Shown: positions 1-64,000, counted from the first letter of the stretch. The stretch is 64,000 nt of DNA from Alphaproteobacteria bacterium (GCA_021774445.1 JAJFJA010000056.1:18347-82346); one strand, 5' to 3'. Notes: a model not told the origin generated them from the letters alone. A program made the numbers and translations.

Positions 1-123
1 TGGCGGTGTGCCAGGCGGGCTGTGCGGACGCCATCGCGTGCGCCGGTGTGCTGCACTATGAAATGTCTTCGGTGCCCGAGTTGAAGCGCTGCGTCGGCGA
101 CGCCGGCTTTGAGGTGCGTCCAT
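1..123 (+). CDS. Partial (C-terminal) HisF-like imidazole glycerol phosphate synthase cyclase subunit paralog (WbuZ-type, glycan-associated)
   Basis: Frame ending in TGA at 121-123 translates ...ACAIACAGVLHYEMSSVPELKRCVGDAGFEVRP, which matches the HisF C-terminus. It lies directly upstream of the HisH-like and PseA-like genes. Confidence 0.5.
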
Positions 124-766
124 GATTGCCGTGGTCGACTATGATCGCGGCAACCTATTTAGCATCGCGCGGTCGCTCGCCCATGTCGGTGCGCCGTTCA
201 CGGTCACGCAGGATGGGGCGGAGATCCGTGCGGCGGATGGGATCATACTGCCCGGCGTCGGGGCGTTTGCCGACGCGATGGCGGCACTGAGGAGCCGCGA
301 CTTGGTTGAGACGTTGCGCGACGTTGCCGCGATCGGGACGCCGATGCTGGGCATCTGCCTCGGCATGCAGTTGCTGTTCAGTCGCAGCCAGGAATTCGGT
401 GAGACCAAAGGGCTCGATATTATTCGCGGCGAGGTGCGCAAGCTGCCGACGCAACGAGGCGGGATGCGCATTCCAAATGTGGGGTGGCGAAAATTGGATC
501 AGGCGCGGCCAGATCCGCTCTTGGAGACCGGTGAGCCGGCGCCGATGTTCTATTTCGTTCATTCGTTCGTGGCGTTCCCCGAGGATCGGGACAGAAGCGT
601 GGCGACCTTGCGGATCAATGGCTTGGATGCGGCGGTGATGGTCCGGCAAGGTGCCGTGGTTGGATGCCAATTTCACCCGGAGAAGAGCGGTCCGGCGGGG
701 CTCGCGTTGCTGCAGCGCTTTGCGGCGTTGCTCGGCGGGCAAAAGGGTGCCGTACGGGCGGCCTGA
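122..766 (+). CDS. hisH: HisH-like glutamine amidotransferase (imidazole glycerol phosphate synthase subunit H paralog, WbuY-type) partnered with a sugar amidotransferase
   Basis: 214 aa with class-I GATase motifs (GICLGMQLL catalytic Cys, HPE at the C-terminal end). ATGA overlap with the upstream hisF-like gene. Confidence 0.8.
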   Translation: MIAVVDYDRGNLFSIARSLAHVGAPFTVTQDGAEIRAADGIILPGVGAFADAMAALRSRDLVETLRDVAAIGTPMLGICLGMQLLFSRSQEFGETKGLDIIRGEVRKLPTQRGGMRIPNVGWRKLDQARPDPLLETGEPAPMFYFVHSFVAFPEDRDRSVATLRINGLDAAVMVRQGAVVGCQFHPEKSGPAGLALLQRFAALLGGQKGAVRAA

Positions 767-880
767 CCGTCTTAGTTCATCAAACATTAAGCATGATTCA
801 CCTAACTTGGGTGGCAAGTCCCACGGGTCACGGATAGCGCCCGCGGGGTTCGCCAGAAGCAACCGGTTGGGCCGCAATTC

Positions 881-2167
881 ATGTCGAACAAGATCGTTGA
901 AATCGATGGTAAGACTTTTGTCGAGGATCCGGACGATGGGCTCCTCGCGGTTGAGTACGGCCTGCCACCGAATGTCGAATTCTGTGAAAAATGCATTATC
1001 TCCAACCAGCGTGTCTCGCCTTCGGTGGTGACCAAGGACAAGCGGCATTCGAAGAAGGACACGATCCCGTTTCATGACGGCGTCTGCCAAGCCTGTCGGG
1101 TGGTGGCCAAGAAGGAGGAGATCGACTGGGAGGAGCGTGAACGCGGGCTAATCGCGCTGCTGGACCGTTTTCGGTCCCAAAACGGCTCGTATGATTGCCT
1201 GGTCCCGGGTTCCGGCGGGAAAGACTCGGTCTATCAATCTCATATTCTAAAAACCAAATACGGCATGAATCCGCTGACGGTGACGTGGGCGCCGCATATG
1301 TACACGGACGTCGGTTGGCGCAACTTCACCAATTGGATCCAGTTGGCCGGGCATGACAATTTCCTGTTTACGCCGGACGGCGTCGTCCATCGCAAGCTAG
1401 CTGAGCTGGCCTATCGGAACCTGTTGCATCCGTTCCAGCCCTTTGTCTACGGCCAGCGCCATTTCCCCATGCGGATGGCCAAGCGTATGGGGATTCCACT
1501 CATCTTCTACGGCGAGTGTCATGCGGAGTATGGCGCAACCGAGGGTGAGGACGAGGACTCATTGTTTCACCCGCGATATCTGACCGGCGACCCGGATGGA
1601 GATATTTTTATCAGCGGTCTGCCGATCGACGATCTTGCACAGCATGGGATCAATCGTGGGCAGTTGCAGGAATATATGCCGTTGGCTGCCGGTGAGGTCG
1701 AGGAAAGAGGGATTGAGGCCCACTTCCTGGGCTACTTCCTGAAATGGATTCCGCAGCAGAACTACTATTATGCCGTCGAGCACATGAATTTCGAACCGAA
1801 TACGCAGCGTACCGAGGGGTCGTACACGAAATACAACTCGCTTGATGACAAATTGGACGGCTTTCACTACTGGACCAGCCTGGTCAAGTTTGGGGTTGGG
1901 CGTTGCACGCATGAAGCGGGTCAAGAGCTGCGGCACGGCCATATCACGCGGGAAGAGGCGGTGGCGCTGGTGCATAAATACGACAGCGAATTCCCGCAGC
2001 GTTATTTCCAGGACGTGCTGGAATATTTGAGCATGGATAAGGACGAGTTCTTCGAAATAGCGGATAGCTTCCGTTCACCCCACCTGTGGCGAAAGACCGG
2101 CAATGGCTGGGTGCTGCGGCATGAGGTTCAGCAGCATCCCGACGTGCTCACCCGTGCCGTGGGGTGA
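881..2167 (+). CDS. pseA: N-acetyl sugar amidotransferase (PseA/WbuX family, PP-loop ATP pyrophosphatase); flagellin/LPS sugar acetamidino modification
   Basis: 428 aa with the PP-loop SGGKDS motif (LVPGSGGKDSVYQ). Length and context with the hisH/hisF-like pair are typical of acetamidino-sugar amidotransferases. Confidence 0.75.
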   Translation: MSNKIVEIDGKTFVEDPDDGLLAVEYGLPPNVEFCEKCIISNQRVSPSVVTKDKRHSKKDTIPFHDGVCQACRVVAKKEEIDWEERERGLIALLDRFRSQNGSYDCLVPGSGGKDSVYQSHILKTKYGMNPLTVTWAPHMYTDVGWRNFTNWIQLAGHDNFLFTPDGVVHRKLAELAYRNLLHPFQPFVYGQRHFPMRMAKRMGIPLIFYGECHAEYGATEGEDEDSLFHPRYLTGDPDGDIFISGLPIDDLAQHGINRGQLQEYMPLAAGEVEERGIEAHFLGYFLKWIPQQNYYYAVEHMNFEPNTQRTEGSYTKYNSLDDKLDGFHYWTSLVKFGVGRCTHEAGQELRHGHITREEAVALVHKYDSEFPQRYFQDVLEYLSMDKDEFFEIADSFRSPHLWRKTGNGWVLRHEVQQHPDVLTRAVG

Positions 2168-2930
2168 GCGTCAGGCCAGTGATTTTGGCAGCGTAATGTT
2201 GCGGTAGCCGCCGGCTGCCTTCTTTGCGCGCGACAGCGCGAAGTGTGTGCCAGTTTGCGTCGAGGAACTCAACAACGCGCGCCGGATCGCGGGCGCCGAG
2301 CGTGCGTAACCACCAGCCAATGGCCTTCTGGATAAACCATTCGGGGTCGTCGGCGTATTTCTCAGCCCAGCCCAACATACGTTCGGGATCTTTGCCCGGT
2401 GTCTTCGCCCAGGGCAGGGTGAAAATAAGAGCGGCGCGGCGAACCCAAAAATCTTTGTGGTTGGTCCATGGCTCGACGTCGTCCAACCGTTTCGGATCGT
2501 CGAGCAGGCATTTCCATGCCACGCGGGCGAGATTGTCTTCCAGGGCCCAGCCGTCGAGATCTTTCATCGAAGACAAGACCTGACGCCAAAGGCGCGGCGT
2601 CGGCGGGATGCGACGATGGGCCAGCAGGCGCGTTGCCGCGATCATGCAGTCCCAGACGCCGGAACGCCAGAGTTGCTCCGCAAGGCCGGAGATTTCCTGC
2701 TCCGAGAGCCGGCGGGCGAAAGACCTGACCACCTTGTCCACAAGCGGCGCCTTGACGCCCCAGTGGACGCGGCTTGATTTGTGATAGCGAACATCGAAGG
2801 CCGCGCGCTCCGCATCGGCGTGGGCCCTCATGGCAGTCTCGAATGCAACGACCTGGTCCATGACTACGGCCGTGCCCAGCTCGTCCACGAGTGGTGCCGA
2901 TCGTGGGCCTGGGGCGGGGGATTTAAGCAA
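2148..2930 (-). CDS. DNA alkylation repair (AlkD-like HEAT-repeat) family protein
   Basis: 260 aa containing FWVRRAALIF and WWLRTL motifs, which match the PF08713/AlkD-like repeat architecture. Confidence 0.55.
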   Translation of the reverse strand: MLKSPAPGPRSAPLVDELGTAVVMDQVVAFETAMRAHADAERAAFDVRYHKSSRVHWGVKAPLVDKVVRSFARRLSEQEISGLAEQLWRSGVWDCMIAATRLLAHRRIPPTPRLWRQVLSSMKDLDGWALEDNLARVAWKCLLDDPKRLDDVEPWTNHKDFWVRRAALIFTLPWAKTPGKDPERMLGWAEKYADDPEWFIQKAIGWWLRTLGARDPARVVEFLDANWHTLRAVARKEGSRRLPQHYAAKITGLTLTPRHG

Positions 2931-3092
2931 ATCTCAACCATGATTGGCGAATATCAGATCGACCGTCGTGGGCCGGGAAGTCGTCTTGGCGTGCGCGGGC
3001 GATATTGTACCGCCGCTAAGGGCGTCTGGCAGTCTGTTTTTGTGTTCGGGGGCGACGGGCCCGGTCGCCCTACACTGGAGCATGGTTCTTTG

Positions 3093-5135
3093 ATGATGGA
3101 TTCACCCCTAGACGCTCTGCCGTCGGTTGAGGTTCCAGCGGCTCCCGCCAGTATGTCAGCGCTGCCGGATAACCCGCAATTCGCGGCCAATATCGCTGCC
3201 TTCGAGACTCATGCACCCGATCTTCACGCGCAGCTTTCGCGCCTGACGGAACCCCTGTCCGAGCTGTTGATCTTGCCGAATGGCGGCGTCGACATGTCAC
3301 TACAGGGACAGCTTTTCTATGGTGCGGACGCCGTCGAATTTGCAGAGGCGCAGTTACAGGCATTCCTGAGTAATCCGCAGCGGTTGTTCTTTAATGAACC
3401 CGATCCGGCGAACATCGAGGGCGTCGCCGGCGACTATTGCCGGGCGCTTTGCGGGCGAATGGAAGCCGCCAGGATCGGGCTGAATCGAGAGTCTGTCGGC
3501 AAGAACTCGCACTTTACCATCGTCTTTGGGGCCGGATTGGGGCTTCATATCGAGCCGCTGATCCGGCACACGGAATGCAAGGTACTTCTCATCGTCGATC
3601 CGACGCTGGAGAATATCTTCCACTCTCTCTCGGTTGTCGACTGGGCGGGGATATTTTCTGAAGCGGACGCCAGTGGCCGGGAGATTATATTCATTGTCGA
3701 AGATTCCGTTGACGCGATCATCGCGACAGCGCGGACCGCCATTCGGGCCCGCAATCCGGCGCTCTTGGACGGTATTTATGTCTACGCCCACTATCACAAT
3801 TCACTCCTGAAGGGCGCCCGGGAGCGATTTCAACAAGAGTTGTTTCTGCATCTGTCGGGACTCGGGTTCTTCGAGGACGAGTTACGGATGATGGCCAACT
3901 CCTGCTCCAATCTTGGCCACGGACAGACGATGGCCATTAATCGGCAGATGCCGGTTCATGAAACGCCCTTGTTCATCGTCGGCTCCGGCCCGTCGATCGA
4001 CAAGGACCTCGATTTCATCAAGGAAAATCGCGACCGAGCGATACTTATGAGTATTGGTTCCGGATTGCGGGGCTTGCTGGCCCATGGTGTCAAGCCCGAC
4101 TACCATGTTGAGCTGGAGAACGAATTCACCACGGCCTACATCATCGGGGTCGTGGCCGAGGAATTCGACCTCGCGGGCATTACATTGATCGGCTCCTACA
4201 CAATTCAAAAAAGAGTTGCCGACCGTTTCGACGAGACGCTGTTCTATTTCCGCGAACGGACCAGCTCGAGCATGCTTTTTGGCGATGGGTTTCAGCAGGT
4301 TTCTCCAGCCGGACCGACGGTGGCAAACTCGGCGCTCTCGGTGGCAATCCGGTTCGGCTTCAAAGACGTCTATCTGTTCGGGATGGACATGGGGTCGAAG
4401 GATCAGAGCCTGTATCATTCCAGCGGGTCGGTTTATGGCGCCGGGGTGTTGAGTGAGCTTGACCGTCCCGATACGCCCATTCCAGGCAATTTCGGCGGGA
4501 CGGCGTTCGCAGAGAATGTCCTTATCTGGTGCCGGCATTCGTTCGAGAACATGCTGCGGGCGCATCGCTATATGCGCTGCACAAATTGCAGCGATGGGGC
4601 GAGGATCGCCAATGCGATTCCCCGACTTACCCGGACAATCGAGTTGACCAACGAGCCGGTGGACCGCGAGGCGTTCAAACGGCAGATCCGCGATGGCATC
4701 AGCGTGTTTTCGGAGGGTAGACGCCGGCAATCCTGGTATCTGCCGTTGCGCCGCTCCGAGGTGCAGGTGGTCGTTGACGCAGCGCTTGCGTGCTTGGACC
4801 GAGCCGCCGCGCAGGATGATCCGGATCTTGAGTGGATGCATGAGCTGGCCACGCTCGTGCGCTATGATCTGGGTGGCGAGCGCAGCACGGCACTCGCGTT
4901 TTTCTACGGCACCGTTCTGCTCATGTTGGGCTGTAGCTGGTGGTATGATCGGCGTCTTGCCGAGGCCGATCGGCGGACGGATTTTCGCAAGGCGGTCATC
5001 GCCGAGCTTCGGGCTTCGTTCGAGGGGATGGATCAACGGCTTAAGCAGCTGTATCAGGAAATCGAAGACTATTTCAACGGCGAGCGCGAGGTGATCGAAG
5101 CGCCGCACGAGACTGACCGGCCTGACCTACATTAG
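3093..5135 (+). CDS. maf: Motility accessory factor Maf (DUF115/MptE-like domain), putative flagellin nonulosonic-acid glycosyltransferase
   Basis: Central region carries the DUF115 hallmarks LFIVGSGPSIDKDLDFIK and VYLFGMDMGS. The track ORF begins at 2781 and overlaps the divergent gene, so I chose the ATG pair at 3093 (MMDSPL...). Confidence 0.7.
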   Translation: MMDSPLDALPSVEVPAAPASMSALPDNPQFAANIAAFETHAPDLHAQLSRLTEPLSELLILPNGGVDMSLQGQLFYGADAVEFAEAQLQAFLSNPQRLFFNEPDPANIEGVAGDYCRALCGRMEAARIGLNRESVGKNSHFTIVFGAGLGLHIEPLIRHTECKVLLIVDPTLENIFHSLSVVDWAGIFSEADASGREIIFIVEDSVDAIIATARTAIRARNPALLDGIYVYAHYHNSLLKGARERFQQELFLHLSGLGFFEDELRMMANSCSNLGHGQTMAINRQMPVHETPLFIVGSGPSIDKDLDFIKENRDRAILMSIGSGLRGLLAHGVKPDYHVELENEFTTAYIIGVVAEEFDLAGITLIGSYTIQKRVADRFDETLFYFRERTSSSMLFGDGFQQVSPAGPTVANSALSVAIRFGFKDVYLFGMDMGSKDQSLYHSSGSVYGAGVLSELDRPDTPIPGNFGGTAFAENVLIWCRHSFENMLRAHRYMRCTNCSDGARIANAIPRLTRTIELTNEPVDREAFKRQIRDGISVFSEGRRRQSWYLPLRRSEVQVVVDAALACLDRAAAQDDPDLEWMHELATLVRYDLGGERSTALAFFYGTVLLMLGCSWWYDRRLAEADRRTDFRKAVIAELRASFEGMDQRLKQLYQEIEDYFNGEREVIEAPHETDRPDLH

Positions 5136-5197
5136 GGCGCGGGACGTTATCCAAGATTTTTCGGTGAGGTCGTGGTTTAGCGGTTGCGCCGGCAGCC

Positions 5198-7177
5198 CTA
5201 TTGGACGTGTCGTTGGGTCCAGATCTGCTGAAAAGCGGATTCAAGGGATCTGGCGGTGGCACGGACATCGGCGAGCGGTGAGGCTGATACCCGACCCCTA
5301 AGGGTTTCTCGCGTGTCCGCAAGTGTGGACAGATCCAGCGCTATCAGACGACCGGTGTGCGCCAAATCGGCGGCATCCTGGCAGACCCATTCGCGGCACT
5401 CGGCGTCGATCAGGGTTGCGGCGGTTAGGCGACCGGCGAAGTTGTCGCGCGGTACGGTCAGGACGGGGACACCCATCCACAGAGCGCGACATGTCTCCGT
5501 GATGCACCCGCGATGGGCAACATCGAGGGCGATGTCTACGTGGTGATAGAACTCAAATTCATTGCTGAAGTTCTCGGCGGGATTGACGATGTCGATCCGA
5601 TCGCGCAGGCCGAGATGGGAGAAGGCTTCGTAGGTGCGAAGGACGCAGGTCTCGTCCAGTTCATGGCGGTTGTTGATGATGAGGCGCGCGTTGGGGATGG
5701 ATAGGAGCAACGGTCTCAGGGTGGCCGCAACATTGGTGTCGATTGCCGCAAGGTCGGCAACAATGCCGAAACTGACGTAGCCGAGGGCTGAGGCCGGCAG
5801 GGTATTGACCTCCGGCAGAATCGCCGGTGGGGCGTAACACGCCAAGGGGCCGCTGAGGTGGTGGACACGGCCGCCGCAAGTCGGCGGGACCTCCGGATCC
5901 GGCCAGGAGGCGGGCGTTGCGAGGAAATAGTCGTTGCCGACAGGGTGATCGTAGCCGAGCCAATTTGCGGTGGCCGGCACGGTGCTGCGGGCCAACGTCA
6001 ACAACCTGCAGCCGTCGCCATGGCCGGTAAGATCGACAGCGACGTCGATGGCGTCGCCGCGCAGGATCTCGGCGGCGGTTTCGTCGTCGACATCGACGAG
6101 ATCGGTCCAGCGGTCCGACAGGTGATTGATACGCTCGGATATCAAGTCGGATTGCTTGCCGTCGCTATAACAATAGATCTCGATCCGAGACCTATCATGG
6201 ACATCGAGGATCGGCGTCAGTAGGCGCGTGAGATCGTTGTCATGGAACTGGCCGCAGAAATATCCGACACGTAAGCGCCGATCTGTCTTGTCGGCGCTTG
6301 CCGACGGCGCCACCGGGCGGGCGAGGGAGGCCTTGCCGGTAAGGGGGGCGGCATGATCATGCCGCCATTCGGCATGGGCGCGCGCGACGTCCACACTGGA
6401 GGCGTTGGCGCTGCGGATCAGGTCTTGGAGGCGGCGGGAGCCAAGTTTGGCGTCCTGCGGTGCCATGGAGAGCACCGCGTTGTGGCAGGCCTGCGCTTCG
6501 TCGAAGCGCCCGGCGGTGGTCAGTGCGGCGGCGACCTCGGAGAGATCTTCGGGTGTCTGGTCGTGGCCATGCAGTAGGGCATGGCCGGCGGCGATAGCGC
6601 GTTCGACTTGGCCGGCGGCCCGAGATGCGCGGGCCAAAAGGCGCAGGGTGGCCGGATCGCCCGGGCTGATGTTCAGCTGCTTCTGGCAGGCCTCGATCGC
6701 GTCGTTCGGACGACGCTCGATGAGGAAGCGCTCGGCCCGATGGCGATAGAGATGGGGTTTCGATTCCTCGAGATTGGTTAGAAAATTGCGAAACTCGGCC
6801 GGCAGCAAGTCGGGGTATGTCGGGTGAGGCGGCTGAGTAGTCGCCAGTTTGGCATAGAAAAGACCTTCATTGACGTTGCCGACGCGGGCATAGGCCGCTG
6901 CCAGGGCCTGCGTGAAGTCACAGATATCCGGCTGTAGTTCGTGCGCTCGTTTGAGCAGAGGCAGGGCATGTGACGGCTCGTCCAGTTCAAAGCTGATAAG
7001 CCCGAGGACCAGAAATGCCTCGGCGCAGCCGGCTTCGGTCTTCAGCACGGTTTCGCAGGCAACGATGGCTTCTTCGACCCGCCCAGCCGCCAGGTGAGCC
7101 GTGGCTTGGTAGAGGGTCTCACGCAGAAATAAGGTCTTTCCGCCGGGGAGTGCCGCGTCGTCAATGTCGATGCTCAT
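5198..7177 (-). CDS. flmG: TPR-repeat protein with C-terminal GT41 (O-GlcNAc-transferase-like) glycosyltransferase domain; FlmG-like candidate flagellin glycosyltransferase
   Basis: 659 aa. The N-terminus has TPR repeats and the C-terminal roughly 350 aa resembles an OGT/SPINDLY-type GT-B domain (YFCGQFHDN, LWMGVPVLT). It sits between the Maf gene and the catabolic island. Confidence 0.65.
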   Translation of the reverse strand: MSIDIDDAALPGGKTLFLRETLYQATAHLAAGRVEEAIVACETVLKTEAGCAEAFLVLGLISFELDEPSHALPLLKRAHELQPDICDFTQALAAAYARVGNVNEGLFYAKLATTQPPHPTYPDLLPAEFRNFLTNLEESKPHLYRHRAERFLIERRPNDAIEACQKQLNISPGDPATLRLLARASRAAGQVERAIAAGHALLHGHDQTPEDLSEVAAALTTAGRFDEAQACHNAVLSMAPQDAKLGSRRLQDLIRSANASSVDVARAHAEWRHDHAAPLTGKASLARPVAPSASADKTDRRLRVGYFCGQFHDNDLTRLLTPILDVHDRSRIEIYCYSDGKQSDLISERINHLSDRWTDLVDVDDETAAEILRGDAIDVAVDLTGHGDGCRLLTLARSTVPATANWLGYDHPVGNDYFLATPASWPDPEVPPTCGGRVHHLSGPLACYAPPAILPEVNTLPASALGYVSFGIVADLAAIDTNVAATLRPLLLSIPNARLIINNRHELDETCVLRTYEAFSHLGLRDRIDIVNPAENFSNEFEFYHHVDIALDVAHRGCITETCRALWMGVPVLTVPRDNFAGRLTAATLIDAECREWVCQDAADLAHTGRLIALDLSTLADTRETLRGRVSASPLADVRATARSLESAFQQIWTQRHVQ

Positions 7178-7255
7178 GCCCCGACTTTAGGGCGTTATGC
7201 TTAACAGCGTATTACCGTCGTTATCGTACTAATTCAGTGCTTTAGCCCGGCTTTC

Positions 7256-8140
7256 TCAGTCCCCAAGGGGCTCGAACACGTCGCCCTCCAGAAGATTCAT
7301 TAGGTTATATTTCATGCGGCGCAGGTTCTGGAGAGCCGACTTGCCGAGGCAGTAGGCCAGACCGGTTGCGAGCAGATCGACCACAGCCATATAGGCGTAG
7401 CGTGACGCCGTCGGTGTCATGATGTCGGTCGTCTCAGGAATATGAATGGTAAGCGGGACGGTGCAGAGCTGGGAGAGGGCGGAGTCGGGCATGGTGATAC
7501 CAACGACCGGGACGCCGACCTGGGTGGCGATCTCGACACTTTGATTGACCTCCGCCGATCGTCCGGTAACGGATATGGCGATCACCGCGTCCTCCGGTCC
7601 CAAGGTGGAGGCGGCCATGCGCATGAGATAACCGTCGGAATATGCGGTGACGGCGAGACCCAGGCGGAAGAGCCGGTATTGGGCATCCTGGGCCACGGCG
7701 GTGGAGCCGCCACCGACACCGAAGATCATGATACGCTTGGCTTTCGCCAGGTAGGTGATCGCCCGTTCAACCTGCTCGGGATCGATCTGCCGTTCCACAC
7801 GATCGATGGCCTCGCGGGCTTTCTGCAGAATCGAGGCGCTGTAAGGCAGGGGAGAGCCTTCGCCGGTCGCGCCCGGCGGCTGTTGGAAATGACGGCTGTT
7901 GATGACGAGGCTTTGGGCTAGCTTGAACTTGAAATCCCGAACGCCCTCGCAGCCCAGGGTGCGGCAGAAGCGCGTCACCGTGGGTTCGCTGACCTCGGCG
8001 CGCTGAGCCAACTCGGAATTGCTGGCGTGAACGGCGAAGTCGACGTCGGCGAGAACGGCGTCAGCGACCCGTCGTTCGGCGGGGCGCAGGCTGCCCTTGG
8101 TCTCGCGCATATGGGAGATAATGTCTTGTACGGGATTCAT
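7256..8140 (-). CDS. RpiR/MurR-family transcriptional regulator (HTH_6 plus SIS domain)
   Basis: HTH (SNSELAQRAEVSEPTVTRFCRTLG) followed by a SIS domain (IMIFGVGGGSTAVAQDA). Start chosen at MNPVQDI (8138-8140) rather than the longer track ORF. Confidence 0.8.
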   Translation of the reverse strand: MNPVQDIISHMRETKGSLRPAERRVADAVLADVDFAVHASNSELAQRAEVSEPTVTRFCRTLGCEGVRDFKFKLAQSLVINSRHFQQPPGATGEGSPLPYSASILQKAREAIDRVERQIDPEQVERAITYLAKAKRIMIFGVGGGSTAVAQDAQYRLFRLGLAVTAYSDGYLMRMAASTLGPEDAVIAISVTGRSAEVNQSVEIATQVGVPVVGITMPDSALSQLCTVPLTIHIPETTDIMTPTASRYAYMAVVDLLATGLAYCLGKSALQNLRRMKYNLMNLLEGDVFEPLGD

Positions 8141-8379
8141 GGCTCGGTAATGTTGTCTCAAAGCATGGTGTGGTGTCGGTTGTGTCTTAGAGCAAAAATG
8201 TAGGAAAGTTACTAATAATCGCAAGAATTTTCCGTTGCATCAATGGAAGAGTCGACGGTAGTGGCCGACCTTTGGTTTGTGATGTAGGATATTTTCTTAA
8301 ATATGGGGAGCCGCAGCCGCTCGTGCGTGGCGCTGAGGACGGGTTGAATGTGTTATGTGCACGGGGTTCGTTTTCGGGG

Positions 8380-9213
8380 CTACTTGACGGCGCCCAGGGC
8401 GAGGCCGCGGACCAAGTAGCGTTGTAGCCAGCCGAAGATAATGGCGACGGGGACGGTTGCGAGTAGCGTCGCTCCCATGATGTGGTGCCACTCGACCGTG
8501 TAGCGGCCAGCGACCAGAGAGAAGATTTTGATGGGCAAGGTGTGGCTCTCCGCCGACCGTAGCATCGTCAAGGCGAGGACGAACTCGTTCCAGCTATTGA
8601 TGAAGGTGAAAATGGCGGTAACGACCATGGCCGGCACGGCGAGGGGCAGGAAGACGATGATAACCGTGCGGAAGCGACTGGCGCCCTCCAACCAAGCGGC
8701 TTCCTCAAGATCGCGGGGGATCGTGGCAAAGTAGCTCTGCAACATCCACACGGCGAAGGCGATGTTGAAAGCGGCGTAGATCATCACCAGGACATTCACC
8801 GAGTCCAGCAGGCCGACCGCGACGGAGAGGCGGAATAGGCCGAGGACAAGAACGATCGGGGACAGCATTTGGGTGATCAACAGGAATTGGCGGTAAGCGC
8901 CCTTGCCCTTGAATTCAAAACGCGACAGGGCATAGGCCGCCGGCACGGCGACGATCAGGGCGCCGAGCGTCGATGCGGTGCTGACATAAAGACTGTTGAG
9001 CAAAGCGCGGCCGAAGCCGGTCACCTGCCACATTTCAACGAAATTGGCCCAACGAATGGTACTTGGTAGCCACGCCGTGGGCGTCGCGAGGACCTCGTCG
9101 GCAGGTTTCACCGCCGTGAAGAACATGACCGCGAACGGGAACAGGATCACCACCATAAGCGGTGACAGCACGAGCCAACTGATAATACTTCGCCTAGCGC
9201 GTTTGCTCATCAC
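8380..9213 (-). CDS. Carbohydrate ABC transporter permease (MalG/UgpE-like, CUT1)
   Basis: 277 aa with six TM segments and an EAA motif ([16 protein letters not shown]). Confidence 0.85.
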
Positions 9214-10066
9214 GGATGACCATGCGGGTGTAGAGGAGAGTAATGGCGAGAAGAAGGGCGAACATGATGAGCGACACGACCGACGCCTCGCCCATCTTGC
9301 CGAAGCGGAAGGCCAGCTTATAGAGGTAGGTGACCAGGATGTCGGTCTGGTTGGCCGGGCCGCCTTGGGTCAGGACCCAGATGATGGGGAAGGAATTGAA
9401 GACGTAGATTACGTTCAAGACCAGCGCGATGTTGATGAAAGGGCGCATCAGGGGCAACGTCAGCGTGCGGAGCTGCTGCCAGGGACTGGCGCCGTCGACG
9501 CGCGCGGCCTCGTAGATATCGGCGGGTATCGACGACAGGCCGCCGAGGAATACCGTCACGGCGAACGGGATCGAAACCAAGATGCCGATAGCGATCTGCA
9601 TGGGAAATGCGGTGGCGCCGGAGGCGAGCCAGACAATGGGTTCGCCGATGATGCCAAGGTCCTGCAGGGTCTTGTTGAGGAGGCCGAACTGACCGTTCAG
9701 CGACCAGCGCCAAACAATGGCGGTCATGGTCAGAGAGACCGACCAGGGCAACATGATGATAACCCGCGCGAGGCCGCGCCCAGCAAAATCCTCGTTGAGG
9801 ATGAGGGCGATGGGGAATGAGAGCAAGATGGTGCCGCCGACGACACCAACGGTCCAAAGGACCGTGCGCCATAGAGACTGATAGAACAGGCTATCGTCGA
9901 GGACGGCGAGCAGATTTTCGAAACCGCTAAAGTAACGGATCTGGCCGAAGCGGTTGACGTTGTGGGTGGCGAGCTGGCTCAAGTCCCACAGTGGGAACAA
10001 GATAATAAACGCCGCGAGAAAGAAGCTGGGGAGGATCAGATAGGCCGGAGCCAGTCGCGATGACAT
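9194..10066 (-). CDS. Carbohydrate ABC transporter permease (MalF/UgpA-like, CUT1)
   Basis: 290-aa polytopic permease with an EAA-like loop ([21 protein letters not shown]). It overlaps the downstream permease by 20 nt. Confidence 0.85.
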
Positions 10067-10156
10067 GCGCTGCCAGTCTGTGGCGGTGGACCAATTTCAG
10101 CGTCGCTCGTGGGGGGCGTCTGCACGTCCCCCACGGCGATCATACAGGCTGTCGCG

Positions 10157-11401
10157 CTATTTCCCGAGAATTCGGTTGGCCTCGCTGGCGGCCGTGGCGA
10201 GAGCCTCGGCCGGCTCGGCTTCTCCGAGATAGATTCTCTGCAAGGCGCGCACGGTGGTATCGGCGACTTCTTCCCAACCGGCGATAACCGGTGCGAAGCG
10301 GGCATCCGGCAATACGGCAGAGAAGACCTTCAGATCCTCATCGTTTTGGAAATGATCTTCCTGAGACACAGCCACGTTGACCGGTAGGAAGCCTTCGGTG
10401 CGGGTGAATTTCGAGCGCCAGTCGTCCTGGAAAATGAAATCCAGGAAGGCCCAGGCATCATCCTTCACCTCGGAGTTATCGAACATGACGATGGAGTCGG
10501 TGACGCCATATGTCCCGTTGGCGCCGCCGGACGGAATGGCAGCCACGCCATAGTTAAGGTCCGGTGCTTCGGTCTTGATCTGGCTCGATAGGAAAGGTGC
10601 GGTGATCATCATCCCGACACGGCCTTCCTTGAACAGGTTCTGCACGTCCTCACGGGTGTTGGCCGTGACGCCGGGCTGGGTAGAGCCGTCGTCGATGAGC
10701 GATTTGTATAATGTCGCCGCCTTCAAAGCCGCGTCGCTGTCGACGCCGCTGGAGCCATCATCGTTGAGGATCGAGCCGCCGAACGCCCACATGGCATAGT
10801 AGAAATAGACGTCGGTCTCGATCTCATTGCCCTGGAGACCGTAACCAAAGGTGTTGTCACCGAGGGCGGAGATCGCCTTGGCCGTCGTTACAAGATCATC
10901 CCAGGTCGCGGGCGGGCCATCGACATTGGCCTGGGCCAATAGATCCTTGTTGTAGTACATGGCGCGCGCCGAAGCGGCGATCGGCAGTCCGTAGGTCTTG
11001 CCGCCCATCACCGACGGTGACAGGAAGGTGGCGATGAAGCGGTTGCGGAAGTCGTCGTCCATGAAGGAGTCGAGCTCGGACACAACGTCCTGTTCGACGA
11101 AATCCACGAGCCAACGGGTGCCGATGATGGCCAAGTCGGAGTTGGCATTGCCGGAGATGTCGGTGGTCAGTTTTTGCAACAAGACATCCCAGGGGACGAC
11201 TTCGATCTGAATGTCGGTGTCAGGATTCGCCGCCTCAAAGGCCGCCGCCGCCTCTTGGAAATACGGTCCGGTCGCCGAGCTGTATTCGGCAACCGTCACA
11301 CGCACTTCGGCTGCTTGTGCCGTGGCAATCCCGCCCAACAGCAGCGCTGCCGCCGACGCGGCAGTAATTTGGGCCGCGAGGCGCCCATTTAATGGCATCA
11401 T
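10157..11401 (-). CDS. ABC transporter extracellular solute-binding protein (family 1, sugar)
   Basis: 414 aa with an N-terminal signal peptide (AAALLLGGIATAQA). Size and composition are typical of a CUT1 substrate-binding protein, and it heads the minus-strand transporter operon. Confidence 0.8.
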   Translation of the reverse strand: MMPLNGRLAAQITAASAAALLLGGIATAQAAEVRVTVAEYSSATGPYFQEAAAAFEAANPDTDIQIEVVPWDVLLQKLTTDISGNANSDLAIIGTRWLVDFVEQDVVSELDSFMDDDFRNRFIATFLSPSVMGGKTYGLPIAASARAMYYNKDLLAQANVDGPPATWDDLVTTAKAISALGDNTFGYGLQGNEIETDVYFYYAMWAFGGSILNDDGSSGVDSDAALKAATLYKSLIDDGSTQPGVTANTREDVQNLFKEGRVGMMITAPFLSSQIKTEAPDLNYGVAAIPSGGANGTYGVTDSIVMFDNSEVKDDAWAFLDFIFQDDWRSKFTRTEGFLPVNVAVSQEDHFQNDEDLKVFSAVLPDARFAPVIAGWEEVADTTVRALQRIYLGEAEPAEALATAASEANRILGK

Positions 11402-11636
11402 TCGTTGTCCTCCCGGTATTCTATGACATCTAGATAGACGAATTGACTGTTATATCTATGAAAGTCTCTAACATTCTGAGCTGCTACGCAACCGTAAATG
11501 CGGCGCTTTTCTGCTCGCCAGCGGGCGCTGACATCGTGTGAAGGGCGCCCAGATAACGGAAAAACTGGCGGCGGGAGAACGTATCTAGCCGAAACACAGG
11601 TTTTGGGTTACTTTCCTACATACGAATGGAGGGCGA

Positions 11637-12815
11637 ATGTACCGAGCGCTTTACGCCTATGCTTGGGATCTCGCAGAAGGAACCGGCGATAGCGTCGCCG
11701 AGACCTTCTTGGGGTTGGGCGTCAATACGATCACCCTGGCTTGCGCCTACCATGCCGGAAAATTCATCCGGCCGCATGGCGCCGCCGGCAAAGTTTACTT
11801 TCCCGAAGATGGCACGGTCTATTTCAGGGCGCGACCGGAGCGGTACGGCAAAATCAAGCCGGTAATCAGTGCGTTAAGTCAGAATCGGGATGTGTTACAA
11901 GAACTGGTCGGGCGCGACGATATCCAGGCGAACGCGTGGGTCGTGCTGCTGCACAATACGCGACTGGGGTCGGCCTATCCCGATGCCGTGGTGCGCAATG
12001 CCTTTGGCGACGGCTACCGATACAGCCTGTGTGCGGCCAATCCCGATGTTCGAGCCTACGCCACCGCGCTTTGTGCCGATTTGAGCGATCGCTACGGAGT
12101 TTCCGGTCTTAGTCTGGAGACGCCGGGATTTCTGCCTTTTCGGCACGGGTTTCACCACGAATTTTCGCTGACGCCGATGAATGCGTGGCAGGAGACGTTG
12201 TTGGCGTTGTGCTTTTGCGATCATTGCAAGGCCGGTGCCGGTGGCGCCGGCATCGATGTGGGTGGCGTACAGTCACGGGTCGCCCAGGCGATCAGCGCCT
12301 ATCTCGAAAGCGACGTCGCGCCGGAGCCGGATATGGCGGCGGCCTGGCTGCTTGCCGATATCGTGGCGGACGGCGACCTGACGGCCTTTCTGCGATGGCG
12401 CTGCGATCAGGTCACCGCGTTAATTCGCGAGATTCGCGATGCCGTTCGCGATGATGCGACCATTGCGGTGATCCCGTCGGTGAATCGGCCAAGCAGCGCG
12501 GCCTGGCTCGAAGGCAGTGACCTGGAGGCGTTGGCGCAAACCGCCGATGTGCTTGAGGTGCCGCTTTACGAGCCGAGCCCGGAGCGGGTGCGAACCGATC
12601 TTTGGGACGTGCGGCGGCGGGTCGGTACCGCCGCGCGTCTGCGCGCGATATTGCGTCCCGGCCCACCCGACGCCAGCAGCGGGGCACAGGTCAAAGCGTG
12701 CGTCGACGCCGTGCGTGCGGCTGGGGTTTCCGACATAGCCTTCTACAACTACGGGCATTTGCGCGAGAGTTCGCTGCATTGGATGCGCGATGCGCTGGCA
12801 GGCGAGGGAAGCTAG
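11637..12815 (+). CDS. Hypothetical protein (unrecognised, possibly a TIM-barrel-like sugar-modifying enzyme)
   Basis: 392-aa ORF with coding-like composition and no motif I can assign. It is the first gene of the plus-strand operon divergent from the ABC transporter genes. Confidence 0.5.
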   Translation: MYRALYAYAWDLAEGTGDSVAETFLGLGVNTITLACAYHAGKFIRPHGAAGKVYFPEDGTVYFRARPERYGKIKPVISALSQNRDVLQELVGRDDIQANAWVVLLHNTRLGSAYPDAVVRNAFGDGYRYSLCAANPDVRAYATALCADLSDRYGVSGLSLETPGFLPFRHGFHHEFSLTPMNAWQETLLALCFCDHCKAGAGGAGIDVGGVQSRVAQAISAYLESDVAPEPDMAAAWLLADIVADGDLTAFLRWRCDQVTALIREIRDAVRDDATIAVIPSVNRPSSAAWLEGSDLEALAQTADVLEVPLYEPSPERVRTDLWDVRRRVGTAARLRAILRPGPPDASSGAQVKACVDAVRAAGVSDIAFYNYGHLRESSLHWMRDALAGEGS

Positions 12816-13594
12816 TGAAACGGTTTGACGACAAGGTGGTGGCGGTCACCGGTGGTGCGGGCGGGATCGGCCGGGCGCTCTGTGCGCGGTTCGCGGCGGA
12901 GGGTGCCCGGGTAGCGGTGGTCGACCGGGACGAAGCCGCCGCAAGGGAGGCAGCAGGCGAGATTGCGGGGGCGATGGCGGTTGCTCTCGACGTGGCGGAT
13001 GCGGACGGTGTCGCGGCAGGCTTTGGCGATGTGGATGCGACACTCGGGCCGGTCGATATCTTGGTGAATAATGCCGGGTTCGTACTCAAGCCAACTCTGG
13101 CAACCATGACGCCCGACGATTGGCAAGCGGAGGTTCAGGGTAATCTTGGCGGCGCCTATCATTGTGCGCGCGTGGTGATACCCGGCATGCAAACAAGGCG
13201 GTCGGGTTGCATCGTCAATATCAGTTCGGTCAACGGACTGCAGGTGTTGGGCCATCCAGCGTATAGCGCTGCCAAGGCCGGGCTGATCAACTTTACGAAG
13301 TCGTTGGCAGTAGAATATGGGCCGGATGGCATTCGGGCGAACGCGGTATGTCCGGGAACGGTGGCGACGCCGGTCTGGTCGGAGCGGGCAGCGCGGCGGC
13401 CGGAGGTTTTCGAGCGGTTGAAACAATGGTATCCGCTCGGCCGAATTGTCGAGCGCGAAGATGTGGCGAAGGCGGTTGCGTTTTTGGCCAGTGACGATGC
13501 GAGCGCGATCACCGGTGCGGTGCTGCCGGTCGATTGCGGGCTGAGCGCGGGCAACCGGGTGATGGCGTCGGAACTGACCTTGGAAGAGTATTAG
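12815..13594 (+). CDS. Short-chain dehydrogenase/reductase (SDR)
   Basis: GTG start overlapping the upstream stop (TAGTG). Rossmann motif VTGGAGGIGRA is present, along with a catalytic YSAAK (YxxxK) motif. Confidence 0.8.
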   Translation: MKRFDDKVVAVTGGAGGIGRALCARFAAEGARVAVVDRDEAAAREAAGEIAGAMAVALDVADADGVAAGFGDVDATLGPVDILVNNAGFVLKPTLATMTPDDWQAEVQGNLGGAYHCARVVIPGMQTRRSGCIVNISSVNGLQVLGHPAYSAAKAGLINFTKSLAVEYGPDGIRANAVCPGTVATPVWSERAARRPEVFERLKQWYPLGRIVEREDVAKAVAFLASDDASAITGAVLPVDCGLSAGNRVMASELTLEEY

Positions 13595-13610
13595 GGAGCG
13601 GAGGGCAGCC

Positions 13611-14678
13611 ATGGCGACCGTCAATCTGCGCGGTCTCGAGAAGAGCTACGGTGCGACCAAGGTGGTGCATGGCGTCGATCTGGAAATCGCCCATGGCGAA
13701 TTCGTCGTTCTGGTGGGGCCGTCCGGCTGCGGGAAATCGACCTTGCTGCGGATGATTGCCGGGTTGGAGGATATTACCGGCGGTGAGCTCTATATCGGCG
13801 GTGCGTTGGCGAACGCGCTGCCGCCGCAAAAACGCAATATCTCCATGGTGTTTCAGAGCTATGCGCTTTATCCGCATATGTCGACCTATAAGAACATCGC
13901 CTACGGACCGCGTATCCGTCATGAGCCGAGCGACGAGATCGACGGCAAGGTGAAGCAAGCGGCCGGTATCCTCAATCTTTTCGATTATCTCGACCGCCTG
14001 CCGAGACAATTGTCCGGCGGACAGCGACAGCGGGTGGCGATGGGACGGGCGATCGTGCGCGATCCCGCGGTGTTTCTGTTCGACGAACCGTTGTCCAACC
14101 TGGACGCAAAACTACGGGTGCAAATGCGCACCGAGATCAGGTCGTTGCATCAGCGTCTCGGCACAACCGTCGTATATGTGACACACGACCAGATCGAGGC
14201 AATGACGATGGCCGACCGTATCGTCGTGCTCGACCATGGCCGGGTGCAGCAGGCCGGACCGCCGCTGGAGCTCTACGACCATCCGGCCAATCTGTTCGTG
14301 GCCGGATTCCTGGGCTCGCCGGCGATGAATCTAATACCGGGGGTCGTCCGCCATGCCGACGGGGCGGTGCATGTCGAAATGAGCGATGGTGCGCGCATCG
14401 ACTTGGCGGGGCAGGATGCCGAAGAGGGCCGGTCGGTAATGCTTGGCGTGCGGCCGGAAGACTATCACTTGACCGGGACCGAGCAGGGGGCCGAGGCGGT
14501 GGTCAGTCTGGTGGAGCCGACCGGCGCCGATACCAATGTCTATGGTCAATTGGGCGGGGCCGAGTTCAGCGCGGTGTTTCACGAACGGCACCCGTTCAAG
14601 CCCGGCGACAAAATACGTCTGCGGCCGGACCCTGATCGGCTGCATCTTTTCGACGCAGATTTAGGACACCGGCTTTAA
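13611..14678 (+). CDS. Sugar ABC transporter ATP-binding protein (MalK/UgpC-like)
   Basis: Walker [10 protein letters not shown], signature LSGGQRQRV, Walker [11 protein letters not shown], plus a C-terminal MalK-type regulatory domain. Confidence 0.9.
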
Positions 14679-14703
14679 AGGCTGCGGGGCAAGCAAGAAT
14701 AGC

Positions 14704-16164
14704 ATGAGCATGATGGATGAGACGGCGGAGACATATGATGTGATATTCCGCGGCGCGCAAATCGTCGACGGAACGGGCGCGGCGCCGTTTGCCGGCGATC
14801 TGGCGATTCGTGGCGACCGGATCGCGGTCATCGCCGCCGCGGGTACGCTAAGCAGGGCCAAGCAAGATATCGACGCAAGCGGACAGGCGATTTCGCCCGG
14901 GTTTATCGACACGCACACCCATGACGACAACGCCGTCCTGATCGCGCCTGAGATGACGCCGAAGGTCAGCCAGGGCGTGACCACCGTGGTCGTGGGCAAT
15001 TGTGGCGTCAGCTTGGCGCCGACCGTGCTGCCGGGGGATCCACCGCCGCCGTTGAACCTACTGGGCAAGCGGGACGATTTTCGCTTCGAGGGTTTTGCCG
15101 ATTATGTGACAGCGGTCGAGCAGGCGCGGCCGGCGGTCAATGTGGTCGGCTTGGTCGGGCATAGCAGTCTGCGCGTCAGCGCCATGGAGCGGGTCGACCG
15201 GCGGGCCAGCACGGCCGAGATTGCGGTGATGCAGGAAGCGTTGGCCGAAGGGCTCGCGGCCGGTGCGGCGGGGTTCAGCACCGGTTTGTACTACAAACCA
15301 AACATGGCGGCCGACATGGACGAAGTCGTGGCCCTGGCGGCGCTGGTCGGCGCCGCCGGCGGCGTGTATGCGACGCATATGCGCGATGAGCATGTGCATG
15401 TCCTCGAGTCCCTCAATGAAACATTCGAGACGGCGCGGCGCGCCGGCACGACGGTGGTCATCTCGCACCATAAATGCTCGGGTCGGGAAAATTGGGGGCG
15501 CAGCCGCGAGACATTGCCGGTCATTGCCGCGGCCGGCGAGAGACAGCCGGTCGGTCTCGATGCCTATCCCTACGCCGCCGGCTCGACGGTGCTCGATGTC
15601 GATCACGTCGACGCGGAAATCCCCATCCTGATCACCTGGTCCGACGCGGTGCCGGAGGCGACCGGGCGCTATCTTGCCGACCTTGCGAAAGACTGGGGCT
15701 GCGATGTGTTCGAGGCGGCGCGCCGTCTGGATCCGGCCGGGGCGATTTATTTTCAGATGGCCGAGGAGGATGTGCGGCGCATCCTGGCGTTTCCCGGAAC
15801 GATGATCGGCTCAGACGGGCTGCCCCATGACAAGCATCCGCATCCACGGTTGTGGGGTACCTTCCCACGGGTAATCGGCCACTATGGCCGGGAGGTCGGG
15901 TTGTTTCCGCTGGAGGTGGCGGTCCATAAGATGACCGGCCTGGCGGCGGAACGGTTCGGTCTGAAGGATCGTGGCGTGCTGCGGGAGGGCGCGTATGCGG
16001 ATCTTGTGATGTTCGATCCGGTGGCGATTATCGACACCGCGACTTTCGAAGCGCCGGTGCAACCGGCACACGGCATATCTTTGGTGATGGTAAATGGTGT
16101 CGCCGCCTGGCGAGACGGCGCCGCCGGAGATCGAGCGGGCCGGTTTTTGCGCCGTGGGTCGTGA
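14704..16164 (+). CDS. N-acyl-D-amino-acid deacylase family amidohydrolase (D-aminoacylase-like)
   Basis: 486 aa with the metal-binding DTHTHDD motif near the N-terminus, an amidohydrolase fold and a C-terminal beta domain. Confidence 0.75.
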   Translation: MSMMDETAETYDVIFRGAQIVDGTGAAPFAGDLAIRGDRIAVIAAAGTLSRAKQDIDASGQAISPGFIDTHTHDDNAVLIAPEMTPKVSQGVTTVVVGNCGVSLAPTVLPGDPPPPLNLLGKRDDFRFEGFADYVTAVEQARPAVNVVGLVGHSSLRVSAMERVDRRASTAEIAVMQEALAEGLAAGAAGFSTGLYYKPNMAADMDEVVALAALVGAAGGVYATHMRDEHVHVLESLNETFETARRAGTTVVISHHKCSGRENWGRSRETLPVIAAAGERQPVGLDAYPYAAGSTVLDVDHVDAEIPILITWSDAVPEATGRYLADLAKDWGCDVFEAARRLDPAGAIYFQMAEEDVRRILAFPGTMIGSDGLPHDKHPHPRLWGTFPRVIGHYGREVGLFPLEVAVHKMTGLAAERFGLKDRGVLREGAYADLVMFDPVAIIDTATFEAPVQPAHGISLVMVNGVAAWRDGAAGDRAGRFLRRGS

Positions 16165-16206
16165 GCAGTCGGGGGTCGTGAGCCGCTGGGGATCGTGAGC
16201 AAACGA

Positions 16207-16240
16207 GGAGGGGGCAACCGCCCCCTCTCGGCGTTTGTTC
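16207..16240. terminator. Bidirectional intrinsic terminator between the aminoacylase gene (+) and flagellin 1 (-)
   Basis: GC-rich hairpin GAGGGGGC-AACC-GCCCCCTC followed by a T-rich tract (tcggcgtttgttc). Confidence 0.55.
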
Positions 16241-16249
16241 GGGCAGTGA

Positions 16250-17071
16250 TTAGCTGAAGAGCTGCAGGACGGACTGTTCGGACTGTCCGGCGAAAGCGAG
16301 GGCCTGGACACCCAACTGCTGCCGGGTCTGCAGGGCGACGAGATTGGCGCCTTCCTCGTTGATGTCGGCGAGGGTTAGCTTGCCGGCACCTTCTTCCAGC
16401 GTGTTCACGTAGGACTTGGTGAAGTCCAAGCGGGTCTGGAGCAGAGCGACACGAGAACCCAGGGACTGGGCATTGCCGCGCAGCGTGCTAACCGCGGTGG
16501 CGAGCTGGGTCAGAGCGGCATCGACAATACTGCCAGCGCTGAAGTTAGCGGCCGATGATATGCTCAAACCGGTTGAGGCGGTGCGCAGGTCAATCGAGTT
16601 GATGGTCAGAACGCTGGTCGAGGAGGTGCCGAATTCAACGGTCAATGTGGTGCCGGTGCCATTGACCAGGTTGTTGCCCTGATAGACCGCGTCTCCGGCC
16701 AGGTTGTCGATTTGCGTCTTCAACTCATTATACTGGGTGACGATCGCCGCCAATTCCGTGCCGGTCGCCGATTTGGCGCCGATGGCGATACCCTTCATCT
16801 GCTTGACGATGGAATCGATGGAATTGACGGTGTCGAGGGTTACCTTGACCGAGCTGATGGCCTGATCGATGCCGTCCTTCTTTTCGGCAATGTCGAAGGC
16901 GCGGTCGCTGAGGGCCTTGGCCTCGAAGAAGGCGCGACCGTCGTCGAGGGGACTGGCGACACGCAGGCCGGTCGAAAGACGGCCCTGGGTGCGCGAGATC
17001 AGATCCTGGGTTCCCTGCAGCGCGAGGAGATTGGTTCGGACTGCTGCTGTGAGTTGGATATCACCGGCCAT
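16250..17071 (-). CDS. fliC: Flagellin (paralog 1, about 273 aa short alphaproteobacterial type)
   Basis: N-terminal axial motif NRLSTGLRV-like (RLSTGLRVASPLDDGRAFFEAK) and C-terminal LVALQTRQQLGVQALAFAGQSEQSVLQLFS. Start set at MAGDIQ by alignment with the paralogs. Confidence 0.9.
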   Translation of the reverse strand: MAGDIQLTAAVRTNLLALQGTQDLISRTQGRLSTGLRVASPLDDGRAFFEAKALSDRAFDIAEKKDGIDQAISSVKVTLDTVNSIDSIVKQMKGIAIGAKSATGTELAAIVTQYNELKTQIDNLAGDAVYQGNNLVNGTGTTLTVEFGTSSTSVLTINSIDLRTASTGLSISSAANFSAGSIVDAALTQLATAVSTLRGNAQSLGSRVALLQTRLDFTKSYVNTLEEGAGKLTLADINEEGANLVALQTRQQLGVQALAFAGQSEQSVLQLFS

Positions 17072-17130
17072 TTTTGGCACCTTTCCATTCTGAACGTCGA
17101 GGCCGACCGAGCCGGCTCAAGGGTCATAGA

Positions 17131-17146
17131 GCAACAGGCGTGCCAA
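17131..17146 (-). promoter_or_regulatory. Sigma-54 (-24/-12) promoter for flagellin 1
   Basis: The minus strand reads TTGGCACGCCTGTTGCT, i.e. TGGCACG-N4-TTGCT, which matches the consensus exactly. It lies about 60 nt upstream of the start codon. Confidence 0.6.
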
Positions 17147-17254
17147 CTTGAAAATTCGGCTAAAAACCACGTTAAATCAGATACTTGCAGTCTTGTTGTT
17201 GGTTGTTTCTCGGGCCTTGGGTCCGATGCTGCCCGGCAAGAGAGACCCCAATTG

Positions 17255-17305
17255 CGGCAAACCTTGCCGGGAACGGGCAAGGGTTTGGCGGCAAAGGTTG
17301 CCGGG
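17255..17305. promoter_or_regulatory. Array of dyad sites CGGCAAA-NN-TTGCCGG (enhancer-like, FlbD/ftr-type) upstream of the flagellin 1 sigma-54 promoter
   Basis: CGGCAAACCTTGCCGGG (17255-17271), inverted degenerate copy GGGCAAGGGTTTGGC (17275-17289), CGGCAAAGGTTGCCGGG (17289-17305). A half-site CCCGGCAAG lies at 17232-17240. Confidence 0.5.
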
Positions 17306-17365
17306 ACACGGTTGATCGGTCCGGCGATGGGAACCACCGGGCGATCAGTTGGGCGTGGAGATGGC

Positions 17366-17403
17366 TTGGAAAGAAATGGGGGGGAGGGCGCGTGGCCCCC
17401 CCC
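17366..17403 (-). terminator. Intrinsic terminator downstream of flagellin 2
   Basis: G7/C8 hairpin (gggggggagggcgcgtggcccccccc) followed on the minus-strand RNA by AUUUCUUUCC. Confidence 0.55.
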
Positions 17404-17429
17404 AGGTAACTTCGTACGACTTCGGACGA

Positions 17430-18248
17430 CTACTGGAAGAGAGATAGAACCGATTGCTCGGACTGACCGGCAAAGGCGAGGGCGGAAATACCGAGTTGCT
17501 GTCTTGTCTGCAGCGATACCAGGTTGGCCCCTTCCTCATTGATGTTGGCCAGGGTGAGCTTGCCGGCGCCTTCCTCCAAGTCATTTACATAGGCACCCGT
17601 AAAGTCCAGGCGAACTTGCAGCAACGCGACGTTTGAGCCGAGCGAGGACGCATTGCCTCGCAGGGTGGTAATCGCCGTATTCAACTGCGTGATCGCCGCA
17701 TCAACAACACTGGTAGCACTGAAATTGGCCGCCGAAGTAATGGCGAGACCAGTACTGCCAGTTTGCAGGTTAACCGCGCTAATGGACAAGATACTGGTGC
17801 TGACCGTGCCGAACGAAACGTCCAGCGTGGTGGTCGTGTTGTTCACCAGGTTCAATCCCTGATAGCTGGCGTCGCCTGCGAGGTTGTTGATTTGTGTGCG
17901 AAGCGAGTTGTATTGGCTCACGATTGCGGTTAGTTCCGAGCCCGTGGCGGACTTGGCGCTGATCGCGAGCCCCTTTAACTGCCGCACCAGCGTGTCTACT
18001 GCCTCAACTGCTTCGAGGGCAGTTTTCACGGAGCTGATACCTTGGTCGATGCCGTCTTTCTTTTCAGCGAAATCGGAGGCGCGGTCGGCAAGCGACTTCG
18101 CCTCGAAGAACGCCTTCGAGTCGTCAATCGGGCTGGAAACCCGAAGACCAGTGGATAGACGATTTTGGGTCTTGTCGATCAAGGATTGAGTCTTGCCCAG
18201 TGTTAGCAGGTTGGCACGAACGGCGGCATTCAAGGTTATTTCAGCCAT
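17430..18248 (-). CDS. fliC: Flagellin (paralog 2)
   Basis: MAEITLNAAVRANLL N-terminus, NRLSTGLRVSSPIDDSKAFFEAK, C-terminal QTRQQLGISALAFAGQSEQSVLSLFQ. Confidence 0.9.
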   Translation of the reverse strand: MAEITLNAAVRANLLTLGKTQSLIDKTQNRLSTGLRVSSPIDDSKAFFEAKSLADRASDFAEKKDGIDQGISSVKTALEAVEAVDTLVRQLKGLAISAKSATGSELTAIVSQYNSLRTQINNLAGDASYQGLNLVNNTTTTLDVSFGTVSTSILSISAVNLQTGSTGLAITSAANFSATSVVDAAITQLNTAITTLRGNASSLGSNVALLQVRLDFTGAYVNDLEEGAGKLTLANINEEGANLVSLQTRQQLGISALAFAGQSEQSVLSLFQ

Positions 18249-18307
18249 GATTTCTGTCCTCATTCTGAAGTGGCTATTACAAGAGCTTCTGCTCCGACGA
18301 GGACTGC

Positions 18308-18322
18308 AGCAATTATCGGGCC
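18308..18322 (-). promoter_or_regulatory. Sigma-54-like promoter for flagellin 2
   Basis: The minus strand reads TGGCCCGATAATTGCTG, with GG-N10-GC spacing. Confidence 0.45.
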
Positions 18323-18410
18323 ATTATTTTATTGAGCTATTTCATATGGTTATGCTCTTTCTTGGCCCCTGGCGATGGAAAGAATGTGCTGGCTAGGAAA
18401 TATTTGCCGG

Positions 18411-18440
18411 ACAAAAAAAGGGGGGCCGAAGCCCCCCTTA
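18411..18440 (-). terminator. Intrinsic terminator downstream of flagellin 3
   Basis: Minus-strand RNA reads GGGGGGC-UUCG-GCCCCCC followed by U9. The plus strand reads acaaaaaaaggggggccgaagcccccc. Confidence 0.75.
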
Positions 18441-18466
18441 AGGATACGTTCAGATGGAATCCGGGT

Positions 18467-19288
18467 TTACCGGAAGAGTGACAACACCGACTGCTCGGAC
18501 TGGCCGGCGAAGGCGAGGGCGGAGATACCCAACTGCTGCCTTGTCTGCAGCGATACCAGGTTGGCACCTTCCTCGTTGATGTCGGCGAGGGTGAGCTTGC
18601 CGGCACCTTCTTCGAGGCCATTCACATAGGACTTGGTGAAGTCCAAACGAGCTTGAAGCAAAGCGACGTTGGAACCGAGCGAAGACGCGTTGCCTCGCAA
18701 GGTGGTGATCGCCGTGTCCAACTGAGTAATAGCCGCGTCGACAAGGCTGGTCGCGCTGAAGTTAGCGGCAGACGTAACAGAGAGGCCACCAACGGTGTTG
18801 GTCCGCAGATCAACGGCAGTGATGGACAGAGTACTCGTGGTCGCCGTGCCGAAGGAGACAGCCAGGGTCGACGTGGTGTTGTTGACCAGGTTGAGACCCT
18901 GATAACTGGCGTCACCGGCCAGGTTGTCGATCTGGGTCCGCAAGGAGTTGTACTGGCTGACGATGGACGTCAACTCAGTGCCGCTCGCGGATTTGGCGCT
19001 GATGGCCAGACCTTTGAGCTGGCGAACCAGCGTATCGACGGCCTCAACGGCCTCGAGGGCAGTTTTAACCGAGCTGATACCCTGATCGATACCGTCCTTT
19101 TTCTCGGAGAAATCCGAGGCGCGGTCGCTGAGCGACTTGGCCTCGAAAAACGCCTTCGAATCGTCAATCGGGCTGGAAACCCGAAGGCCGGTGGACAGAC
19201 GGTTCTGAGTTTTATCGATAAGGGATTGGGTGTTGCTGAGGGTCAACAGGTTCGACCGCACAGCGGCATTAAGGGTAATTTCAGCCAT
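18467..19288 (-). CDS. fliC: Flagellin (paralog 3)
   Basis: 273 aa. The N- and C-terminal domains are essentially identical to paralog 4 and the central domain diverges. Confidence 0.9.
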   Translation of the reverse strand: MAEITLNAAVRSNLLTLSNTQSLIDKTQNRLSTGLRVSSPIDDSKAFFEAKSLSDRASDFSEKKDGIDQGISSVKTALEAVEAVDTLVRQLKGLAISAKSASGTELTSIVSQYNSLRTQIDNLAGDASYQGLNLVNNTTSTLAVSFGTATTSTLSITAVDLRTNTVGGLSVTSAANFSATSLVDAAITQLDTAITTLRGNASSLGSNVALLQARLDFTKSYVNGLEEGAGKLTLADINEEGANLVSLQTRQQLGISALAFAGQSEQSVLSLFR

Positions 19289-19360
19289 TATTAGTGGTCC
19301 TCATTCTGAAGGTAAGTTATTGGAGCTTCTGCTCCAGACTAGTTCTGGAAATCCGGCGGT

Positions 19361-20206
19361 TTACCGGAAGAGCGACAACACCGACTGCTCGGACTGACCG
19401 GCGAAGGCGAGGGCGGAGATACCCAGCTGCTGCCTTGTCTGCAGCGACACCAGGTTGGCACCTTCCTCGTTGATGTCGGCGAGGGTGAGCTTGCCGGCAC
19501 CTTCTTCGAGGCCATTCACATAGGATTTGGTGAAGTCCAGGCGGGCCTGGAGCAGGGCGACGTTGGAACCGAGCGAAGACGCGTTGCCTCGCAAGGTGGT
19601 GATCGCCGTGTCCAATTCCGTAATCGCCGCGTCAGCGCCGCTTGCGGTGCTGAAATCGATCTCGCCCGTGGTCGTCGCAGAGGCGGCGGCCAGTGTAACA
19701 GCGAGCCCGGCACTACCCGCCTGTAGGTTCACCGCTGCAATGGACAGGGTACTGGTGGTCGCCGTCCCGAAGGAGACGGCCAGGGTCGACGTGGTGTTGT
19801 TGACCAGGTTGAGACCCTGATAGCTGGCGTCACCGGCCAGATTGTCAATCTGGGTGCGGAGAGAGTTGTACTGAGAGACAATGGAGGTCAACTCCGTACC
19901 AGTCGCGGATTTGGCGCTGATGGCCAGACCCTTGAGCTGGCGAACCAGCGTGTCGACGGCCTCGACGGCTTCAAGAGCCGTTTTGACCGAGCTGATGCCC
20001 TGATCGATACCGTCCTTTTTCTCGGAGAAATCCGATGCCCGGTCGCTCAGCGACTTGGCCTCGAAGAACGCCTTCGAATCGTCGATCGGGCTGGCAACTC
20101 GCAGACCGGTAGACAGACGGTTTTGGGTTTTGTCGATAAGGGATTGGGTGTTGCTGAGGGTCAATAGGTTCGACCGCACAGCCGCGTTGAGGGTAATTTC
20201 TGCCAT
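19361..20206 (-). CDS. fliC: Flagellin (paralog 4, with a central insertion)
   Basis: The track ORF starts at MRSQGM, and the alignment-based start is MAEITL. The central segment AAASATTTGEIDFSTASGADAAITELDTAITTLRG is inserted relative to paralog 3. Confidence 0.9.
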   Translation of the reverse strand: MAEITLNAAVRSNLLTLSNTQSLIDKTQNRLSTGLRVASPIDDSKAFFEAKSLSDRASDFSEKKDGIDQGISSVKTALEAVEAVDTLVRQLKGLAISAKSATGTELTSIVSQYNSLRTQIDNLAGDASYQGLNLVNNTTSTLAVSFGTATTSTLSIAAVNLQAGSAGLAVTLAAASATTTGEIDFSTASGADAAITELDTAITTLRGNASSLGSNVALLQARLDFTKSYVNGLEEGAGKLTLADINEEGANLVSLQTRQQLGISALAFAGQSEQSVLSLFR

Positions 20207-20266
20207 ACCTTGGCTCCTCATTCTGAAGGACTATGTGACGGAGCTTCTGCTCCGGCCCGACTTGCT

Positions 20267-20282
20267 GCAATCGAGAGGCCAA
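20267..20282 (-). promoter_or_regulatory. Sigma-54-like promoter for flagellin 4
   Basis: The minus strand reads TGGCCTCTCGATTGCAG, with GG-N10-GC spacing. Confidence 0.45.
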
Positions 20283-20334
20283 CTCTATTTTCGTTTATTT
20301 ACAACGTGTTATGGCGTTTAGTTTTGGGAAACCA

Positions 20335-20392
20335 TGCAATTTGTGCCGATTTTTCTAGGCAAATTTTGCCGCCGATAGGCAAGATTTGCCGG
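20335..20392. promoter_or_regulatory. Array of three GGCAA-N3-TTGCC dyad sites upstream of the flagellin 4 promoter
   Basis: TGCAATTTGTGCC (20335-20347, degenerate), GGCAAATTTTGCC (20358-20370), GGCAAGATTTGCC (20378-20390). Confidence 0.45.
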
Positions 20393-20474
20393 ATGCGGCC
20401 ATGGTGGTGGCCCCATGTGCGAAAACGCGCAGGCGATATCGGGTAGCGGTGTGGATCGATAAATACGATGACCG

Positions 20475-21314
20475 TCAGGCGAATAAGTTGAGAACCGAGC
20501 CTGGGTCTATTTCTTGTTTGAAAACCGTGTACTGAGAAATGTAGGCCGTTATCGACTGGGCGATTTCGAAGGAGAGCGAGAGAGCGGTCAAGATTCGCGC
20601 GAATTGCTCTTTCTTCTTTTCGATCTCGTCGATATTTTCGATCTGCGCGCCTAGTTGTATCGCTGAGATGTCCGATTCGAGGTCGGCAATCTTTTCACTG
20701 GTGTTCTGCGACAGGTTAAATCCAGCATCTTCATTGATGCGGGTTATTTCGAGGGTAACGCCGAAACTCGCGGAAAGGCCGTTGAGCGTGGCCTGAACGG
20801 CGGAAATATCGCCGCCGGTGGCGAAGTTATTGTGCACCAGCGCGTTGAGCTGTGCCACCGCGTCCGCCTTAAGCTTCCGCAAACCATCGGGGGCGCCAAA
20901 GCGCTCGAAAACCGGCGTATCCAGCTTTTCGATGTCGGCGATGGCCGAGGCCAGGCGGGAATCGAATTCGGCGACGGTCGATGGATCGGCCAGGGCAATC
21001 AGGTCGGTAAAAGCGGCGATCGTCGTTTCGGTGGTGACGCGATTGCTCTTGGTGCGCGCGGCATAGGCGTCGATGTCGGCAACGTCCCGCTTCAGGCGGG
21101 TGACGTTAATGTCTAGCAGCGCCGTAGCGCCGCTGGTGTTCTTTTCCTGCTGGAGATCCAGGATCTCCTTGTCCAGGCGCTTTAGGACAGTTTCCTGAGT
21201 GATACTGAACTGGAGCTCGAAGGCCGGGCCCGAGGCGAGCTGGGACAGTCTTACGAACTGTTCGGCCACGGAAATCGTGTCGAAACTGCTCTTTAAGCCT
21301 GGAATGGTCGCCAT
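20475..21314 (-). CDS. Hypothetical coiled-coil protein with a flagellar axial-protein-like C-terminus (orphan, between flgL and the flagellin array)
   Basis: 279 aa. The C-terminus ITAYISQYTVFKQEIDPGSVLNLFA parallels the flagellin (SVLSLFR) and FlgL (LSLLNFLN) termini, but the N-terminus is not a canonical flagellin D0 segment. Confidence 0.55.
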   Translation of the reverse strand: MATIPGLKSSFDTISVAEQFVRLSQLASGPAFELQFSITQETVLKRLDKEILDLQQEKNTSGATALLDINVTRLKRDVADIDAYAARTKSNRVTTETTIAAFTDLIALADPSTVAEFDSRLASAIADIEKLDTPVFERFGAPDGLRKLKADAVAQLNALVHNNFATGGDISAVQATLNGLSASFGVTLEITRINEDAGFNLSQNTSEKIADLESDISAIQLGAQIENIDEIEKKKEQFARILTALSLSFEIAQSITAYISQYTVFKQEIDPGSVLNLFA

Positions 21315-21396
21315 GATCGTGAGCTGTCCGAGTTTGCGAAACCGTACGAGCCTGACACCTCCAGAGTTAAGGCGGTGTTAAGCGCGGGCTAAGTCG

Positions 21397-22590
21397 CTAG
21401 TTGAGGAAATTGAGCAATGACAAGGATTGGATCCGCGAAATGGTTGAATACGAGGCTTGAAGCTGAACTTGATCAGACTGCAGGCGGGCGACGACTTCGG
21501 CGGTATTGATGTTCTGGATGTCGCCGATAATCTCCGCTGCATAGATGTTGTATTGCTCGTGTCGGCCCTGCACGTTCTTAAGGGTGATACGAGGGCCGTT
21601 GAGTTCGATCCGTAAATCAGTCAGACCGTCGATGCCGTTGGTCACATCGACGCCGAGGATGTTGTCGATGATATCCCGGGCCTTTTTGACAAGGACCTGG
21701 CCATCGGGCGTGGCAATCGACGCCTGAGGCAGGTTGGCGATGGCATCGACCGCGGTAATCAGTTGTTGGAAAGCGACCTCGTTGGCGGAGACGCCATATT
21801 TGATCTCAAAGCTTTCGTCGATTCTGGCAGCACTTTGGACGTTGTCGCCCTGGTAGTAATCGAGCTTCGGATTTGCCATCATTTGGCTCGAATTGAGACG
21901 GTCGACGTAATAGCTGAAGAGGTTCGGATCCTCGGCCTTGAACTCAGCCAGCGTCGGGTTGTTCAAATCGGCCGGGACCGGCACCGTAGGCAGGACACCG
22001 TTCTTTTCGAAGTAGATCTGTTGATAAAAACTGCCTTGCGCGTAGGGCAAAGTGTTGCCGAGCACGTTGGTGTAGTAGGACTGGTAGAAGGTCTCGTCGA
22101 CAGTGTTGGCGTCGCTCTCGATGAGCTTGACCGGCGTGTAGGTGCCGGCGGCGAAGGTCACGGGGGCGCGATCGACGCGGCCGCCGGCAAAGAGATAGCG
22201 GGTGCCGTCGCGGGCGTTCAAGGACTCGCCGACCAACGAAAGCGTGTTGGTGGCGAGGTCGACCATATCGGCGAGATGGGACTCGGGACCGTCGAGCGAG
22301 GCATTCAACAGTTTGCGCATCTCAGTGGCCAAGGTCTCAGTACTCTCCATGCTGATATCCATCAAGGAGAGGCGCTGTTCGACGGTGTTGATATTGTCGA
22401 TGAATTGATTGGTCCGGCCCACCGTCGCCTCGGTGGAAACCAGGCGGCTGGCGCTCTGATAGATGCCGGAATATTGCTGGGCGACAACACCGGTGCTGAG
22501 CTGAGTCTGCAGATCAAACATCTGCCGCTGCTGATTCAGGGTGTTGAACAGGATCATCTGTTGCTGGGCGTATGGCGCAACGCGAGTCAT
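21397..22590 (-). CDS. flgL: Flagellar hook-associated protein 3 FlgL
   Basis: 397 aa. N-terminus QQRQMFDLQTQLSTGVV, and flagellin-like C-terminal helix ARLQSDQVQLQASYSTISRIQSLSLLNFLN. Confidence 0.85.
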   Translation of the reverse strand: MTRVAPYAQQQMILFNTLNQQRQMFDLQTQLSTGVVAQQYSGIYQSASRLVSTEATVGRTNQFIDNINTVEQRLSLMDISMESTETLATEMRKLLNASLDGPESHLADMVDLATNTLSLVGESLNARDGTRYLFAGGRVDRAPVTFAAGTYTPVKLIESDANTVDETFYQSYYTNVLGNTLPYAQGSFYQQIYFEKNGVLPTVPVPADLNNPTLAEFKAEDPNLFSYYVDRLNSSQMMANPKLDYYQGDNVQSAARIDESFEIKYGVSANEVAFQQLITAVDAIANLPQASIATPDGQVLVKKARDIIDNILGVDVTNGIDGLTDLRIELNGPRITLKNVQGRHEQYNIYAAEIIGDIQNINTAEVVARLQSDQVQLQASYSTISRIQSLSLLNFLN

Positions 22591-22601
22591 CTCAGTGCCT
22601 C

Positions 22602-24659
22602 TTAACGGACGGCGTTCATGAGAATATCCATCATCTCAGTCACCGCGGTGGTGACACGGGCAGCCGCCTGATAAGCGTTCTGCAAGATGATAATGTTGGA
22701 CATCTCTTCATCGATGTTGACCTGGCTGATGCCGGCGGCCTGTGTGGTCAGCGCCTGGCTGTAGGCCTGGTTGATCTCCAGATCACGGGAAATGTTGGCC
22801 GCGGTGGTCGCATTGACCGACATGATGCTGGCGGCGTAGTCGGCCAAACGTGTGGTCGTTGCGGCGAGTCCGCCGGCTTTGGCCAGGGCGAGGTCGCCGG
22901 CGAAGACGCCGGCGATCGCCTGGGCGGCCTTGCCACTGCCGGCGGAGACGGCAACAGTGCCGACGGCGAGCGTCGCGGCGCCGCTAAGCTCACCGCCGGC
23001 GAATTGGTTGGGATCGTTGGCGATACCGGTGGTGACGGCGAGCCGATTGGCGATCCCCGGCGTGCCGGAGCGTACATTCAAGGTACTGGTCAGGGTCGAG
23101 GAGTCGGTGAAGAAGAAATTATTGCCGTCGGCGTCCGAGATGTTCAGGCGGAAGCCGCTAGCCTCCTGAATCACGGTGGCGGTGATGTTCTGGGCGGCCA
23201 TGGCCCCGGTGATTGCCGTGGCAACGGCGGTCAGGCTGTCGCCGACATTGTAAGCAACCGCCGTCGAGCCGCCGGGATAGGCGACGGTGAGGGTGCCGGC
23301 GAGGCCCAAAGCGGCCGTGGCACTGACTTGGCGGTCGGTCTGGTAGGTCGAATAACCGTTACCGGTCGAGAAGAAATCGTTGAGGCCGAGGAACTGCGCC
23401 ATGCCCATGGTCTGAGACCCGGTGGTGACGGCGCTGGTCATTTCGTTAACAGCGATCTTGTTGCCGCCGGTGGCCGTGAGCACGACTTTGCCCTGGGCGT
23501 TGATACTGGCGGTCGCGTTGGCCATGCCGTTGAGCGTGGTGACCAGCTGACCGATGGTGGAGGGCACCAGGGCGGCCAGATTGATGTCCAGGTTCTCGAC
23601 CACAAGGCCGTTGCCGTCGACCACCGTGGCGCGGAAGCTGCCGGTCATCGACGGGGCGTCCGTGGCGGCGACGGTCGTCGCGCCGGTCAGAGACGTGGGT
23701 GGCGGGAACGCAGTACCGTCATTGTGGGCGGCGTTGACGCTGCTGGCCATGACTTCGCCCAGACGGTCGAGCTCAGCCTGCAGATTGACGAGATCGGTGT
23801 CGCGCAGATCGGCTAGGGCACGAAGGCTGCCGTCGCGCAGTTCTGAGGTAATGTCGACACCGCTGGCGCCGATCGATATCGGGCCGATGCCGCTGGGATA
23901 GGTGATCTGGGCGGACATCTGCGAAACCGGGGTGTGCACCAGCTGGACCGTGGTGTTCTCGACCAGTTGCCGCCCGCTCTCGGTAAATACGATTACCCGG
24001 CCATCGTCCCGGGTGAAGTATTTGATGTCGACGTCCTTGGCGAGTTGATCCAGTGCCTTGTCGCGATTGTCGATGAGGTCCGCCGCGGGTTTGCCGAGGG
24101 CCTTCGAGACGGCGATCTGACCGTTGAGGTCGTTGATTAGGGTTAGCTGGTCGTTAATTCTGGAGACCGTCTCGCTGATCTGCTTGTCGGCTTCCTGGCG
24201 CATTTTCTGCACTTCGTCCGACATGAACTGAAGCTGGTTGGTCAATCGAATGGCTTGATTGACAACATCACTGCGCGCGGACTGGCTTTCCGGGGTCGTG
24301 GATAGGGACTCCAGGGCGGCACCAAGATCGGTGACGGCGTGGGACAAATCACCATTGTTTTCCAAGGTGCCGAACAGCTGCTGCATACGCGAGTAGTAGG
24401 TATCCTGGGCAGACAAGCCGGAAAGCTTGGACAATTGATCACGAACCTGCAGCAGCAGATTCTCATCAACCGAGCGCCGGATCTCAGTCAGACGGACGCC
24501 GCTGGATTCGCCGTTGACGATCTGGTTGGTCTGGCCAACCGTCTTGCGGGTATAGCCCTCGGTGTTGGCATTGGCGACGTTGTTCGACGTGACCTGGAAT
24601 GCGGCCTGTGTCGTTTGCAGGGCAGCCAGCGCCGAATAGAGGGAGACGGTCAAAGACAT
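22602..24659 (-). CDS. flgK: Flagellar hook-associated protein 1 FlgK
   Basis: 685 aa. N-terminus SLYSALAALQTTQAAFQVTSNNVANANTEGYTRK, and C-terminal NIIILQNAYQAAARVTTAVTEMMDILMN. Confidence 0.9.
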   Translation of the reverse strand: MSLTVSLYSALAALQTTQAAFQVTSNNVANANTEGYTRKTVGQTNQIVNGESSGVRLTEIRRSVDENLLLQVRDQLSKLSGLSAQDTYYSRMQQLFGTLENNGDLSHAVTDLGAALESLSTTPESQSARSDVVNQAIRLTNQLQFMSDEVQKMRQEADKQISETVSRINDQLTLINDLNGQIAVSKALGKPAADLIDNRDKALDQLAKDVDIKYFTRDDGRVIVFTESGRQLVENTTVQLVHTPVSQMSAQITYPSGIGPISIGASGVDITSELRDGSLRALADLRDTDLVNLQAELDRLGEVMASSVNAAHNDGTAFPPPTSLTGATTVAATDAPSMTGSFRATVVDGNGLVVENLDINLAALVPSTIGQLVTTLNGMANATASINAQGKVVLTATGGNKIAVNEMTSAVTTGSQTMGMAQFLGLNDFFSTGNGYSTYQTDRQVSATAALGLAGTLTVAYPGGSTAVAYNVGDSLTAVATAITGAMAAQNITATVIQEASGFRLNISDADGNNFFFTDSSTLTSTLNVRSGTPGIANRLAVTTGIANDPNQFAGGELSGAATLAVGTVAVSAGSGKAAQAIAGVFAGDLALAKAGGLAATTTRLADYAASIMSVNATTAANISRDLEINQAYSQALTTQAAGISQVNIDEEMSNIIILQNAYQAAARVTTAVTEMMDILMNAVR

Positions 24660-24685
24660 GATCTGGGTCCGAAGGGCCTTTGGCG

Positions 24686-25135
24686 TTACAGAGTCTGGTT
24701 TACCGACAAGGGCAGCGATGCGCCGGCCTTGCGAGTGTTGGTGAGGCGCCCATCGGGCCGGTAGGTGCCGGCGGCTCTGATTTGCTGCTCTTGCGCGGCT
24801 TCCGCGACGGCTTGTGCCAACCGCTGATTGGCCACCGTTGCGGCATGCAGGGCGAGAATATTTCGGGTCGCGGTCTGTTCGAGTCGCGTCGCGACGGCGC
24901 GTAACTCGGCGATGCGGCTATGGTCGAGCTTCTGCAGGGGATCGGGAAATTGCCGCAGGTCCGAGACGGCCTGCTCGTAAGCTGCCGCAACGGAGGCCTT
25001 CTTGACCTGGATGTCGCCAACTTCGCCGGTGCGCATTTCATCGAGCAAGCCGGACTCCTCATCGATGACGTCGGCAAGCTCAATGGTGGCGCGGATTAGG
25101 GATTCCGTTCGCCAGGTGGGGCTGACTTGGGTCAT
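24686..25135 (-). CDS. FlgN-like flagellar export chaperone candidate (hypothetical)
   Basis: 149-aa helical protein located between the flgJ-like gene and flgK, and translationally coupled to them by ATGA overlaps. The assignment rests on position and size only. Confidence 0.4.
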   Translation of the reverse strand: MTQVSPTWRTESLIRATIELADVIDEESGLLDEMRTGEVGDIQVKKASVAAAYEQAVSDLRQFPDPLQKLDHSRIAELRAVATRLEQTATRNILALHAATVANQRLAQAVAEAAQEQQIRAAGTYRPDGRLTNTRKAGASLPLSVNQTL

Positions 25136-25458
25136 GGCTGGGCCTGCTCTTGTAGCTGAAGGATTTCGCGGACAACGGAGTCGGCAATGCCGATCCCGCC
25201 GTTCTGGGCCAGGGCCTTGCCGTATTCCTGGCCCAGCATGGACCGGAACAGGGTCTCACCGGGGCCGCCGCCGAAAACGGGGTCGGTTTGCACATCGGCC
25301 ATCATGTAGTTGACCATCTGGGTCAGAAAAAACGCCTCAAAGTCTTGCGCGGTTTGTTGCGCATCGGCGGCGGCGGCCGGGTTGATGCGCGCCAAGGGGT
25401 TGACGCCTTGCTGCAACGTCGTGGTCACGCTCGAGAGGCTTGAATCGGGGGTCATCAC
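25132..25458 (-). CDS. flgJ: Flagellar rod-binding protein (FlgJ N-terminal-domain-like)
   Basis: 108 aa containing AQDFEAFFLTQMVNYMM...GGGPGETLFRSMLGQEYGKALAQNGGIGIADSV, which matches the rod-binding domain pattern. Confidence 0.8.
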   Translation of the reverse strand: MMTPDSSLSSVTTTLQQGVNPLARINPAAAADAQQTAQDFEAFFLTQMVNYMMADVQTDPVFGGGPGETLFRSMLGQEYGKALAQNGGIGIADSVVREILQLQEQAQP

Positions 25459-26600
25459 ATCACCTCGAGTTCGGCTTGCAGAGCGCCCGCGGCCTTGACC
25501 GTCTGCAGGATCGCGATCATGTCGCGCGGTCCGATGCCGAGCGCGTTCAAGCCGTCAACCAATTCCTGCAACGTTACGCCGGCAGGAACTATCGCAAGGC
25601 GTTCGCCGTCGTCCTCTTCCACCTCGATATCCGTGCGGGGTACGACTGTCGTCGTGCCGGCGTCGGAAAATGCATTCGGCTGACTCACTTGCGGGGTTTC
25701 GGTGATGCGGATTGTGAGGTTGCCTTGGGCCACCGCGACGGTGCTGAGGCGAACATTCTCACCCATCACGATGACGCCGGATTGCTCGTCGATCACGACT
25801 CTGGCGAGCTGGTCAGGCGTTACCCGCAGCTGCTCGATGTCGGTCATTAGTCCGACGACATTGCCGACCCGATTCGCCGGGACCGGGACCTCGACGGTGG
25901 CTGGGTTGACTGCGGCGGCACCGGAACCGCCGATGAGGGCGTTGATCGACTGGGCGATCCGCCGCGCGGTCGTGAAATCGGGATTGCGCAGATTGAGGCG
26001 GACGCGGGTTAGGGAATCCAAGTCGAAGCCGAGCTCGCGCTCGACGATGGCGCCGTTTGGCAGGCGGCCTGCCGTTGGTACGCCTTTGACGATGGTTTGA
26101 CCATCGCCGGAAGCGGTGAAGCCGTTGACCACGATCTGACCTTGGGAGACGGCGTAGACTTCGCCATCGGCGCCCAGCATCGGGGTCACCAACAAGGTGC
26201 CGCCGAGCAAGCTTTTGGCATCGCCGAGGGCGCTAACGGCCACGTCAATGCGTTTACCCTGGCCGGAGAATGGCGGCAGCGTGGCCGTGACCATAACGGC
26301 GGCGATGTTCTTGGTTTTGAGATTGGCGAGTTCGTCGCGGGTGTTCACGCCCAGGCGCTCGAGCATGCCGATTAGGCTCTGCTGGGTGAAAGGCGCGTTG
26401 TCGAGGGTGTCGCCGCTGCCGCTGAGGCCGACTACCAGGCCATAACCGACCAGCAGGTTGTCGCGGACACCCTCGAAATCGACGATGTCCTTGATCCGAG
26501 TCTGGGCGCTCGCGGCCGGTACGACAGCGCTGGATAGCGCGGCGACGGCCAGCCAAAGGGCCACTCTGCGGCAAACTTTCTGTATCTGGTGTCTGTTCAT
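25455..26600 (-). CDS. flgI: Flagellar P-ring protein FlgI
   Basis: Signal peptide, then IKDIVDFEGVRDNLLVGYGLVVGLSGSGD. Start chosen at MNRHQIQ (26598-26600). Confidence 0.9.
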   Translation of the reverse strand: MNRHQIQKVCRRVALWLAVAALSSAVVPAASAQTRIKDIVDFEGVRDNLLVGYGLVVGLSGSGDTLDNAPFTQQSLIGMLERLGVNTRDELANLKTKNIAAVMVTATLPPFSGQGKRIDVAVSALGDAKSLLGGTLLVTPMLGADGEVYAVSQGQIVVNGFTASGDGQTIVKGVPTAGRLPNGAIVERELGFDLDSLTRVRLNLRNPDFTTARRIAQSINALIGGSGAAAVNPATVEVPVPANRVGNVVGLMTDIEQLRVTPDQLARVVIDEQSGVIVMGENVRLSTVAVAQGNLTIRITETPQVSQPNAFSDAGTTTVVPRTDIEVEEDDGERLAIVPAGVTLQELVDGLNALGIGPRDMIAILQTVKAAGALQAELEVM

Positions 26601-26647
26601 TTGATCCGTGCTGTTCGCCAATGGGCTGCCTGCCCGGGGTTGGAGAA

Positions 26648-26663
26648 GCGAGAATCGTGCCAA
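26648..26663 (-). promoter_or_regulatory. Sigma-54-like promoter for the flgI operon
   Basis: The minus strand reads TGGCACGATTCTCGCT (TGGCACG matches exactly, and the -12 element is TCGC rather than TTGC). An ftr-like half-dyad CCCGGCAAGTCCTACCGGG lies at 26748-26766. Confidence 0.4.
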
Positions 26664-26933
26664 CAGACCGTGTCTTGTAAGTTGTTGTCCTGATTGTATT
26701 TTTTGGCTAGACCGCTGAGTGCCGACCAGAAATCCAGCGGCAGGGACTGCCGGTGACCCGGCAAGTCCTACCGGGTTCCCGCGGCATCGGCCTGGGCCGA
26801 CTTCGCGACGCCAAGTAAAAAATGGGCCGGTTCATGCCGGCCCGAGTTCAGGGAGGAGAAAAATGCAATAGAGCACCTTTAGACTACGAGTATAGAGTGA
26901 TTCGCCCCCATTTTGTAAATTAAATATCTGATA

Positions 26934-27215
26934 CTAGGTGTCTGTCCCCGAGCCGGGAAATGTGACGCGGCCGCTGTCGTCCACATGGAAGCCAAGCTGT
27001 TCAACCACGGTGCTACTGAATATGCGCTCGCGGCGCCCCGGAAACAGCTTGTCGAAATCGTAAGGCCATTCGACGGCGAAGAGGGCGGAGAGGTGCTGCA
27101 TATCGATCGGCGGGGCCTGGCGGCCGCGCATCTTCAGGATGCGGGTGATCACTTTGACGATCTCAGCGGATTCCCGTGGCCGCAGGAAGAAGTCCGATTT
27201 ATCGATCGTGGGCAC
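26934..27215 (-). CDS. Hypothetical small protein (93 aa)
   Basis: GC3 is about 77%, against about 60% for the overlapping plus-strand ORF, and the sequence is non-repetitive. No recognised motif. Confidence 0.3.
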   Translation of the reverse strand: MPTIDKSDFFLRPRESAEIVKVITRILKMRGRQAPPIDMQHLSALFAVEWPYDFDKLFPGRRERIFSSTVVEQLGFHVDDSGRVTFPGSGTDT

Positions 27216-27393
27216 GTTGCTCTCTAGATCGCCAGGGTGAAGGTTCGGTCGGGCTCTATCATGCCGCGAATAGGTCTCATGGCGCTAGAGTCTCCGTGCT
27301 TGTGCTGGTGTTGGGCTACTTGCAAATGGCGGCAGCCGCCGCGATGATCTAGACTCTGACCAGTTGGACAAGATTGTAAATGTTCACTGAACG

Positions 27394-28233
27394 TTGGGCG
27401 GCACCATGGTGGCCATGCAGGAGCAGTTAGAGGCTCGGACCGACGCGGGAAGCGGGCCTCTAGTGGTCGATGTGAGAGACCTCTCGCTCACATTCAAGAC
27501 GTCGGATGGGCCGGTATACGCGTTGTCGCATGTCGATCTGCAGATCGCGGAGGGCGATTTCGTTTCCTTTATCGGGCCGTCGGGCTGTGGCAAGACGACC
27601 ATGCTGCGGGTAATCGCCGACCTGGAGCGGCCCACGGACGGGCAGATCACGGTCAATGGCGTCTCGGCGGAAGAGGCCCGCCTAAACCGAAGCTATGGTT
27701 ATGTTTTTCAGGCAGCGGCGCTGTACCCGTGGCGCAATATTCTGCGCAACGTGACCTTGCCGCTGGAGATCATGGGCGTCCCGGCGGCGGAGCGGCGAGA
27801 TCGAGCGCGGCGTTATCTCGAACTCGTGAACCTCGCCGGATTCGAGAAAAAATTCCCGTGGCAGCTTTCCGGCGGCATGCAGCAACGGGCGTCGATCGCC
27901 CGAGCCTTATGCTTCGATCCCGCATTGCTGCTGATGGATGAGCCTTTTGGGGCGTTGGATGAGATCGTGCGCGACCATCTCAACGAGCAATTGCTGCAGT
28001 TGTGGGAGAAGACCGGCAAGACGGTTGTTTTCGTGACCCATTCGATCCCGGAGGCGGTCTTCCTGTCGTCCAAGATCGTCGTCATGTCGCCGCGGCCGGG
28101 GCGGGTAATCGACGTCATTCACAATGATCTGCCGCGGCAGCGTACCCTGGATATTCGGGAATCGCCGGCGTTCTTGTCGGTGGCGCATCGGGTGCGGCAG
28201 GGGCTGCGAGCCGGGCATAGCTATGACGACTGA
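27394..28233 (+). CDS. ABC transporter ATP-binding protein (NitT/TauT nitrate/sulfonate/taurine-type family)
   Basis: Walker A GPSGCGKTT, signature LSGGMQQRASIA, Walker B LLMDEPFGALD. 279 aa with no extra C-terminal domain. Confidence 0.85.
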   Translation: MGGTMVAMQEQLEARTDAGSGPLVVDVRDLSLTFKTSDGPVYALSHVDLQIAEGDFVSFIGPSGCGKTTMLRVIADLERPTDGQITVNGVSAEEARLNRSYGYVFQAAALYPWRNILRNVTLPLEIMGVPAAERRDRARRYLELVNLAGFEKKFPWQLSGGMQQRASIARALCFDPALLLMDEPFGALDEIVRDHLNEQLLQLWEKTGKTVVFVTHSIPEAVFLSSKIVVMSPRPGRVIDVIHNDLPRQRTLDIRESPAFLSVAHRVRQGLRAGHSYDD

Positions 28234-29155
28234 CGCTATCGGCGGGGACGAGCGGTTTGCGGCGGGCAGCGCCCGGGTCGGCAGGGTAATCGGCCAGCGT
28301 GCGGCGCCGATCGCGGTCGTCGTGCTGGTGGTTCTCGTGGCGTGGTATGTCGGCGCCGTGGCGATGAATGCCCGGCTTCAGATCGATGCCTTCGAACGCC
28401 AAGAGGTGGCTTGGGACCGCGGCGACTTGGTGCGCGCGACGTTGTCTCAGGAGCGGCCGCTGTTACCGGCGCCGCATCAAATCCTGGTGGAGATGAAGAA
28501 GACCATCATCGATCAGAAAATCACCTCCAAGCGAAGCTTGGTCTTTCATTCCTGGGTGACGTTGTCGTCAACCCTGCTGGGCTTCGCCATCGGCACGGCG
28601 CTTGGCGTGGTGCTGGCCATTGGCATCGTGCATGTGACGACCCTGGAAAAGAGCTTGATGCCCTGGGTAATCTCCTCGCAGACGATCCCGATCCTGGCGA
28701 TCGCCCCCATGGTGGTCGTGGTGTTGGGGGCCATCGGCCTGAAAGGGTTGCTGCCGAAGGCGATCATATCGACTTATCTGTGCTTCTTCCCGGTCACGAT
28801 CGGGATGGTGAAAGGGCTGCGGGCGGCGGATTCGCTGCAATTGGACCTGATGCAGACCTATAGCGCGAGCCGATGGCAGACGTTGTGGATGTTGCGCTGG
28901 CCGGCGGCGTTGCCGTTCCTGTTCACGAGCCTGAAGGTTGCCATCGCGATTGCCCTGGTCGGGGCGATTGTCGGCGAACTTCCGACCGGTGCCCAGGCCG
29001 GCCTGGGGGCACGGCTGCTCGCCGGTTCGTACTACGGTCAGACGATCCAGATCTGGTCCGCCTTGCTGACCGCGGCGGCCTTGGCTTCGCTGCTCGTCAC
29101 AGCGGTGGGAGTGATCGAGCGGTTGACCTTGTCGCGCATGGGAGGCCGGCCGTGA
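28223..29155 (+). CDS. ABC transporter permease (NitT/TauT family)
   Basis: Start chosen at MTTDAIGG, overlapping the upstream stop (ATGACGACTGA). Polytopic protein. Confidence 0.8.
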   Translation: MTTDAIGGDERFAAGSARVGRVIGQRAAPIAVVVLVVLVAWYVGAVAMNARLQIDAFERQEVAWDRGDLVRATLSQERPLLPAPHQILVEMKKTIIDQKITSKRSLVFHSWVTLSSTLLGFAIGTALGVVLAIGIVHVTTLEKSLMPWVISSQTIPILAIAPMVVVVLGAIGLKGLLPKAIISTYLCFFPVTIGMVKGLRAADSLQLDLMQTYSASRWQTLWMLRWPAALPFLFTSLKVAIAIALVGAIVGELPTGAQAGLGARLLAGSYYGQTIQIWSALLTAAALASLLVTAVGVIERLTLSRMGGRP

Positions 29156-30294
29156 GCGCGGACGCGCGCGGCGACCGATGGTGCCGGGTCGCGCTGCTGC
29201 TCATGGCGCCGGCGCTGGTGCTGCCGCTGGGTGGCGGTGAAGCGATCTCTCGGTGGTCCGATGCGGCCGGCGCGCTGCCCTTTTTGCTGCCGCTGGCGGG
29301 TGTTTGCGCCTGGTTTAGCTGGCGCGGGATGGCGATAGCACGCCAAGGGGCGGTGTTGGTGCTGGCGGTCGCTCTGGGCGCCTGGGGTGCGGTGGATTTG
29401 CTGCATGAACACGGCATTGCGGGTCGCGCGGCGAGCGGCTTCTGGCTTTATGTGCTGGCACTGTGGGTGGCGGCTTGGCGGGGGATCGATGGCTTGGCGC
29501 GGTTCCGCAGCCTTGATGGACGGGCGCAACGGGCGGTGAACCTGTTGGTGCCGGCGGCTTTCGGGCTGTGGTTGATCTTTCTGTGGGAGATGGTAACGGT
29601 TGGTTTCGGGGTGCCGCAGGTGTTGCTCCCGGCGCCCAGCATGGTGGCCGAACGGTTCGCCGGATCGCTAAACCTGCTGTGGGCCGATTTCCGCCAAACC
29701 TTCCTCAAGGCGGTGATCTCGGGTTATGTGCTCGGCTGTGGCAGCGGTTTCATCGTCGCGGTGCTGGTGGACCGGGTGCCGTTCCTGCAACGCGGCTTGC
29801 TGCCTTTGGGCAATCTGGTGAGTGCGCTGCCGATCGTCGGCGTGGCGCCGATCATGGTCATGTGGTTCGGTTTCGACTGGCAATCGAAGGCCGCCGTCGT
29901 GGTGATTATGACGTTTTTTCCGATGCTGGTGAACACGGTCACGGGACTGGCGGCCGCCGGTGCTTTGGAACGGGATCTGATGCGGTCCTATGGGGCGGGC
30001 TATTGGCCGACCCTGGCGAAGCTGCGGCTGCCCGCGGCGATGCCGTTCATCTTTAATGCGCTGAAGATCAATTCGACGCTGGCCCTGATCGGTGCCATCG
30101 TCGCCGAGTTCTTCGGCACGCCGATTGTGGGTATGGGCTTCCGCATTTCCACGGAGGTGGGCCGCATGAATGTCGATATGGTCTGGGCGGAAATCGCGCT
30201 GGCGGCGTTAGCCGGGTCGGCGTTTTACGGGCTCGTGGCTCTTAGCGAGCGCGCGACAACGTTCTGGCATCCTTCGTTTCGGGCAGAGCGCTAG
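29152..30294 (+). CDS. ABC transporter permease (NitT/TauT family, N-terminally extended)
   Basis: GTG start overlapping the upstream TGA. Core motif FNALKINSTLALIGAIVAEF is paralogous to the upstream permease, and there are extra N-terminal TM segments. Confidence 0.75.
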   Translation: MSADARGDRWCRVALLLMAPALVLPLGGGEAISRWSDAAGALPFLLPLAGVCAWFSWRGMAIARQGAVLVLAVALGAWGAVDLLHEHGIAGRAASGFWLYVLALWVAAWRGIDGLARFRSLDGRAQRAVNLLVPAAFGLWLIFLWEMVTVGFGVPQVLLPAPSMVAERFAGSLNLLWADFRQTFLKAVISGYVLGCGSGFIVAVLVDRVPFLQRGLLPLGNLVSALPIVGVAPIMVMWFGFDWQSKAAVVVIMTFFPMLVNTVTGLAAAGALERDLMRSYGAGYWPTLAKLRLPAAMPFIFNALKINSTLALIGAIVAEFFGTPIVGMGFRISTEVGRMNVDMVWAEIALAALAGSAFYGLVALSERATTFWHPSFRAER

Positions 30295-30336
30295 GTTCAA
30301 TTGAAAACAAACATTGCCATCAACAGGAGGAAAATC

Positions 30337-31329
30337 ATGCACAAACTGTCTTTATCACTGGCGGCCGCAGCCCTGGGCTTGTCCGCGGCCTCGGCCCAGG
30401 CGGCGGAGGAAGTTACGCTGCAGCTCAAATGGGTGACGCAAGCGCAGTTCGCCGGTTATTACGTCGCTAAGGACAAGGGCTTTTATGACGAGGTTGATCT
30501 TGACGTTACGATCAATCCGGGCGGGCCGGATATCGCCCCGCCACAGGTGATTGCCGGCGGCGGCGCTGATGTGATTATCGACTGGATGCCGGCGGCGTTG
30601 GCCTCGCGTGAGAAGGGCGTGGCCTTGGTAAATATTGCGCAGCCGTTCAAACGGTCCGGGATGATGCTGACCTGCCGGGCCGAGACGGGCATTACCGGTC
30701 CGGACAGCTTCCGCGGCAAAACCCTGGGCGTGTGGTTCTTCGGCAACGAGTATCCGTTCCTGAGCTGGATGTCGCAGCTGGGCATTCCAACCGCCGGCGA
30801 GGGCGATGGGGTAACCGTGCTGAAGCAGGGTTTCAACGTGGACCCGTTGCTGCAGAAACAAGCCGATTGCATCTCCACCATGACCTACAACGAATACTGG
30901 CAGGTCATCGATGCCGGGTTGGCAGCCGATGACCTGGTGGTCTTCAAATATGAAGACGAGGGCGTGGCGACACTCGAGGACGGCCTGTATGTGCTGGAAG
31001 ACCGGCTGTCGGATCCGGCCTTCGTCGAGCGCATGGCACGTTTCGTAAAAGCCAGCATGAAGGGCTGGGACTGGGCACGGGAAAACCCGCAGGAAGCCGC
31101 CGAGATCGTGTTGGAGAACGATACGACCGGCGCCCAGACCGAGAAGCATCAGGTTCGTATGATGGGCGAAATCAACAAACTGACCGAGGGCTCGGACGGG
31201 ACCCTGGATCCGGCCGATTACGACCGGACGGTGAACACGCTGCTCTCGGGCGGGTCGGATCCGGTCATCACGGCCGCGCCGGAAGGGGCTTGGACCCACG
31301 CCGTTGTGGAGAAGATGAAAGCGCTGTAG
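30337..31329 (+). CDS. ABC transporter substrate-binding protein (NMT1/THI5-like, NitT/TauT family)
   Basis: AGGAGG ribosome-binding site precedes the start codon (30337). Signal peptide MHKLSLSLAAAALGLSAASAQA. Confidence 0.75.
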   Translation: MHKLSLSLAAAALGLSAASAQAAEEVTLQLKWVTQAQFAGYYVAKDKGFYDEVDLDVTINPGGPDIAPPQVIAGGGADVIIDWMPAALASREKGVALVNIAQPFKRSGMMLTCRAETGITGPDSFRGKTLGVWFFGNEYPFLSWMSQLGIPTAGEGDGVTVLKQGFNVDPLLQKQADCISTMTYNEYWQVIDAGLAADDLVVFKYEDEGVATLEDGLYVLEDRLSDPAFVERMARFVKASMKGWDWARENPQEAAEIVLENDTTGAQTEKHQVRMMGEINKLTEGSDGTLDPADYDRTVNTLLSGGSDPVITAAPEGAWTHAVVEKMKAL

Positions 31330-31410
31330 CAAGAGTTGGCCTCACGCTCGGCGAGCGTGGGGCCCTTCTTTGGCCATAGAGATCGGCGTCAAATCGTTGT
31401 TGGGAGGTGA

Positions 31411-32856
<1,446 letters not shown>

Positions 32857-32918
32857 GCGCAGCGCCGGCCGTTGATCGAACTCGTTACCGGCGCTCGCTT
32901 ATTGTTTCGGATGACGGT

Positions 32919-33269
32919 CTAAAAATCGGCGGCCAATGCTTGTACGCAGGCGCTCGCCACGCCGCGGTCGGGATCGGCCGACCCGGGCATGGTGGCCCAG
33001 CCGGTCTTCATCAGCATGTCTCGGCGCTGGTAGCTGGCAGCGCCTTTCAGCTCGGCAAGTGTTGCAACCAATAGCGGATCTTGCTTTGACTGCTGGATGC
33101 AAACCGGCACCAAGGCCGCAACGACCTCAGCTTTGGCTTGGTCGGACGCCATTTTCTGGGCCGTTCCGCCGGTTACCCATCCCCCCCATGAGAAGCCGAG
33201 GATGGCAAGAGCTATAGCGCCGACACCCGCGCCGTAAAGACCGGGTTTTAGCCACTGGGGTATTTTCAT
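32919..33269 (-). CDS. Hypothetical small membrane protein
   Basis: 116 aa with an N-terminal TM segment (GAGVGAIALAILGFSWGGW). No recognised motif. Confidence 0.4.
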   Translation of the reverse strand: MKIPQWLKPGLYGAGVGAIALAILGFSWGGWVTGGTAQKMASDQAKAEVVAALVPVCIQQSKQDPLLVATLAELKGAASYQRRDMLMKTGWATMPGSADPDRGVASACVQALAADF

Positions 33270-33394
33270 AAGTATTTCCTTTGTCTAGGAAAAGATGATC
33301 CTTCTCCTGAGAAGATCTTTTTTCAGTATAGCGAATAATAGGCAAAATAATCGGATTTTCGATTCCCGAGCTATTATTTGCGATTTTTCTCTCG

Positions 33395-33410
33395 TTAACT
33401 TCATGATAAC
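33395..33410 (+). promoter_or_regulatory. CtrA-box-like element (TTAA-N7-aTAAC) in the AT-rich region upstream of the fliX-like gene
   Basis: gTTAACttcatgaTAACa, one mismatch from TTAA-N7-TTAAC. It sits in an AT-rich intergenic region (33290-33450). Confidence 0.3.
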
Positions 33411-33593
33411 AATGAATTATTTTCCCTGTGGGAACGATATTTTTACTGAGAGGCGGGGCATTCGTGGGTGTCGCCGCAGAGGCGGACTGAGATACGGCCG
33501 GTGGAAGCCTGCCAGCGGGCGGGATTGTTATCGTTGCGTTAACCCTGACCGGACTAGCTTTGGGGCCGTGAAAGCATTTATTCGGCGTAGCGC

Positions 33594-34016
33594 ATGAAAG
33601 TGGACGGTCCAGGTCGGCTTCGTTCCGGCCCGGCGCGGCGTTCTGGCAAAAGCCAGGGCGCTGCCGACGGTGGCTTTGCCAAGCATATTTCGGGGGGCTC
33701 GGATCCGTCGACAACGGCGGTGAGCGGCGCCGTTGGCTTGGGCTCGGTCGAGGCGTTGCTGTCGATTCAGGAAACGCCGGACCCGCAGCAGCGTACGAAA
33801 TCTTCGGGCTATCGCCGCGCCGAAGATCTGTTGGACCGGCTGGACGACATTCGGATCGGTCTGCTGCTCGGGCGGTTCTCGCGCGGCCGGCTCGAATCCC
33901 TCGTAACGAGGTTGGCCGAGCAGCGTGGCGGCAATCTCGATCCAACACTGGCCGGGCTCCTCGACGAGATCGAGCTGCGCGCCAAGGTCGAATTGGCCAA
34001 ACTCTCGGTAATTTGA
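33594..34016 (+). CDS. fliX: Class II flagellar assembly regulator FliX-like protein
   Basis: 140 aa. MKVDGPG... N-terminus, conserved central RRAEDLLDRLDDIRIGLLLGR and C-terminal LLDEIELRAKVELAKL, which resemble the alphaproteobacterial FliX family as I recall it. Confidence 0.55.
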   Translation: MKVDGPGRLRSGPARRSGKSQGAADGGFAKHISGGSDPSTTAVSGAVGLGSVEALLSIQETPDPQQRTKSSGYRRAEDLLDRLDDIRIGLLLGRFSRGRLESLVTRLAEQRGGNLDPTLAGLLDEIELRAKVELAKLSVI

Positions 34017-34276
34017 AGCTGCCGGCCCAGTCCTCCGGAGTAGCCCAAAGGCCGTGGTCGGGTGCGATGTAAGGCCCGGGCGATTTTGCTGTACTGCCGA
34101 AGATTATATATATTACAACAGATTATGGCTTGGTGCTGCGAAATTGAGTCGCTTTTTGGCGGTATTGCTTCAGGAATATCATTTGACGCGTAAAGCGACT
34201 TTGTGACGCGGTCGAAATTCCATATACTCCGCCCGCCGATAAGGCCCCTTGGTTGAACGAACGCTGAGGACAGGTA

Positions 34277-34696
34277 ATGTCGTCGACGTTGAAAACAGCG
34301 GACTATGAGCCCTCCGACAATGAGGGGTTCATGAATGAGAGGATGCGCACCTACTTCCGTCGCCGCTTGACGGAGTGGCGCGACGGATTGTTGCGGGAAT
34401 CCGACCAGACGCTGCAGAACCTGCAGCAGGAGAGCGTGCAGGAAGCGGATATTGCGGATCGGGCATCGCTGGAGGCCGATAGGGCTCTAGAGCTCCGGAC
34501 GCGGGATCGCGGCAGAAAGCTGATCTCCAAGATTGATGAGGCACTCAGCCGTCTTGATGACGGCAGTTACGGTTACTGCGTGGAGTCCGGAGAGCCGATT
34601 AGCCTGCGGCGCCTGATGGCTCGACCAATCGCGACCTTGAGTATCGAAGCTCAGGAGCGTCATGAGCGGCTCGAGAAAACCCATAAGGACGGCTAG
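34277..34696 (+). CDS. dksA: RNA polymerase-binding transcription factor DksA
   Basis: 139 aa with a coiled-coil tip containing acidic residues (QEADIADRASLEADRA) and a C-terminal zinc-finger-like region (GSYGYCVESGEPI). Confidence 0.85.
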   Translation: MSSTLKTADYEPSDNEGFMNERMRTYFRRRLTEWRDGLLRESDQTLQNLQQESVQEADIADRASLEADRALELRTRDRGRKLISKIDEALSRLDDGSYGYCVESGEPISLRRLMARPIATLSIEAQERHERLEKTHKDG

Positions 34697-34722
34697 CGTT
34701 CCGCAGGCGTGATCGACAATAA

Positions 34723-34752
34723 GAGGCCGGCTGCCTACATGGCAGCCGGCCT
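34723..34752. terminator. Bidirectional terminator between dksA (+) and flgH (-)
   Basis: Perfect 12-bp stem AGGCCGGCTGCC-tacat-GGCAGCCGGCCT followed by ctctcgtttgg. Confidence 0.7.
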
Positions 34753-34803
34753 CTCTCGTTTGGTCTACCTGACCGGTTCTACCTGAACTGAAACCTGCTT
34801 GGC

Positions 34804-35559
34804 CTAGAACGGGAAGATGATGTCGTAAACCTGTTGGCCGTAGCGGGGCTGCTGGACATCAGTGATCTGACCGCGACCACCGTAGGCAATGCGTGCTTCG
34901 GCGACTTTTTCGGAGAGTATGGTATTCGCCGAGCCGATATCCTGGGGGCGGATTACGCCGGTGATTTGCAGTTCGCGGACTTCGAAATTGACCCGGACCT
35001 CCTGGCGGCCGTGGATGACCATGTTGCCGTTCGGCAGGATCTGGGTGACGATGGCAGCCACCTTGATCTTGATAGCCTCGTCGCGTTCGATCTTGCCGAC
35101 ACCGGTGTGGCTGCCCTTGCTGTCGGCATCGACAAGGTTGGTCGGGTCGACGGCCTCGGGGAGAACGGCGTCCAAGGCGGCTTCAAAGCCCAGCAATTTT
35201 GCCAGGCTGGCGTCCTCGGCTGCGGTGCGGCTGCGGCTGGTGGTGTTGTTGATCTTGGCGCTATCCTGGAGATCAATGACGACCGTGAGAATGTCGCCGA
35301 CCCGACCGGCACGCTGATCTCTGAAGAAGCCTCGAGCACCGGTGCGCCATAGAGAGTTGGCGTTGCGCTCGACGGGAACAGCGGCGGGCAGGGGTAGGGA
35401 GACCGGCTGGTAACCGGCCTGGGTCGTCGGATTTTGTATGGCGGTCAGTGGCGGCTCCGAGCCGACCTCACTAAGTCGGGTCATGGCGCTACAGCCACTG
35501 AGGGCGACCACAACCCAGCAGAGGCCGACGAGGCGTGACCGGCTTGAGTGTTGGCTCAT
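34804..35559 (-). CDS. flgH: Flagellar L-ring lipoprotein FlgH
   Basis: 251 aa with a lipobox (LSGCS), GDILTVVI and a C-terminal ARIAYGGRGQ motif. Confidence 0.9.
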   Translation of the reverse strand: MSQHSSRSRLVGLCWVVVALSGCSAMTRLSEVGSEPPLTAIQNPTTQAGYQPVSLPLPAAVPVERNANSLWRTGARGFFRDQRAGRVGDILTVVIDLQDSAKINNTTSRSRTAAEDASLAKLLGFEAALDAVLPEAVDPTNLVDADSKGSHTGVGKIERDEAIKIKVAAIVTQILPNGNMVIHGRQEVRVNFEVRELQITGVIRPQDIGSANTILSEKVAEARIAYGGRGQITDVQQPRYGQQVYDIIFPF

Positions 35560-36539
35560 TGGGCGGCTCCTAGAATCTGGGCAAGTTGGCTGCTGGCACC
35601 GACGGCAACTTGATCGGAGCCGACCACGGTGGCGTCGATGGTCTTGAGGGTCTTGGTGTTTTGGACGCGTACCAGATCGCCGTCGCTGCCGTCATCGAGG
35701 GCTCGGCCGGTGGCGGTGAGGGTCATGTTGTTACTGTGGAACACCATGGTTACCGGACGGCCGCGTTGGACGAGCAAAGGTTGGCCGAGTTCGGTGGCGG
35801 TTATCGGCATGCCGGCGCTGAGCGGGCGGCGTGGTGCCAGGCCGACGAGAGCGGCGGCGTCGGTGGCGGTGTTGCTGCGAATTGTGGATTTCCGAACGCG
35901 CTTCAGGACGATGTCCGTATCGCCGATACGCTCGCCGCGCTGTAGAGTTCGCGCCGGCACCGGAATCTCGACGACCGCAAAGAACCGACCGGAGACATTG
36001 ATGCGGCGGGCGCTGGGGTCGTTGGCCGGAATGCGGAGCACCGCCGCGACACGCTCGCTTCTCTCTTGAATGGAAATGCTTTCGATGGCGATTGTCGCCA
36101 GCTGTTCGACGGGGACATAAACGTTCAACGCGGTGTTGTTGACCGCTAACTCATACTCGCTGCCATAGCCTCGTGCCGCCAGTTCTTCGCGCAGCGCGGC
36201 CTCGATTTCGGCATGGGCGACGATGTTGCTGGCGCGCTCGACGGTTACTCGGTCGAGCCGGCTTTGGGCGCGCCAGTCGAGGCCATGCTCGCGGGCGACA
36301 CGGCCGAGCCAATTGGCGTCGAAAACGGCGCGGCGGCCCGGTGGCGGGGAATAGGCGACGACGGTGTCAGCGGCGGTGGTGACGCCGTCGAACAGATCGC
36401 CAAGACGCACGACATCTCCTTCGATAACGATGTCCTTTCGCAGGACCGGTGCCAGCTCGGCCGATGCCTCAATGGCGAAGCCCCAAATCATGACAGCGGA
36501 CACAACGGCGAACGCAAGGTGACGGCTACGCGGTATCAT
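35556..36539 (-). CDS. flgA: Flagellar basal-body P-ring formation protein FlgA
   Basis: 327 aa with a signal peptide and a C-terminal SAF-like domain (IRSNTATDAAALVGLAPRRPLSAGMPITATEL). ATGA overlap with flgH. Confidence 0.8.
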   Translation of the reverse strand: MIPRSRHLAFAVVSAVMIWGFAIEASAELAPVLRKDIVIEGDVVRLGDLFDGVTTAADTVVAYSPPPGRRAVFDANWLGRVAREHGLDWRAQSRLDRVTVERASNIVAHAEIEAALREELAARGYGSEYELAVNNTALNVYVPVEQLATIAIESISIQERSERVAAVLRIPANDPSARRINVSGRFFAVVEIPVPARTLQRGERIGDTDIVLKRVRKSTIRSNTATDAAALVGLAPRRPLSAGMPITATELGQPLLVQRGRPVTMVFHSNNMTLTATGRALDDGSDGDLVRVQNTKTLKTIDATVVGSDQVAVGASSQLAQILGAAQ

Positions 36540-36548
36540 TGTTGGCTC

Positions 36549-37334
36549 CTAACGCAACCGGTTGACGGAGTTGAGCATTTCGTCGGAGGTCTGGATGACC
36601 TTCGAGTTCATTTCATAGGCCCGCTGGGCGGTGATCAGATTAGTGATCTCGGTGACCGTGTTGACATTGGAGGTTTCGAGGAAACCCTGCATCAGTTGGC
36701 CGAAGCCAGCGGTGCCCGGGTTGCCCTGGGTGGCGGTGCCGGAGGCTGCGGTCTCGAGAAACAGATTGTCGCCGGTGGCTTCCAGGCCGGCCGGGTTGGG
36801 GAAGGAGGCGAGCTGAATCCGCCCGACATTCGAGACATTGACCTGGCCGTCGATTTTTACCAGGACCTCGCCGCTGGCGTTGATGGTGATGTCAACGGCG
36901 TTGGCCGGGATGGTGATGCCGGGTTGAACGACATAACCGTCGGCGCTGACGATCTGTCCGGTGGGACTGAGTTGGAACGACCCGGCCCGGCTGTATGAGG
37001 TCTCGCCGGAAGGCAAGGTCACCTGGTAGAAACCCTGGCCGCTGATCGCGAGGTCGAGGGTATTGTCGGTGGAGGCAAGGTTGCCCTGCTCGGCGATCAT
37101 ATAGACGGCGGCCGTCTTGACGCCGAGGCCTATTTGAACGCCGGCGGGAACGACGGTGCCGGTATCCGACGAGGTGGAGCCGACGCGACGCTGGCTCTGA
37201 TACAACAGGTCCTGGAACTCGGCGCGCTGTCGCTTGTAGCCGGTCGTGTTCATGTTGGCGATGTTGTTCGAGATCACCTCGACATTGAGCTGTTGGGCCA
37301 GCATGCCGGTCGCGGCGATATTTAGGGACCTCAT
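36549..37334 (-). CDS. flgG: Flagellar basal-body rod protein FlgG
   Basis: 261 aa. MRSLNIAATGMLAQQLNVEVISNNIANMNTTGYKRQRAEFQDLLYQ, and C-terminal TVTEITNLITAQRAYEMNSKVIQTSDEML. Confidence 0.9.
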   Translation of the reverse strand: MRSLNIAATGMLAQQLNVEVISNNIANMNTTGYKRQRAEFQDLLYQSQRRVGSTSSDTGTVVPAGVQIGLGVKTAAVYMIAEQGNLASTDNTLDLAISGQGFYQVTLPSGETSYSRAGSFQLSPTGQIVSADGYVVQPGITIPANAVDITINASGEVLVKIDGQVNVSNVGRIQLASFPNPAGLEATGDNLFLETAASGTATQGNPGTAGFGQLMQGFLETSNVNTVTEITNLITAQRAYEMNSKVIQTSDEMLNSVNRLR

Positions 37335-37380
37335 CCCGTTGCTCCTTCAATCAAAACAGCACTCAAATCAGATCTCACGA

Positions 37381-38100
37381 TCAAACTGACTTGGTTAGAG
37401 TTTGGATGGCGCGTTTTTGGCGCTCATCCTCGGATTCGATAAGCTTGGCCGCGCCCTGATAGGACCGCATGACTTGAATCATGTTGGTCATCTCGACCAC
37501 GGCCTTGACGTTGGACCCTTCGAGCATGCCTTGGGCGAATTCGCTGTCGGGTGCCTCTAGGGGCTCTTGATCGGTCTCATAGAGAGAGGCGCCGGCCTTG
37601 GCCATGTCCTGCTCGTTGGCGAACGTCACCAGGCGGAGGCGGCCAATGGGCCCGTTCTCCGTCGATACGGTGCCGTCATTGCTGACCTGAATTTCGGATT
37701 CGCCCGGTGCGAAGACGATCGGCAGATCGCCCTCGGCGAGGACGGGGTCGCCGCTGACGGTCACAAGCTGGCCATCGGGGTCGATGCGGAAGGCACCGTT
37801 GCGGGTATAACGCGCCCCTTCTTTGGTTTCGACGACGAAATAGCCTTCGCCCTTTATGCCGATATCGAGCGGATTCTGGGTGGCGTTAAGGGGACCGCTC
37901 TCGACATTGCGCAAGACGCCGCGGTCTTGGACGAAGGCAATCTTGTCGCCGGTGGTGGCCTTGGCGAGAAACTCGGAGAACATCGACTCTTCGGCCTGGT
38001 AACCGGCCGTAGAGCTGTTGGCGATGTTGTTTGCAATGATGTCCAGCTGATTCTGCAGGGCCATCTGGTGCGACAACGCGATGAGAGAAGAGCTGCTCAT
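37381..38100 (-). CDS. flgF: Flagellar basal-body rod protein FlgF
   Basis: Start chosen at MSSSSLIALSHQMALQNQLDIIANNIANSSTAGYQ. C-terminal MTNMIQVMRSYQGAAKLIESEDE. Confidence 0.85.
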   Translation of the reverse strand: MSSSSLIALSHQMALQNQLDIIANNIANSSTAGYQAEESMFSEFLAKATTGDKIAFVQDRGVLRNVESGPLNATQNPLDIGIKGEGYFVVETKEGARYTRNGAFRIDPDGQLVTVSGDPVLAEGDLPIVFAPGESEIQVSNDGTVSTENGPIGRLRLVTFANEQDMAKAGASLYETDQEPLEAPDSEFAQGMLEGSNVKAVVEMTNMIQVMRSYQGAAKLIESEDERQKRAIQTLTKSV

Positions 38101-38142
38101 GATTCTCGTTCTGGTCCCATGGTTTGGGTAATTGCTCGTCAC

Positions 38143-38158
38143 TTGGGACCGTCACCTG
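38143..38158 (-). promoter_or_regulatory. Sigma-54-like promoter for flgF-flgG-flgA-flgH
   Basis: The minus strand reads TGGCACGCTACGTGCA, i.e. TGGCACG-N4-gTGCA with GG-N10-GC spacing. It lies about 40 nt upstream of the chosen flgF start. Confidence 0.4.
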
Positions 38159-38317
38159 CACGTAGCGTGCCAGGCGCGGAGTTGAGCGATGCCAAGGATT
38201 TAGAGCGTTTTGCTGCGGACTCATGGAAGCCGGATGGGGTCTTCTCGGCAGGCTTTGCCGGGTAAAGCCTGCCGAGAACCGAGACTACCGGGCCGGCCTG
38301 GTGCCGGTCCGGCCGCC

Positions 38318-38333
38318 GTAACCAAATCTTAAC
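38318..38333 (+). promoter_or_regulatory. CtrA-box-like element (gTAA-N7-TTAAC) upstream of fliL-fliM
   Basis: gTAAccaaatcTTAAC, about 80 nt upstream of the fliL ATG. Confidence 0.3.
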
Positions 38334-38411
38334 CAGGAAACTCGTACCTTCGGGCCTGGCAACCGGCGGGTTTTTAGCCTGCCGGCAGGGACTGGATGGT
38401 ACCGATAAAAT

Positions 38412-38972
38412 ATGGCCGAAAACGACGAAGCTGCCGAAGAGGCGGACAACGAAGAAGACGGCGAAGGCGAAGGCCTTGAAGGCGGTTCTCGCAAGAGCAA
38501 GAAACGCCTGCTGCTGCTTATTGTGGTGCCGGTGATATTGCTGCTCGGGGCTGTCGGCGCGGCGATCATGACCGGGCTTGCCGACCCATTGCTGGGTGGC
38601 GGGGACGCCGAAAATAGTGAATTGGCGGAAGAAGATCTCGCGGAGGAAGAAGAGGTCGCGCACGGCCCGCCGGTCTATTTCGACCTGCCGCAGATGCTGG
38701 TTAATCTCAATAGCACCGGGCGAAAATCCAACTTCTTGAAAATCGTCGTGTCCCTAGAGGTGCCCAGCGAGGAGGATATCTACACGCTGGAGCAAGTATT
38801 GCCGCGGATTATCGACAATTTTCAGGTCTATCTGCGGGAGCTGAGAGTCGAGGACCTGCGGGGATCCGCCGGCCTCTACCGCCTGCGTGAAGAACTTCTG
38901 CTACGCGTCAACAAAGCGGTCCAACCAGCGCACATCAATGACGTGCTGTTCAAAGAAATGCTCATTCAGTGA
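38412..38972 (+). CDS. fliL: Flagellar basal body-associated protein FliL
   Basis: 186 aa with an acidic N-terminus and a TM segment (LLLIVVPVILLLGAVGAAI). FDLPQMLVNLNSTGRKSNFLKIVVSLEV matches the FliL core. Confidence 0.85.
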   Translation: MAENDEAAEEADNEEDGEGEGLEGGSRKSKKRLLLLIVVPVILLLGAVGAAIMTGLADPLLGGGDAENSELAEEDLAEEEEVAHGPPVYFDLPQMLVNLNSTGRKSNFLKIVVSLEVPSEEDIYTLEQVLPRIIDNFQVYLRELRVEDLRGSAGLYRLREELLLRVNKAVQPAHINDVLFKEMLIQ

Positions 38973-40117
38973 CTGACACCACCGAGGAAACAGCGGAAGC
39001 GCCCGATGACGACGCGGTGGCTGCCGAGTGGGAAGCCATGGCCGGAGACGATGGCGACGGCGACGGCGGAGGTGACGGCGGAGGTGACGGCGACGATCTC
39101 GCTGCCGATTGGGACGCCATGGCGGATGGCGATGACGAGGAAGAAGGCAATACCGGCCGGGTCCTGGATCAGGACGAAATCGACAGTCTACTCGGCTTTG
39201 ATGGAGATGGTGATGCCGGGGAGACCCATGGCGTCGCCGCGATCATCAACAGCGCGCTCGTCAACTATGAGCGTCTGCCGATGCTGGAGGTCGTGTTCGA
39301 CCGGCTGGTTCGGATGATGACGACCTCGTTGCGTAATTTCACGTCCGACAATGTCGAGGTCAGTATCGACAGCGTGCAGTCGATCCGTTTCGGCGATTAC
39401 CTCAATTCGATCCCACTGCCGGCCATGTTGACTGTGTTCAATGCCGAGGAATGGGACAACTATGCCCTGCTCACGGTCGATAGCTCGCTGATCTACTCGA
39501 TCGTCGATGTGCTGCTGGGCGGTCGCCGCGGCACTGCCGCGATGCGCATCGAAGGCCGGCCGTATACGACTATTGAGCGTAATCTGGTTGAGCGGATGGT
39601 CAATGTGGTGCTGGCTGACCTGTCGGCGGCGTTCGATCCCCTCAGTCCGGTGAACTTCCGCTTCGAACGGCTGGAGACCAATCCGCGGTTCGCGACCATC
39701 GCCCGGCCGGCGAACGCCGGTATCGTCACGCGCATGCGGATCGATATGGAGGATCGTGGCGGGCGTCTCGAGTTAATGCTGCCTTATGCGACCCTCGAAC
39801 CGGTACGCGAGCTGTTGTTGCAGATGTTCATGGGTGAAAAGTTCGGACGGGACTCGATTTGGGAAACCCATCTGGCTAACGAGCTGTGGATGACGGATGT
39901 GAATATCCGGGCGGTGCTCGACGAGCAGACCATGATGCTCGCCGATGTGCTGGCGCTTACGGTCGGGTCACAGTTGTCGCTGAACAGCCAACCGAACACG
40001 GATGTGCAGCTGTATTGCGGCGATGTGCCGATGTTCTCCGGCAAGCTGGGCCGCAAGGGCGGCAACATAGCGGTGCGGCTGGACAATCGGTTGATTGGCG
40101 AACGAGGGACCGACTGA
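38969..40117 (+). CDS. fliM: Flagellar motor switch protein FliM (with an unusual acidic N-terminal extension)
   Basis: The CheY-P-binding-like LDQDEIDSLLGF segment sits at residue ~70 rather than at the extreme N-terminus. The FliM core is RLPMLEVVFDRLVRMMTTSLRNFTSDNVEVSIDSVQSIRFGDYL. ATGA overlap with fliL. Confidence 0.9.
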   Translation: MTDTTEETAEAPDDDAVAAEWEAMAGDDGDGDGGGDGGGDGDDLAADWDAMADGDDEEEGNTGRVLDQDEIDSLLGFDGDGDAGETHGVAAIINSALVNYERLPMLEVVFDRLVRMMTTSLRNFTSDNVEVSIDSVQSIRFGDYLNSIPLPAMLTVFNAEEWDNYALLTVDSSLIYSIVDVLLGGRRGTAAMRIEGRPYTTIERNLVERMVNVVLADLSAAFDPLSPVNFRFERLETNPRFATIARPANAGIVTRMRIDMEDRGGRLELMLPYATLEPVRELLLQMFMGEKFGRDSIWETHLANELWMTDVNIRAVLDEQTMMLADVLALTVGSQLSLNSQPNTDVQLYCGDVPMFSGKLGRKGGNIAVRLDNRLIGERGTD

Positions 40118-40590
40118 TGACAATGGGCTTGGGGCTCGATGTCCTGGTCTCCGTGCTGTTGGTCGTGATGATCGGTTTCTCGGCATTACTAAGTCGGCGA
40201 CTGAGTAATCTCCGCGATGGCCGCGGGGAGCTTGATGGCGCCATTGCCGCCTTTGCCGCGGCCAGCGAGTCGGCCGAGGCGAGCGTGCAAAAACTCAAAC
40301 GGCATGCGGAAAGCCGCAATAGCGATCTGCAGGAGAGCATCGATTCGGGGCGCGCATTGCGCGACGAGTTGGCCTTTCTGCTGGATCGAGCGGAAGACCA
40401 GTCGAAACGGCTGGATACTCTGATTCGATCAGGGCGGGACAAGGCGGGGTCGTCGTTGGCAGAGAGCGATGCCGGCGCGGCGATTGGAGCGGTCGTGGCG
40501 GCATCGGGCTCAGAACCGGCCGCCGAGCCGGTCGGTCAACGCTCGGAAGCGGAGACTGCGTTATTGAAAACGTTGGCGGGACTGCGCTGA
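40117..40590 (+). CDS. Hypothetical membrane-anchored coiled-coil protein (flagellar operon member)
   Basis: 157 aa. The start codon overlaps the fliM stop (TGATGACAATG). One N-terminal TM segment is followed by a coiled coil. Confidence 0.5.
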   Translation: MTMGLGLDVLVSVLLVVMIGFSALLSRRLSNLRDGRGELDGAIAAFAAASESAEASVQKLKRHAESRNSDLQESIDSGRALRDELAFLLDRAEDQSKRLDTLIRSGRDKAGSSLAESDAGAAIGAVVAASGSEPAAEPVGQRSEAETALLKTLAGLR

Positions 40591-40630
40591 GACGTCAGTG
40601 CCCTGACCGGCAATTGGGAGGTCCATATTA

Positions 40631-41254
40631 ATGTTATCCGTTCGTCTCTTGCATGTGACGATCGTCGCTGCCGCGCTGCTGTTGGTGGTGCGGCTGGGCG
40701 ATGTCTGGGTCGGTCTGCAGGTCAATGGTGTGGCGCTGGCAGCCCCGTCGGAGACCGACGCGGAGGCGGCGGAGGCCGATAACGAGGAGGCCGACGAGGA
40801 TATTGCGGCCGAAGATAGCGAGTCGATACCAGATGAGTTTACCTTCGAAGAGCTTCAGGTACTGCAGGACCTAGCGAACCGCCGCGAGGCCTTGGAGGAA
40901 CGCGAACGCGAGCTCAACCTGCGTGAGGGCCTGCTGAATGTGGCCGAGCAAAGGATCGAGACAAAGATCGCGAACATGGAAGATTTGCGGAGCGAGATCC
41001 AAGGGTTGCTGCGCGACTACGACGAACAGGAACAGGCGGAACTCAGGAGCGTGGTCAAAATCTATGAGACGATGAAGCCAAAGGATGCGGCTCGTATCTT
41101 GGAGGCGCTGGAAATCACCGTGCTGCTGCCGATTATGGAGCTGATGAAAGAACGATCCAGTGCTTCGGTTCTGGCTGCCATGGATGCCGTCACCGCGCGT
41201 ACAATCACCACCGAACTCGCGCGGCGGAAAGAGATCGATCCGCCGAACGGCTGA
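40631..41254 (+). CDS. MotE-like flagellar motility protein (MgtE_N-like C-terminal domain)
   Basis: 207 aa with an N-terminal TM/signal, an acidic linker, a coiled coil and a C-terminal VVKIYETMKPKDAARILEAL...MELMKERSSASVLAAMDAVTARTI motif, typical of the alphaproteobacterial MotE/FlbB family as I recall it. Confidence 0.5.
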   Translation: MLSVRLLHVTIVAAALLLVVRLGDVWVGLQVNGVALAAPSETDAEAAEADNEEADEDIAAEDSESIPDEFTFEELQVLQDLANRREALEERERELNLREGLLNVAEQRIETKIANMEDLRSEIQGLLRDYDEQEQAELRSVVKIYETMKPKDAARILEALEITVLLPIMELMKERSSASVLAAMDAVTARTITTELARRKEIDPPNG

Positions 41255-41426
41255 TGACTTCGATGCCGGCTCGGATCATGAATATTTGCCAAAATTCGGC
41301 CGATCCGAGCGGAAATCCAGATGTGAGAACCGGCAATTTACGCCGTATTAACTGGATTTATGTTCGATTGTAACGATGAAATCAACACTTGCTTCAGCGC
41401 CGGATTGCTGAGGGTGGAGTAGGAAA

Positions 41427-41813
41427 ATGGCCGTCGATCTCAACATGCCCGTTCTCATAGTCGATGACTATAAGACGATGCTAAGAATTATCCGCAACCT
41501 TCTCAAACAGCTCGGCTTCAACAATGTGGACGAAGCCATGGATGGTGGAGGTGCGCTGGCAAAGCTCCGGCAGAAGGAGTTTGGTCTGGTTATCTCCGAT
41601 TGGAACATGGTGCCGATGACAGGCATCCAGCTCCTCAAGGAGGTACGGGCCGACGAGAAGCTCAAGGCTATGCCCTTCATCATGGTAACGGCCGAGAGCA
41701 AGACCGAGAATGTGGTCGCCGCCAAGGAAGCCGGCGTGTCCAACTATATTGTCAAGCCGTTCAACGCAGCGACGCTGAAGACCAAACTGACCGCAGTAAT
41801 CGGCAACTTCTGA
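41427..41813 (+). CDS. cheY: Chemotaxis response regulator CheY
   Basis: 128-aa single receiver domain with DD (VLIVDDY), the phospho-acceptor D in VISDWNMVPMTG, and a conserved T and K (IMVTAES...KPF). Confidence 0.85.
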   Translation: MAVDLNMPVLIVDDYKTMLRIIRNLLKQLGFNNVDEAMDGGGALAKLRQKEFGLVISDWNMVPMTGIQLLKEVRADEKLKAMPFIMVTAESKTENVVAAKEAGVSNYIVKPFNAATLKTKLTAVIGNF

Positions 41814-41842
41814 GTCGATTGAGAAATAGATAGGGCTCAGAA

Positions 41843-42496
41843 ATGGCACAAGATGCAGGCTTAGGTAAGACCGCAGACGGTGGAGAGCTAGTTTTATCAG
41901 ATCATGACGGACTATCTGTTGAAGCAGTGACATCCATCGTGAAAGAGGCACTGGGTACGATGGAAGGCGATATCAACGGACCTGACCTCAGGGTCCTACA
42001 GGAAATTCAGTCGATCTCCGACTATATTGCGAAGTCGAAGCGTGAAGTCGCGGCGATACGGCCGGACAAGATCAGCTCCGAGCACATCCCGGCGGCGACG
42101 GACGAACTCGACGCTATCGTTTTGGCGACCGAGAATGCGACCAATAGCATTATGGAAGCGGCCGAAGTGATCGAGAGCGTGGCCGAGAAATCGGATGCCG
42201 AGACCTCACAGGTCCTAGTCGACGCGGTTACGGCGATCTATGAAGCCTGTGGCTTCCAAGACATCACAGGTCAGCGGATCGGAAAAATCGTCGGCGTCAT
42301 GCAGAATATCGAAACCAAGATCACAGGCCTGGTCGAGGCGTTTTCCGATGAAATCGAGAAACTCAAGGCAGAGATGCCAGACGAGGAAGAGACACCAGAG
42401 GTGTTAGACGATTCCGATTTGCTCAACGGGCCGCAGCTCGAGAATGATGCCCAGTCTCAGGATGAGATTGACCAGCTGCTCGCCAGTTTCGACTGA
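41843..42496 (+). CDS. cheZ: Chemotaxis phosphatase CheZ
   Basis: 217 aa with the catalytic motif ACGFQDITGQRIGK (FQDLTGQ-type with the active Gln) and a C-terminal acidic CheY-binding-like peptide QDEIDQLLASFD. Confidence 0.7.
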   Translation: MAQDAGLGKTADGGELVLSDHDGLSVEAVTSIVKEALGTMEGDINGPDLRVLQEIQSISDYIAKSKREVAAIRPDKISSEHIPAATDELDAIVLATENATNSIMEAAEVIESVAEKSDAETSQVLVDAVTAIYEACGFQDITGQRIGKIVGVMQNIETKITGLVEAFSDEIEKLKAEMPDEEETPEVLDDSDLLNGPQLENDAQSQDEIDQLLASFD

Positions 42497-42507
42497 GTCA
42501 ACTCACC

Positions 42508-43203
42508 GTGGTCGCCCGTCATTCCGATGGGTCTGGAGGGCAAGCATCCAGCCGCCCGATCGACAGACGGTCTGGCCTGGTGGCGGTATTGTCCTTGTTT
42601 CTACTGTTGCTGGCGTTCTTCGTGCTGCTCAGTACGCTGTCGCGCTTTGAAGCCACACGCACCAAAGCCGTTCTGGGTAGTCTCGACGCGACTTTCCGGG
42701 CACCGGATCAAGTCGGCTTTGAGCGACGGTTGGAATCCTTGGTCGGCGTGCTGGTCGGCGCGGAACGACTGGAGAATGTCGTCACGGATATCCTGCGCAC
42801 CGCCATCGCCCTCGACACCCACGAATTCCTGCGCGTCGGCGCCGAGTTGACCGCGACGCTGCGCGTATCGGATTTCTTTGAGGCGTCACGAGCGACGGCA
42901 CGCCCTGGCATTATGGAATTGGCAGAGTTGCTGGCGGATGCCGTTGCGGCGCCGCCTGCCGGTCTGCGTTATGAGGTTGACATCCTACTGCATCCGGTCG
43001 TCGACGAGGTCGACCTCGCGGTTCAACGGGCGGATATGTTGGCGAAAATCTTCTCCGATGGCGGCACGCCGGATGACGGCCTCGCGGTTGGGTTGACCAG
43101 CGGTGACACGCGAAACATTCGGTTGGTGTTTCGGGTCCTGCCCTCGGAGTTCGGTGACGGCGTCAGTTTCGGCGCCGATGGCCGCCGGCGAGTCATAAGA
43201 TGA
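42508..43203 (+). CDS. MotB-plug-like membrane protein, paralog A (degenerate)
   Basis: N-terminal TM plus plug segment LVAVLSLFLLLLAFFVLLSTLS, paralogous to the next gene. No clear OmpA domain. Confidence 0.45.
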   Translation: MVARHSDGSGGQASSRPIDRRSGLVAVLSLFLLLLAFFVLLSTLSRFEATRTKAVLGSLDATFRAPDQVGFERRLESLVGVLVGAERLENVVTDILRTAIALDTHEFLRVGAELTATLRVSDFFEASRATARPGIMELAELLADAVAAPPAGLRYEVDILLHPVVDEVDLAVQRADMLAKIFSDGGTPDDGLAVGLTSGDTRNIRLVFRVLPSEFGDGVSFGADGRRRVIR

Positions 43204-43889
43204 TCGGCGCGTCGGCCAGGCGGCCCGCATCCTCAGACCGGCGCTGGCTGATAACGTTCGCCGATTTGTCGGCGGTCATGCTGGCCTTCTTCGTGCTGAT
43301 GTTCTCGATGTCGGAGGTGGACACCGAAAAATGGGACGGTGCGGTCGACGCCATCAATAGAAGTTTCGATCCGATCAGCGACGAGGAACCGGCAATCCGG
43401 CCGCAAGCGGAACGCAATCTCGAAACGGTTCCGACGGTGCCGGCAACGAACTTGGCCTACTTGGCCGGGCTGCTCGAGAGGCAGACCCGCGATAGACCTG
43501 ACCTCGACCGTGTGCGGATATCGTTGCTGGCGGGGCAGCTCGTCGTCTCTTTCCCCAAAGGCGCCCTGGTGGACGATGCGGATCAACTAACCGCTCAAGG
43601 CAGGTCGGCGCTGTTCGTTCTGAGCGGCTTTCTTGCCGGGATCGATAACGAAATCAATGTGATCGGACACGCCCTGCGGCGACCGGTGCGTGAAATATCG
43701 CCATGGGGCCAGGCGCTTCGGCGTGCGGTGCTGGTAAGCGGCGCGCTGGAGCAAGCCGGGTATCGGCGGCCGATAGAGGCATTGGGCTATGCCTTGGAAC
43801 GCAGAGATCCGGTGTTGCCGGCCCGCAGCAGAGTGGATATCGACGGGCGGATCGATATCGTGGTCATCGAAGATAGGCCGGTCCTATGA
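43200..43889 (+). CDS. MotB-like protein, paralog B (MotB N-terminal signature plus degenerate OmpA-like C-terminal domain)
   Basis: WLITFADLSAVMLAFFVLMFSMS matches the MotB TM/plug signature. The C-terminus has OmpA-like remnants (INVIGHA..., ALRRAVLVSGAL). ATGA overlap with paralog A. Confidence 0.55.
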   Translation: MIGASARRPASSDRRWLITFADLSAVMLAFFVLMFSMSEVDTEKWDGAVDAINRSFDPISDEEPAIRPQAERNLETVPTVPATNLAYLAGLLERQTRDRPDLDRVRISLLAGQLVVSFPKGALVDDADQLTAQGRSALFVLSGFLAGIDNEINVIGHALRRPVREISPWGQALRRAVLVSGALEQAGYRRPIEALGYALERRDPVLPARSRVDIDGRIDIVVIEDRPVL

Positions 43890-46800
43890 GCAGAGCCCGT
43901 TCCGGTTTGACCGCCGGTTTGGCGGCGATTTTCGTCCTTGGGGCCGTTTTGCCGGCGTTTGCCGCGGAACGGATTGCGCTGCGCGCCTGGCCGCACCCCG
44001 ATTTCGCGCGTCTCGTCTTCGATTGGAAGTCGCCTGTTTCCTACGAGGTGGGGATCGACGGTCGCGTGCTGTCGGTCGTATTCGATCGTGATCTCGAGAC
44101 AAGTTTTGCCGAGGTTCAGACAAATCTGGGGGATCAGATCAGCGAGGCCAGACTTGGCGACGATGGTCGGACGGTACGCTTTACCCTAAAGGCGGATTAT
44201 GAGTTGCGGCATTTCGTGGCCGACGGGTCGGTCGTGTTGGATCTGCTGCAAAGCGGCCCCGAGGCCAAGGCGGATGGTCGTGCCAGCGTGCCGGTCAGAA
44301 CCGGGCAACATGACAAGTTCAGCCGGGTCGTGTTCGATTGGCCGAGTGTCGTCGACTATCAGGTGGCGGAAACAGATGGCGCGGTAACCCTGCGCTTTTC
44401 GCGCCCGGCGACCATCGACCTGTCGGCGGTTACCAGGGATCCGCCGCGCGAGATCGCCAGCGCCGAACAAAGTGACGATAGCGATGCCACCACGGTGGTC
44501 CTAGGGATTACCGCCGGTAGTCGTATCAGGCATTTTCGGGACGGTTTCAAAATTGTCGTTGACGTGCAACGGACGACTGAGCCGGAAATTGAGGATACCA
44601 GCGCGGCGCGGACCGCTGAGCCCGCCGAAGCGGATGAGCAGCCGGCACCGGTTGAGACAGCGCAGACGCCCCCAGAGCCGCCGGTGCAGATTACCGAGGC
44701 GTTGGCGCAACGGCCGGCCGCGGTTCAGGACCGAGAGGTTACGGCGACGAGTGCGACGGCGCCGCCCACACCGCAGGGTACGGAACTTCATGTGGCCTCG
44801 GAGGAGCAAGGTAAGGCGACTGCCGCGCCTACCGCCCTGGTCCCGACGGGCCACGCCGCGGAAGGCGGTTCCGCGCCGGACAGTGTCGATGCCGGACATG
44901 GTGAGGATGAGCCTACCGAGGCTGCCGAGGGCGACGACGACAATGCGGCGCCGGAAGAGTTTGAGGTTACATTTACCCGCTCGGCGGATGGCGGCGTGCT
45001 CTCGTTCCCGTTTCACCGGCGAACGGGGGCGGCGGCGTTTCGGCGCAGCGGGCGGCTTTGGCTCGTCTTCGATACGCCGGCCGCCGTCGATCCGCGGGCG
45101 ATCTTGGATATAGCGCAGGATGTCGTCCTGGGCGTCGAAAAGGTGGTCGTGGACGGTGCCCTGGTGTTGCGGCTGGATACAATACCTGGGTTCAACCCAA
45201 CCCTCGAGACCGATGGCAATGAGTGGCTGGTGACTATTCGGCCGCAGACCCTGGACCCAGCGACGCGGCTGGACGTGACGGTATCCAGTGATGTCGCCGG
45301 GGGCGGCACTGTCGTGGTGCCGGTGGGGGCGGTCAGCAAAAAGGTGACGTTGTCCGACCCGGAAGTCGGCGATCGGATTTCAGTTGTCACGCTCAAAGCG
45401 CCGGGCGTTGGCGTCAGCACGGAAAGATCATTTGTCGGCTTCGCTTTGCTCGAGTCGGCGCAAGGCGTCGCGGTGGTTCCGGCGCGTGATGACATCGAGG
45501 TGCAGGCGAACAGGAAAGGCGTGGTAATTGGCGCCGACGGCGGCCTGGCTATTACCACGGTGCGGGAGCGGTCGCAGATCAAACAGGCGGCCGGGGGTGC
45601 CAACGTGGTGCGGCGCTACTTCGACTTCGACGGCTGGCGCGGCGCCGATGGTCAGTATGAGGAGACCAAACAAGCGTTACAGTTGCACGTTGCCACCACG
45701 GGCGGCGACGACCGCGACGCGGCGCGGCTCGATCTTGCTCGGTTCTATTTCGCGCATGGTCAGTCGGAGCGTGTACTTGGCGTGTTGGCAGCCATAACGC
45801 GCGACGGTGGGACCGCCGGAAGGTCGCCGGAGTTCAAGGCGTTACGGGGTGCCGCCGCCTATTTGGCGAGGCGGTCCGACCTGGCGGCAACGGACCTGGC
45901 GGACCGGCGGCTCGACGATGAGCCGGAAATCGGCCTTTGGCGCGCCGCGTTGACGGCGGATCAAGGCGACTGGCCCGCCGCCGCGGCCGGGCTGCAAGAT
46001 AGCGAACTTTATGTGCAGCGTTATCCCGACGATTTGCGGGCGCAGTTCAGTTTGCTCGGCGCCGATGCGTCGTTGCGGGTTGACGATTCCATCGGGGCGA
46101 AGGCGTGGCTGGAGTCGCTGAGAGGCGTCTCGCTGAACGAGACCGATAACGGTCTTGCAAAGGTCTATCTGGGTATGGTGCTGGCCGACAATGGTCAATT
46201 CGAAGAGGCGATGGAGAAGTTCGATCAAGCCATCGCCGGTGACGACCGAAAAAGCCGCGCCTTGGCGATGTTCGAACGGGCTAATCTGCAGCTTGAGATC
46301 GGTGAGGCGGACGAACAAGAGGTGCTGGGCGACCTCGACCGGCTGCGTTACGCCTGGCGGGGCGACGATCTGGAATTCAGCGTCCTGCGCCGGCTGGGCC
46401 AACTACGGGTCGAGAGCGACGACTATCGCGACGGGCTCCAAATGATGAGACGGGCCGCGGCGAACTACCCGCAGCATCCGGAAGTCGAGGGGCTAACGGA
46501 GTTGATGCAAAAGACGTTCAGCGATCTGTATCTGCATGGTGGCGCCGACGTCATGCCGGCGGTGCGGGCGATCGCTATATTCAACGAGTTTCGCGAGTTG
46601 ACGCCGACCGGTAGCGAAGGCGATGAGATGATCCGGCGGTTGGCGGACCGATTGGTCTCAGTGGATTTGCTGGAGCAAGCGGCTGAGCTGCTAACTCATC
46701 AGATGGAGTTCCGCGTCGAAGGCGAGGAGAAGGCCGGTGTCGGTACCAGGCTCGCCATCTTGCACTTGATGGATCGGCGGCCGGAGGAGGCCTTGCAGGC

Positions 46801-47323
46801 GTTGCGGGACAGCGAAGTCCGCACGATGCCCGCCGCGTTGTTCGATGAGCGGGTGCTTTTGCAGGCGCGCAGCTACTCCGAAATGGGACAGATCGAGGAC
46901 GCCCTCAAGCGGATTGCGCAGGACGATCGTGTTGAAGCGGACCGCCTGCGGGCGGACATATTCATGCGCGTGCAAGACTATCCGCGGGCTGTGGAAGTAT
47001 TGACGCGGCTGGTGGGCGCGGCGCCGGCGGCAGGGCAAGTCCTGGCCGCGGAGCGCAGCGTGCGGGTGTTGAACCTGGCCGTGGCGCTCAATCTTGCCGG
47101 CGACCGCCGCGGCCTCGATACGTTGCGGGAGCGCTTCGGACCGGCGATGGAAACGACGGAATTCGCAAATGATTTTCGGGTGATCGCGTCGAAGGATACG
47201 AACTCTCGCGAGCTGCGAAACGCGTTGAGCCGGGTGGCGGCCGTGGACGACTTCAAAGCCTTCATCGAGGCTTATCGCGACCGGCTGGCACTTCCGGCCG
47301 ATGGTACGACGCTGGTAAATTAA
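43886..47323 (+). CDS. Large secreted protein with two N-terminal AMIN-like domains, a Pro/Ala/Glu-rich linker and a C-terminal TPR-rich region
   Basis: 1145 aa with a signal peptide (AAIFVLGAVLPAFAAE). Internal repeats RAWPHPDFARLVFDWKSPVSYEVGIDGRVLSVVFDRD and GQHDKFSRVVFDWPSVVDYQVAETDGAVTLRFSRP are AMIN-like. TPR-like helices are seen from about residue 640 onward. It overlaps paralog B by 4 nt. Confidence 0.6.
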   Translation: MSRARSGLTAGLAAIFVLGAVLPAFAAERIALRAWPHPDFARLVFDWKSPVSYEVGIDGRVLSVVFDRDLETSFAEVQTNLGDQISEARLGDDGRTVRFTLKADYELRHFVADGSVVLDLLQSGPEAKADGRASVPVRTGQHDKFSRVVFDWPSVVDYQVAETDGAVTLRFSRPATIDLSAVTRDPPREIASAEQSDDSDATTVVLGITAGSRIRHFRDGFKIVVDVQRTTEPEIEDTSAARTAEPAEADEQPAPVETAQTPPEPPVQITEALAQRPAAVQDREVTATSATAPPTPQGTELHVASEEQGKATAAPTALVPTGHAAEGGSAPDSVDAGHGEDEPTEAAEGDDDNAAPEEFEVTFTRSADGGVLSFPFHRRTGAAAFRRSGRLWLVFDTPAAVDPRAILDIAQDVVLGVEKVVVDGALVLRLDTIPGFNPTLETDGNEWLVTIRPQTLDPATRLDVTVSSDVAGGGTVVVPVGAVSKKVTLSDPEVGDRISVVTLKAPGVGVSTERSFVGFALLESAQGVAVVPARDDIEVQANRKGVVIGADGGLAITTVRERSQIKQAAGGANVVRRYFDFDGWRGADGQYEETKQALQLHVATTGGDDRDAARLDLARFYFAHGQSERVLGVLAAITRDGGTAGRSPEFKALRGAAAYLARRSDLAATDLADRRLDDEPEIGLWRAALTADQGDWPAAAAGLQDSELYVQRYPDDLRAQFSLLGADASLRVDDSIGAKAWLESLRGVSLNETDNGLAKVYLGMVLADNGQFEEAMEKFDQAIAGDDRKSRALAMFERANLQLEIGEADEQEVLGDLDRLRYAWRGDDLEFSVLRRLGQLRVESDDYRDGLQMMRRAAANYPQHPEVEGLTELMQKTFSDLYLHGGADVMPAVRAIAIFNEFRELTPTGSEGDEMIRRLADRLVSVDLLEQAAELLTHQMEFRVEGEEKAGVGTRLAILHLMDRRPEEALQALRDSEVRTMPAALFDERVLLQARSYSEMGQIEDALKRIAQDDRVEADRLRADIFMRVQDYPRAVEVLTRLVGAAPAAGQVLAAERSVRVLNLAVALNLAGDRRGLDTLRERFGPAMETTEFANDFRVIASKDTNSRELRNALSRVAAVDDFKAFIEAYRDRLALPADGTTLVN

Positions 47324-47330
47324 CGGCGGA

Positions 47331-48065
47331 TTACCCGAAGCTCTGAACCAGGCTGCCCGCTATCAGGAACCAGCCGTCAATCAGCACAAAAAAGATCAGC
47401 TTGAACGGCAGAGAGATCATGATGGGCGGCAGCATCATCATGCCCATGGACATGAGGATGGACGCGACCACCATGTCGATGACGACGAACGGGATGAACA
47501 ACAAAAAACCAATCTCGAAGGCGCGTCTCAGCTCGGAAATCATGAAGGCGGGGACCAGGGCGCGCAATGGCGTGTCTTCGGGCGCCGCGACTTCTTCGAA
47601 TTCAGCCAGGTCCATGAAAAGACGCAGATCTTGGTCGCGCACATGCAACACCATAAAGGCGTGCAGCGGGGCGAGAGCCCTGTCGATGGCCTCTTCTTCG
47701 GTGATCTCCGCCGCCATCAGAGGGACGATGCCGTCGTTATAGGAGGCCTCTAGCGTGGGCGCCATGATGAACGCGGTGAGGAACAGTGCCAAGCTCACCA
47801 AAACAGTGTTCGGCGGTGTCTGCTGAGTCCCCATCGCGCTGCGTAGAAAAGACAGCACGACGATCACACGGGTGAAGCTGGTGGCCATGACGATTATCGA
47901 TGGCGCCAAGCTCAAGACCGTGAACAGCACGAAGAGCTGGACCACACGACCGGTCGTGGTGCCGGCACCGAAGTCCAGGTTCAGGCTCTGGGCGGTCGCT
48001 GGCGCGGCGAGTACGACCGCGATGAGCAAGCCCAGTGCAGCTTGGCGAACAACGGCGCGCATCAT
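47331..48065 (-). CDS. fliP: Flagellar biosynthesis protein FliP (export apparatus)
   Basis: 244 aa with a signal peptide, then VQLFVLFTVLSLAPSIIVMATSFTRVIVVLSFLRSA...GFLLFIPFVVIDMVVASILMSMGMMML. Confidence 0.9.
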   Translation of the reverse strand: MMRAVVRQAALGLLIAVVLAAPATAQSLNLDFGAGTTTGRVVQLFVLFTVLSLAPSIIVMATSFTRVIVVLSFLRSAMGTQQTPPNTVLVSLALFLTAFIMAPTLEASYNDGIVPLMAAEITEEEAIDRALAPLHAFMVLHVRDQDLRLFMDLAEFEEVAAPEDTPLRALVPAFMISELRRAFEIGFLLFIPFVVIDMVVASILMSMGMMMLPPIMISLPFKLIFFVLIDGWFLIAGSLVQSFG

Positions 48066-48346
48066 TTGGAATTGTCGTCCTGGGGAGGCTGAATGCCGGT
48101 CTCGATCACGGTTTCGCGGGTGGGGCTCAAGAGGATGAGATGTTCGACGCCGTCACGACGGATCAGGGCGAGCCGGCGCTTGGGGTCGACGGGCGCGAAT
48201 TCGACGACGCCGATGCGGCCGCCACCGATGCCGGTCGCGGCCCGCATGCCCATGCCATAGCGGCGCAGGAGCCATGAAAGGCCGGCGATCAGCGCCAGGA
48301 CGAAGGCGAAGGCGCCGAGGAAACGGAAAATACCGATAATGTCCAT
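48062..48346 (-). CDS. fliO: Flagellar biosynthesis protein FliO
   Basis: 94 aa with one TM segment (FAFVLALIAGLSWLLRR) and the region VVEFAPVDPKRRLALIRRDGVEHLILLSP, typical of FliO. 4-nt overlap with fliP. Confidence 0.75.
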   Translation of the reverse strand: MDIIGIFRFLGAFAFVLALIAGLSWLLRRYGMGMRAATGIGGGRIGVVEFAPVDPKRRLALIRRDGVEHLILLSPTRETVIETGIQPPQDDNSK

Positions 48347-48362
48347 AAGTTCGGAGAGTTGG

Positions 48363-48647
48363 CTATTCGGCCGCTTCTTCCGGCACGATCGTGGCGTCTG
48401 CCGCCGCTTTGGTTTCTTCGAGGTCGTCCCTGGCCGCGTTCAGGCGGTCCAAGAGTGTGACGAGTTCGCGCTTGATTTCCTGAAGATCCGCTTCCGGCAG
48501 GGCTAATGCCGCCTTGCAGGCATGGTCGATGGTGCCGTTGAAATTTTGCAGATCCATCGGCTCGCCATTGGCGACCGAGGTATTGAATTCATCCACCAGG
48601 CGGTTGGCCTCGGCCAACATCCCTTTGGCCGTCTCAAGTGCGCTCAT
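48363..48647 (-). CDS. Hypothetical protein in the flhB-like/fliOP operon
   Basis: Start chosen at MSALETAKG (94 aa). A helical, acidic C-terminus. No recognised motif. Confidence 0.4.
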   Translation of the reverse strand: MSALETAKGMLAEANRLVDEFNTSVANGEPMDLQNFNGTIDHACKAALALPEADLQEIKRELVTLLDRLNAARDDLEETKAAADATIVPEEAAE

Positions 48648-48654
48648 TGGGCTC

Positions 48655-48993
48655 TCATTTTGTTTCCGTGTGGGCAGTCGTGTTGGGCGTCTGGTTCGCG
48701 GCATTGGCGCGGTAGATGTAGCTGAGTATTTCGGCCACGGTCGCCAAGGCCTCTAGAGGAACCTCGCTATCGATCTCGACAGCTTCGAGTATCTCGATCA
48801 GATCCGCGTCTTCGCGCACCTTGACGCCGGTCGCGAAGGCGAGCTGCAAGATCTGCTCCGCCACACCACCCTGGCCTTTGGCAACCAGGCGGGGCTGGCT
48901 GCTGCCGGTCGGGTCGTGTTTAACGGCCACCGCGGACGAACGGGGCTCGCGCCGCTTATGGCCGCCTTCGGCGGCAAGGGTCGATTCGGTCAA
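48655..48993 (-). CDS. Stand-alone FlhB C-terminal-domain-like protein (EscU/YscU/FlhB-type export switch paralog)
   Basis: VAKGQGGVAEQILQLAFATGVKVREDADLIEILEAVEIDSEVPLEALATVAEILSYIY matches the FlhB cytoplasmic C-domain pattern (KG.G..A..I...A...G.P..ED..LA..L......IP.EL...VAEIL). Confidence 0.6.
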   Translation of the reverse strand: MTESTLAAEGGHKRREPRSSAVAVKHDPTGSSQPRLVAKGQGGVAEQILQLAFATGVKVREDADLIEILEAVEIDSEVPLEALATVAEILSYIYRANAANQTPNTTAHTETK

Positions 48994-49331
48994 CTCGATT
49001 CCTCATCTTGCGGCCACGCGTGACCGGCAAGGCTTGAGGATCGGTAATCTTGGTTAATATCGGATGAAGAAAGCGAGCGGATCGCATCAATGGAACGACG
49101 AGCGGTCAGTAGGCGATGCGCTGATCGCAGAGGGATTGGTTAGGCTCCACGCCGTAGCACGCCGCAAGGCGGAGCGCCATGTGGGGTTTTGTTGGAGGCT
49201 CCACCTCACGCTGAGCCGTCACCCTTCGGAGTGGCCGCCTTTTTTATGCCCGAAAGTACCTTGGCGTATTTTCACCGCAGCATAGGTCCACATTCGACGC
49301 TCAAAAAAAGGCGCGATCGTCGACCCGTCGT

Positions 49332-49682
49332 TCAGCGTCCGGGCCCGCCCGATTCGAGCCCCGGATGTTCGTACGGTTCGCCGAAGTTCTCGTTGTTAGG
49401 GACATCGCGGTCGTCGCGGTTAGCAAAAGTAGCCTGGGTGTTGCCGCCGCTAGACAGTCCCGACGCACCTTCGCCAATGCCGAAACCGGCAGCAGCGCCG
49501 TCCGGCGGGTCGTTAGCCCACGGGCCGGGCGAAATCGACGGTATTACGCCGGGGCGGGTCTCGGCCTCGTTGGTTGTATTGCCCAGTACGTCTTGAATCA
49601 GATTAGCTGTATCGCTCTGTGCAAAGGCAGTCGCGGACGCGAACAACGCCGCTGCGGCGAACGCGAACATTAGTTTCCGCAT
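49332..49682 (-). CDS. Small secreted glycine/proline-rich protein (hypothetical)
   Basis: 116 aa with a signal peptide MRKLMFAFAAAALFASATAFAQ and Gly-rich low-complexity stretches. Confidence 0.45.
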   Translation of the reverse strand: MRKLMFAFAAAALFASATAFAQSDTANLIQDVLGNTTNEAETRPGVIPSISPGPWANDPPDGAAAGFGIGEGASGLSSGGNTQATFANRDDRDVPNNENFGEPYEHPGLESGGPGR

Positions 49683-50056
49683 GGCAAACCCCTCGCTTCA
49701 TTCTCATACCACTGATTTAGTTTTGCTAATCCCAGAATTGGTTAATATCTTCATCTCTCGCGCGTCTTTTCTGATTAGTCAAGCCTCTACCTCATCAATT
49801 TTCGCCGCGAGGTTATTTGCCTCCAAGGAAAAGGCCAACCTCACACCGGCGGCCAAGGCGTTTCAACTGCAGGCAAGTTCAACATTTTGCTCGCGCAGTT
49901 CGATGTCTACGCCAACCAGCCGTTCTGCAATAAAGACCGAACCGTGGCCTGAGCTGATACTGAGGTGGTCATCAAGGTCGAGGAATTGGCTGCGAAAGCG
50001 GTCGCGGAGCTGGAGCCAGCGAAACGGGCTGCAATCAATGGGGCGCCCGATATCGG

Positions 50057-51175
50057 CTATTTGCTGCGGACGAGGAATTTCTCGACGGTTTGCATGTTCG
50101 GCTCGAAACCGAGACCGGGCTCGTCGGGTACCGCCATGTAGCCGTCCTGCATCTTGAACGGGTTGCGCGCGAGGTTGCGGGAGATCTCCGACGGCTCGAC
50201 GCAATATTCCAGGACCAGCGCATTGGGGATGGCGGCCAGGAAGTGCAGGGAGGCGGCGGTATTGATGTCGGTGGTGAAATTGTGGTTGGCGACGAGAACA
50301 CCGCGGCTGTGGGCATAATCGGCGATGCGCATGGCCTGGGTCAGGCCGCAGCGGGTCAGGTCGATTTGGGCAAGCTGGATACCGCCTTCGTCGATCAGCC
50401 GGCTGAAGCCGCGCAGAGTGCATTCTTCCTCGCCGGCGGCGAGGCGCTGGGTGATGGCTGTGCTCACCCGGCCATAGCCGGCTAGATCGTCGGGATGCAA
50501 CGGCTCCTCGATCCAGAACAGGTCGAATGGTTCAAAATGGCGGGCGCGGTGAATGGTGGTGGTGGCATCCCAGATCAGGCCAACGTCAAGCATGAGATCG
50601 AAGTTGTCGCCGGCGGCCCGGCGCATGGCTTCGAGATAGGCACAGTCGGACTTTAGATCCTTACCGAACGGCTCCCAGCCGAATTTGGCGGCGGTGAAGC
50701 CGTTATCTTTGGCCTTGCGCACGCGATCGGCCGTTGCTTCCGGCGTAAATTGAAACATGTTGGAGGAATAGACCCGGAGCTTGTCGCGGAAGCGGCCGCC
50801 GAGCAGCTTCCAGACCGGTTGTTCAAGCGCCTTGCCCTTGATGTCCCAGAGAGCGAGGTCGATGCCGGCCATCGCCTGGATCACGGCACCCTCGCGGCCG
50901 TAGTAGAGCGTGGATTGGTACATCTTGTGCCAAAGACGGGTCGTGTCCAGGGGATCTTCGCCGATTAACAAGGTGCGCAACCCGGTCACCAGGGTATGGG
51001 ACATTGGCGCCTCGATGATCGCCTTGGCGACGGCGGGGCAACCATCGACCTCACCCCAACCGGTGACCCCGGCGTCGGTCTCGATGCGGATCAACAAGGC
51101 GTCCTGGGAGCTGTCGGTGCGCGCCTGGATCTCGGGCAATCTTAGGTAGAGCGCCTGGACATCGACGATTCGCAT
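50057..51175 (-). CDS. Enolase-superfamily (mandelate racemase/muconate lactonizing enzyme family) sugar-acid dehydratase
   Basis: Start chosen at MRIVDVQALYL, and the coordinate is approximate to within 1-2 nt. N-terminal capping domain (LIRIETDAGVTGWGE) and barrel motifs (LMLDVGLIWD, WIEEP). Confidence 0.75.
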   Translation of the reverse strand: MRIVDVQALYLRLPEIQARTDSSQDALLIRIETDAGVTGWGEVDGCPAVAKAIIEAPMSHTLVTGLRTLLIGEDPLDTTRLWHKMYQSTLYYGREGAVIQAMAGIDLALWDIKGKALEQPVWKLLGGRFRDKLRVYSSNMFQFTPEATADRVRKAKDNGFTAAKFGWEPFGKDLKSDCAYLEAMRRAAGDNFDLMLDVGLIWDATTTIHRARHFEPFDLFWIEEPLHPDDLAGYGRVSTAITQRLAAGEEECTLRGFSRLIDEGGIQLAQIDLTRCGLTQAMRIADYAHSRGVLVANHNFTTDINTAASLHFLAAIPNALVLEYCVEPSEISRNLARNPFKMQDGYMAVPDEPGLGFEPNMQTVEKFLVRSK

Positions 51176-51224
51176 TGCGTAGACCTTTATGCAGCCGTGG
51201 CGATACGACCCGGGGGCGCCGCGT

Positions 51225-52466
51225 TCAGCGGCCACCACAGAGTCGGTAGAGGGCATTTTGCAGCAGCGGAATGGACGCGCCTAGTATCTCGTCCGCCGGG
51301 CCCGGTCGGCCGACACGAATGTCGATGCTCGATGGCGCATGGGCGGGCATGTTGGCGCGAAACTCTTCGATGAACTGATGAAACAGCGTCTCGTTCTGGG
51401 CAAATGGCCCGGTCAGAACCAGCCGATGAGGAAACAAGGTCACGACCAGATTGCGGAGCGCCAGGGCCATTTCGCTGGTCGCTTGTGCCAAAGCGGGGAC
51501 GTTGGTGATATCGTGATCCCGCAAGAATGTTTCGAAACTCCATTCCTCCGCGGGCGCGTCGGGGAAGACCTCCCGTATCCGCGGGAGCAGCGCCCACAAG
51601 GCCGCCTTGGTCTCGAGACAACCCGCCTGGCCACACAGACATCGCGTGGTGGGTCCGGTCGCGACAGTCCAATGCCCGATCTCGCCAAAACTGCCGCTGC
51701 CGATGATCTGTCCATTTAGCGCAAATGCCGCACCGATCCCGTAGCCCCAGTGGACGACGAGCGTGCCGCCCTGTCGCTCATTGGCCCGCCGGGCCAGACG
51801 CGCCCGCAGTTCGCTATTCAATCCCTTGTTGATGGTCACCGGAATACCGAGGTCTCGCGCCAGGCCGGCGAGCTTCATGTTGGTCATTTTTGGCCAACGG
51901 GAGGTGGCGTGCACCCAGCGCTGTGTTTCGCTATCGACGATTCCGGGCAGGGAGAACGCGACCCCGACGATCTCCGTCGCGGCGGGCGCTTGCTGCTGCA
52001 GCGTTCGGATCAGCTCACTGAACAGGGTCAGAAGTCCAGTATTGTCGGCCTGCGTCGGCTCGACGACGATCCGGTGCTCGCACAAGGCGCGTCCCGCCAA
52101 ATCTACGAGTACCGCTCGTACTTCGCGCGAGATGACGTGCACCACGATGACGCCGATACGCTCGAAGACCGGCCGCAGCAAGATTTCCGGCCGGCCCTGC
52201 GTATAGGGTGGGCGGGGCCGCTCTTCGATGGTCAGGCCCAGATCAATCAGCTCCAGGACTAGGGCCGATACGGTGCCTGGACGGATGCCGTGCGACTCAA
52301 CGAGGCGCTTGCGGGTGACCGGCCCGCCACCGCTGATGTCAAGGAACAGCCGGCCCTTACGGCACGCCGGACTGGGCGCGCCGCCAGCATCGCTGAACAG
52401 ACCCGCATATTCCGCGCACATCAGCGCTGCCTGGTCATCCACCGGTGGGAGTTCACCTCGGATCAT
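51225..52466 (-). CDS. ROK-family transcriptional regulator (NagC/Mlc-like)
   Basis: N-terminal wHTH (TRKRLVESHGIRPGTVSALVLEL), a ROK sugar-kinase-like fold, and a zinc motif GHWTVATGPTTRCLCGQAGCLET. The true start may lie downstream of the track start. Confidence 0.75.
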   Translation of the reverse strand: MIRGELPPVDDQAALMCAEYAGLFSDAGGAPSPACRKGRLFLDISGGGPVTRKRLVESHGIRPGTVSALVLELIDLGLTIEERPRPPYTQGRPEILLRPVFERIGVIVVHVISREVRAVLVDLAGRALCEHRIVVEPTQADNTGLLTLFSELIRTLQQQAPAATEIVGVAFSLPGIVDSETQRWVHATSRWPKMTNMKLAGLARDLGIPVTINKGLNSELRARLARRANERQGGTLVVHWGYGIGAAFALNGQIIGSGSFGEIGHWTVATGPTTRCLCGQAGCLETKAALWALLPRIREVFPDAPAEEWSFETFLRDHDITNVPALAQATSEMALALRNLVVTLFPHRLVLTGPFAQNETLFHQFIEEFRANMPAHAPSSIDIRVGRPGPADEILGASIPLLQNALYRLCGGR

Positions 52467-52594
52467 AGCTACCTCAATGAGGGGGCAACTAAATTGTCGA
52501 AAGTCGCTTGCATCAGGTATATATTATGTTTCTCGACACATGGTGTCTTTAATGTTAACACAGGATATTAAATTGGTGGAGTGGTCCGCGGCCG

Positions 52595-53368
52595 ATGATC
52601 GTTGACGTCTCGCTAAGCTCACAAGATCTGGGTCAAAAGGCGGCTCGGATCGGCGCGATGCAAATCCGAGAAGCCATCGCGGCGCGGGGCGAGGCGCGTA
52701 TCATCCTCGCTACCGGGGCGAGCCAGTTTGAGACCATGGGCTTTCTGGTCGCAGAACCCGGGATCGCCTGGGCTAAAGTGACGGCCTTTCATTTGGATGA
52801 ATATCTCGACCTCCCCGAGACCCACGCGGCGAGTTTTCGGCGCTATCTGAAGTCGCGCTTTGTCGATCAGGTCGAGGATTTGGGCGATTTCGTCTTTATC
52901 GAAGGGGATGCGGCCGATACCGAGGCGGAAATCGCTAGGGTATCCGATCGTATCGCCGCGCATGATATCGACGTGGCGTTCGTCGGCATCGGGGAGAATG
53001 GCCATCTGGCTTTCAACGATCCACCGGCTGATTTCGACACGACCGACCCCTACATCGTGGTTGAGCTGGACGACCAATGCCGCCGGCAGCAATTAAACGA
53101 AGGATGGTTCTCGGATATTTCGGAAGTGCCCAAACGGGCGATTTCCATGAGTATCGGCCAGATCCTCAAGAGCAAAACGATCGTTTGTGCGGTTCCCGAC
53201 GCCCGCAAGGCGGATGCAGTCAAGGAAGCCGTGGAGGGCCCGGTCACCAACCGCTGCCCGGCTTCGATTTTGCAGACCCATGGCGGGACACATTTGCTGC
53301 TGGATCAGCAATCGGTAGCGACGCTCAATCCGGACCGGTTGGCTGAGCTCTTGGGAGCTGCCTCGTGA
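52595..53368 (+). CDS. nagB: Glucosamine-6-phosphate deaminase NagB
   Basis: 257 aa with [16 protein letters not shown] and [16 protein letters not shown], which are the signatures of the NagB/6-phosphogluconolactonase fold. Confidence 0.85.
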
Positions 53369-54570
53369 AAGCGCAGCGAAGAACCGATAGAGACGTCTTG
53401 GTATGTACCGGCGGCGCGAATGGCCGAGACGTAAGGTATGAGATTGGTGTGGACGGGCGTGTGACCCAGGCGACGCCGCTCGTCGGCGCGAAGAAAAGCG
53501 AAAATGGCGTGGTGACCCCCGGCCTGGTGGATATCCAAGTCAACGGGTTCGCGGGTGTCGACTTCAACGCGCCCGGCGTCACGGCCGAGCGGCTGGATGT
53601 CGCCTTGTCCGCAATGCTGTCCAGTGGGGTGACGCGTTGCCTGCCGACGCTCATCACCGCGAGCGAGGCGGAGCTGATCGGGCTGCTGCAGGCGCTCGAT
53701 GCCGCGGTATCGGCGAGTGTGCTGGGGGCGCTCATGGTGCCCGGCTACCACATCGAGGGGCCATTTCTATCACCGCAGGACGGCTATGCGGGCGCGCATC
53801 CGGCGGACCGGATGCGCAGTGCCTCGCGGGAGCTGGTGCAGCGGCTGGAGGCGGTTACGACGAGACCGTTATTGATGATGACGGTCGCGCCTGAAGTGCC
53901 CGGCGTGCTCGATCTCATTCCCTTTCTCATTGCTCGGGGCATCTCCTGTGCGATCGGCCATACGGCCGCTTCGCGCGACGCGATCGACCAGGCGATCGAG
54001 GCTGGTGCAAGTGTTTCCACGCATTTGGGGAACGGGCTGCCCCATATGCTTAACAAGAACGGGAATTCGTTCCTGTTTCAGCTGGGCCGCGACCAACTGA
54101 TGGCAAGTTTCATTGCCGATGGAGTTCACATCGCAAGTGACGTCCTGCAATCATGGCTGCGGGCGAAAACGATCGACCGGTCAATTTTGGTCACGGATGC
54201 GTCTGCGGCTGCCGGGGCGCCCGAAGACACCCGAGAGTTCACCTTGGGCGCCGGCGCGATCGAGCGTCACGCCGACGGATCGGTGCGGTTGCCCGGGTCG
54301 AATTATCTTGCCGGGTCGGCCGCGAGCATGGACAAAATGGTGCGCAACGTCATGCGTTGGTATGGTTTGACGATCGGTGAGGTACTGCAACTGGCGAGAG
54401 AAAACCCGGCACGGGCCGCGGGGCTGCCGGTCGCTGAAATTGGTGCGAACGATGCGGCGGATTTTGTCGAATGGGGCTCGCGTGACGGTGAATTGTACGT
54501 CCGCAGGACGCATATCGGCCCGTGGATCTTGCGATCAGAGGGCGAAAACGCCGCCATGAAGTCAGCCTGA
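53365..54570 (+). CDS. nagA: N-acetylglucosamine-6-phosphate deacetylase NagA
   Basis: GTG start overlapping the nagB stop. Contains [16 protein letters not shown] and the later His/Asp metal ligands ([16 protein letters not shown]). Confidence 0.85.
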
Positions 54571-54643
54571 CGACAAAACAGGAAAGCAGCGATAGAGTTC
54601 GGTTCTGGCTAACAAGAATGACAATCTTCACGGAGGAAGAAAG

Positions 54644-56587
54644 ATGAAGGCTAGTCTAAGATATCAATCCAATTGGGTCGGCGGTGTAGCCCTGGCCCTC
54701 GGATTAGCGATTGCCGCGCCGCACGCGGTGTTGGCGCAGCAGTATAGTGAGGCACCGACATTGGCCGCCTTGGTTTCGGCCGGCAGCTTGCCGCCGGTGG
54801 CGGAACGCCTGCCCGCCGAGCCGTTGGTACAGGATGTGACCGAGGCTATCGGCAGCTATGGCGGTGTCTTGCGCCGCGGCTTCTTGGGCCCGGGCGACCA
54901 CAACAACTACACCCGGGTTGCCTACGATGCGCTAGCAAGGCACGCACCGGATGGCAGTGAGGTCATTCCGCATGTGGCCAAGGGTTGGGAATCGAACGAT
55001 GATTTCACCCAGTGGACAGTCAATCTGCGCGCAGGAATGAAATGGTCCGATGGTGAGCCATTCACCGCCGACGATATCGTGTTCTGGTATGAGTCCATCC
55101 TGCAGAATGCGGAACTGATCCCGAATGTCCCGAGCTGGATGCAGAACGCCGATGGCTCAGTGGTAAAACTTGAGAAGCTTAGCGACACCTCCGTACGCTG
55201 GAGTTACCAGCAGCCGAATACAGCCTTTTTGCTGGATTTGGCGAATAAGGATGGTGCCGACAAGTCGATCAACAATCTGGCCTATGCCCCGGCCCACTAT
55301 CTAAAGCAGTTCCATCCTGATTTCGCGGACGCGGCGGCCTTGCAGGCCAAAGTGGATGCGTCCGGATTCGATACTTGGACACAGCTTTTTGGGGTCGAGG
55401 CCTTGCCTCATCTCAGCGGTAATCGCCCGAGCACGGCCGCGTGGGTCCCGAGGGGCAGCACCGTTGCTGACCAGACCTTTGTCATCGAGCGGAACCCGTA
55501 CTATTTCGCCGTCGACGCGGAGGGTAACCAACTGCCTTATCTCGACGAGGTTCGGTTCACATTCTTTGCCGACAAGGAGACATTGAATCTTGCCGCGGTT
55601 GGCGGCGAGATCGATATGCAGGGCCGTCACATCGCCATGAGCAATTTCCCGGTCCTGACGGAAAATGCCGAGAAGGGCGGTTATCGGGTGGTCACCTATC
55701 CGACGTTCGGTGGTTCCGACGCGGTCTTGATGTTCAATCAGACCTATGACGACGATCCGGCAATCGGCGAGGTCCTGCGGAACAAGGACGTCCGCATTGC
55801 GCTGTCGCACGCGATCGATCGCGAAGCCATCAAGGAATTGGCGTTCTTGGGTATTGGTGAGGCCCGTCAAGGCGTGCCCGCACCGTTCCATCCCTACTAT
55901 CCGGGCGATGAGTACGCGTTCAAATACACCCAGCTCGATACCGCGAAGGCCGACGAGCTTCTCGATGGTGCCGGCTTGTCCGCACGGGATGGCGACGGCT
56001 TCCGCTTAGGGCCGACCGGTGAACGGCTCGACTTGGAAGTTGGCGTGGTGCCGGCCTTCGCAAGCTGGGGCGACATCGGCCAGTTGATCGTTGAGGATTG
56101 GGCCGAGGTGGGCGTGCGTGCCCATGTCGAGATTCGCGAGCGGACGCCACATTTCGCGATGCGCGATACCAACGATCTACAGATCGAAATCTGGAACGAG
56201 GACACCACCGGATTTCCGTTCAGCGGTGAACCGAAGATGGATCCGCGCAGTACGGTTAGCCTGACGTTGGCACCCCTGGTGCGTGAGTGGGTTAACAGCA
56301 ATGGTGCCAGTGGTGTCGCGCCGACACCGGAGTTGCAACGGGTGATGGACATCATCGACGAAGCCAAGCTTTCCGGCCGCGAGCGTCAGATCGAATTGGC
56401 TCAAGAGCTGTTCCGGATCTGGGCCGACAATGTTTGGGAGGTCGGTACGGTTGGCCTGACACCGATGGTTCAGGGTGTCGTCGTGGTCAACGAGAACCTG
56501 AGGAACGTTGCAGAGGTGGCGGGCAACGATTGGCCGCTGCGGACACCGGGCAACACCCGGCCCGAGCAGTTCTTCTATGCTCAGTAG
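54644..56587 (+). CDS. ABC transporter substrate-binding protein, family 5 (Dpp/Opp-type; peptide or chito-oligosaccharide)
   Basis: 647 aa with a signal peptide (GGVALALGLAIAAPHAVLA). The size and composition are those of an SBP_bac_5 protein. Confidence 0.8.
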   Translation: MKASLRYQSNWVGGVALALGLAIAAPHAVLAQQYSEAPTLAALVSAGSLPPVAERLPAEPLVQDVTEAIGSYGGVLRRGFLGPGDHNNYTRVAYDALARHAPDGSEVIPHVAKGWESNDDFTQWTVNLRAGMKWSDGEPFTADDIVFWYESILQNAELIPNVPSWMQNADGSVVKLEKLSDTSVRWSYQQPNTAFLLDLANKDGADKSINNLAYAPAHYLKQFHPDFADAAALQAKVDASGFDTWTQLFGVEALPHLSGNRPSTAAWVPRGSTVADQTFVIERNPYYFAVDAEGNQLPYLDEVRFTFFADKETLNLAAVGGEIDMQGRHIAMSNFPVLTENAEKGGYRVVTYPTFGGSDAVLMFNQTYDDDPAIGEVLRNKDVRIALSHAIDREAIKELAFLGIGEARQGVPAPFHPYYPGDEYAFKYTQLDTAKADELLDGAGLSARDGDGFRLGPTGERLDLEVGVVPAFASWGDIGQLIVEDWAEVGVRAHVEIRERTPHFAMRDTNDLQIEIWNEDTTGFPFSGEPKMDPRSTVSLTLAPLVREWVNSNGASGVAPTPELQRVMDIIDEAKLSGRERQIELAQELFRIWADNVWEVGTVGLTPMVQGVVVVNENLRNVAEVAGNDWPLRTPGNTRPEQFFYAQ

Positions 56588-56676
56588 AGTCTGAGGTAGA
56601 GAGGTAGGTTATGTCGGTGCTGGCTCTTCGCGGGCGGGCGTAAAGCGCGCGCGAGCCGGCACCGAAGCAATCTCGA

Positions 56677-56716
56677 CACCCCCTTGTCCGGTCTTGCAAG
56701 ATCGGGCAGGGGGGTG
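56677..56716. repeat. Imperfect 40-bp palindrome between the SBP and first permease genes
   Basis: cacccccttgtccggtcttgc / gcaagatcgggcaggggggtg. It is a probable inter-cistronic stem-loop or attenuator. Confidence 0.5.
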
Positions 56717-56747
56717 ACATTGTCCGGTTGGCTGATCTGTCGGGGAG

Positions 56748-57740
56748 ATGATGCTCGTATATATCGTCAAGCGGTTGTTGCTTTTGCCCCTGCTTCTGCT
56801 GGTTTTTTCGGTTATTGCCTTCATTCTCATTCAGGCGCCGCCGGGCGACTTCGTGACCAGCTATGTGGCCGAACTCGCGGCTTCCGGCTCTTCAATGGAT
56901 CGGCTGCAGATTGACGCGCTGCGCGAGTTGTACGGCCTCGACCGCCCAGGTTATGTGCAATATTTCAAGTGGCTCACGCGGATGCTGCAAGGGGACCTGG
57001 GCGTTTCACTTGATTTTCAGAAGCCGATCTCCGAACTGATCGGGCAACGGTTACTGCTTACCGTCATTCTCGGTCTATCGACATTCCTGTTCACTTTTGC
57101 CGTGGCGATTCCCATCGGCACGATTTCGGCAACGCGGCAGTATTCGTTCTTCGATTATTTCTTCACGGTGTTCAACTATGTCGGCGTCGCGACACCGACT
57201 TTCATGACCGCCCTGATCTTGATGTGGCTGGCATTCTCGAAGCTCGGCATCACGATAACCGGTCTGTTCTCCCCAGAGTTTGCCGACGAGCCCTGGAGCT
57301 TCGCCAGGACAGTGGATCTGGGCAAGCATATTTGGCTGCCCATCGTCATCTTGGGCATGGATGGCACCGCCCGTCTGGCGCGCATACTCAGAGCGAACCT
57401 GCTGGACGAACTGAACAAGCCCTACATGGAAATGGCACGCGCCAAAGGCATGCCGGAGTGGCGGCTTATCATGAAATATCCGGTGCGGTTGGCGATCAAC
57501 CCGCTGGTCAGCAGCCTGGGCTGGTACCTGCCGCTGATTTTCTCAGGCAGCTTGATCGTGGCCACGGTTCTGAACCTGCCGACGATCGGACCACTGCTGC
57601 TGCGTTCGCTGATCGGTCAGGACATGTTTCTAGCGGGGGCTATTGTGCTCTCCTATTTCGGGCTGGCTGTTATCGGCACGCTGCTTTCCGACATCTTGCT
57701 TGCCTGGCTCGATCCTCGGATCCGCATGGAGGAGGCATAG
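56748..57740 (+). CDS. ABC transporter permease (DppB/OppB-like)
   Basis: 330 aa with an N-terminal TM segment, a large periplasmic loop and an EAA-like region (ELNKPYMEMARAKGMPEWRLIMKY). Confidence 0.85.
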   Translation: MMLVYIVKRLLLLPLLLLVFSVIAFILIQAPPGDFVTSYVAELAASGSSMDRLQIDALRELYGLDRPGYVQYFKWLTRMLQGDLGVSLDFQKPISELIGQRLLLTVILGLSTFLFTFAVAIPIGTISATRQYSFFDYFFTVFNYVGVATPTFMTALILMWLAFSKLGITITGLFSPEFADEPWSFARTVDLGKHIWLPIVILGMDGTARLARILRANLLDELNKPYMEMARAKGMPEWRLIMKYPVRLAINPLVSSLGWYLPLIFSGSLIVATVLNLPTIGPLLLRSLIGQDMFLAGAIVLSYFGLAVIGTLLSDILLAWLDPRIRMEEA

Positions 57741-57742
57741 TC

Positions 57743-58891
57743 ATGTCGGTGGAGCTGCAACCCGAGGCCGAAATCTCGGCAGTGGCAAAACCGGACTCGC
57801 TCGACAAGGCCGATGCGGTCTCGGTAGCGTCGAACTGGAAGCTGGTCTGGTGGCGATTCAGGAAACATCGTCTGGCCATGGTCAGCGGCGTGGTGCTGAT
57901 CCTCATCGCGACTATTGCAGCGTTCCCCGGCTTTTTCAGTACCCAGGCGCCGCATGAGAGCGATTCCAAGGGATCGTTCATGCCGCCACAGGGCATCCAT
58001 TTTTGGGATGATGGCCCGGCGTTCTTCGTCAATGCGACGAAAGGTGCGCGTAACCCGCGAACCCTGCGCATGGAATGGGTGCTCGACGAAGGTGAGACGA
58101 TACCGCTACGCCTTTTCGGCCGTGGTTATGAATGGAAGGCGCTGGGACTGTTTCCGACCCGGCTACATCTTGTGGCGGTGGCCAATCCAGATACCGACAA
58201 GCCGATCCATCTGCTGGGTACGGACAGGTTAGGGCGGGATCAATGGTCGCGGTTGGTGCATGGCACCCAGGTCTCGCTGTCCATCGGCCTGCTCGCGGTG
58301 TTTCTCAGCACCGTTATCGGCATCGCGCTCGGCGGCATCTCGGGCTATTTCGGCGGCCTTGCCGATATGGTCATTCAGCGGGTGGTGGAGTTGCTGCAGT
58401 CGATACCGCCGATCCCAATTTGGCTGGCGCTGTCGGCGGCGCTGCCGCGGTCATGGTCGGTAACCACGACGTATCTGGCGATTACCGGGATCCTGGCGTT
58501 GATCACCTGGACCTCGTTGGCGCGGGAGGTGCGGGGGCGGTTCCTGGCGTTACGAGAAGAGGACTTCGTGGTGGCGGCCAAGCTATCGGGATGCAGCCAA
58601 ATGCGCATCGTGTTTCGGCATATGGTGCCGACCATGAATAGTCACATTATCGCTGCCGTGACCTTGGCCATTCCGGTGATGATCATCAATGAGACATTCC
58701 TGAGCTTCCTGGGACTGGGGCTGCGGCCGCCGGCGATCAGTTGGGGCGTGCTGTTGCAGGAGGCGCAGAACCTACAATCGGTGGCGCTGGCGCCGTGGCT
58801 GTTGCTGCCGGGCCTGGCGGTGATCATCACCGTGTTGGCCCTGAACATCTTGGGTGATGGATTGCGGGACGCCGCAGATCCCTATCACTGA
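57743..58891 (+). CDS. ABC transporter permease (DppC/OppC-like, N-terminally extended)
   Basis: Start chosen at MSVELQ (57743), just after the upstream stop. Core includes REEDFVVAAKLSGCSQMRIVFRHMVP. Confidence 0.8.
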   Translation: MSVELQPEAEISAVAKPDSLDKADAVSVASNWKLVWWRFRKHRLAMVSGVVLILIATIAAFPGFFSTQAPHESDSKGSFMPPQGIHFWDDGPAFFVNATKGARNPRTLRMEWVLDEGETIPLRLFGRGYEWKALGLFPTRLHLVAVANPDTDKPIHLLGTDRLGRDQWSRLVHGTQVSLSIGLLAVFLSTVIGIALGGISGYFGGLADMVIQRVVELLQSIPPIPIWLALSAALPRSWSVTTTYLAITGILALITWTSLAREVRGRFLALREEDFVVAAKLSGCSQMRIVFRHMVPTMNSHIIAAVTLAIPVMIINETFLSFLGLGLRPPAISWGVLLQEAQNLQSVALAPWLLLPGLAVIITVLALNILGDGLRDAADPYH

Positions 58892-58901
58892 TTCTCAGAT
58901 C

Positions 58902-59930
58902 ATGAATCCGGATCACATTTTGTCGGTGCGCGACCTGAAAACGCGCTTTCTTATGGATGAGGGCACGGCGAAGGCGGTGGACGGCGTCAGTTTCGATGTG
59001 AGTCCGGGTCAGGTCGTGGGGATCGTCGGCGAAAGTGGCTGCGGCAAGAGCGTTACGATCAAGTCGATCCTCGGGATCGTGCAAAAACCCGGCGAGGTGG
59101 TCGGCGGGGAAATCTTATTTCGGCAGCGCGGCAATGGCGCGGCGGCAGCCGAGATGGTCGATTTGGCGAAGTTGGATGGTCGCGGCAAGGAGATGCGGGC
59201 CATTCGCGGAAGCGACATCGCCCTGATACCGCAGGAGCCGATGGCGGCGCTTAGTCCGGTCCATACGATTGGCAATCAGTTGGTCGAAGCCGTGCGATTG
59301 CATCAGGACGTCAGCAAGCGGCGGGCGGAGGAATTGGCCATCGAGCGAATGACCGAAGTCGGCGTCCCGAACCCCGCAGAGCGCATGAGCATGTACTCGT
59401 GGGAACTTAGCGGTGGGCTACGCCAACGCGTGATGATCGCCATGGCCTTGTCATGCAGCCCAAGGCTGCTGATCGCGGATGAACCGACGACGGCGATCGA
59501 TGTGACGACACAGGCGCAGGTCCTGAGACTGCTGCGCGGCCTGCAACAGAATCACGGCATGGCGATTATCTTCATCACCCATGATTTGGGGGTTATTGCC
59601 CAGGTCGCGGATTATGTGGTGGTGATGTATCTCGGCCGGGTCATGGAAACCGGTCCGGTGGACGATATCTTCCACAACCCGCAGCATCCCTATACCAGGG
59701 CGTTGCTTGAATCGATTCCGTCCGTTCATGCGCTGTCGCGAGAGCCGTTGCCGACGATCGAAGGGTCGATCCCACATCCCTTCAACCGCCCGGCAGGCTG
59801 TCCGTTCGCACCGCGGTGCGTTGCGGCGATGCCGGGCAAGTGCGACCGGCGTACGCCAAAACCGACCCAGTTGAACGGTGGGCAATCGGTGAGCTGTTTT
59901 CTCCACAACGATGCGGCGGAGGAGGATTGA
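58902..59930 (+). CDS. ABC transporter ATP-binding protein (DppD/OppD-like)
   Basis: Walker A GESGCGKS, signature LSGGLRQRV, Walker [13 protein letters not shown], and a C-terminal oligopeptide-ABC extension with Cys motifs. Confidence 0.9.
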
Positions 59931-61030
59931 TGCCGGTCGACGAGCCGCCGGAAACCAAGCAGACGCTGCTAGAGGTCAACGGGTTGTCGAAATACTTCCC
60001 GATCAAGAAGGGCGTGCTGCGTAAGATATTGGGACAGGTGCGCGCCGTCGATGACGTCAGCTTCGCGATCTACGAGGGCGAAACGCTTGGTCTTGTGGGC
60101 GAGAGCGGCTGCGGCAAGACGACGACGGCGCGCTGCATCATGCGCGCCATGGACCCTACCGCCGGCGAGATAATGTTCCGCAAAGCCTCCGGCGACATGG
60201 TCGATATCGCGGCGCTGCCGGAGAGAGAGATGCGGCCGCTACGCCGAGAGATCCAAATGATCTTTCAAGATCCCTACGGCTCGCTCAATCCGCGGATGAA
60301 CATTCTCGATATTCTGGGTGAGTCGCTGCTGGTCATCGGCGGCATGACCGATCGCGAGGAGCGCAGCGAACGGGTGGCGGAGCTGTTGCGGCTGGTCGGT
60401 CTGCGTCCGGAATATATGCAACGGTTTCCGCACGCGTTTAGCGGCGGCCAGCGGCAACGCATCGTGATCGCGCGGGCGCTGGCACTCAACCCGCGGCTGG
60501 TGGTGGCGGACGAGCCGGTTTCGGCGTTGGATGTGTCGGTGCAGGCTCAGGTGCTGAACCTGATGTTGAAGCTGCAACAGGAACTCAATCTAACCTATCT
60601 GTTCGTCGCGCATGATCTCAGCGTCGTGAAGCATATCTGCGATCGCGTCGTGGTCATGTATGTCGGCAAGATCGTCGAGGTGGCGCCGACGCAGGCATTG
60701 TATGAAAAGCCGAAGCACCCCTATACAGCGGCCCTGATGTCAGCGGTACCGGTGGCGGATCCGCGGCAGCGGGCGGCCATGACGCCGTTGGAGGGGGATG
60801 TGCCAAGCCCGGCCAATCCGCCGTCAGGGTGCTATTTTCATCCCCGTTGCCCTTACGCAGTGGATATATGCTCGCAACAACAGCCGGCCTTGGAAGAAGG
60901 GGCCCCGGGCCACTTCGTCCGTTGCCATCGAGCGGCGGAATTGTCCTTGTCGGGCATTGGAGATCTGGACCGGCCGCAAACCGTCGCCAGTGCCAGCAGC
61001 AGCGACGCGGGCGTCGGACCGATAGGCTAG
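59930..61030 (+). CDS. ABC transporter ATP-binding protein (DppF/OppF-like)
   Basis: Start codon overlaps the upstream stop (TGATG). Walker [10 protein letters not shown], signature FSGGQRQRI, Walker [13 protein letters not shown]. Confidence 0.9.
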
Positions 61031-62109
61031 CGCCTTATCGGTCGGCAGTACTGATCTGCTGCGGCGAGAGCCCCACAGACGGATTTGGCAGAGGCCTCGC
61101 TGTCCAAGGAGCCGGCAAGGACACGAAAGAAGTGCCCCTTTTCCGGGATATCAATTTCCTCAACGGCAAGGGATAGGGCACCGAGGGCGCTCGGGTGGCG
61201 CTTTTGCAGGCGCTGCCATTCGTCCTCGACCAAACTGCCATCGCGTATTGAGACGAGATGGAGGCTCCAGGGTCCGTTGGCGGATGCCGAGCCGGTGTTG
61301 ACGGCGGCTAGGGGCTGCGGCTTGGCCGCAACCTCAACCGTCCCATCGTCTCCGGTCGATGGGGCATCGCCGGCTGGCGACCTGGCGATCTGCTGCACGG
61401 GCGGTTGGGTCGGGGCTGATCGTGCCGCCGCGACCGGAGTGGGCGTTGTTGCAACGGGTGTGGCGCTGACGGCCGGTGTGGCGGCCGCCGTGGCGGTCTT
61501 CGGCTCCGTCGGTGCGACCGCCGGCGGGGTCTTATCGAGATCGACGAGCGCTGCCGTAGCGGCCGTCTCGGTTGCTGGAGGCGTCGCTTCCGCGGTTACC
61601 GGCTGAGCCGCTACCGTTTTGTCCTCTATCGGTTGATCTTGGGCGGCCGGTTTGACCGCCACCTCAACACTGTTTCTGCGGGCCTGCACCAGCTGGGTCG
61701 GCGTCATCAGTTTTTCGATGTAACTCAGGCTGTTCTTGGCGTCTTCGTTGCCCCGAGTCGCGGAGAAGGTGAATAGCCTATGAGCCTCGACATAATCTTG
61801 CAGCACGCCGGTGCCGTTGCCGTACATGACGCCAAGATTGTATTGCGCGATCGCGTCGCCTTGCTCCGCCGCCAGGCGATACCAGCGGACCGCCTTGGTG
61901 TAGTCCTGGGGAACACCCAGACCCTTCTCATGCATGAAGCCCAGGCCGACTTGCGCCTTGATATCTCCTTGATCGGCCAAGGTTCGCCATTCATCGACGG
62001 CGACTTGGTAATCGCCCCGACTATAGGCCGCAAAACCGGCGGCAAAATCTGCATCGGCCTGGGTCACCATCGCGATGAGCGCGGCTATGACGATTACTGT
62101 CCGTTTCAT
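61027..62109 (-). CDS. Sel1-repeat protein with a Pro/Ala/Thr-rich linker and a C-terminal SPOR (septal peptidoglycan-binding) domain
   Basis: Signal peptide [20 protein letters not shown]. Sel1 repeats include [47 protein letters not shown]-terminal SPOR-like [10 protein letters not shown]...[11 protein letters not shown]...CGAL. Confidence 0.7.
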
Positions 62110-62209
62110 GCAGAGGAACATGCCCTGCCGCTGGTCGATGATCAAGGATGCAAGCACACCCGCCGTTGCTTTTCCGCGCAAGTGTAGCCGGTCGACAACG
62201 ACAGTCGCT

Positions 62210-62728
62210 CTATTGGTCGGCGCTGTTAGAAACGATGCGCTCGACCTCGTTTCGCACGATGCGATCGACCAGGGTCGGCAGATGACGGTCGAACCAGTCC
62301 TTGAGCAACGGCCGTAACAGACCACGCAAGCGTTGTTCTACCAGGTCCGGTAGATTCTGGTCGAGCCAGTCCTTCAACATGCCGGACATCGACGCCGAGG
62401 ACATGAAGGTCTCCAGTGCCGGGTCGAATGCAGCCTTGATATCAGCTTCTGCGCGATGGTCAGACTTGGGATGCACAACACTCGCGCTTGCTGGGTCATC
62501 CGATGTGGCCAGGCCGGATTCAAGCTCCGGTGCCGCCGCTTCCGTCGTGTATTTCGCCATAGGGTTCAAATTGATGATCTCGTTCTTGTCGTTGACCATC
62601 ACCGCCTCCACCTTGGGTTTGCCGCCAGATGAGGCGGAAGTATCGGGATCGCTCGTAACCACACGGCGGATTGATGCAAAAATCTCCTCCATCGAGGGTT
62701 CGCTCTTGCGATCTTGAGTTTCGTTCAT
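62210..62728 (-). CDS. popZ: PopZ-like polar organizing protein (DUF2497)
   Basis: N-terminus MEEIFASIRRVVTSD, an acidic and Pro-rich linker, and C-terminal LRGLLRPLLKDWFDRHLPTLVDRIVRNEVERIVS. These match the Caulobacter PopZ N- and C-terminal conserved blocks (MEEILASIRRIISED; LLRPLLKEWLDQNLPRIVE). Confidence 0.7.
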   Translation of the reverse strand: MNETQDRKSEPSMEEIFASIRRVVTSDPDTSASSGGKPKVEAVMVNDKNEIINLNPMAKYTTEAAAPELESGLATSDDPASASVVHPKSDHRAEADIKAAFDPALETFMSSASMSGMLKDWLDQNLPDLVEQRLRGLLRPLLKDWFDRHLPTLVDRIVRNEVERIVSNSADQ

Positions 62729-62997
62729 GTTTCCTGCACCGGTGTGCCAGGTATCGAGCGTGTGATGATATCGTGCGTGCCGATGATTCTTCTTAGGCCC
62801 GGCAGTAGCAACATCGGTGGAGAGGTACTTCCGCCGTTGCGAGATTTAGCTGATCACAGGTGGCAATCGGACCTAGTTCCGTGCGTTCGTAAGTGGTGCG
62901 CTTGCTCAATCTTGCGGCACGTCCAGGCAGCCGCCGGATATTCCTCTGTCCGGGCGGTCAGCAAGCAAGTTGGGCTGTGAGTAGGCGGTGGCGGGTT

Positions 62998-63228
62998 TCA
63001 GCCTTGTTCGGCGACTCGTTTGGGGGCCGGGTCGTCGACCTCCTGGCCGCCCGACGCTTGCTCCTTTTCCGCTTGGATCCGGTTGTAGACCTCGCGCCGA
63101 TAGACGCTGACATCGGGCGGGAACGTCAGGCCGAGCTTGATCGATTTCCCGCGGACATCGACGACGGTCAGCTCAATGTCGTCGTTGATGACAATAGACT
63201 CACCGATTTTTCGGGTCAGATAGAGCAT
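62998..63228 (-). CDS. csrA: Carbon storage regulator CsrA
   Basis: 76 aa. MLYLTRKIGESIVINDDIELTVVDVRGKSIKLGLTFPPDVSVYRREVYNRIQAEK matches the CsrA family throughout. Confidence 0.85.
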   Translation of the reverse strand: MLYLTRKIGESIVINDDIELTVVDVRGKSIKLGLTFPPDVSVYRREVYNRIQAEKEQASGGQEVDDPAPKRVAEQG

Positions 63229-63355
63229 TGTACCGTCCGGTGATCCCCCTTGGACACGCTCGCATCAGTGTATATCGCTTTACGAATTGTTAACAGGGCG
63301 ACGTGATACTAGGCAAATAGGCTGGCTTGACCCGCGTCCTGGGACCATTGCGCAT

Positions 63356-63775
63356 ATGATTTTCAACGACTTACCTATGCTGACGATGATGACCAAGAAG
63401 CTTTCTTGGCTGTCTCAGCGGACCGAGATGCTGGCGCAAAATATCGCGAATGTGGACACACCGGGCTTCAAGGCCCGGGATATGAAGGATGTGAGTTTCC
63501 GCGAATTGGTGGCGAAACAGCAGGGTCAGGTGGCGTTGACCGGCGCGCCACGGCTGACCAATGCCTCGCATATGCGGGGAACGGTCGCGGTGCGGGTGTT
63601 CAAAGACGAAAGGATGCCCGACCGGAGTGAGGCGGCCTTGGACGGGAATACGGTATCGGCCGAGCAGCAGATGCTGAAACTCGGCGAAACACAGGCGGCT
63701 CATCAGATGACGCTCAATCTCTACCGCAAGCAACTGAATATGCTGCGTACGGCGATCGGGCGCGGATCGGCATAA
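63356..63775 (+). CDS. flgB: Flagellar basal-body rod protein FlgB
   Basis: 139 aa with the N-terminal rod motif LSQRTEMLAQNIANVDTPGFKARD. Confidence 0.8.
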   Translation: MIFNDLPMLTMMTKKLSWLSQRTEMLAQNIANVDTPGFKARDMKDVSFRELVAKQQGQVALTGAPRLTNASHMRGTVAVRVFKDERMPDRSEAALDGNTVSAEQQMLKLGETQAAHQMTLNLYRKQLNMLRTAIGRGSA

Positions 63776-63811
63776 CGCTGACGGTCAATAGGCCGAGTGC
63801 GAGGCAATTGA

Positions 63812-64000
63812 ATGGATTTTGATAAAACGCTCAGTATCGCTGCCGCCGGCATGATGTCGCAGGGCGTCCGAGTGCGCGTTATCTCGGAAAACATCGCCAA
63901 CTCGGGATCGCTTGCCGAGTCGCCGGATGGTCAGCCCTACCGGCGCAAATTCGTGACCTTCAAGAATGCGCTCGACAGGGAACTCGGCACGAACGTGATG
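63812..64000 (+). CDS. flgC: Flagellar basal-body rod protein FlgC (N-terminal part; runs off the window)
   Basis: MDFDKTLSIAAAGMMSQGVRVRVISENIANSGS...GQPYRRKFVTF matches the FlgC N-terminus. Confidence 0.8.
   Translation, partial: MDFDKTLSIAAAGMMSQGVRVRVISENIANSGSLAESPDGQPYRRKFVTFKNALDRELGTNVM

Follow-up and report, generated by a model that had tools for sequence, protein, structure and literature searches.

Gene organization of the locus

The window analysed here is a stretch of 64,000 nt from an Alphaproteobacteria bacterium (GCA_021774445.1 JAJFJA010000056.1:18347-82346), and all positions are counted within it. Three genes, designated A, B and C, follow the run fliL-fliM-DUF6468(pflI)-motE-cheY-cheZ on the positive strand and converge on fliP:

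38412..38972, + strand: fliL, opening the same-strand run, with its position kept in related loci (Pfam FliL, 8.1e-20)
38969..40117, + strand: fliM (Pfam FliM, 4e-66; FliMN_C, 1.7e-17)
40117..40590, + strand: gene for a DUF6468 membrane/coiled-coil protein (Pfam DUF6468, 2.9e-16)
40631..41254, + strand: motE, of the COG3334/FlbB/FlgY class (NCBIfam collar_FlbB, 2.6e-6; Pfam MgtE_N, 0.0039; both below cutoff)
41427..41813, + strand: cheY (NCBIfam CheY, 8.4e-48; Pfam Response_reg, 4.1e-28)
41843..42496, + strand: cheZ (Pfam CheZ, 5.3e-15; 56.3 bits against a cutoff of 30.7)
42508..43203, + strand: gene A, GTG start, 231 aa
43200..43889, + strand: gene B, 229 aa
43886..47323, + strand: gene C, 1145 aa
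47331..48065, - strand: fliP (Pfam FliP, 3.9e-79), convergent, 7 nt past the stop codon of C

The A/B and B/C junctions each consist of a 4-nt ATGA overlap. A first-pass annotation of this DNA had described three coupled genes with overlaps of this length, placed after cheY-cheZ and converging on fliP, and its coordinates proved exact; it had missed motE just upstream, a gene whose position is kept in nearly all related loci. MotE is the proposed E-ring protein and the partner of MotK (2026 review). The DUF6468 gene is the equivalent of pflI by position alone, and a literature search for DUF6468 yielded no description. The large ORFs of the whole 64 kb yielded no MotA domain, in agreement with the earlier remark that motA is not adjacent. 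The missing motA carries little information; the equivalent operon of Paracoccaceae (fliL, pflI, motE, motA, motK) contains motA and has its motB elsewhere (PMC10954123).

Recurrence of the A-B-C arrangement

Related loci were searched for using an alignment of eight sequences as the query. The order flgF-G-A-H on the negative strand, then fliL, fliM, DUF6468 and motE, followed by cheY-cheZ and A-B where present and finally by C, was recovered at 80 loci from 209 matching species genomes, and the context is a flagellar operon at all 80. Genes A and B were counted over 70 non-duplicate related Rhodospirillales-type loci that contain an upstream anchor gene. They stand ahead of C in 47 of these, invariably in the order A, B, C, and an ATGA or GTGA overlap joins A to B in 29 of the 47; the co-occurrence of the triad across genomes, raised as a check in the first-pass annotation, is borne out by these counts. 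A is never found without B, B is found without A only twice, and the presence or absence of cheY-cheZ is independent of A-B. The A-B-C arrangement is not a product of chance. A tblastn search of A and B against plasmids returned no match.

C is present without A and B at approximately 19 informative related loci, including those of Magnetospirillum, Phaeospirillum, Telmatospirillum and Magnetovibrio, and therefore C works without A/B at the locus in these lineages, where MotB must be encoded elsewhere. Distant members of the C family are located directly 3′ of DUF6468 and a MotE-like gene in FliX-type loci.

Protein B, a MotB-family subunit

Protein B matches Pfam MotB_plug at 6.7e-15 (54.9 bits against a cutoff of 24), and its transmembrane (TM) helix reads WLITFAD, with the aspartate at position 22. 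Across the B family this Asp and a Trp (Trp16) are found in 35 of 35 members, as is MotB_plug, and Pfam OmpA is matched by 24 of 35. Protein B aligns with the TM-plug segments of MotB/PomB in the PDB at 1.5e-7, and the family profile matches PomB/MotB at 8e-34. Judged by its sequence, protein B is a MotB-family stator subunit with the proton-carrying Asp. The earlier label of "pseudo-MotB" fails for this protein, given the invariant Asp and Trp and a family profile match to PomB/MotB on the order of 1e-33. Although most of the family matches Pfam OmpA, protein B of the window does not; its OmpA-like motif reads GHAL / SPWGQALRRA / GRIDIV against the consensus GHTD / SNWELSLARA / RRVDIV. The peptidoglycan-binding motif of the window's B thus reads as decayed, which fits the degenerate OmpA-like remnants first noted here, with the domain itself being present in the B family.

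Members of the B family are short (~230-247 aa) and occur only in the A-B-C locus context, even the most distant of them, and the canonical MotB encoded beside MotA in Azospirillum reaches only 58.7 bits on the B-family model. These features could indicate that A and B supply the B-type subunits of another, specialised stator, perhaps differing in ion, load range or regulation and separate from a canonical MotAB encoded elsewhere, with C recruiting that stator specifically. Lineages with C but without A/B would suit this proposal, MotB elsewhere being the ancestral state, and B could therefore be an additional stator subunit rather than the sole one. However, no MotB hallmark is missing from the B family, whose closest match is to PomB/MotB chains; B may be the only MotB, and a second stator is considered unlikely.

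Protein A, a MotB twin without the aspartate

Protein A consists of a TM helix, a plug-like helix and an OmpA-like periplasmic domain without a peptidoglycan-binding motif. Ser29 lies at the position of the proton-carrying Asp, a position occupied in the A family by Ser (23 members), Ala (7) or Gly (4), and Asp and Glu are absent from the TM helix in 34 of 34 members; the Trp invariant in B is also lacking in protein A. The MotB TM/plug signature previously assigned to both proteins is strong in B but weak in A taken alone (MotB_plug 0.0029, below cutoff), yet it is present in 32 of the 34 A-family members at E<=0.01. Direct alignment of A with B covers only the N-terminal 64 aa (34% identity, E 8e-5); alignment of the two families with hhalign extends over 188 columns at 98.7% probability and E 1.9e-16. 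Searched against MotB structures in the PDB, the A profile matches 6ysf_A at 5.4e-12 and aligns over near-full length with C. jejuni MotB. The AF2 model of A (pLDDT 81) resembles MotB, PomB and OmpA-like domains in Foldseek, with TM(target) values of 0.5-0.69, although the alignment behind this model included B-family sequences, so that its OmpA-like fold and the profile result are not independent evidence. Pfam OmpA had no match on protein A alone, and the first-pass annotation had accorded A no OmpA-like part; profile and fold comparison overturn this, pointing to a whole OmpA-like/MotB periplasmic fold. Protein A is, on profile and model evidence, a full-length MotB paralog with an OmpA-like fold and without the proton-carrying Asp.

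The best-conserved part of the A family is the TM helix with the plug-like segment (LAFF invariant, S45), and the family evolves faster than B, mean column identity being 26% versus 41%. This faster evolution, together with the loss of the Asp, the Trp and the peptidoglycan-binding motif, would be compatible with A acting as a MotA-independent bitopic adaptor similar to FliL or MotF, whose OmpA-like domain docks C or the periplasmic domain of B and holds the scaffold at the membrane. However, the corresponding region of MotB is the one in contact with MotA and with the second MotB, and such conservation would be superfluous in a passive anchor; the conserved TM and plug-like segment of A therefore count against an adaptor, a role that we regard as doubtful. 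It is far less probable still that A is a functionless, decaying duplicate of motB. Its catalytic Asp and OmpA motif are indeed lost, and A is split into two ORFs at two loci (L046 and L047); however, the A ORF stays intact in approximately 45 species-level genomes that have diverged deeply (22-35% identity), with the TM helix strongly conserved, the position fixed, the coupling to B kept and the near-strict co-occurrence with B described above.

No description of Asp-less MotB paralogs was found in the literature searched, and papers on motB in Rhodospirillum contributed nothing of relevance. As far as these searches reached, the conserved Asp-less MotB twin paired tightly with B is the new element of the locus.

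Protein C, an AMIN-like TPR protein

Protein C is predicted from its sequence and model to be Sec-exported and periplasmic, and is divided as follows:

43886..43963, + strand: residues 1-26, Sec-type signal peptide (AFA/AE), read from the sequence (basic N-terminus, hydrophobic stretch); model helix 3-25
43967..44575, + strand: residues 28-230, two tandem AMIN-like beta domains, the repeats 28% identical at E 8e-12; model domains 31-122 and 133-228, pLDDT >90
44585..44926, + strand: residues 234-347, disordered Pro/Ala/Glu-rich linker, pLDDT <50
44948..45550, + strand: residues 355-555, two more beta-rich domains; strands 362-453 and 465-550, pLDDT >90
45560..47287, + strand: residues 559-1134, TPR-type alpha-solenoid of continuous helices (Pfam TPR_2, 5.4e-8; TPR_16; TPR_19)

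Both the two N-terminal AMIN-like repeats and the TPR-rich C-terminal half had been recognized from the sequence at the outset, and the repeat comparison and the confident model support them. Pfam matches to AMIN-like (0.0012) and AMIN (0.026) are both sub-threshold; PF24837 is recorded on many relatives of C, and the C-family profile matches the N-terminal region of PilQ (4av2_A, 5.7e-4). A third AMIN-like repeat, considered at residues 355-456, lacks support from the sequence, since comparison of this segment with the AMIN-like domains gave no significant match. TPR proteins dominate the Foldseek matches of the C model, and the top PDB match is 9hmf_K, a periplasmic scaffold of the C. jejuni motor (E 2.8e-10); 9hmf_L, an 820-aa TPR domain protein, also matches by fold. 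Superposition is limited to the solenoid, which keeps the TM-scores against 9hmf low (0.15-0.21). The profile of distant C-like proteins recovers 3117 representatives at E<=1e-30, a large family whose cluster members are named only "hypothetical protein".

AMIN domains are best known from AmiC and PilQ, and C has weak NCBIfam matches to tol_pal_ybgF (0.032), PilW, GltE and PorW, as might be expected if the triad comprised ordinary cell-envelope proteins (OmpA/Tol-Pal/YbgF-like or cell-division TPR proteins) merely located beside flagellar genes. However, the tol_pal_ybgF match scores 14.8 bits against a cutoff of 90.1 and the other three are likewise far below their cutoffs, the flagellar operon accompanies every locus recovered, B has the MotB-specific plug and Asp, and the homologous class has Mot- phenotypes. 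A Tol-Pal or cell-division identity of C was rejected on these scores and this context, and the envelope explanation as a whole is hardly credible. The first-pass proposal of a wall-anchored AMIN-like TPR scaffold in a flagellar stator-associated triad is instead favoured by the domains, the flagellar synteny and the precedents of MotK and FssB.

Proposed role in the polar motor

The locus is probably a Rhodospirillales-type fliL-fliM-pflI-motE-...-motK/fssB operon that places and activates the stators of a polar motor, with A pairing with B. The AMIN-like domains would tie the scaffold C to peptidoglycan, and the flexible Pro-rich linker and the two beta domains would connect them to the ~575-aa TPR solenoid. 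The solenoid may contact MotE, in its proposed E-ring round the MS ring, and periplasmic MotB, as PflA/PflB do in Campylobacter; both the need for C in rotation and the MotE-MotK-MotB contacts are carried over by analogy from the literature on homologous systems. B would be the ion-conducting-type stator subunit, sitting within a pentamer of MotA whose gene lies elsewhere in the genome. A would be a motB duplicate, now devoid of the proton-carrying Asp and of the peptidoglycan-binding motif but still equipped with the highly conserved TM helix, the plug-like helix and the OmpA-like fold, and translational coupling would keep its synthesis matched to that of B. The two proteins may pair either as a heterodimer within the MotA ring or by contacts between their periplasmic domains, with A serving as a docking or regulatory half that couples the stator to C. 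Since the wall-binding motif of B appears decayed, we infer that wall anchoring falls largely to the AMIN-like domains of C; this division of labour, like the A-B pairing itself, is suggested by the features of the three proteins.

A more specific form of this proposal, which we advance tentatively and hold to be less probable than the general one, is that the MotA pentamer encloses an obligate, naturally asymmetric A-B heterodimer, giving one proton-carrying Asp per unit, the Asp-less half docking the scaffold and the scaffold also taking over peptidoglycan anchoring. We know of no precedent among flagellar stators for a heterodimer with a single Asp. Paralogous TolR/ExbD/MotB-like subunits do occur side by side in other 5:2 motors, namely AglQ/AglS of the Myxococcus gliding motor and ExbD1/ExbD2 of Xanthomonas, and each pair is thought to work with one MotA/TolQ/ExbB-like partner; unlike A-B, these are not flagellar systems.

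Implications

C extends the MotK/FssB class to Rhodospirillales-type bacteria, including Rhodospirillum, Terasakiella and Caenispirillum, as well as Magnetospirillum, which lacks A/B. As a large and confidently modelled member of the class, it supports the view that stator scaffolds built of an E-ring and TPR spokes are widespread in Alphaproteobacteria. The Asp-less MotB twin is the more interesting point than the scaffold. If A shares the MotA ring with MotB, rotary models with two alternating Asp residues must accommodate a one-Asp stator; if it does not, A is a new kind of stator-derived adaptor. Should the asymmetric heterodimer be true, flagellar stators would gain their first natural heteromeric B-subunit, and with it a natural test of whether rotation of a 5:2 motor needs both Asp residues. 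Either way, the locus offers a genetic handle on stator recruitment and activation in polar alphaproteobacterial motors, and it prompts one to ask whether the task of wall anchoring can pass from MotB to a scaffold.

Comparison with known systems

Protein A has the overall layout and fold of MotB/PomB, differing in its Ser/Ala/Gly in place of the Asp and in lacking the GHTD/NWELS motifs. Protein B shares with MotB/PomB the TM helix with the invariant Asp, the plug and, at the family level, the OmpA-like domain. Both A and B differ from MotB/PomB in being short (~230 aa) and unlinked to motA, and the window's B also in its decayed peptidoglycan-binding motif.

Protein C is assigned by gene position and architecture to the MotK/FssB class of PflA-like stator scaffolds. 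The triad had at first been put forward as undescribed; the class of its large protein has already been described and genetically tested as MotK and FssB, and, within the literature searched, it is A, paired tightly with B, that remains undescribed. The PflA/PflB proteins of C. jejuni and H. pylori (PDB 9hmf) are the TPR spokes and rim joining the E-ring of FlgY, the MotE homolog, to the stator ring and MotB. Their resemblance to C is one of fold only, as phmmer and the family profile against the PDB gave no significant sequence similarity to 9hmf chains (9hmf_L, E 1.4). The analogy with PflA/PflB drawn in the first-pass annotation gains from the top fold match to 9hmf_K, and a 2026 review makes the same parallel, likening MotK and CC_2058 to PflA. 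The review also groups MotC, MotK, PflA and FlcB as MotE partners. MotC of Sinorhizobium meliloti is, like C, periplasmic and TPR-rich, depends on MotE and acts on MotB; unlike C it has no AMIN domain (2026 review), and S. meliloti motE lies between flgI and flgH (PMC10954123).

FssB of Caulobacter crescentus (CC_2058/CCNA_02137, UniProt Q9A6M9; Hershey et al. 2021, PMC7885107) resembles C in combining a secretion signal with a TPR region, and is encoded directly after motE (CCNA_02138, annotated MotE), 3′ of fliL-fliM and opposite flgF-flgH. Deletion of fssB leaves cells flagellated but paralysed and blocks stator-dependent signalling (PMC7885107). The Caulobacter order, CC_2066..2063 followed by fliL (CC_2062), fliM (CC_2061), ..., MotE (CCNA_02138) and FssB, equals the locus order here, and in FliX-type loci the distant C-family members hold exactly the position of FssB. 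The Caulobacter arrangement differs in lacking A/B and cheY-cheZ, its MotB (CCNA_01644) being encoded elsewhere in the genome.

MotK of the Cereibacter (Rhodobacter) sphaeroides Fla2 system (RSWS8N_12065, UniProt Q3IY86; Velez-Gonzalez et al. 2024, PMC10954123) is required for the flagellum to rotate but not for its assembly, and the MotK authors found no BLAST similarity between MotK and CC_2058. MotK and MotE are both periplasmic and essential for rotation and bind each other and MotB2 (PMC10954123), and the localisation of MotK depends on MotA2/MotB2. MotK is a 652-aa protein with one AMIN-like domain, whereas the 1145-aa C has two, along with two extra beta domains and a far longer solenoid; in Paracoccaceae motA precedes motK, whereas here the A-B MotB pair precedes C. 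C is nevertheless predicted to be Sec-exported, as MotK is, and both proteins are encoded by the last gene of a fliL-pflI-motE operon and combine an AMIN-like N-terminus with Pro-rich disorder and a TPR-like remainder.

Gene Organization of the Triad and Its Neighborhood

The three tandem genes downstream of cheZ, designated A, B and C in gene order, are located exactly where the first-pass annotation had placed them, all on the positive strand, and are preceded by flagellar and chemotaxis genes:

38412-38972, +, fliL
38969-40117, +, fliM
40117-40590, +, DUF6468 gene between fliM and motE, encoding one transmembrane segment and a coiled coil
40631-41254, +, MotE/FlbB/FlgY-class gene (NCBIfam collar_FlbB, 2.6e-6; Pfam MgtE_N, 0.0039)
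41427-41813, +, cheY
41843-42496, +, cheZ
42508-43203, +, A, ORF of 231 aa with a GTG start
43200-43889, +, B, ORF of 229 aa
43886-47323, +, C, ORF of 1145 aa

The A/B and B/C junctions both read ATGA, giving the 4-nt stop/start overlaps from which translational coupling had been proposed, and the GTG start of A is consistent with the equivalent start in a homolog of 62-64% identity. Downstream, fliP and fliO are encoded on the negative strand, convergent on C. When every large ORF of the 64 kb was scanned for domains, flagellin, rod, ring and export genes came up along with several transporters and no MotA, in keeping with the earlier remark that motA is not adjacent.

The MotE/FlbB/FlgY-class gene was absent from the first-pass annotation; proteins of this class are known partners of MotK-type proteins and a proposed E-ring component. 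The DUF6468 protein is kept at the same position in nearly all related loci. Its gene is the positional counterpart of pflI, a flagellar-placement gene that Paracoccaceae carry between fliL and motE and that has also been studied in Caulobacter (PMC10954123); a literature search for DUF6468 by name found no paper mentioning it.

Elsewhere in the window, the stretch 48363-48993 (−) encodes a 112-aa protein that covers FlhB at its C-terminal end only (Bac_export_2 positions 258-335, 4e-13) and, between this gene and fliO, a 113-aa ORF without a family. The former sits beside fliO in most related loci that include fliO; among these, the latter turned up in only some ten. The regions 2781-7177 and 16250-24659 together hold four tandem flagellin genes, FlgL-like and FlgK genes, and two glycosyltransferase genes, one for a flagellin-modifying enzyme of the Maf type (2781-5135) and one for a TPR plus GT41 protein (5198-7177), which together suggest a glycosylated, multi-flagellin filament. 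An island (27394-32856) with genes for an ABC transporter, an amidohydrolase and a binding protein of the NMT1 type separates flgI (25455-26663) from the flgH-flgF block and so splits the flagellar region. A Sel1-repeat protein with a C-terminal SPOR (septal peptidoglycan-binding) domain (61027-62325, −) is unrelated to the flagellar genes.

Conservation of the Triad

A one-genome-per-species scan for related loci returned 209 matches, from which 80 loci were kept and their ORFs searched with the window proteins and family HMMs. These loci are mostly labeled Rhodospirillales or related spirilla, including Rhodospirillum, Rhodospira, Roseospira, Caenispirillum, Novispirillum, Haematospirillum, Terasakiella, Insolitispirillum, Magnetovibrio, Magnetospirillum, Phaeospirillum and Telmatospirillum; the labels of a few MAG records are different or conflicting. 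The gene order fliL-fliM-DUF6468-motE-(cheY-cheZ)-(A-B)-C is found in almost all of them.

Among the 70 non-duplicate loci containing C and an upstream anchor gene, A and B are both present in 47, invariably as A, B, C on one strand. B alone occurs in two loci, one of them a fragment, and neither gene occurs in 21, two of which are uninformative because they are truncated; A without B was not found in any of the 70. The end of A carries an ATGA or GTGA overlap in 29 of the 47 loci, and the presence of cheY-cheZ is independent of that of A-B. Even the remotest A and B relatives recovered share this gene context, and no further MotB-like ORF was detected within the flanks of the related loci. 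That the triad encodes envelope proteins unrelated to motility is poorly supported.

Individual loci (L-numbers; coordinates are those of each locus) depart from this pattern. In L046 (8377-9250) and L047 (8481-9249) two overlapping ORFs stand in place of a single A, possibly through a frameshift or an error in sequencing; L058 (9058-9495) has just a piece of B, and in L081 (8019-8951) B is present with no room for A. Several marine Rhodospirillaceae/Magnetovibrio loci carry an extra CheY-like receiver gene immediately 3′ of C:

L015, 13617-14051
L018, 13483-14031
L070, 2411-3121
L077, 2731-3198

Protein B

B matches Pfam MotB_plug at 6.7e-15 and the TM-plug segment of solved MotB/PomB chains, and relatives at approximately 40% identity additionally contain Pfam OmpA. 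In the B-family set gathered from related loci, the Asp and the Trp of the WxxTFxD motif are each present in 35/35 members, as is MotB_plug, with OmpA in 24/35, and the family profile matches PomB/MotB chains over the full length at approximately 1e-33. The invariant Asp and Trp, the plug, the OmpA domain of most family members and this profile match identify B as a member of the MotB family. Of the first-pass term "pseudo-MotB", the relation to MotB is retained for B and the prefix is not, given the invariant Asp and the profile match.

The degenerate OmpA-like remnants described for B were recovered; the window protein reads GHAL, SPWGQALRRA and GRIDIV against the consensus GHTD, SNWELSLARA and RRVDIV, a decay of the peptidoglycan-binding signature shared with the closest relatives. 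This decay is limited to the clade of the window (the window and L004, partly L001/L005), and GHTD...NWELSLARA...RRVDIV is retained by most other B proteins in the family alignment.

Protein A

A alone matches MotB_plug at 0.0029, below threshold, and its direct alignment with B spans only 64 N-terminal residues. The TM/plug signature claimed for A is nonetheless borne out by the family, 32/34 members of which match MotB_plug. In hhalign the A- and B-family profiles align across 188 columns, a span that takes in the C-terminal domain (98.7%, E 1.9e-16), the best PDB matches of the A profile are solved MotB chains (6ysf_A at 5.4e-12), and C. jejuni MotB aligns with it over nearly the full length. 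An AF2 model of A (pLDDT 81) combines an extended helix, comprising TM and plug, with an OmpA-like domain of beta-alpha type. OmpA-like wall-binding domains are its closest fold matches, with PA0833 of Pseudomonas at the top and the periplasmic domains of H. pylori MotB, Salmonella MotB and Vibrio PomB next; this model is supporting rather than independent evidence, since B-family sequences are in its alignment. The statement that A has no OmpA remnants is overturned by the reach of the profile alignment into the C-terminal domain and by the OmpA-like model.

The position of the ion-carrying Asp is occupied in the A family by Ser (23), Ala (7) or Gly (4), and no acidic residue was found in the transmembrane segment of any member. 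From its sequence, A is a predicted MotB duplicate no longer able to carry protons, and probably no longer able to bind peptidoglycan. The best-conserved region is the transmembrane and plug-like segment, within which LAFF is invariant; the alignments indicate strong constraint on this membrane segment, and A is predicted to be co-translated with B. A decaying duplicate, a reading to which the replaced Asp might be put down, is poorly supported beside this conservation.

Protein C

The N-terminus of C, read by eye, is of the Sec type with a putative AFA|AE cleavage site. The two AMIN-like repeats noted in the first pass follow the signal as tandem copies (28% identity, E 8e-12) and are modeled as beta domains; their matches to Pfam AMIN-like/AMIN are below threshold, PF24837 is on record for many C relatives, and the family profile matches the PilQ N-terminal region at 5.7e-4. 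The AF2 model (115-sequence alignment, mean pLDDT 86.5) is organized as follows:

Residues 31-122 and 133-228, beta domains 1 and 2
Residues 234-347, disordered Pro/Ala/Glu-rich stretch
Residues 362-453 and 465-550, beta domains 3 and 4
Residues 559-1134, uninterrupted alpha-solenoid

The solenoid accounts for the C-terminal half described as TPR-rich. Among 350,542 PDB chains, the top Foldseek match of the model is chain K of 9hmf (E 2.8e-10), the periplasmic scaffold of the Campylobacter jejuni flagellar motor, which strengthens the analogy drawn with PflA/PflB; chain L of the same entry ("TPR domain protein", 820 aa) is also matched. TM-scores are low because the solenoid alone superposes, and sequence and profile searches of the PDB detected no similarity to chains K or L. 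Members of the C family are alphaproteobacterial proteins of approximately 1000-1250 aa named only "hypothetical" or "TPR repeat protein".

Proposed Role of the Operon

The best-supported reading is that the operon encodes stator parts together with their periplasmic scaffold. A ring around the MS ring would be formed or joined by MotE, and the AMIN-like domains of C would tether it to peptidoglycan, with the flexible linker allowing its TPR solenoid to reach MotE and the periplasmic part of MotB; binding to both may then recruit or open the stators. Within a MotA pentamer encoded elsewhere, B would act as the B subunit that conducts ions; in this class it is usual for motA and motB to be unlinked (Paracoccaceae, Caulobacter). 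The decayed wall-binding motif of B suggests that anchoring may have shifted from B to C in the lineage of the window.

For A, the favored proposal, itself somewhat less likely than not, is that it would serve as a docking and regulatory half paired with B, either by forming a heterodimer inside the MotA ring or by contact between the OmpA-like domains. Alternatively, A and B may be part of a second specialized stator, or A may be a MotA-independent adaptor.

Comparison with Known Flagellar Scaffold Proteins

In Caulobacter crescentus, CC_2058/CCNA_02137 was named FssB by Hershey, Fiebig and Crosson in 2021; the protein carries a secretion signal together with a TPR region, and its deletion leaves cells flagellated but paralyzed, as in a motB mutant, FssB acting in a stator-dependent signaling pathway (PMC7885107). 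The neighborhood of fssB, with fliL (CC_2062), fliM (CC_2061), flgF-flgH (CC_2063-2066) and the "flagellar motility protein MotE" (CCNA_02138), is the same as that around C, and Caulobacter MotB is encoded apart as CCNA_01644 (PMC7885107). Two distant C-family members lie directly after DUF6468 and a MotE-like gene in FliX/DksA-type loci without A or B, which links the proteins of Rhodospirillales with an arrangement of the Caulobacter type.

MotK and MotE of the Cereibacter sphaeroides Fla2 system are periplasmic proteins essential for rotation and not for assembly, which bind each other and MotB2 and are found at the flagellated pole, MotK localization requiring MotA2/MotB2 (PMC10954123, Velez-Gonzalez et al. 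2024). In MotK the N-terminus is AMIN-like, there are disordered segments rich in Pro, and the rest is TPR-like; its operon order is fliL, pflI, motE, motA, motK, with motA in the Paracoccaceae operon and motB elsewhere, and CC_2058 was proposed as a distant MotK homolog on structure, without BLAST similarity (PMC10954123). A 2026 review groups MotE, FlbB and FlgY (COG3334) as the E-ring protein and MotC, MotK, PflA and FlcB as its TPR partners, and terms CC_2058 structurally similar to PflA (PMC13023049).

Weak relatives of the C solenoid also occur in plasmid flagellar clusters of Azospirillum (flgFGAH / TPR protein - motA - motB) and Erythrobacter (fliL fliM DUF6468 ...). The Azospirillum brasilense example (L086, NZ_CP059453.1, 7951-12253) is a 794-aa TPR protein whose gene immediately precedes motA-motB and lies opposite flgF-flgH, another arrangement tying such proteins to stator genes.

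The first-pass proposal of a stator-associated scaffold module was a good one; within the literature searched, its description as undescribed holds for the Asp-less MotB twin A and not for C, whose class was named and genetically tested between 2021 and 2024, and which is likened to MotK and FssB by gene order and architecture.
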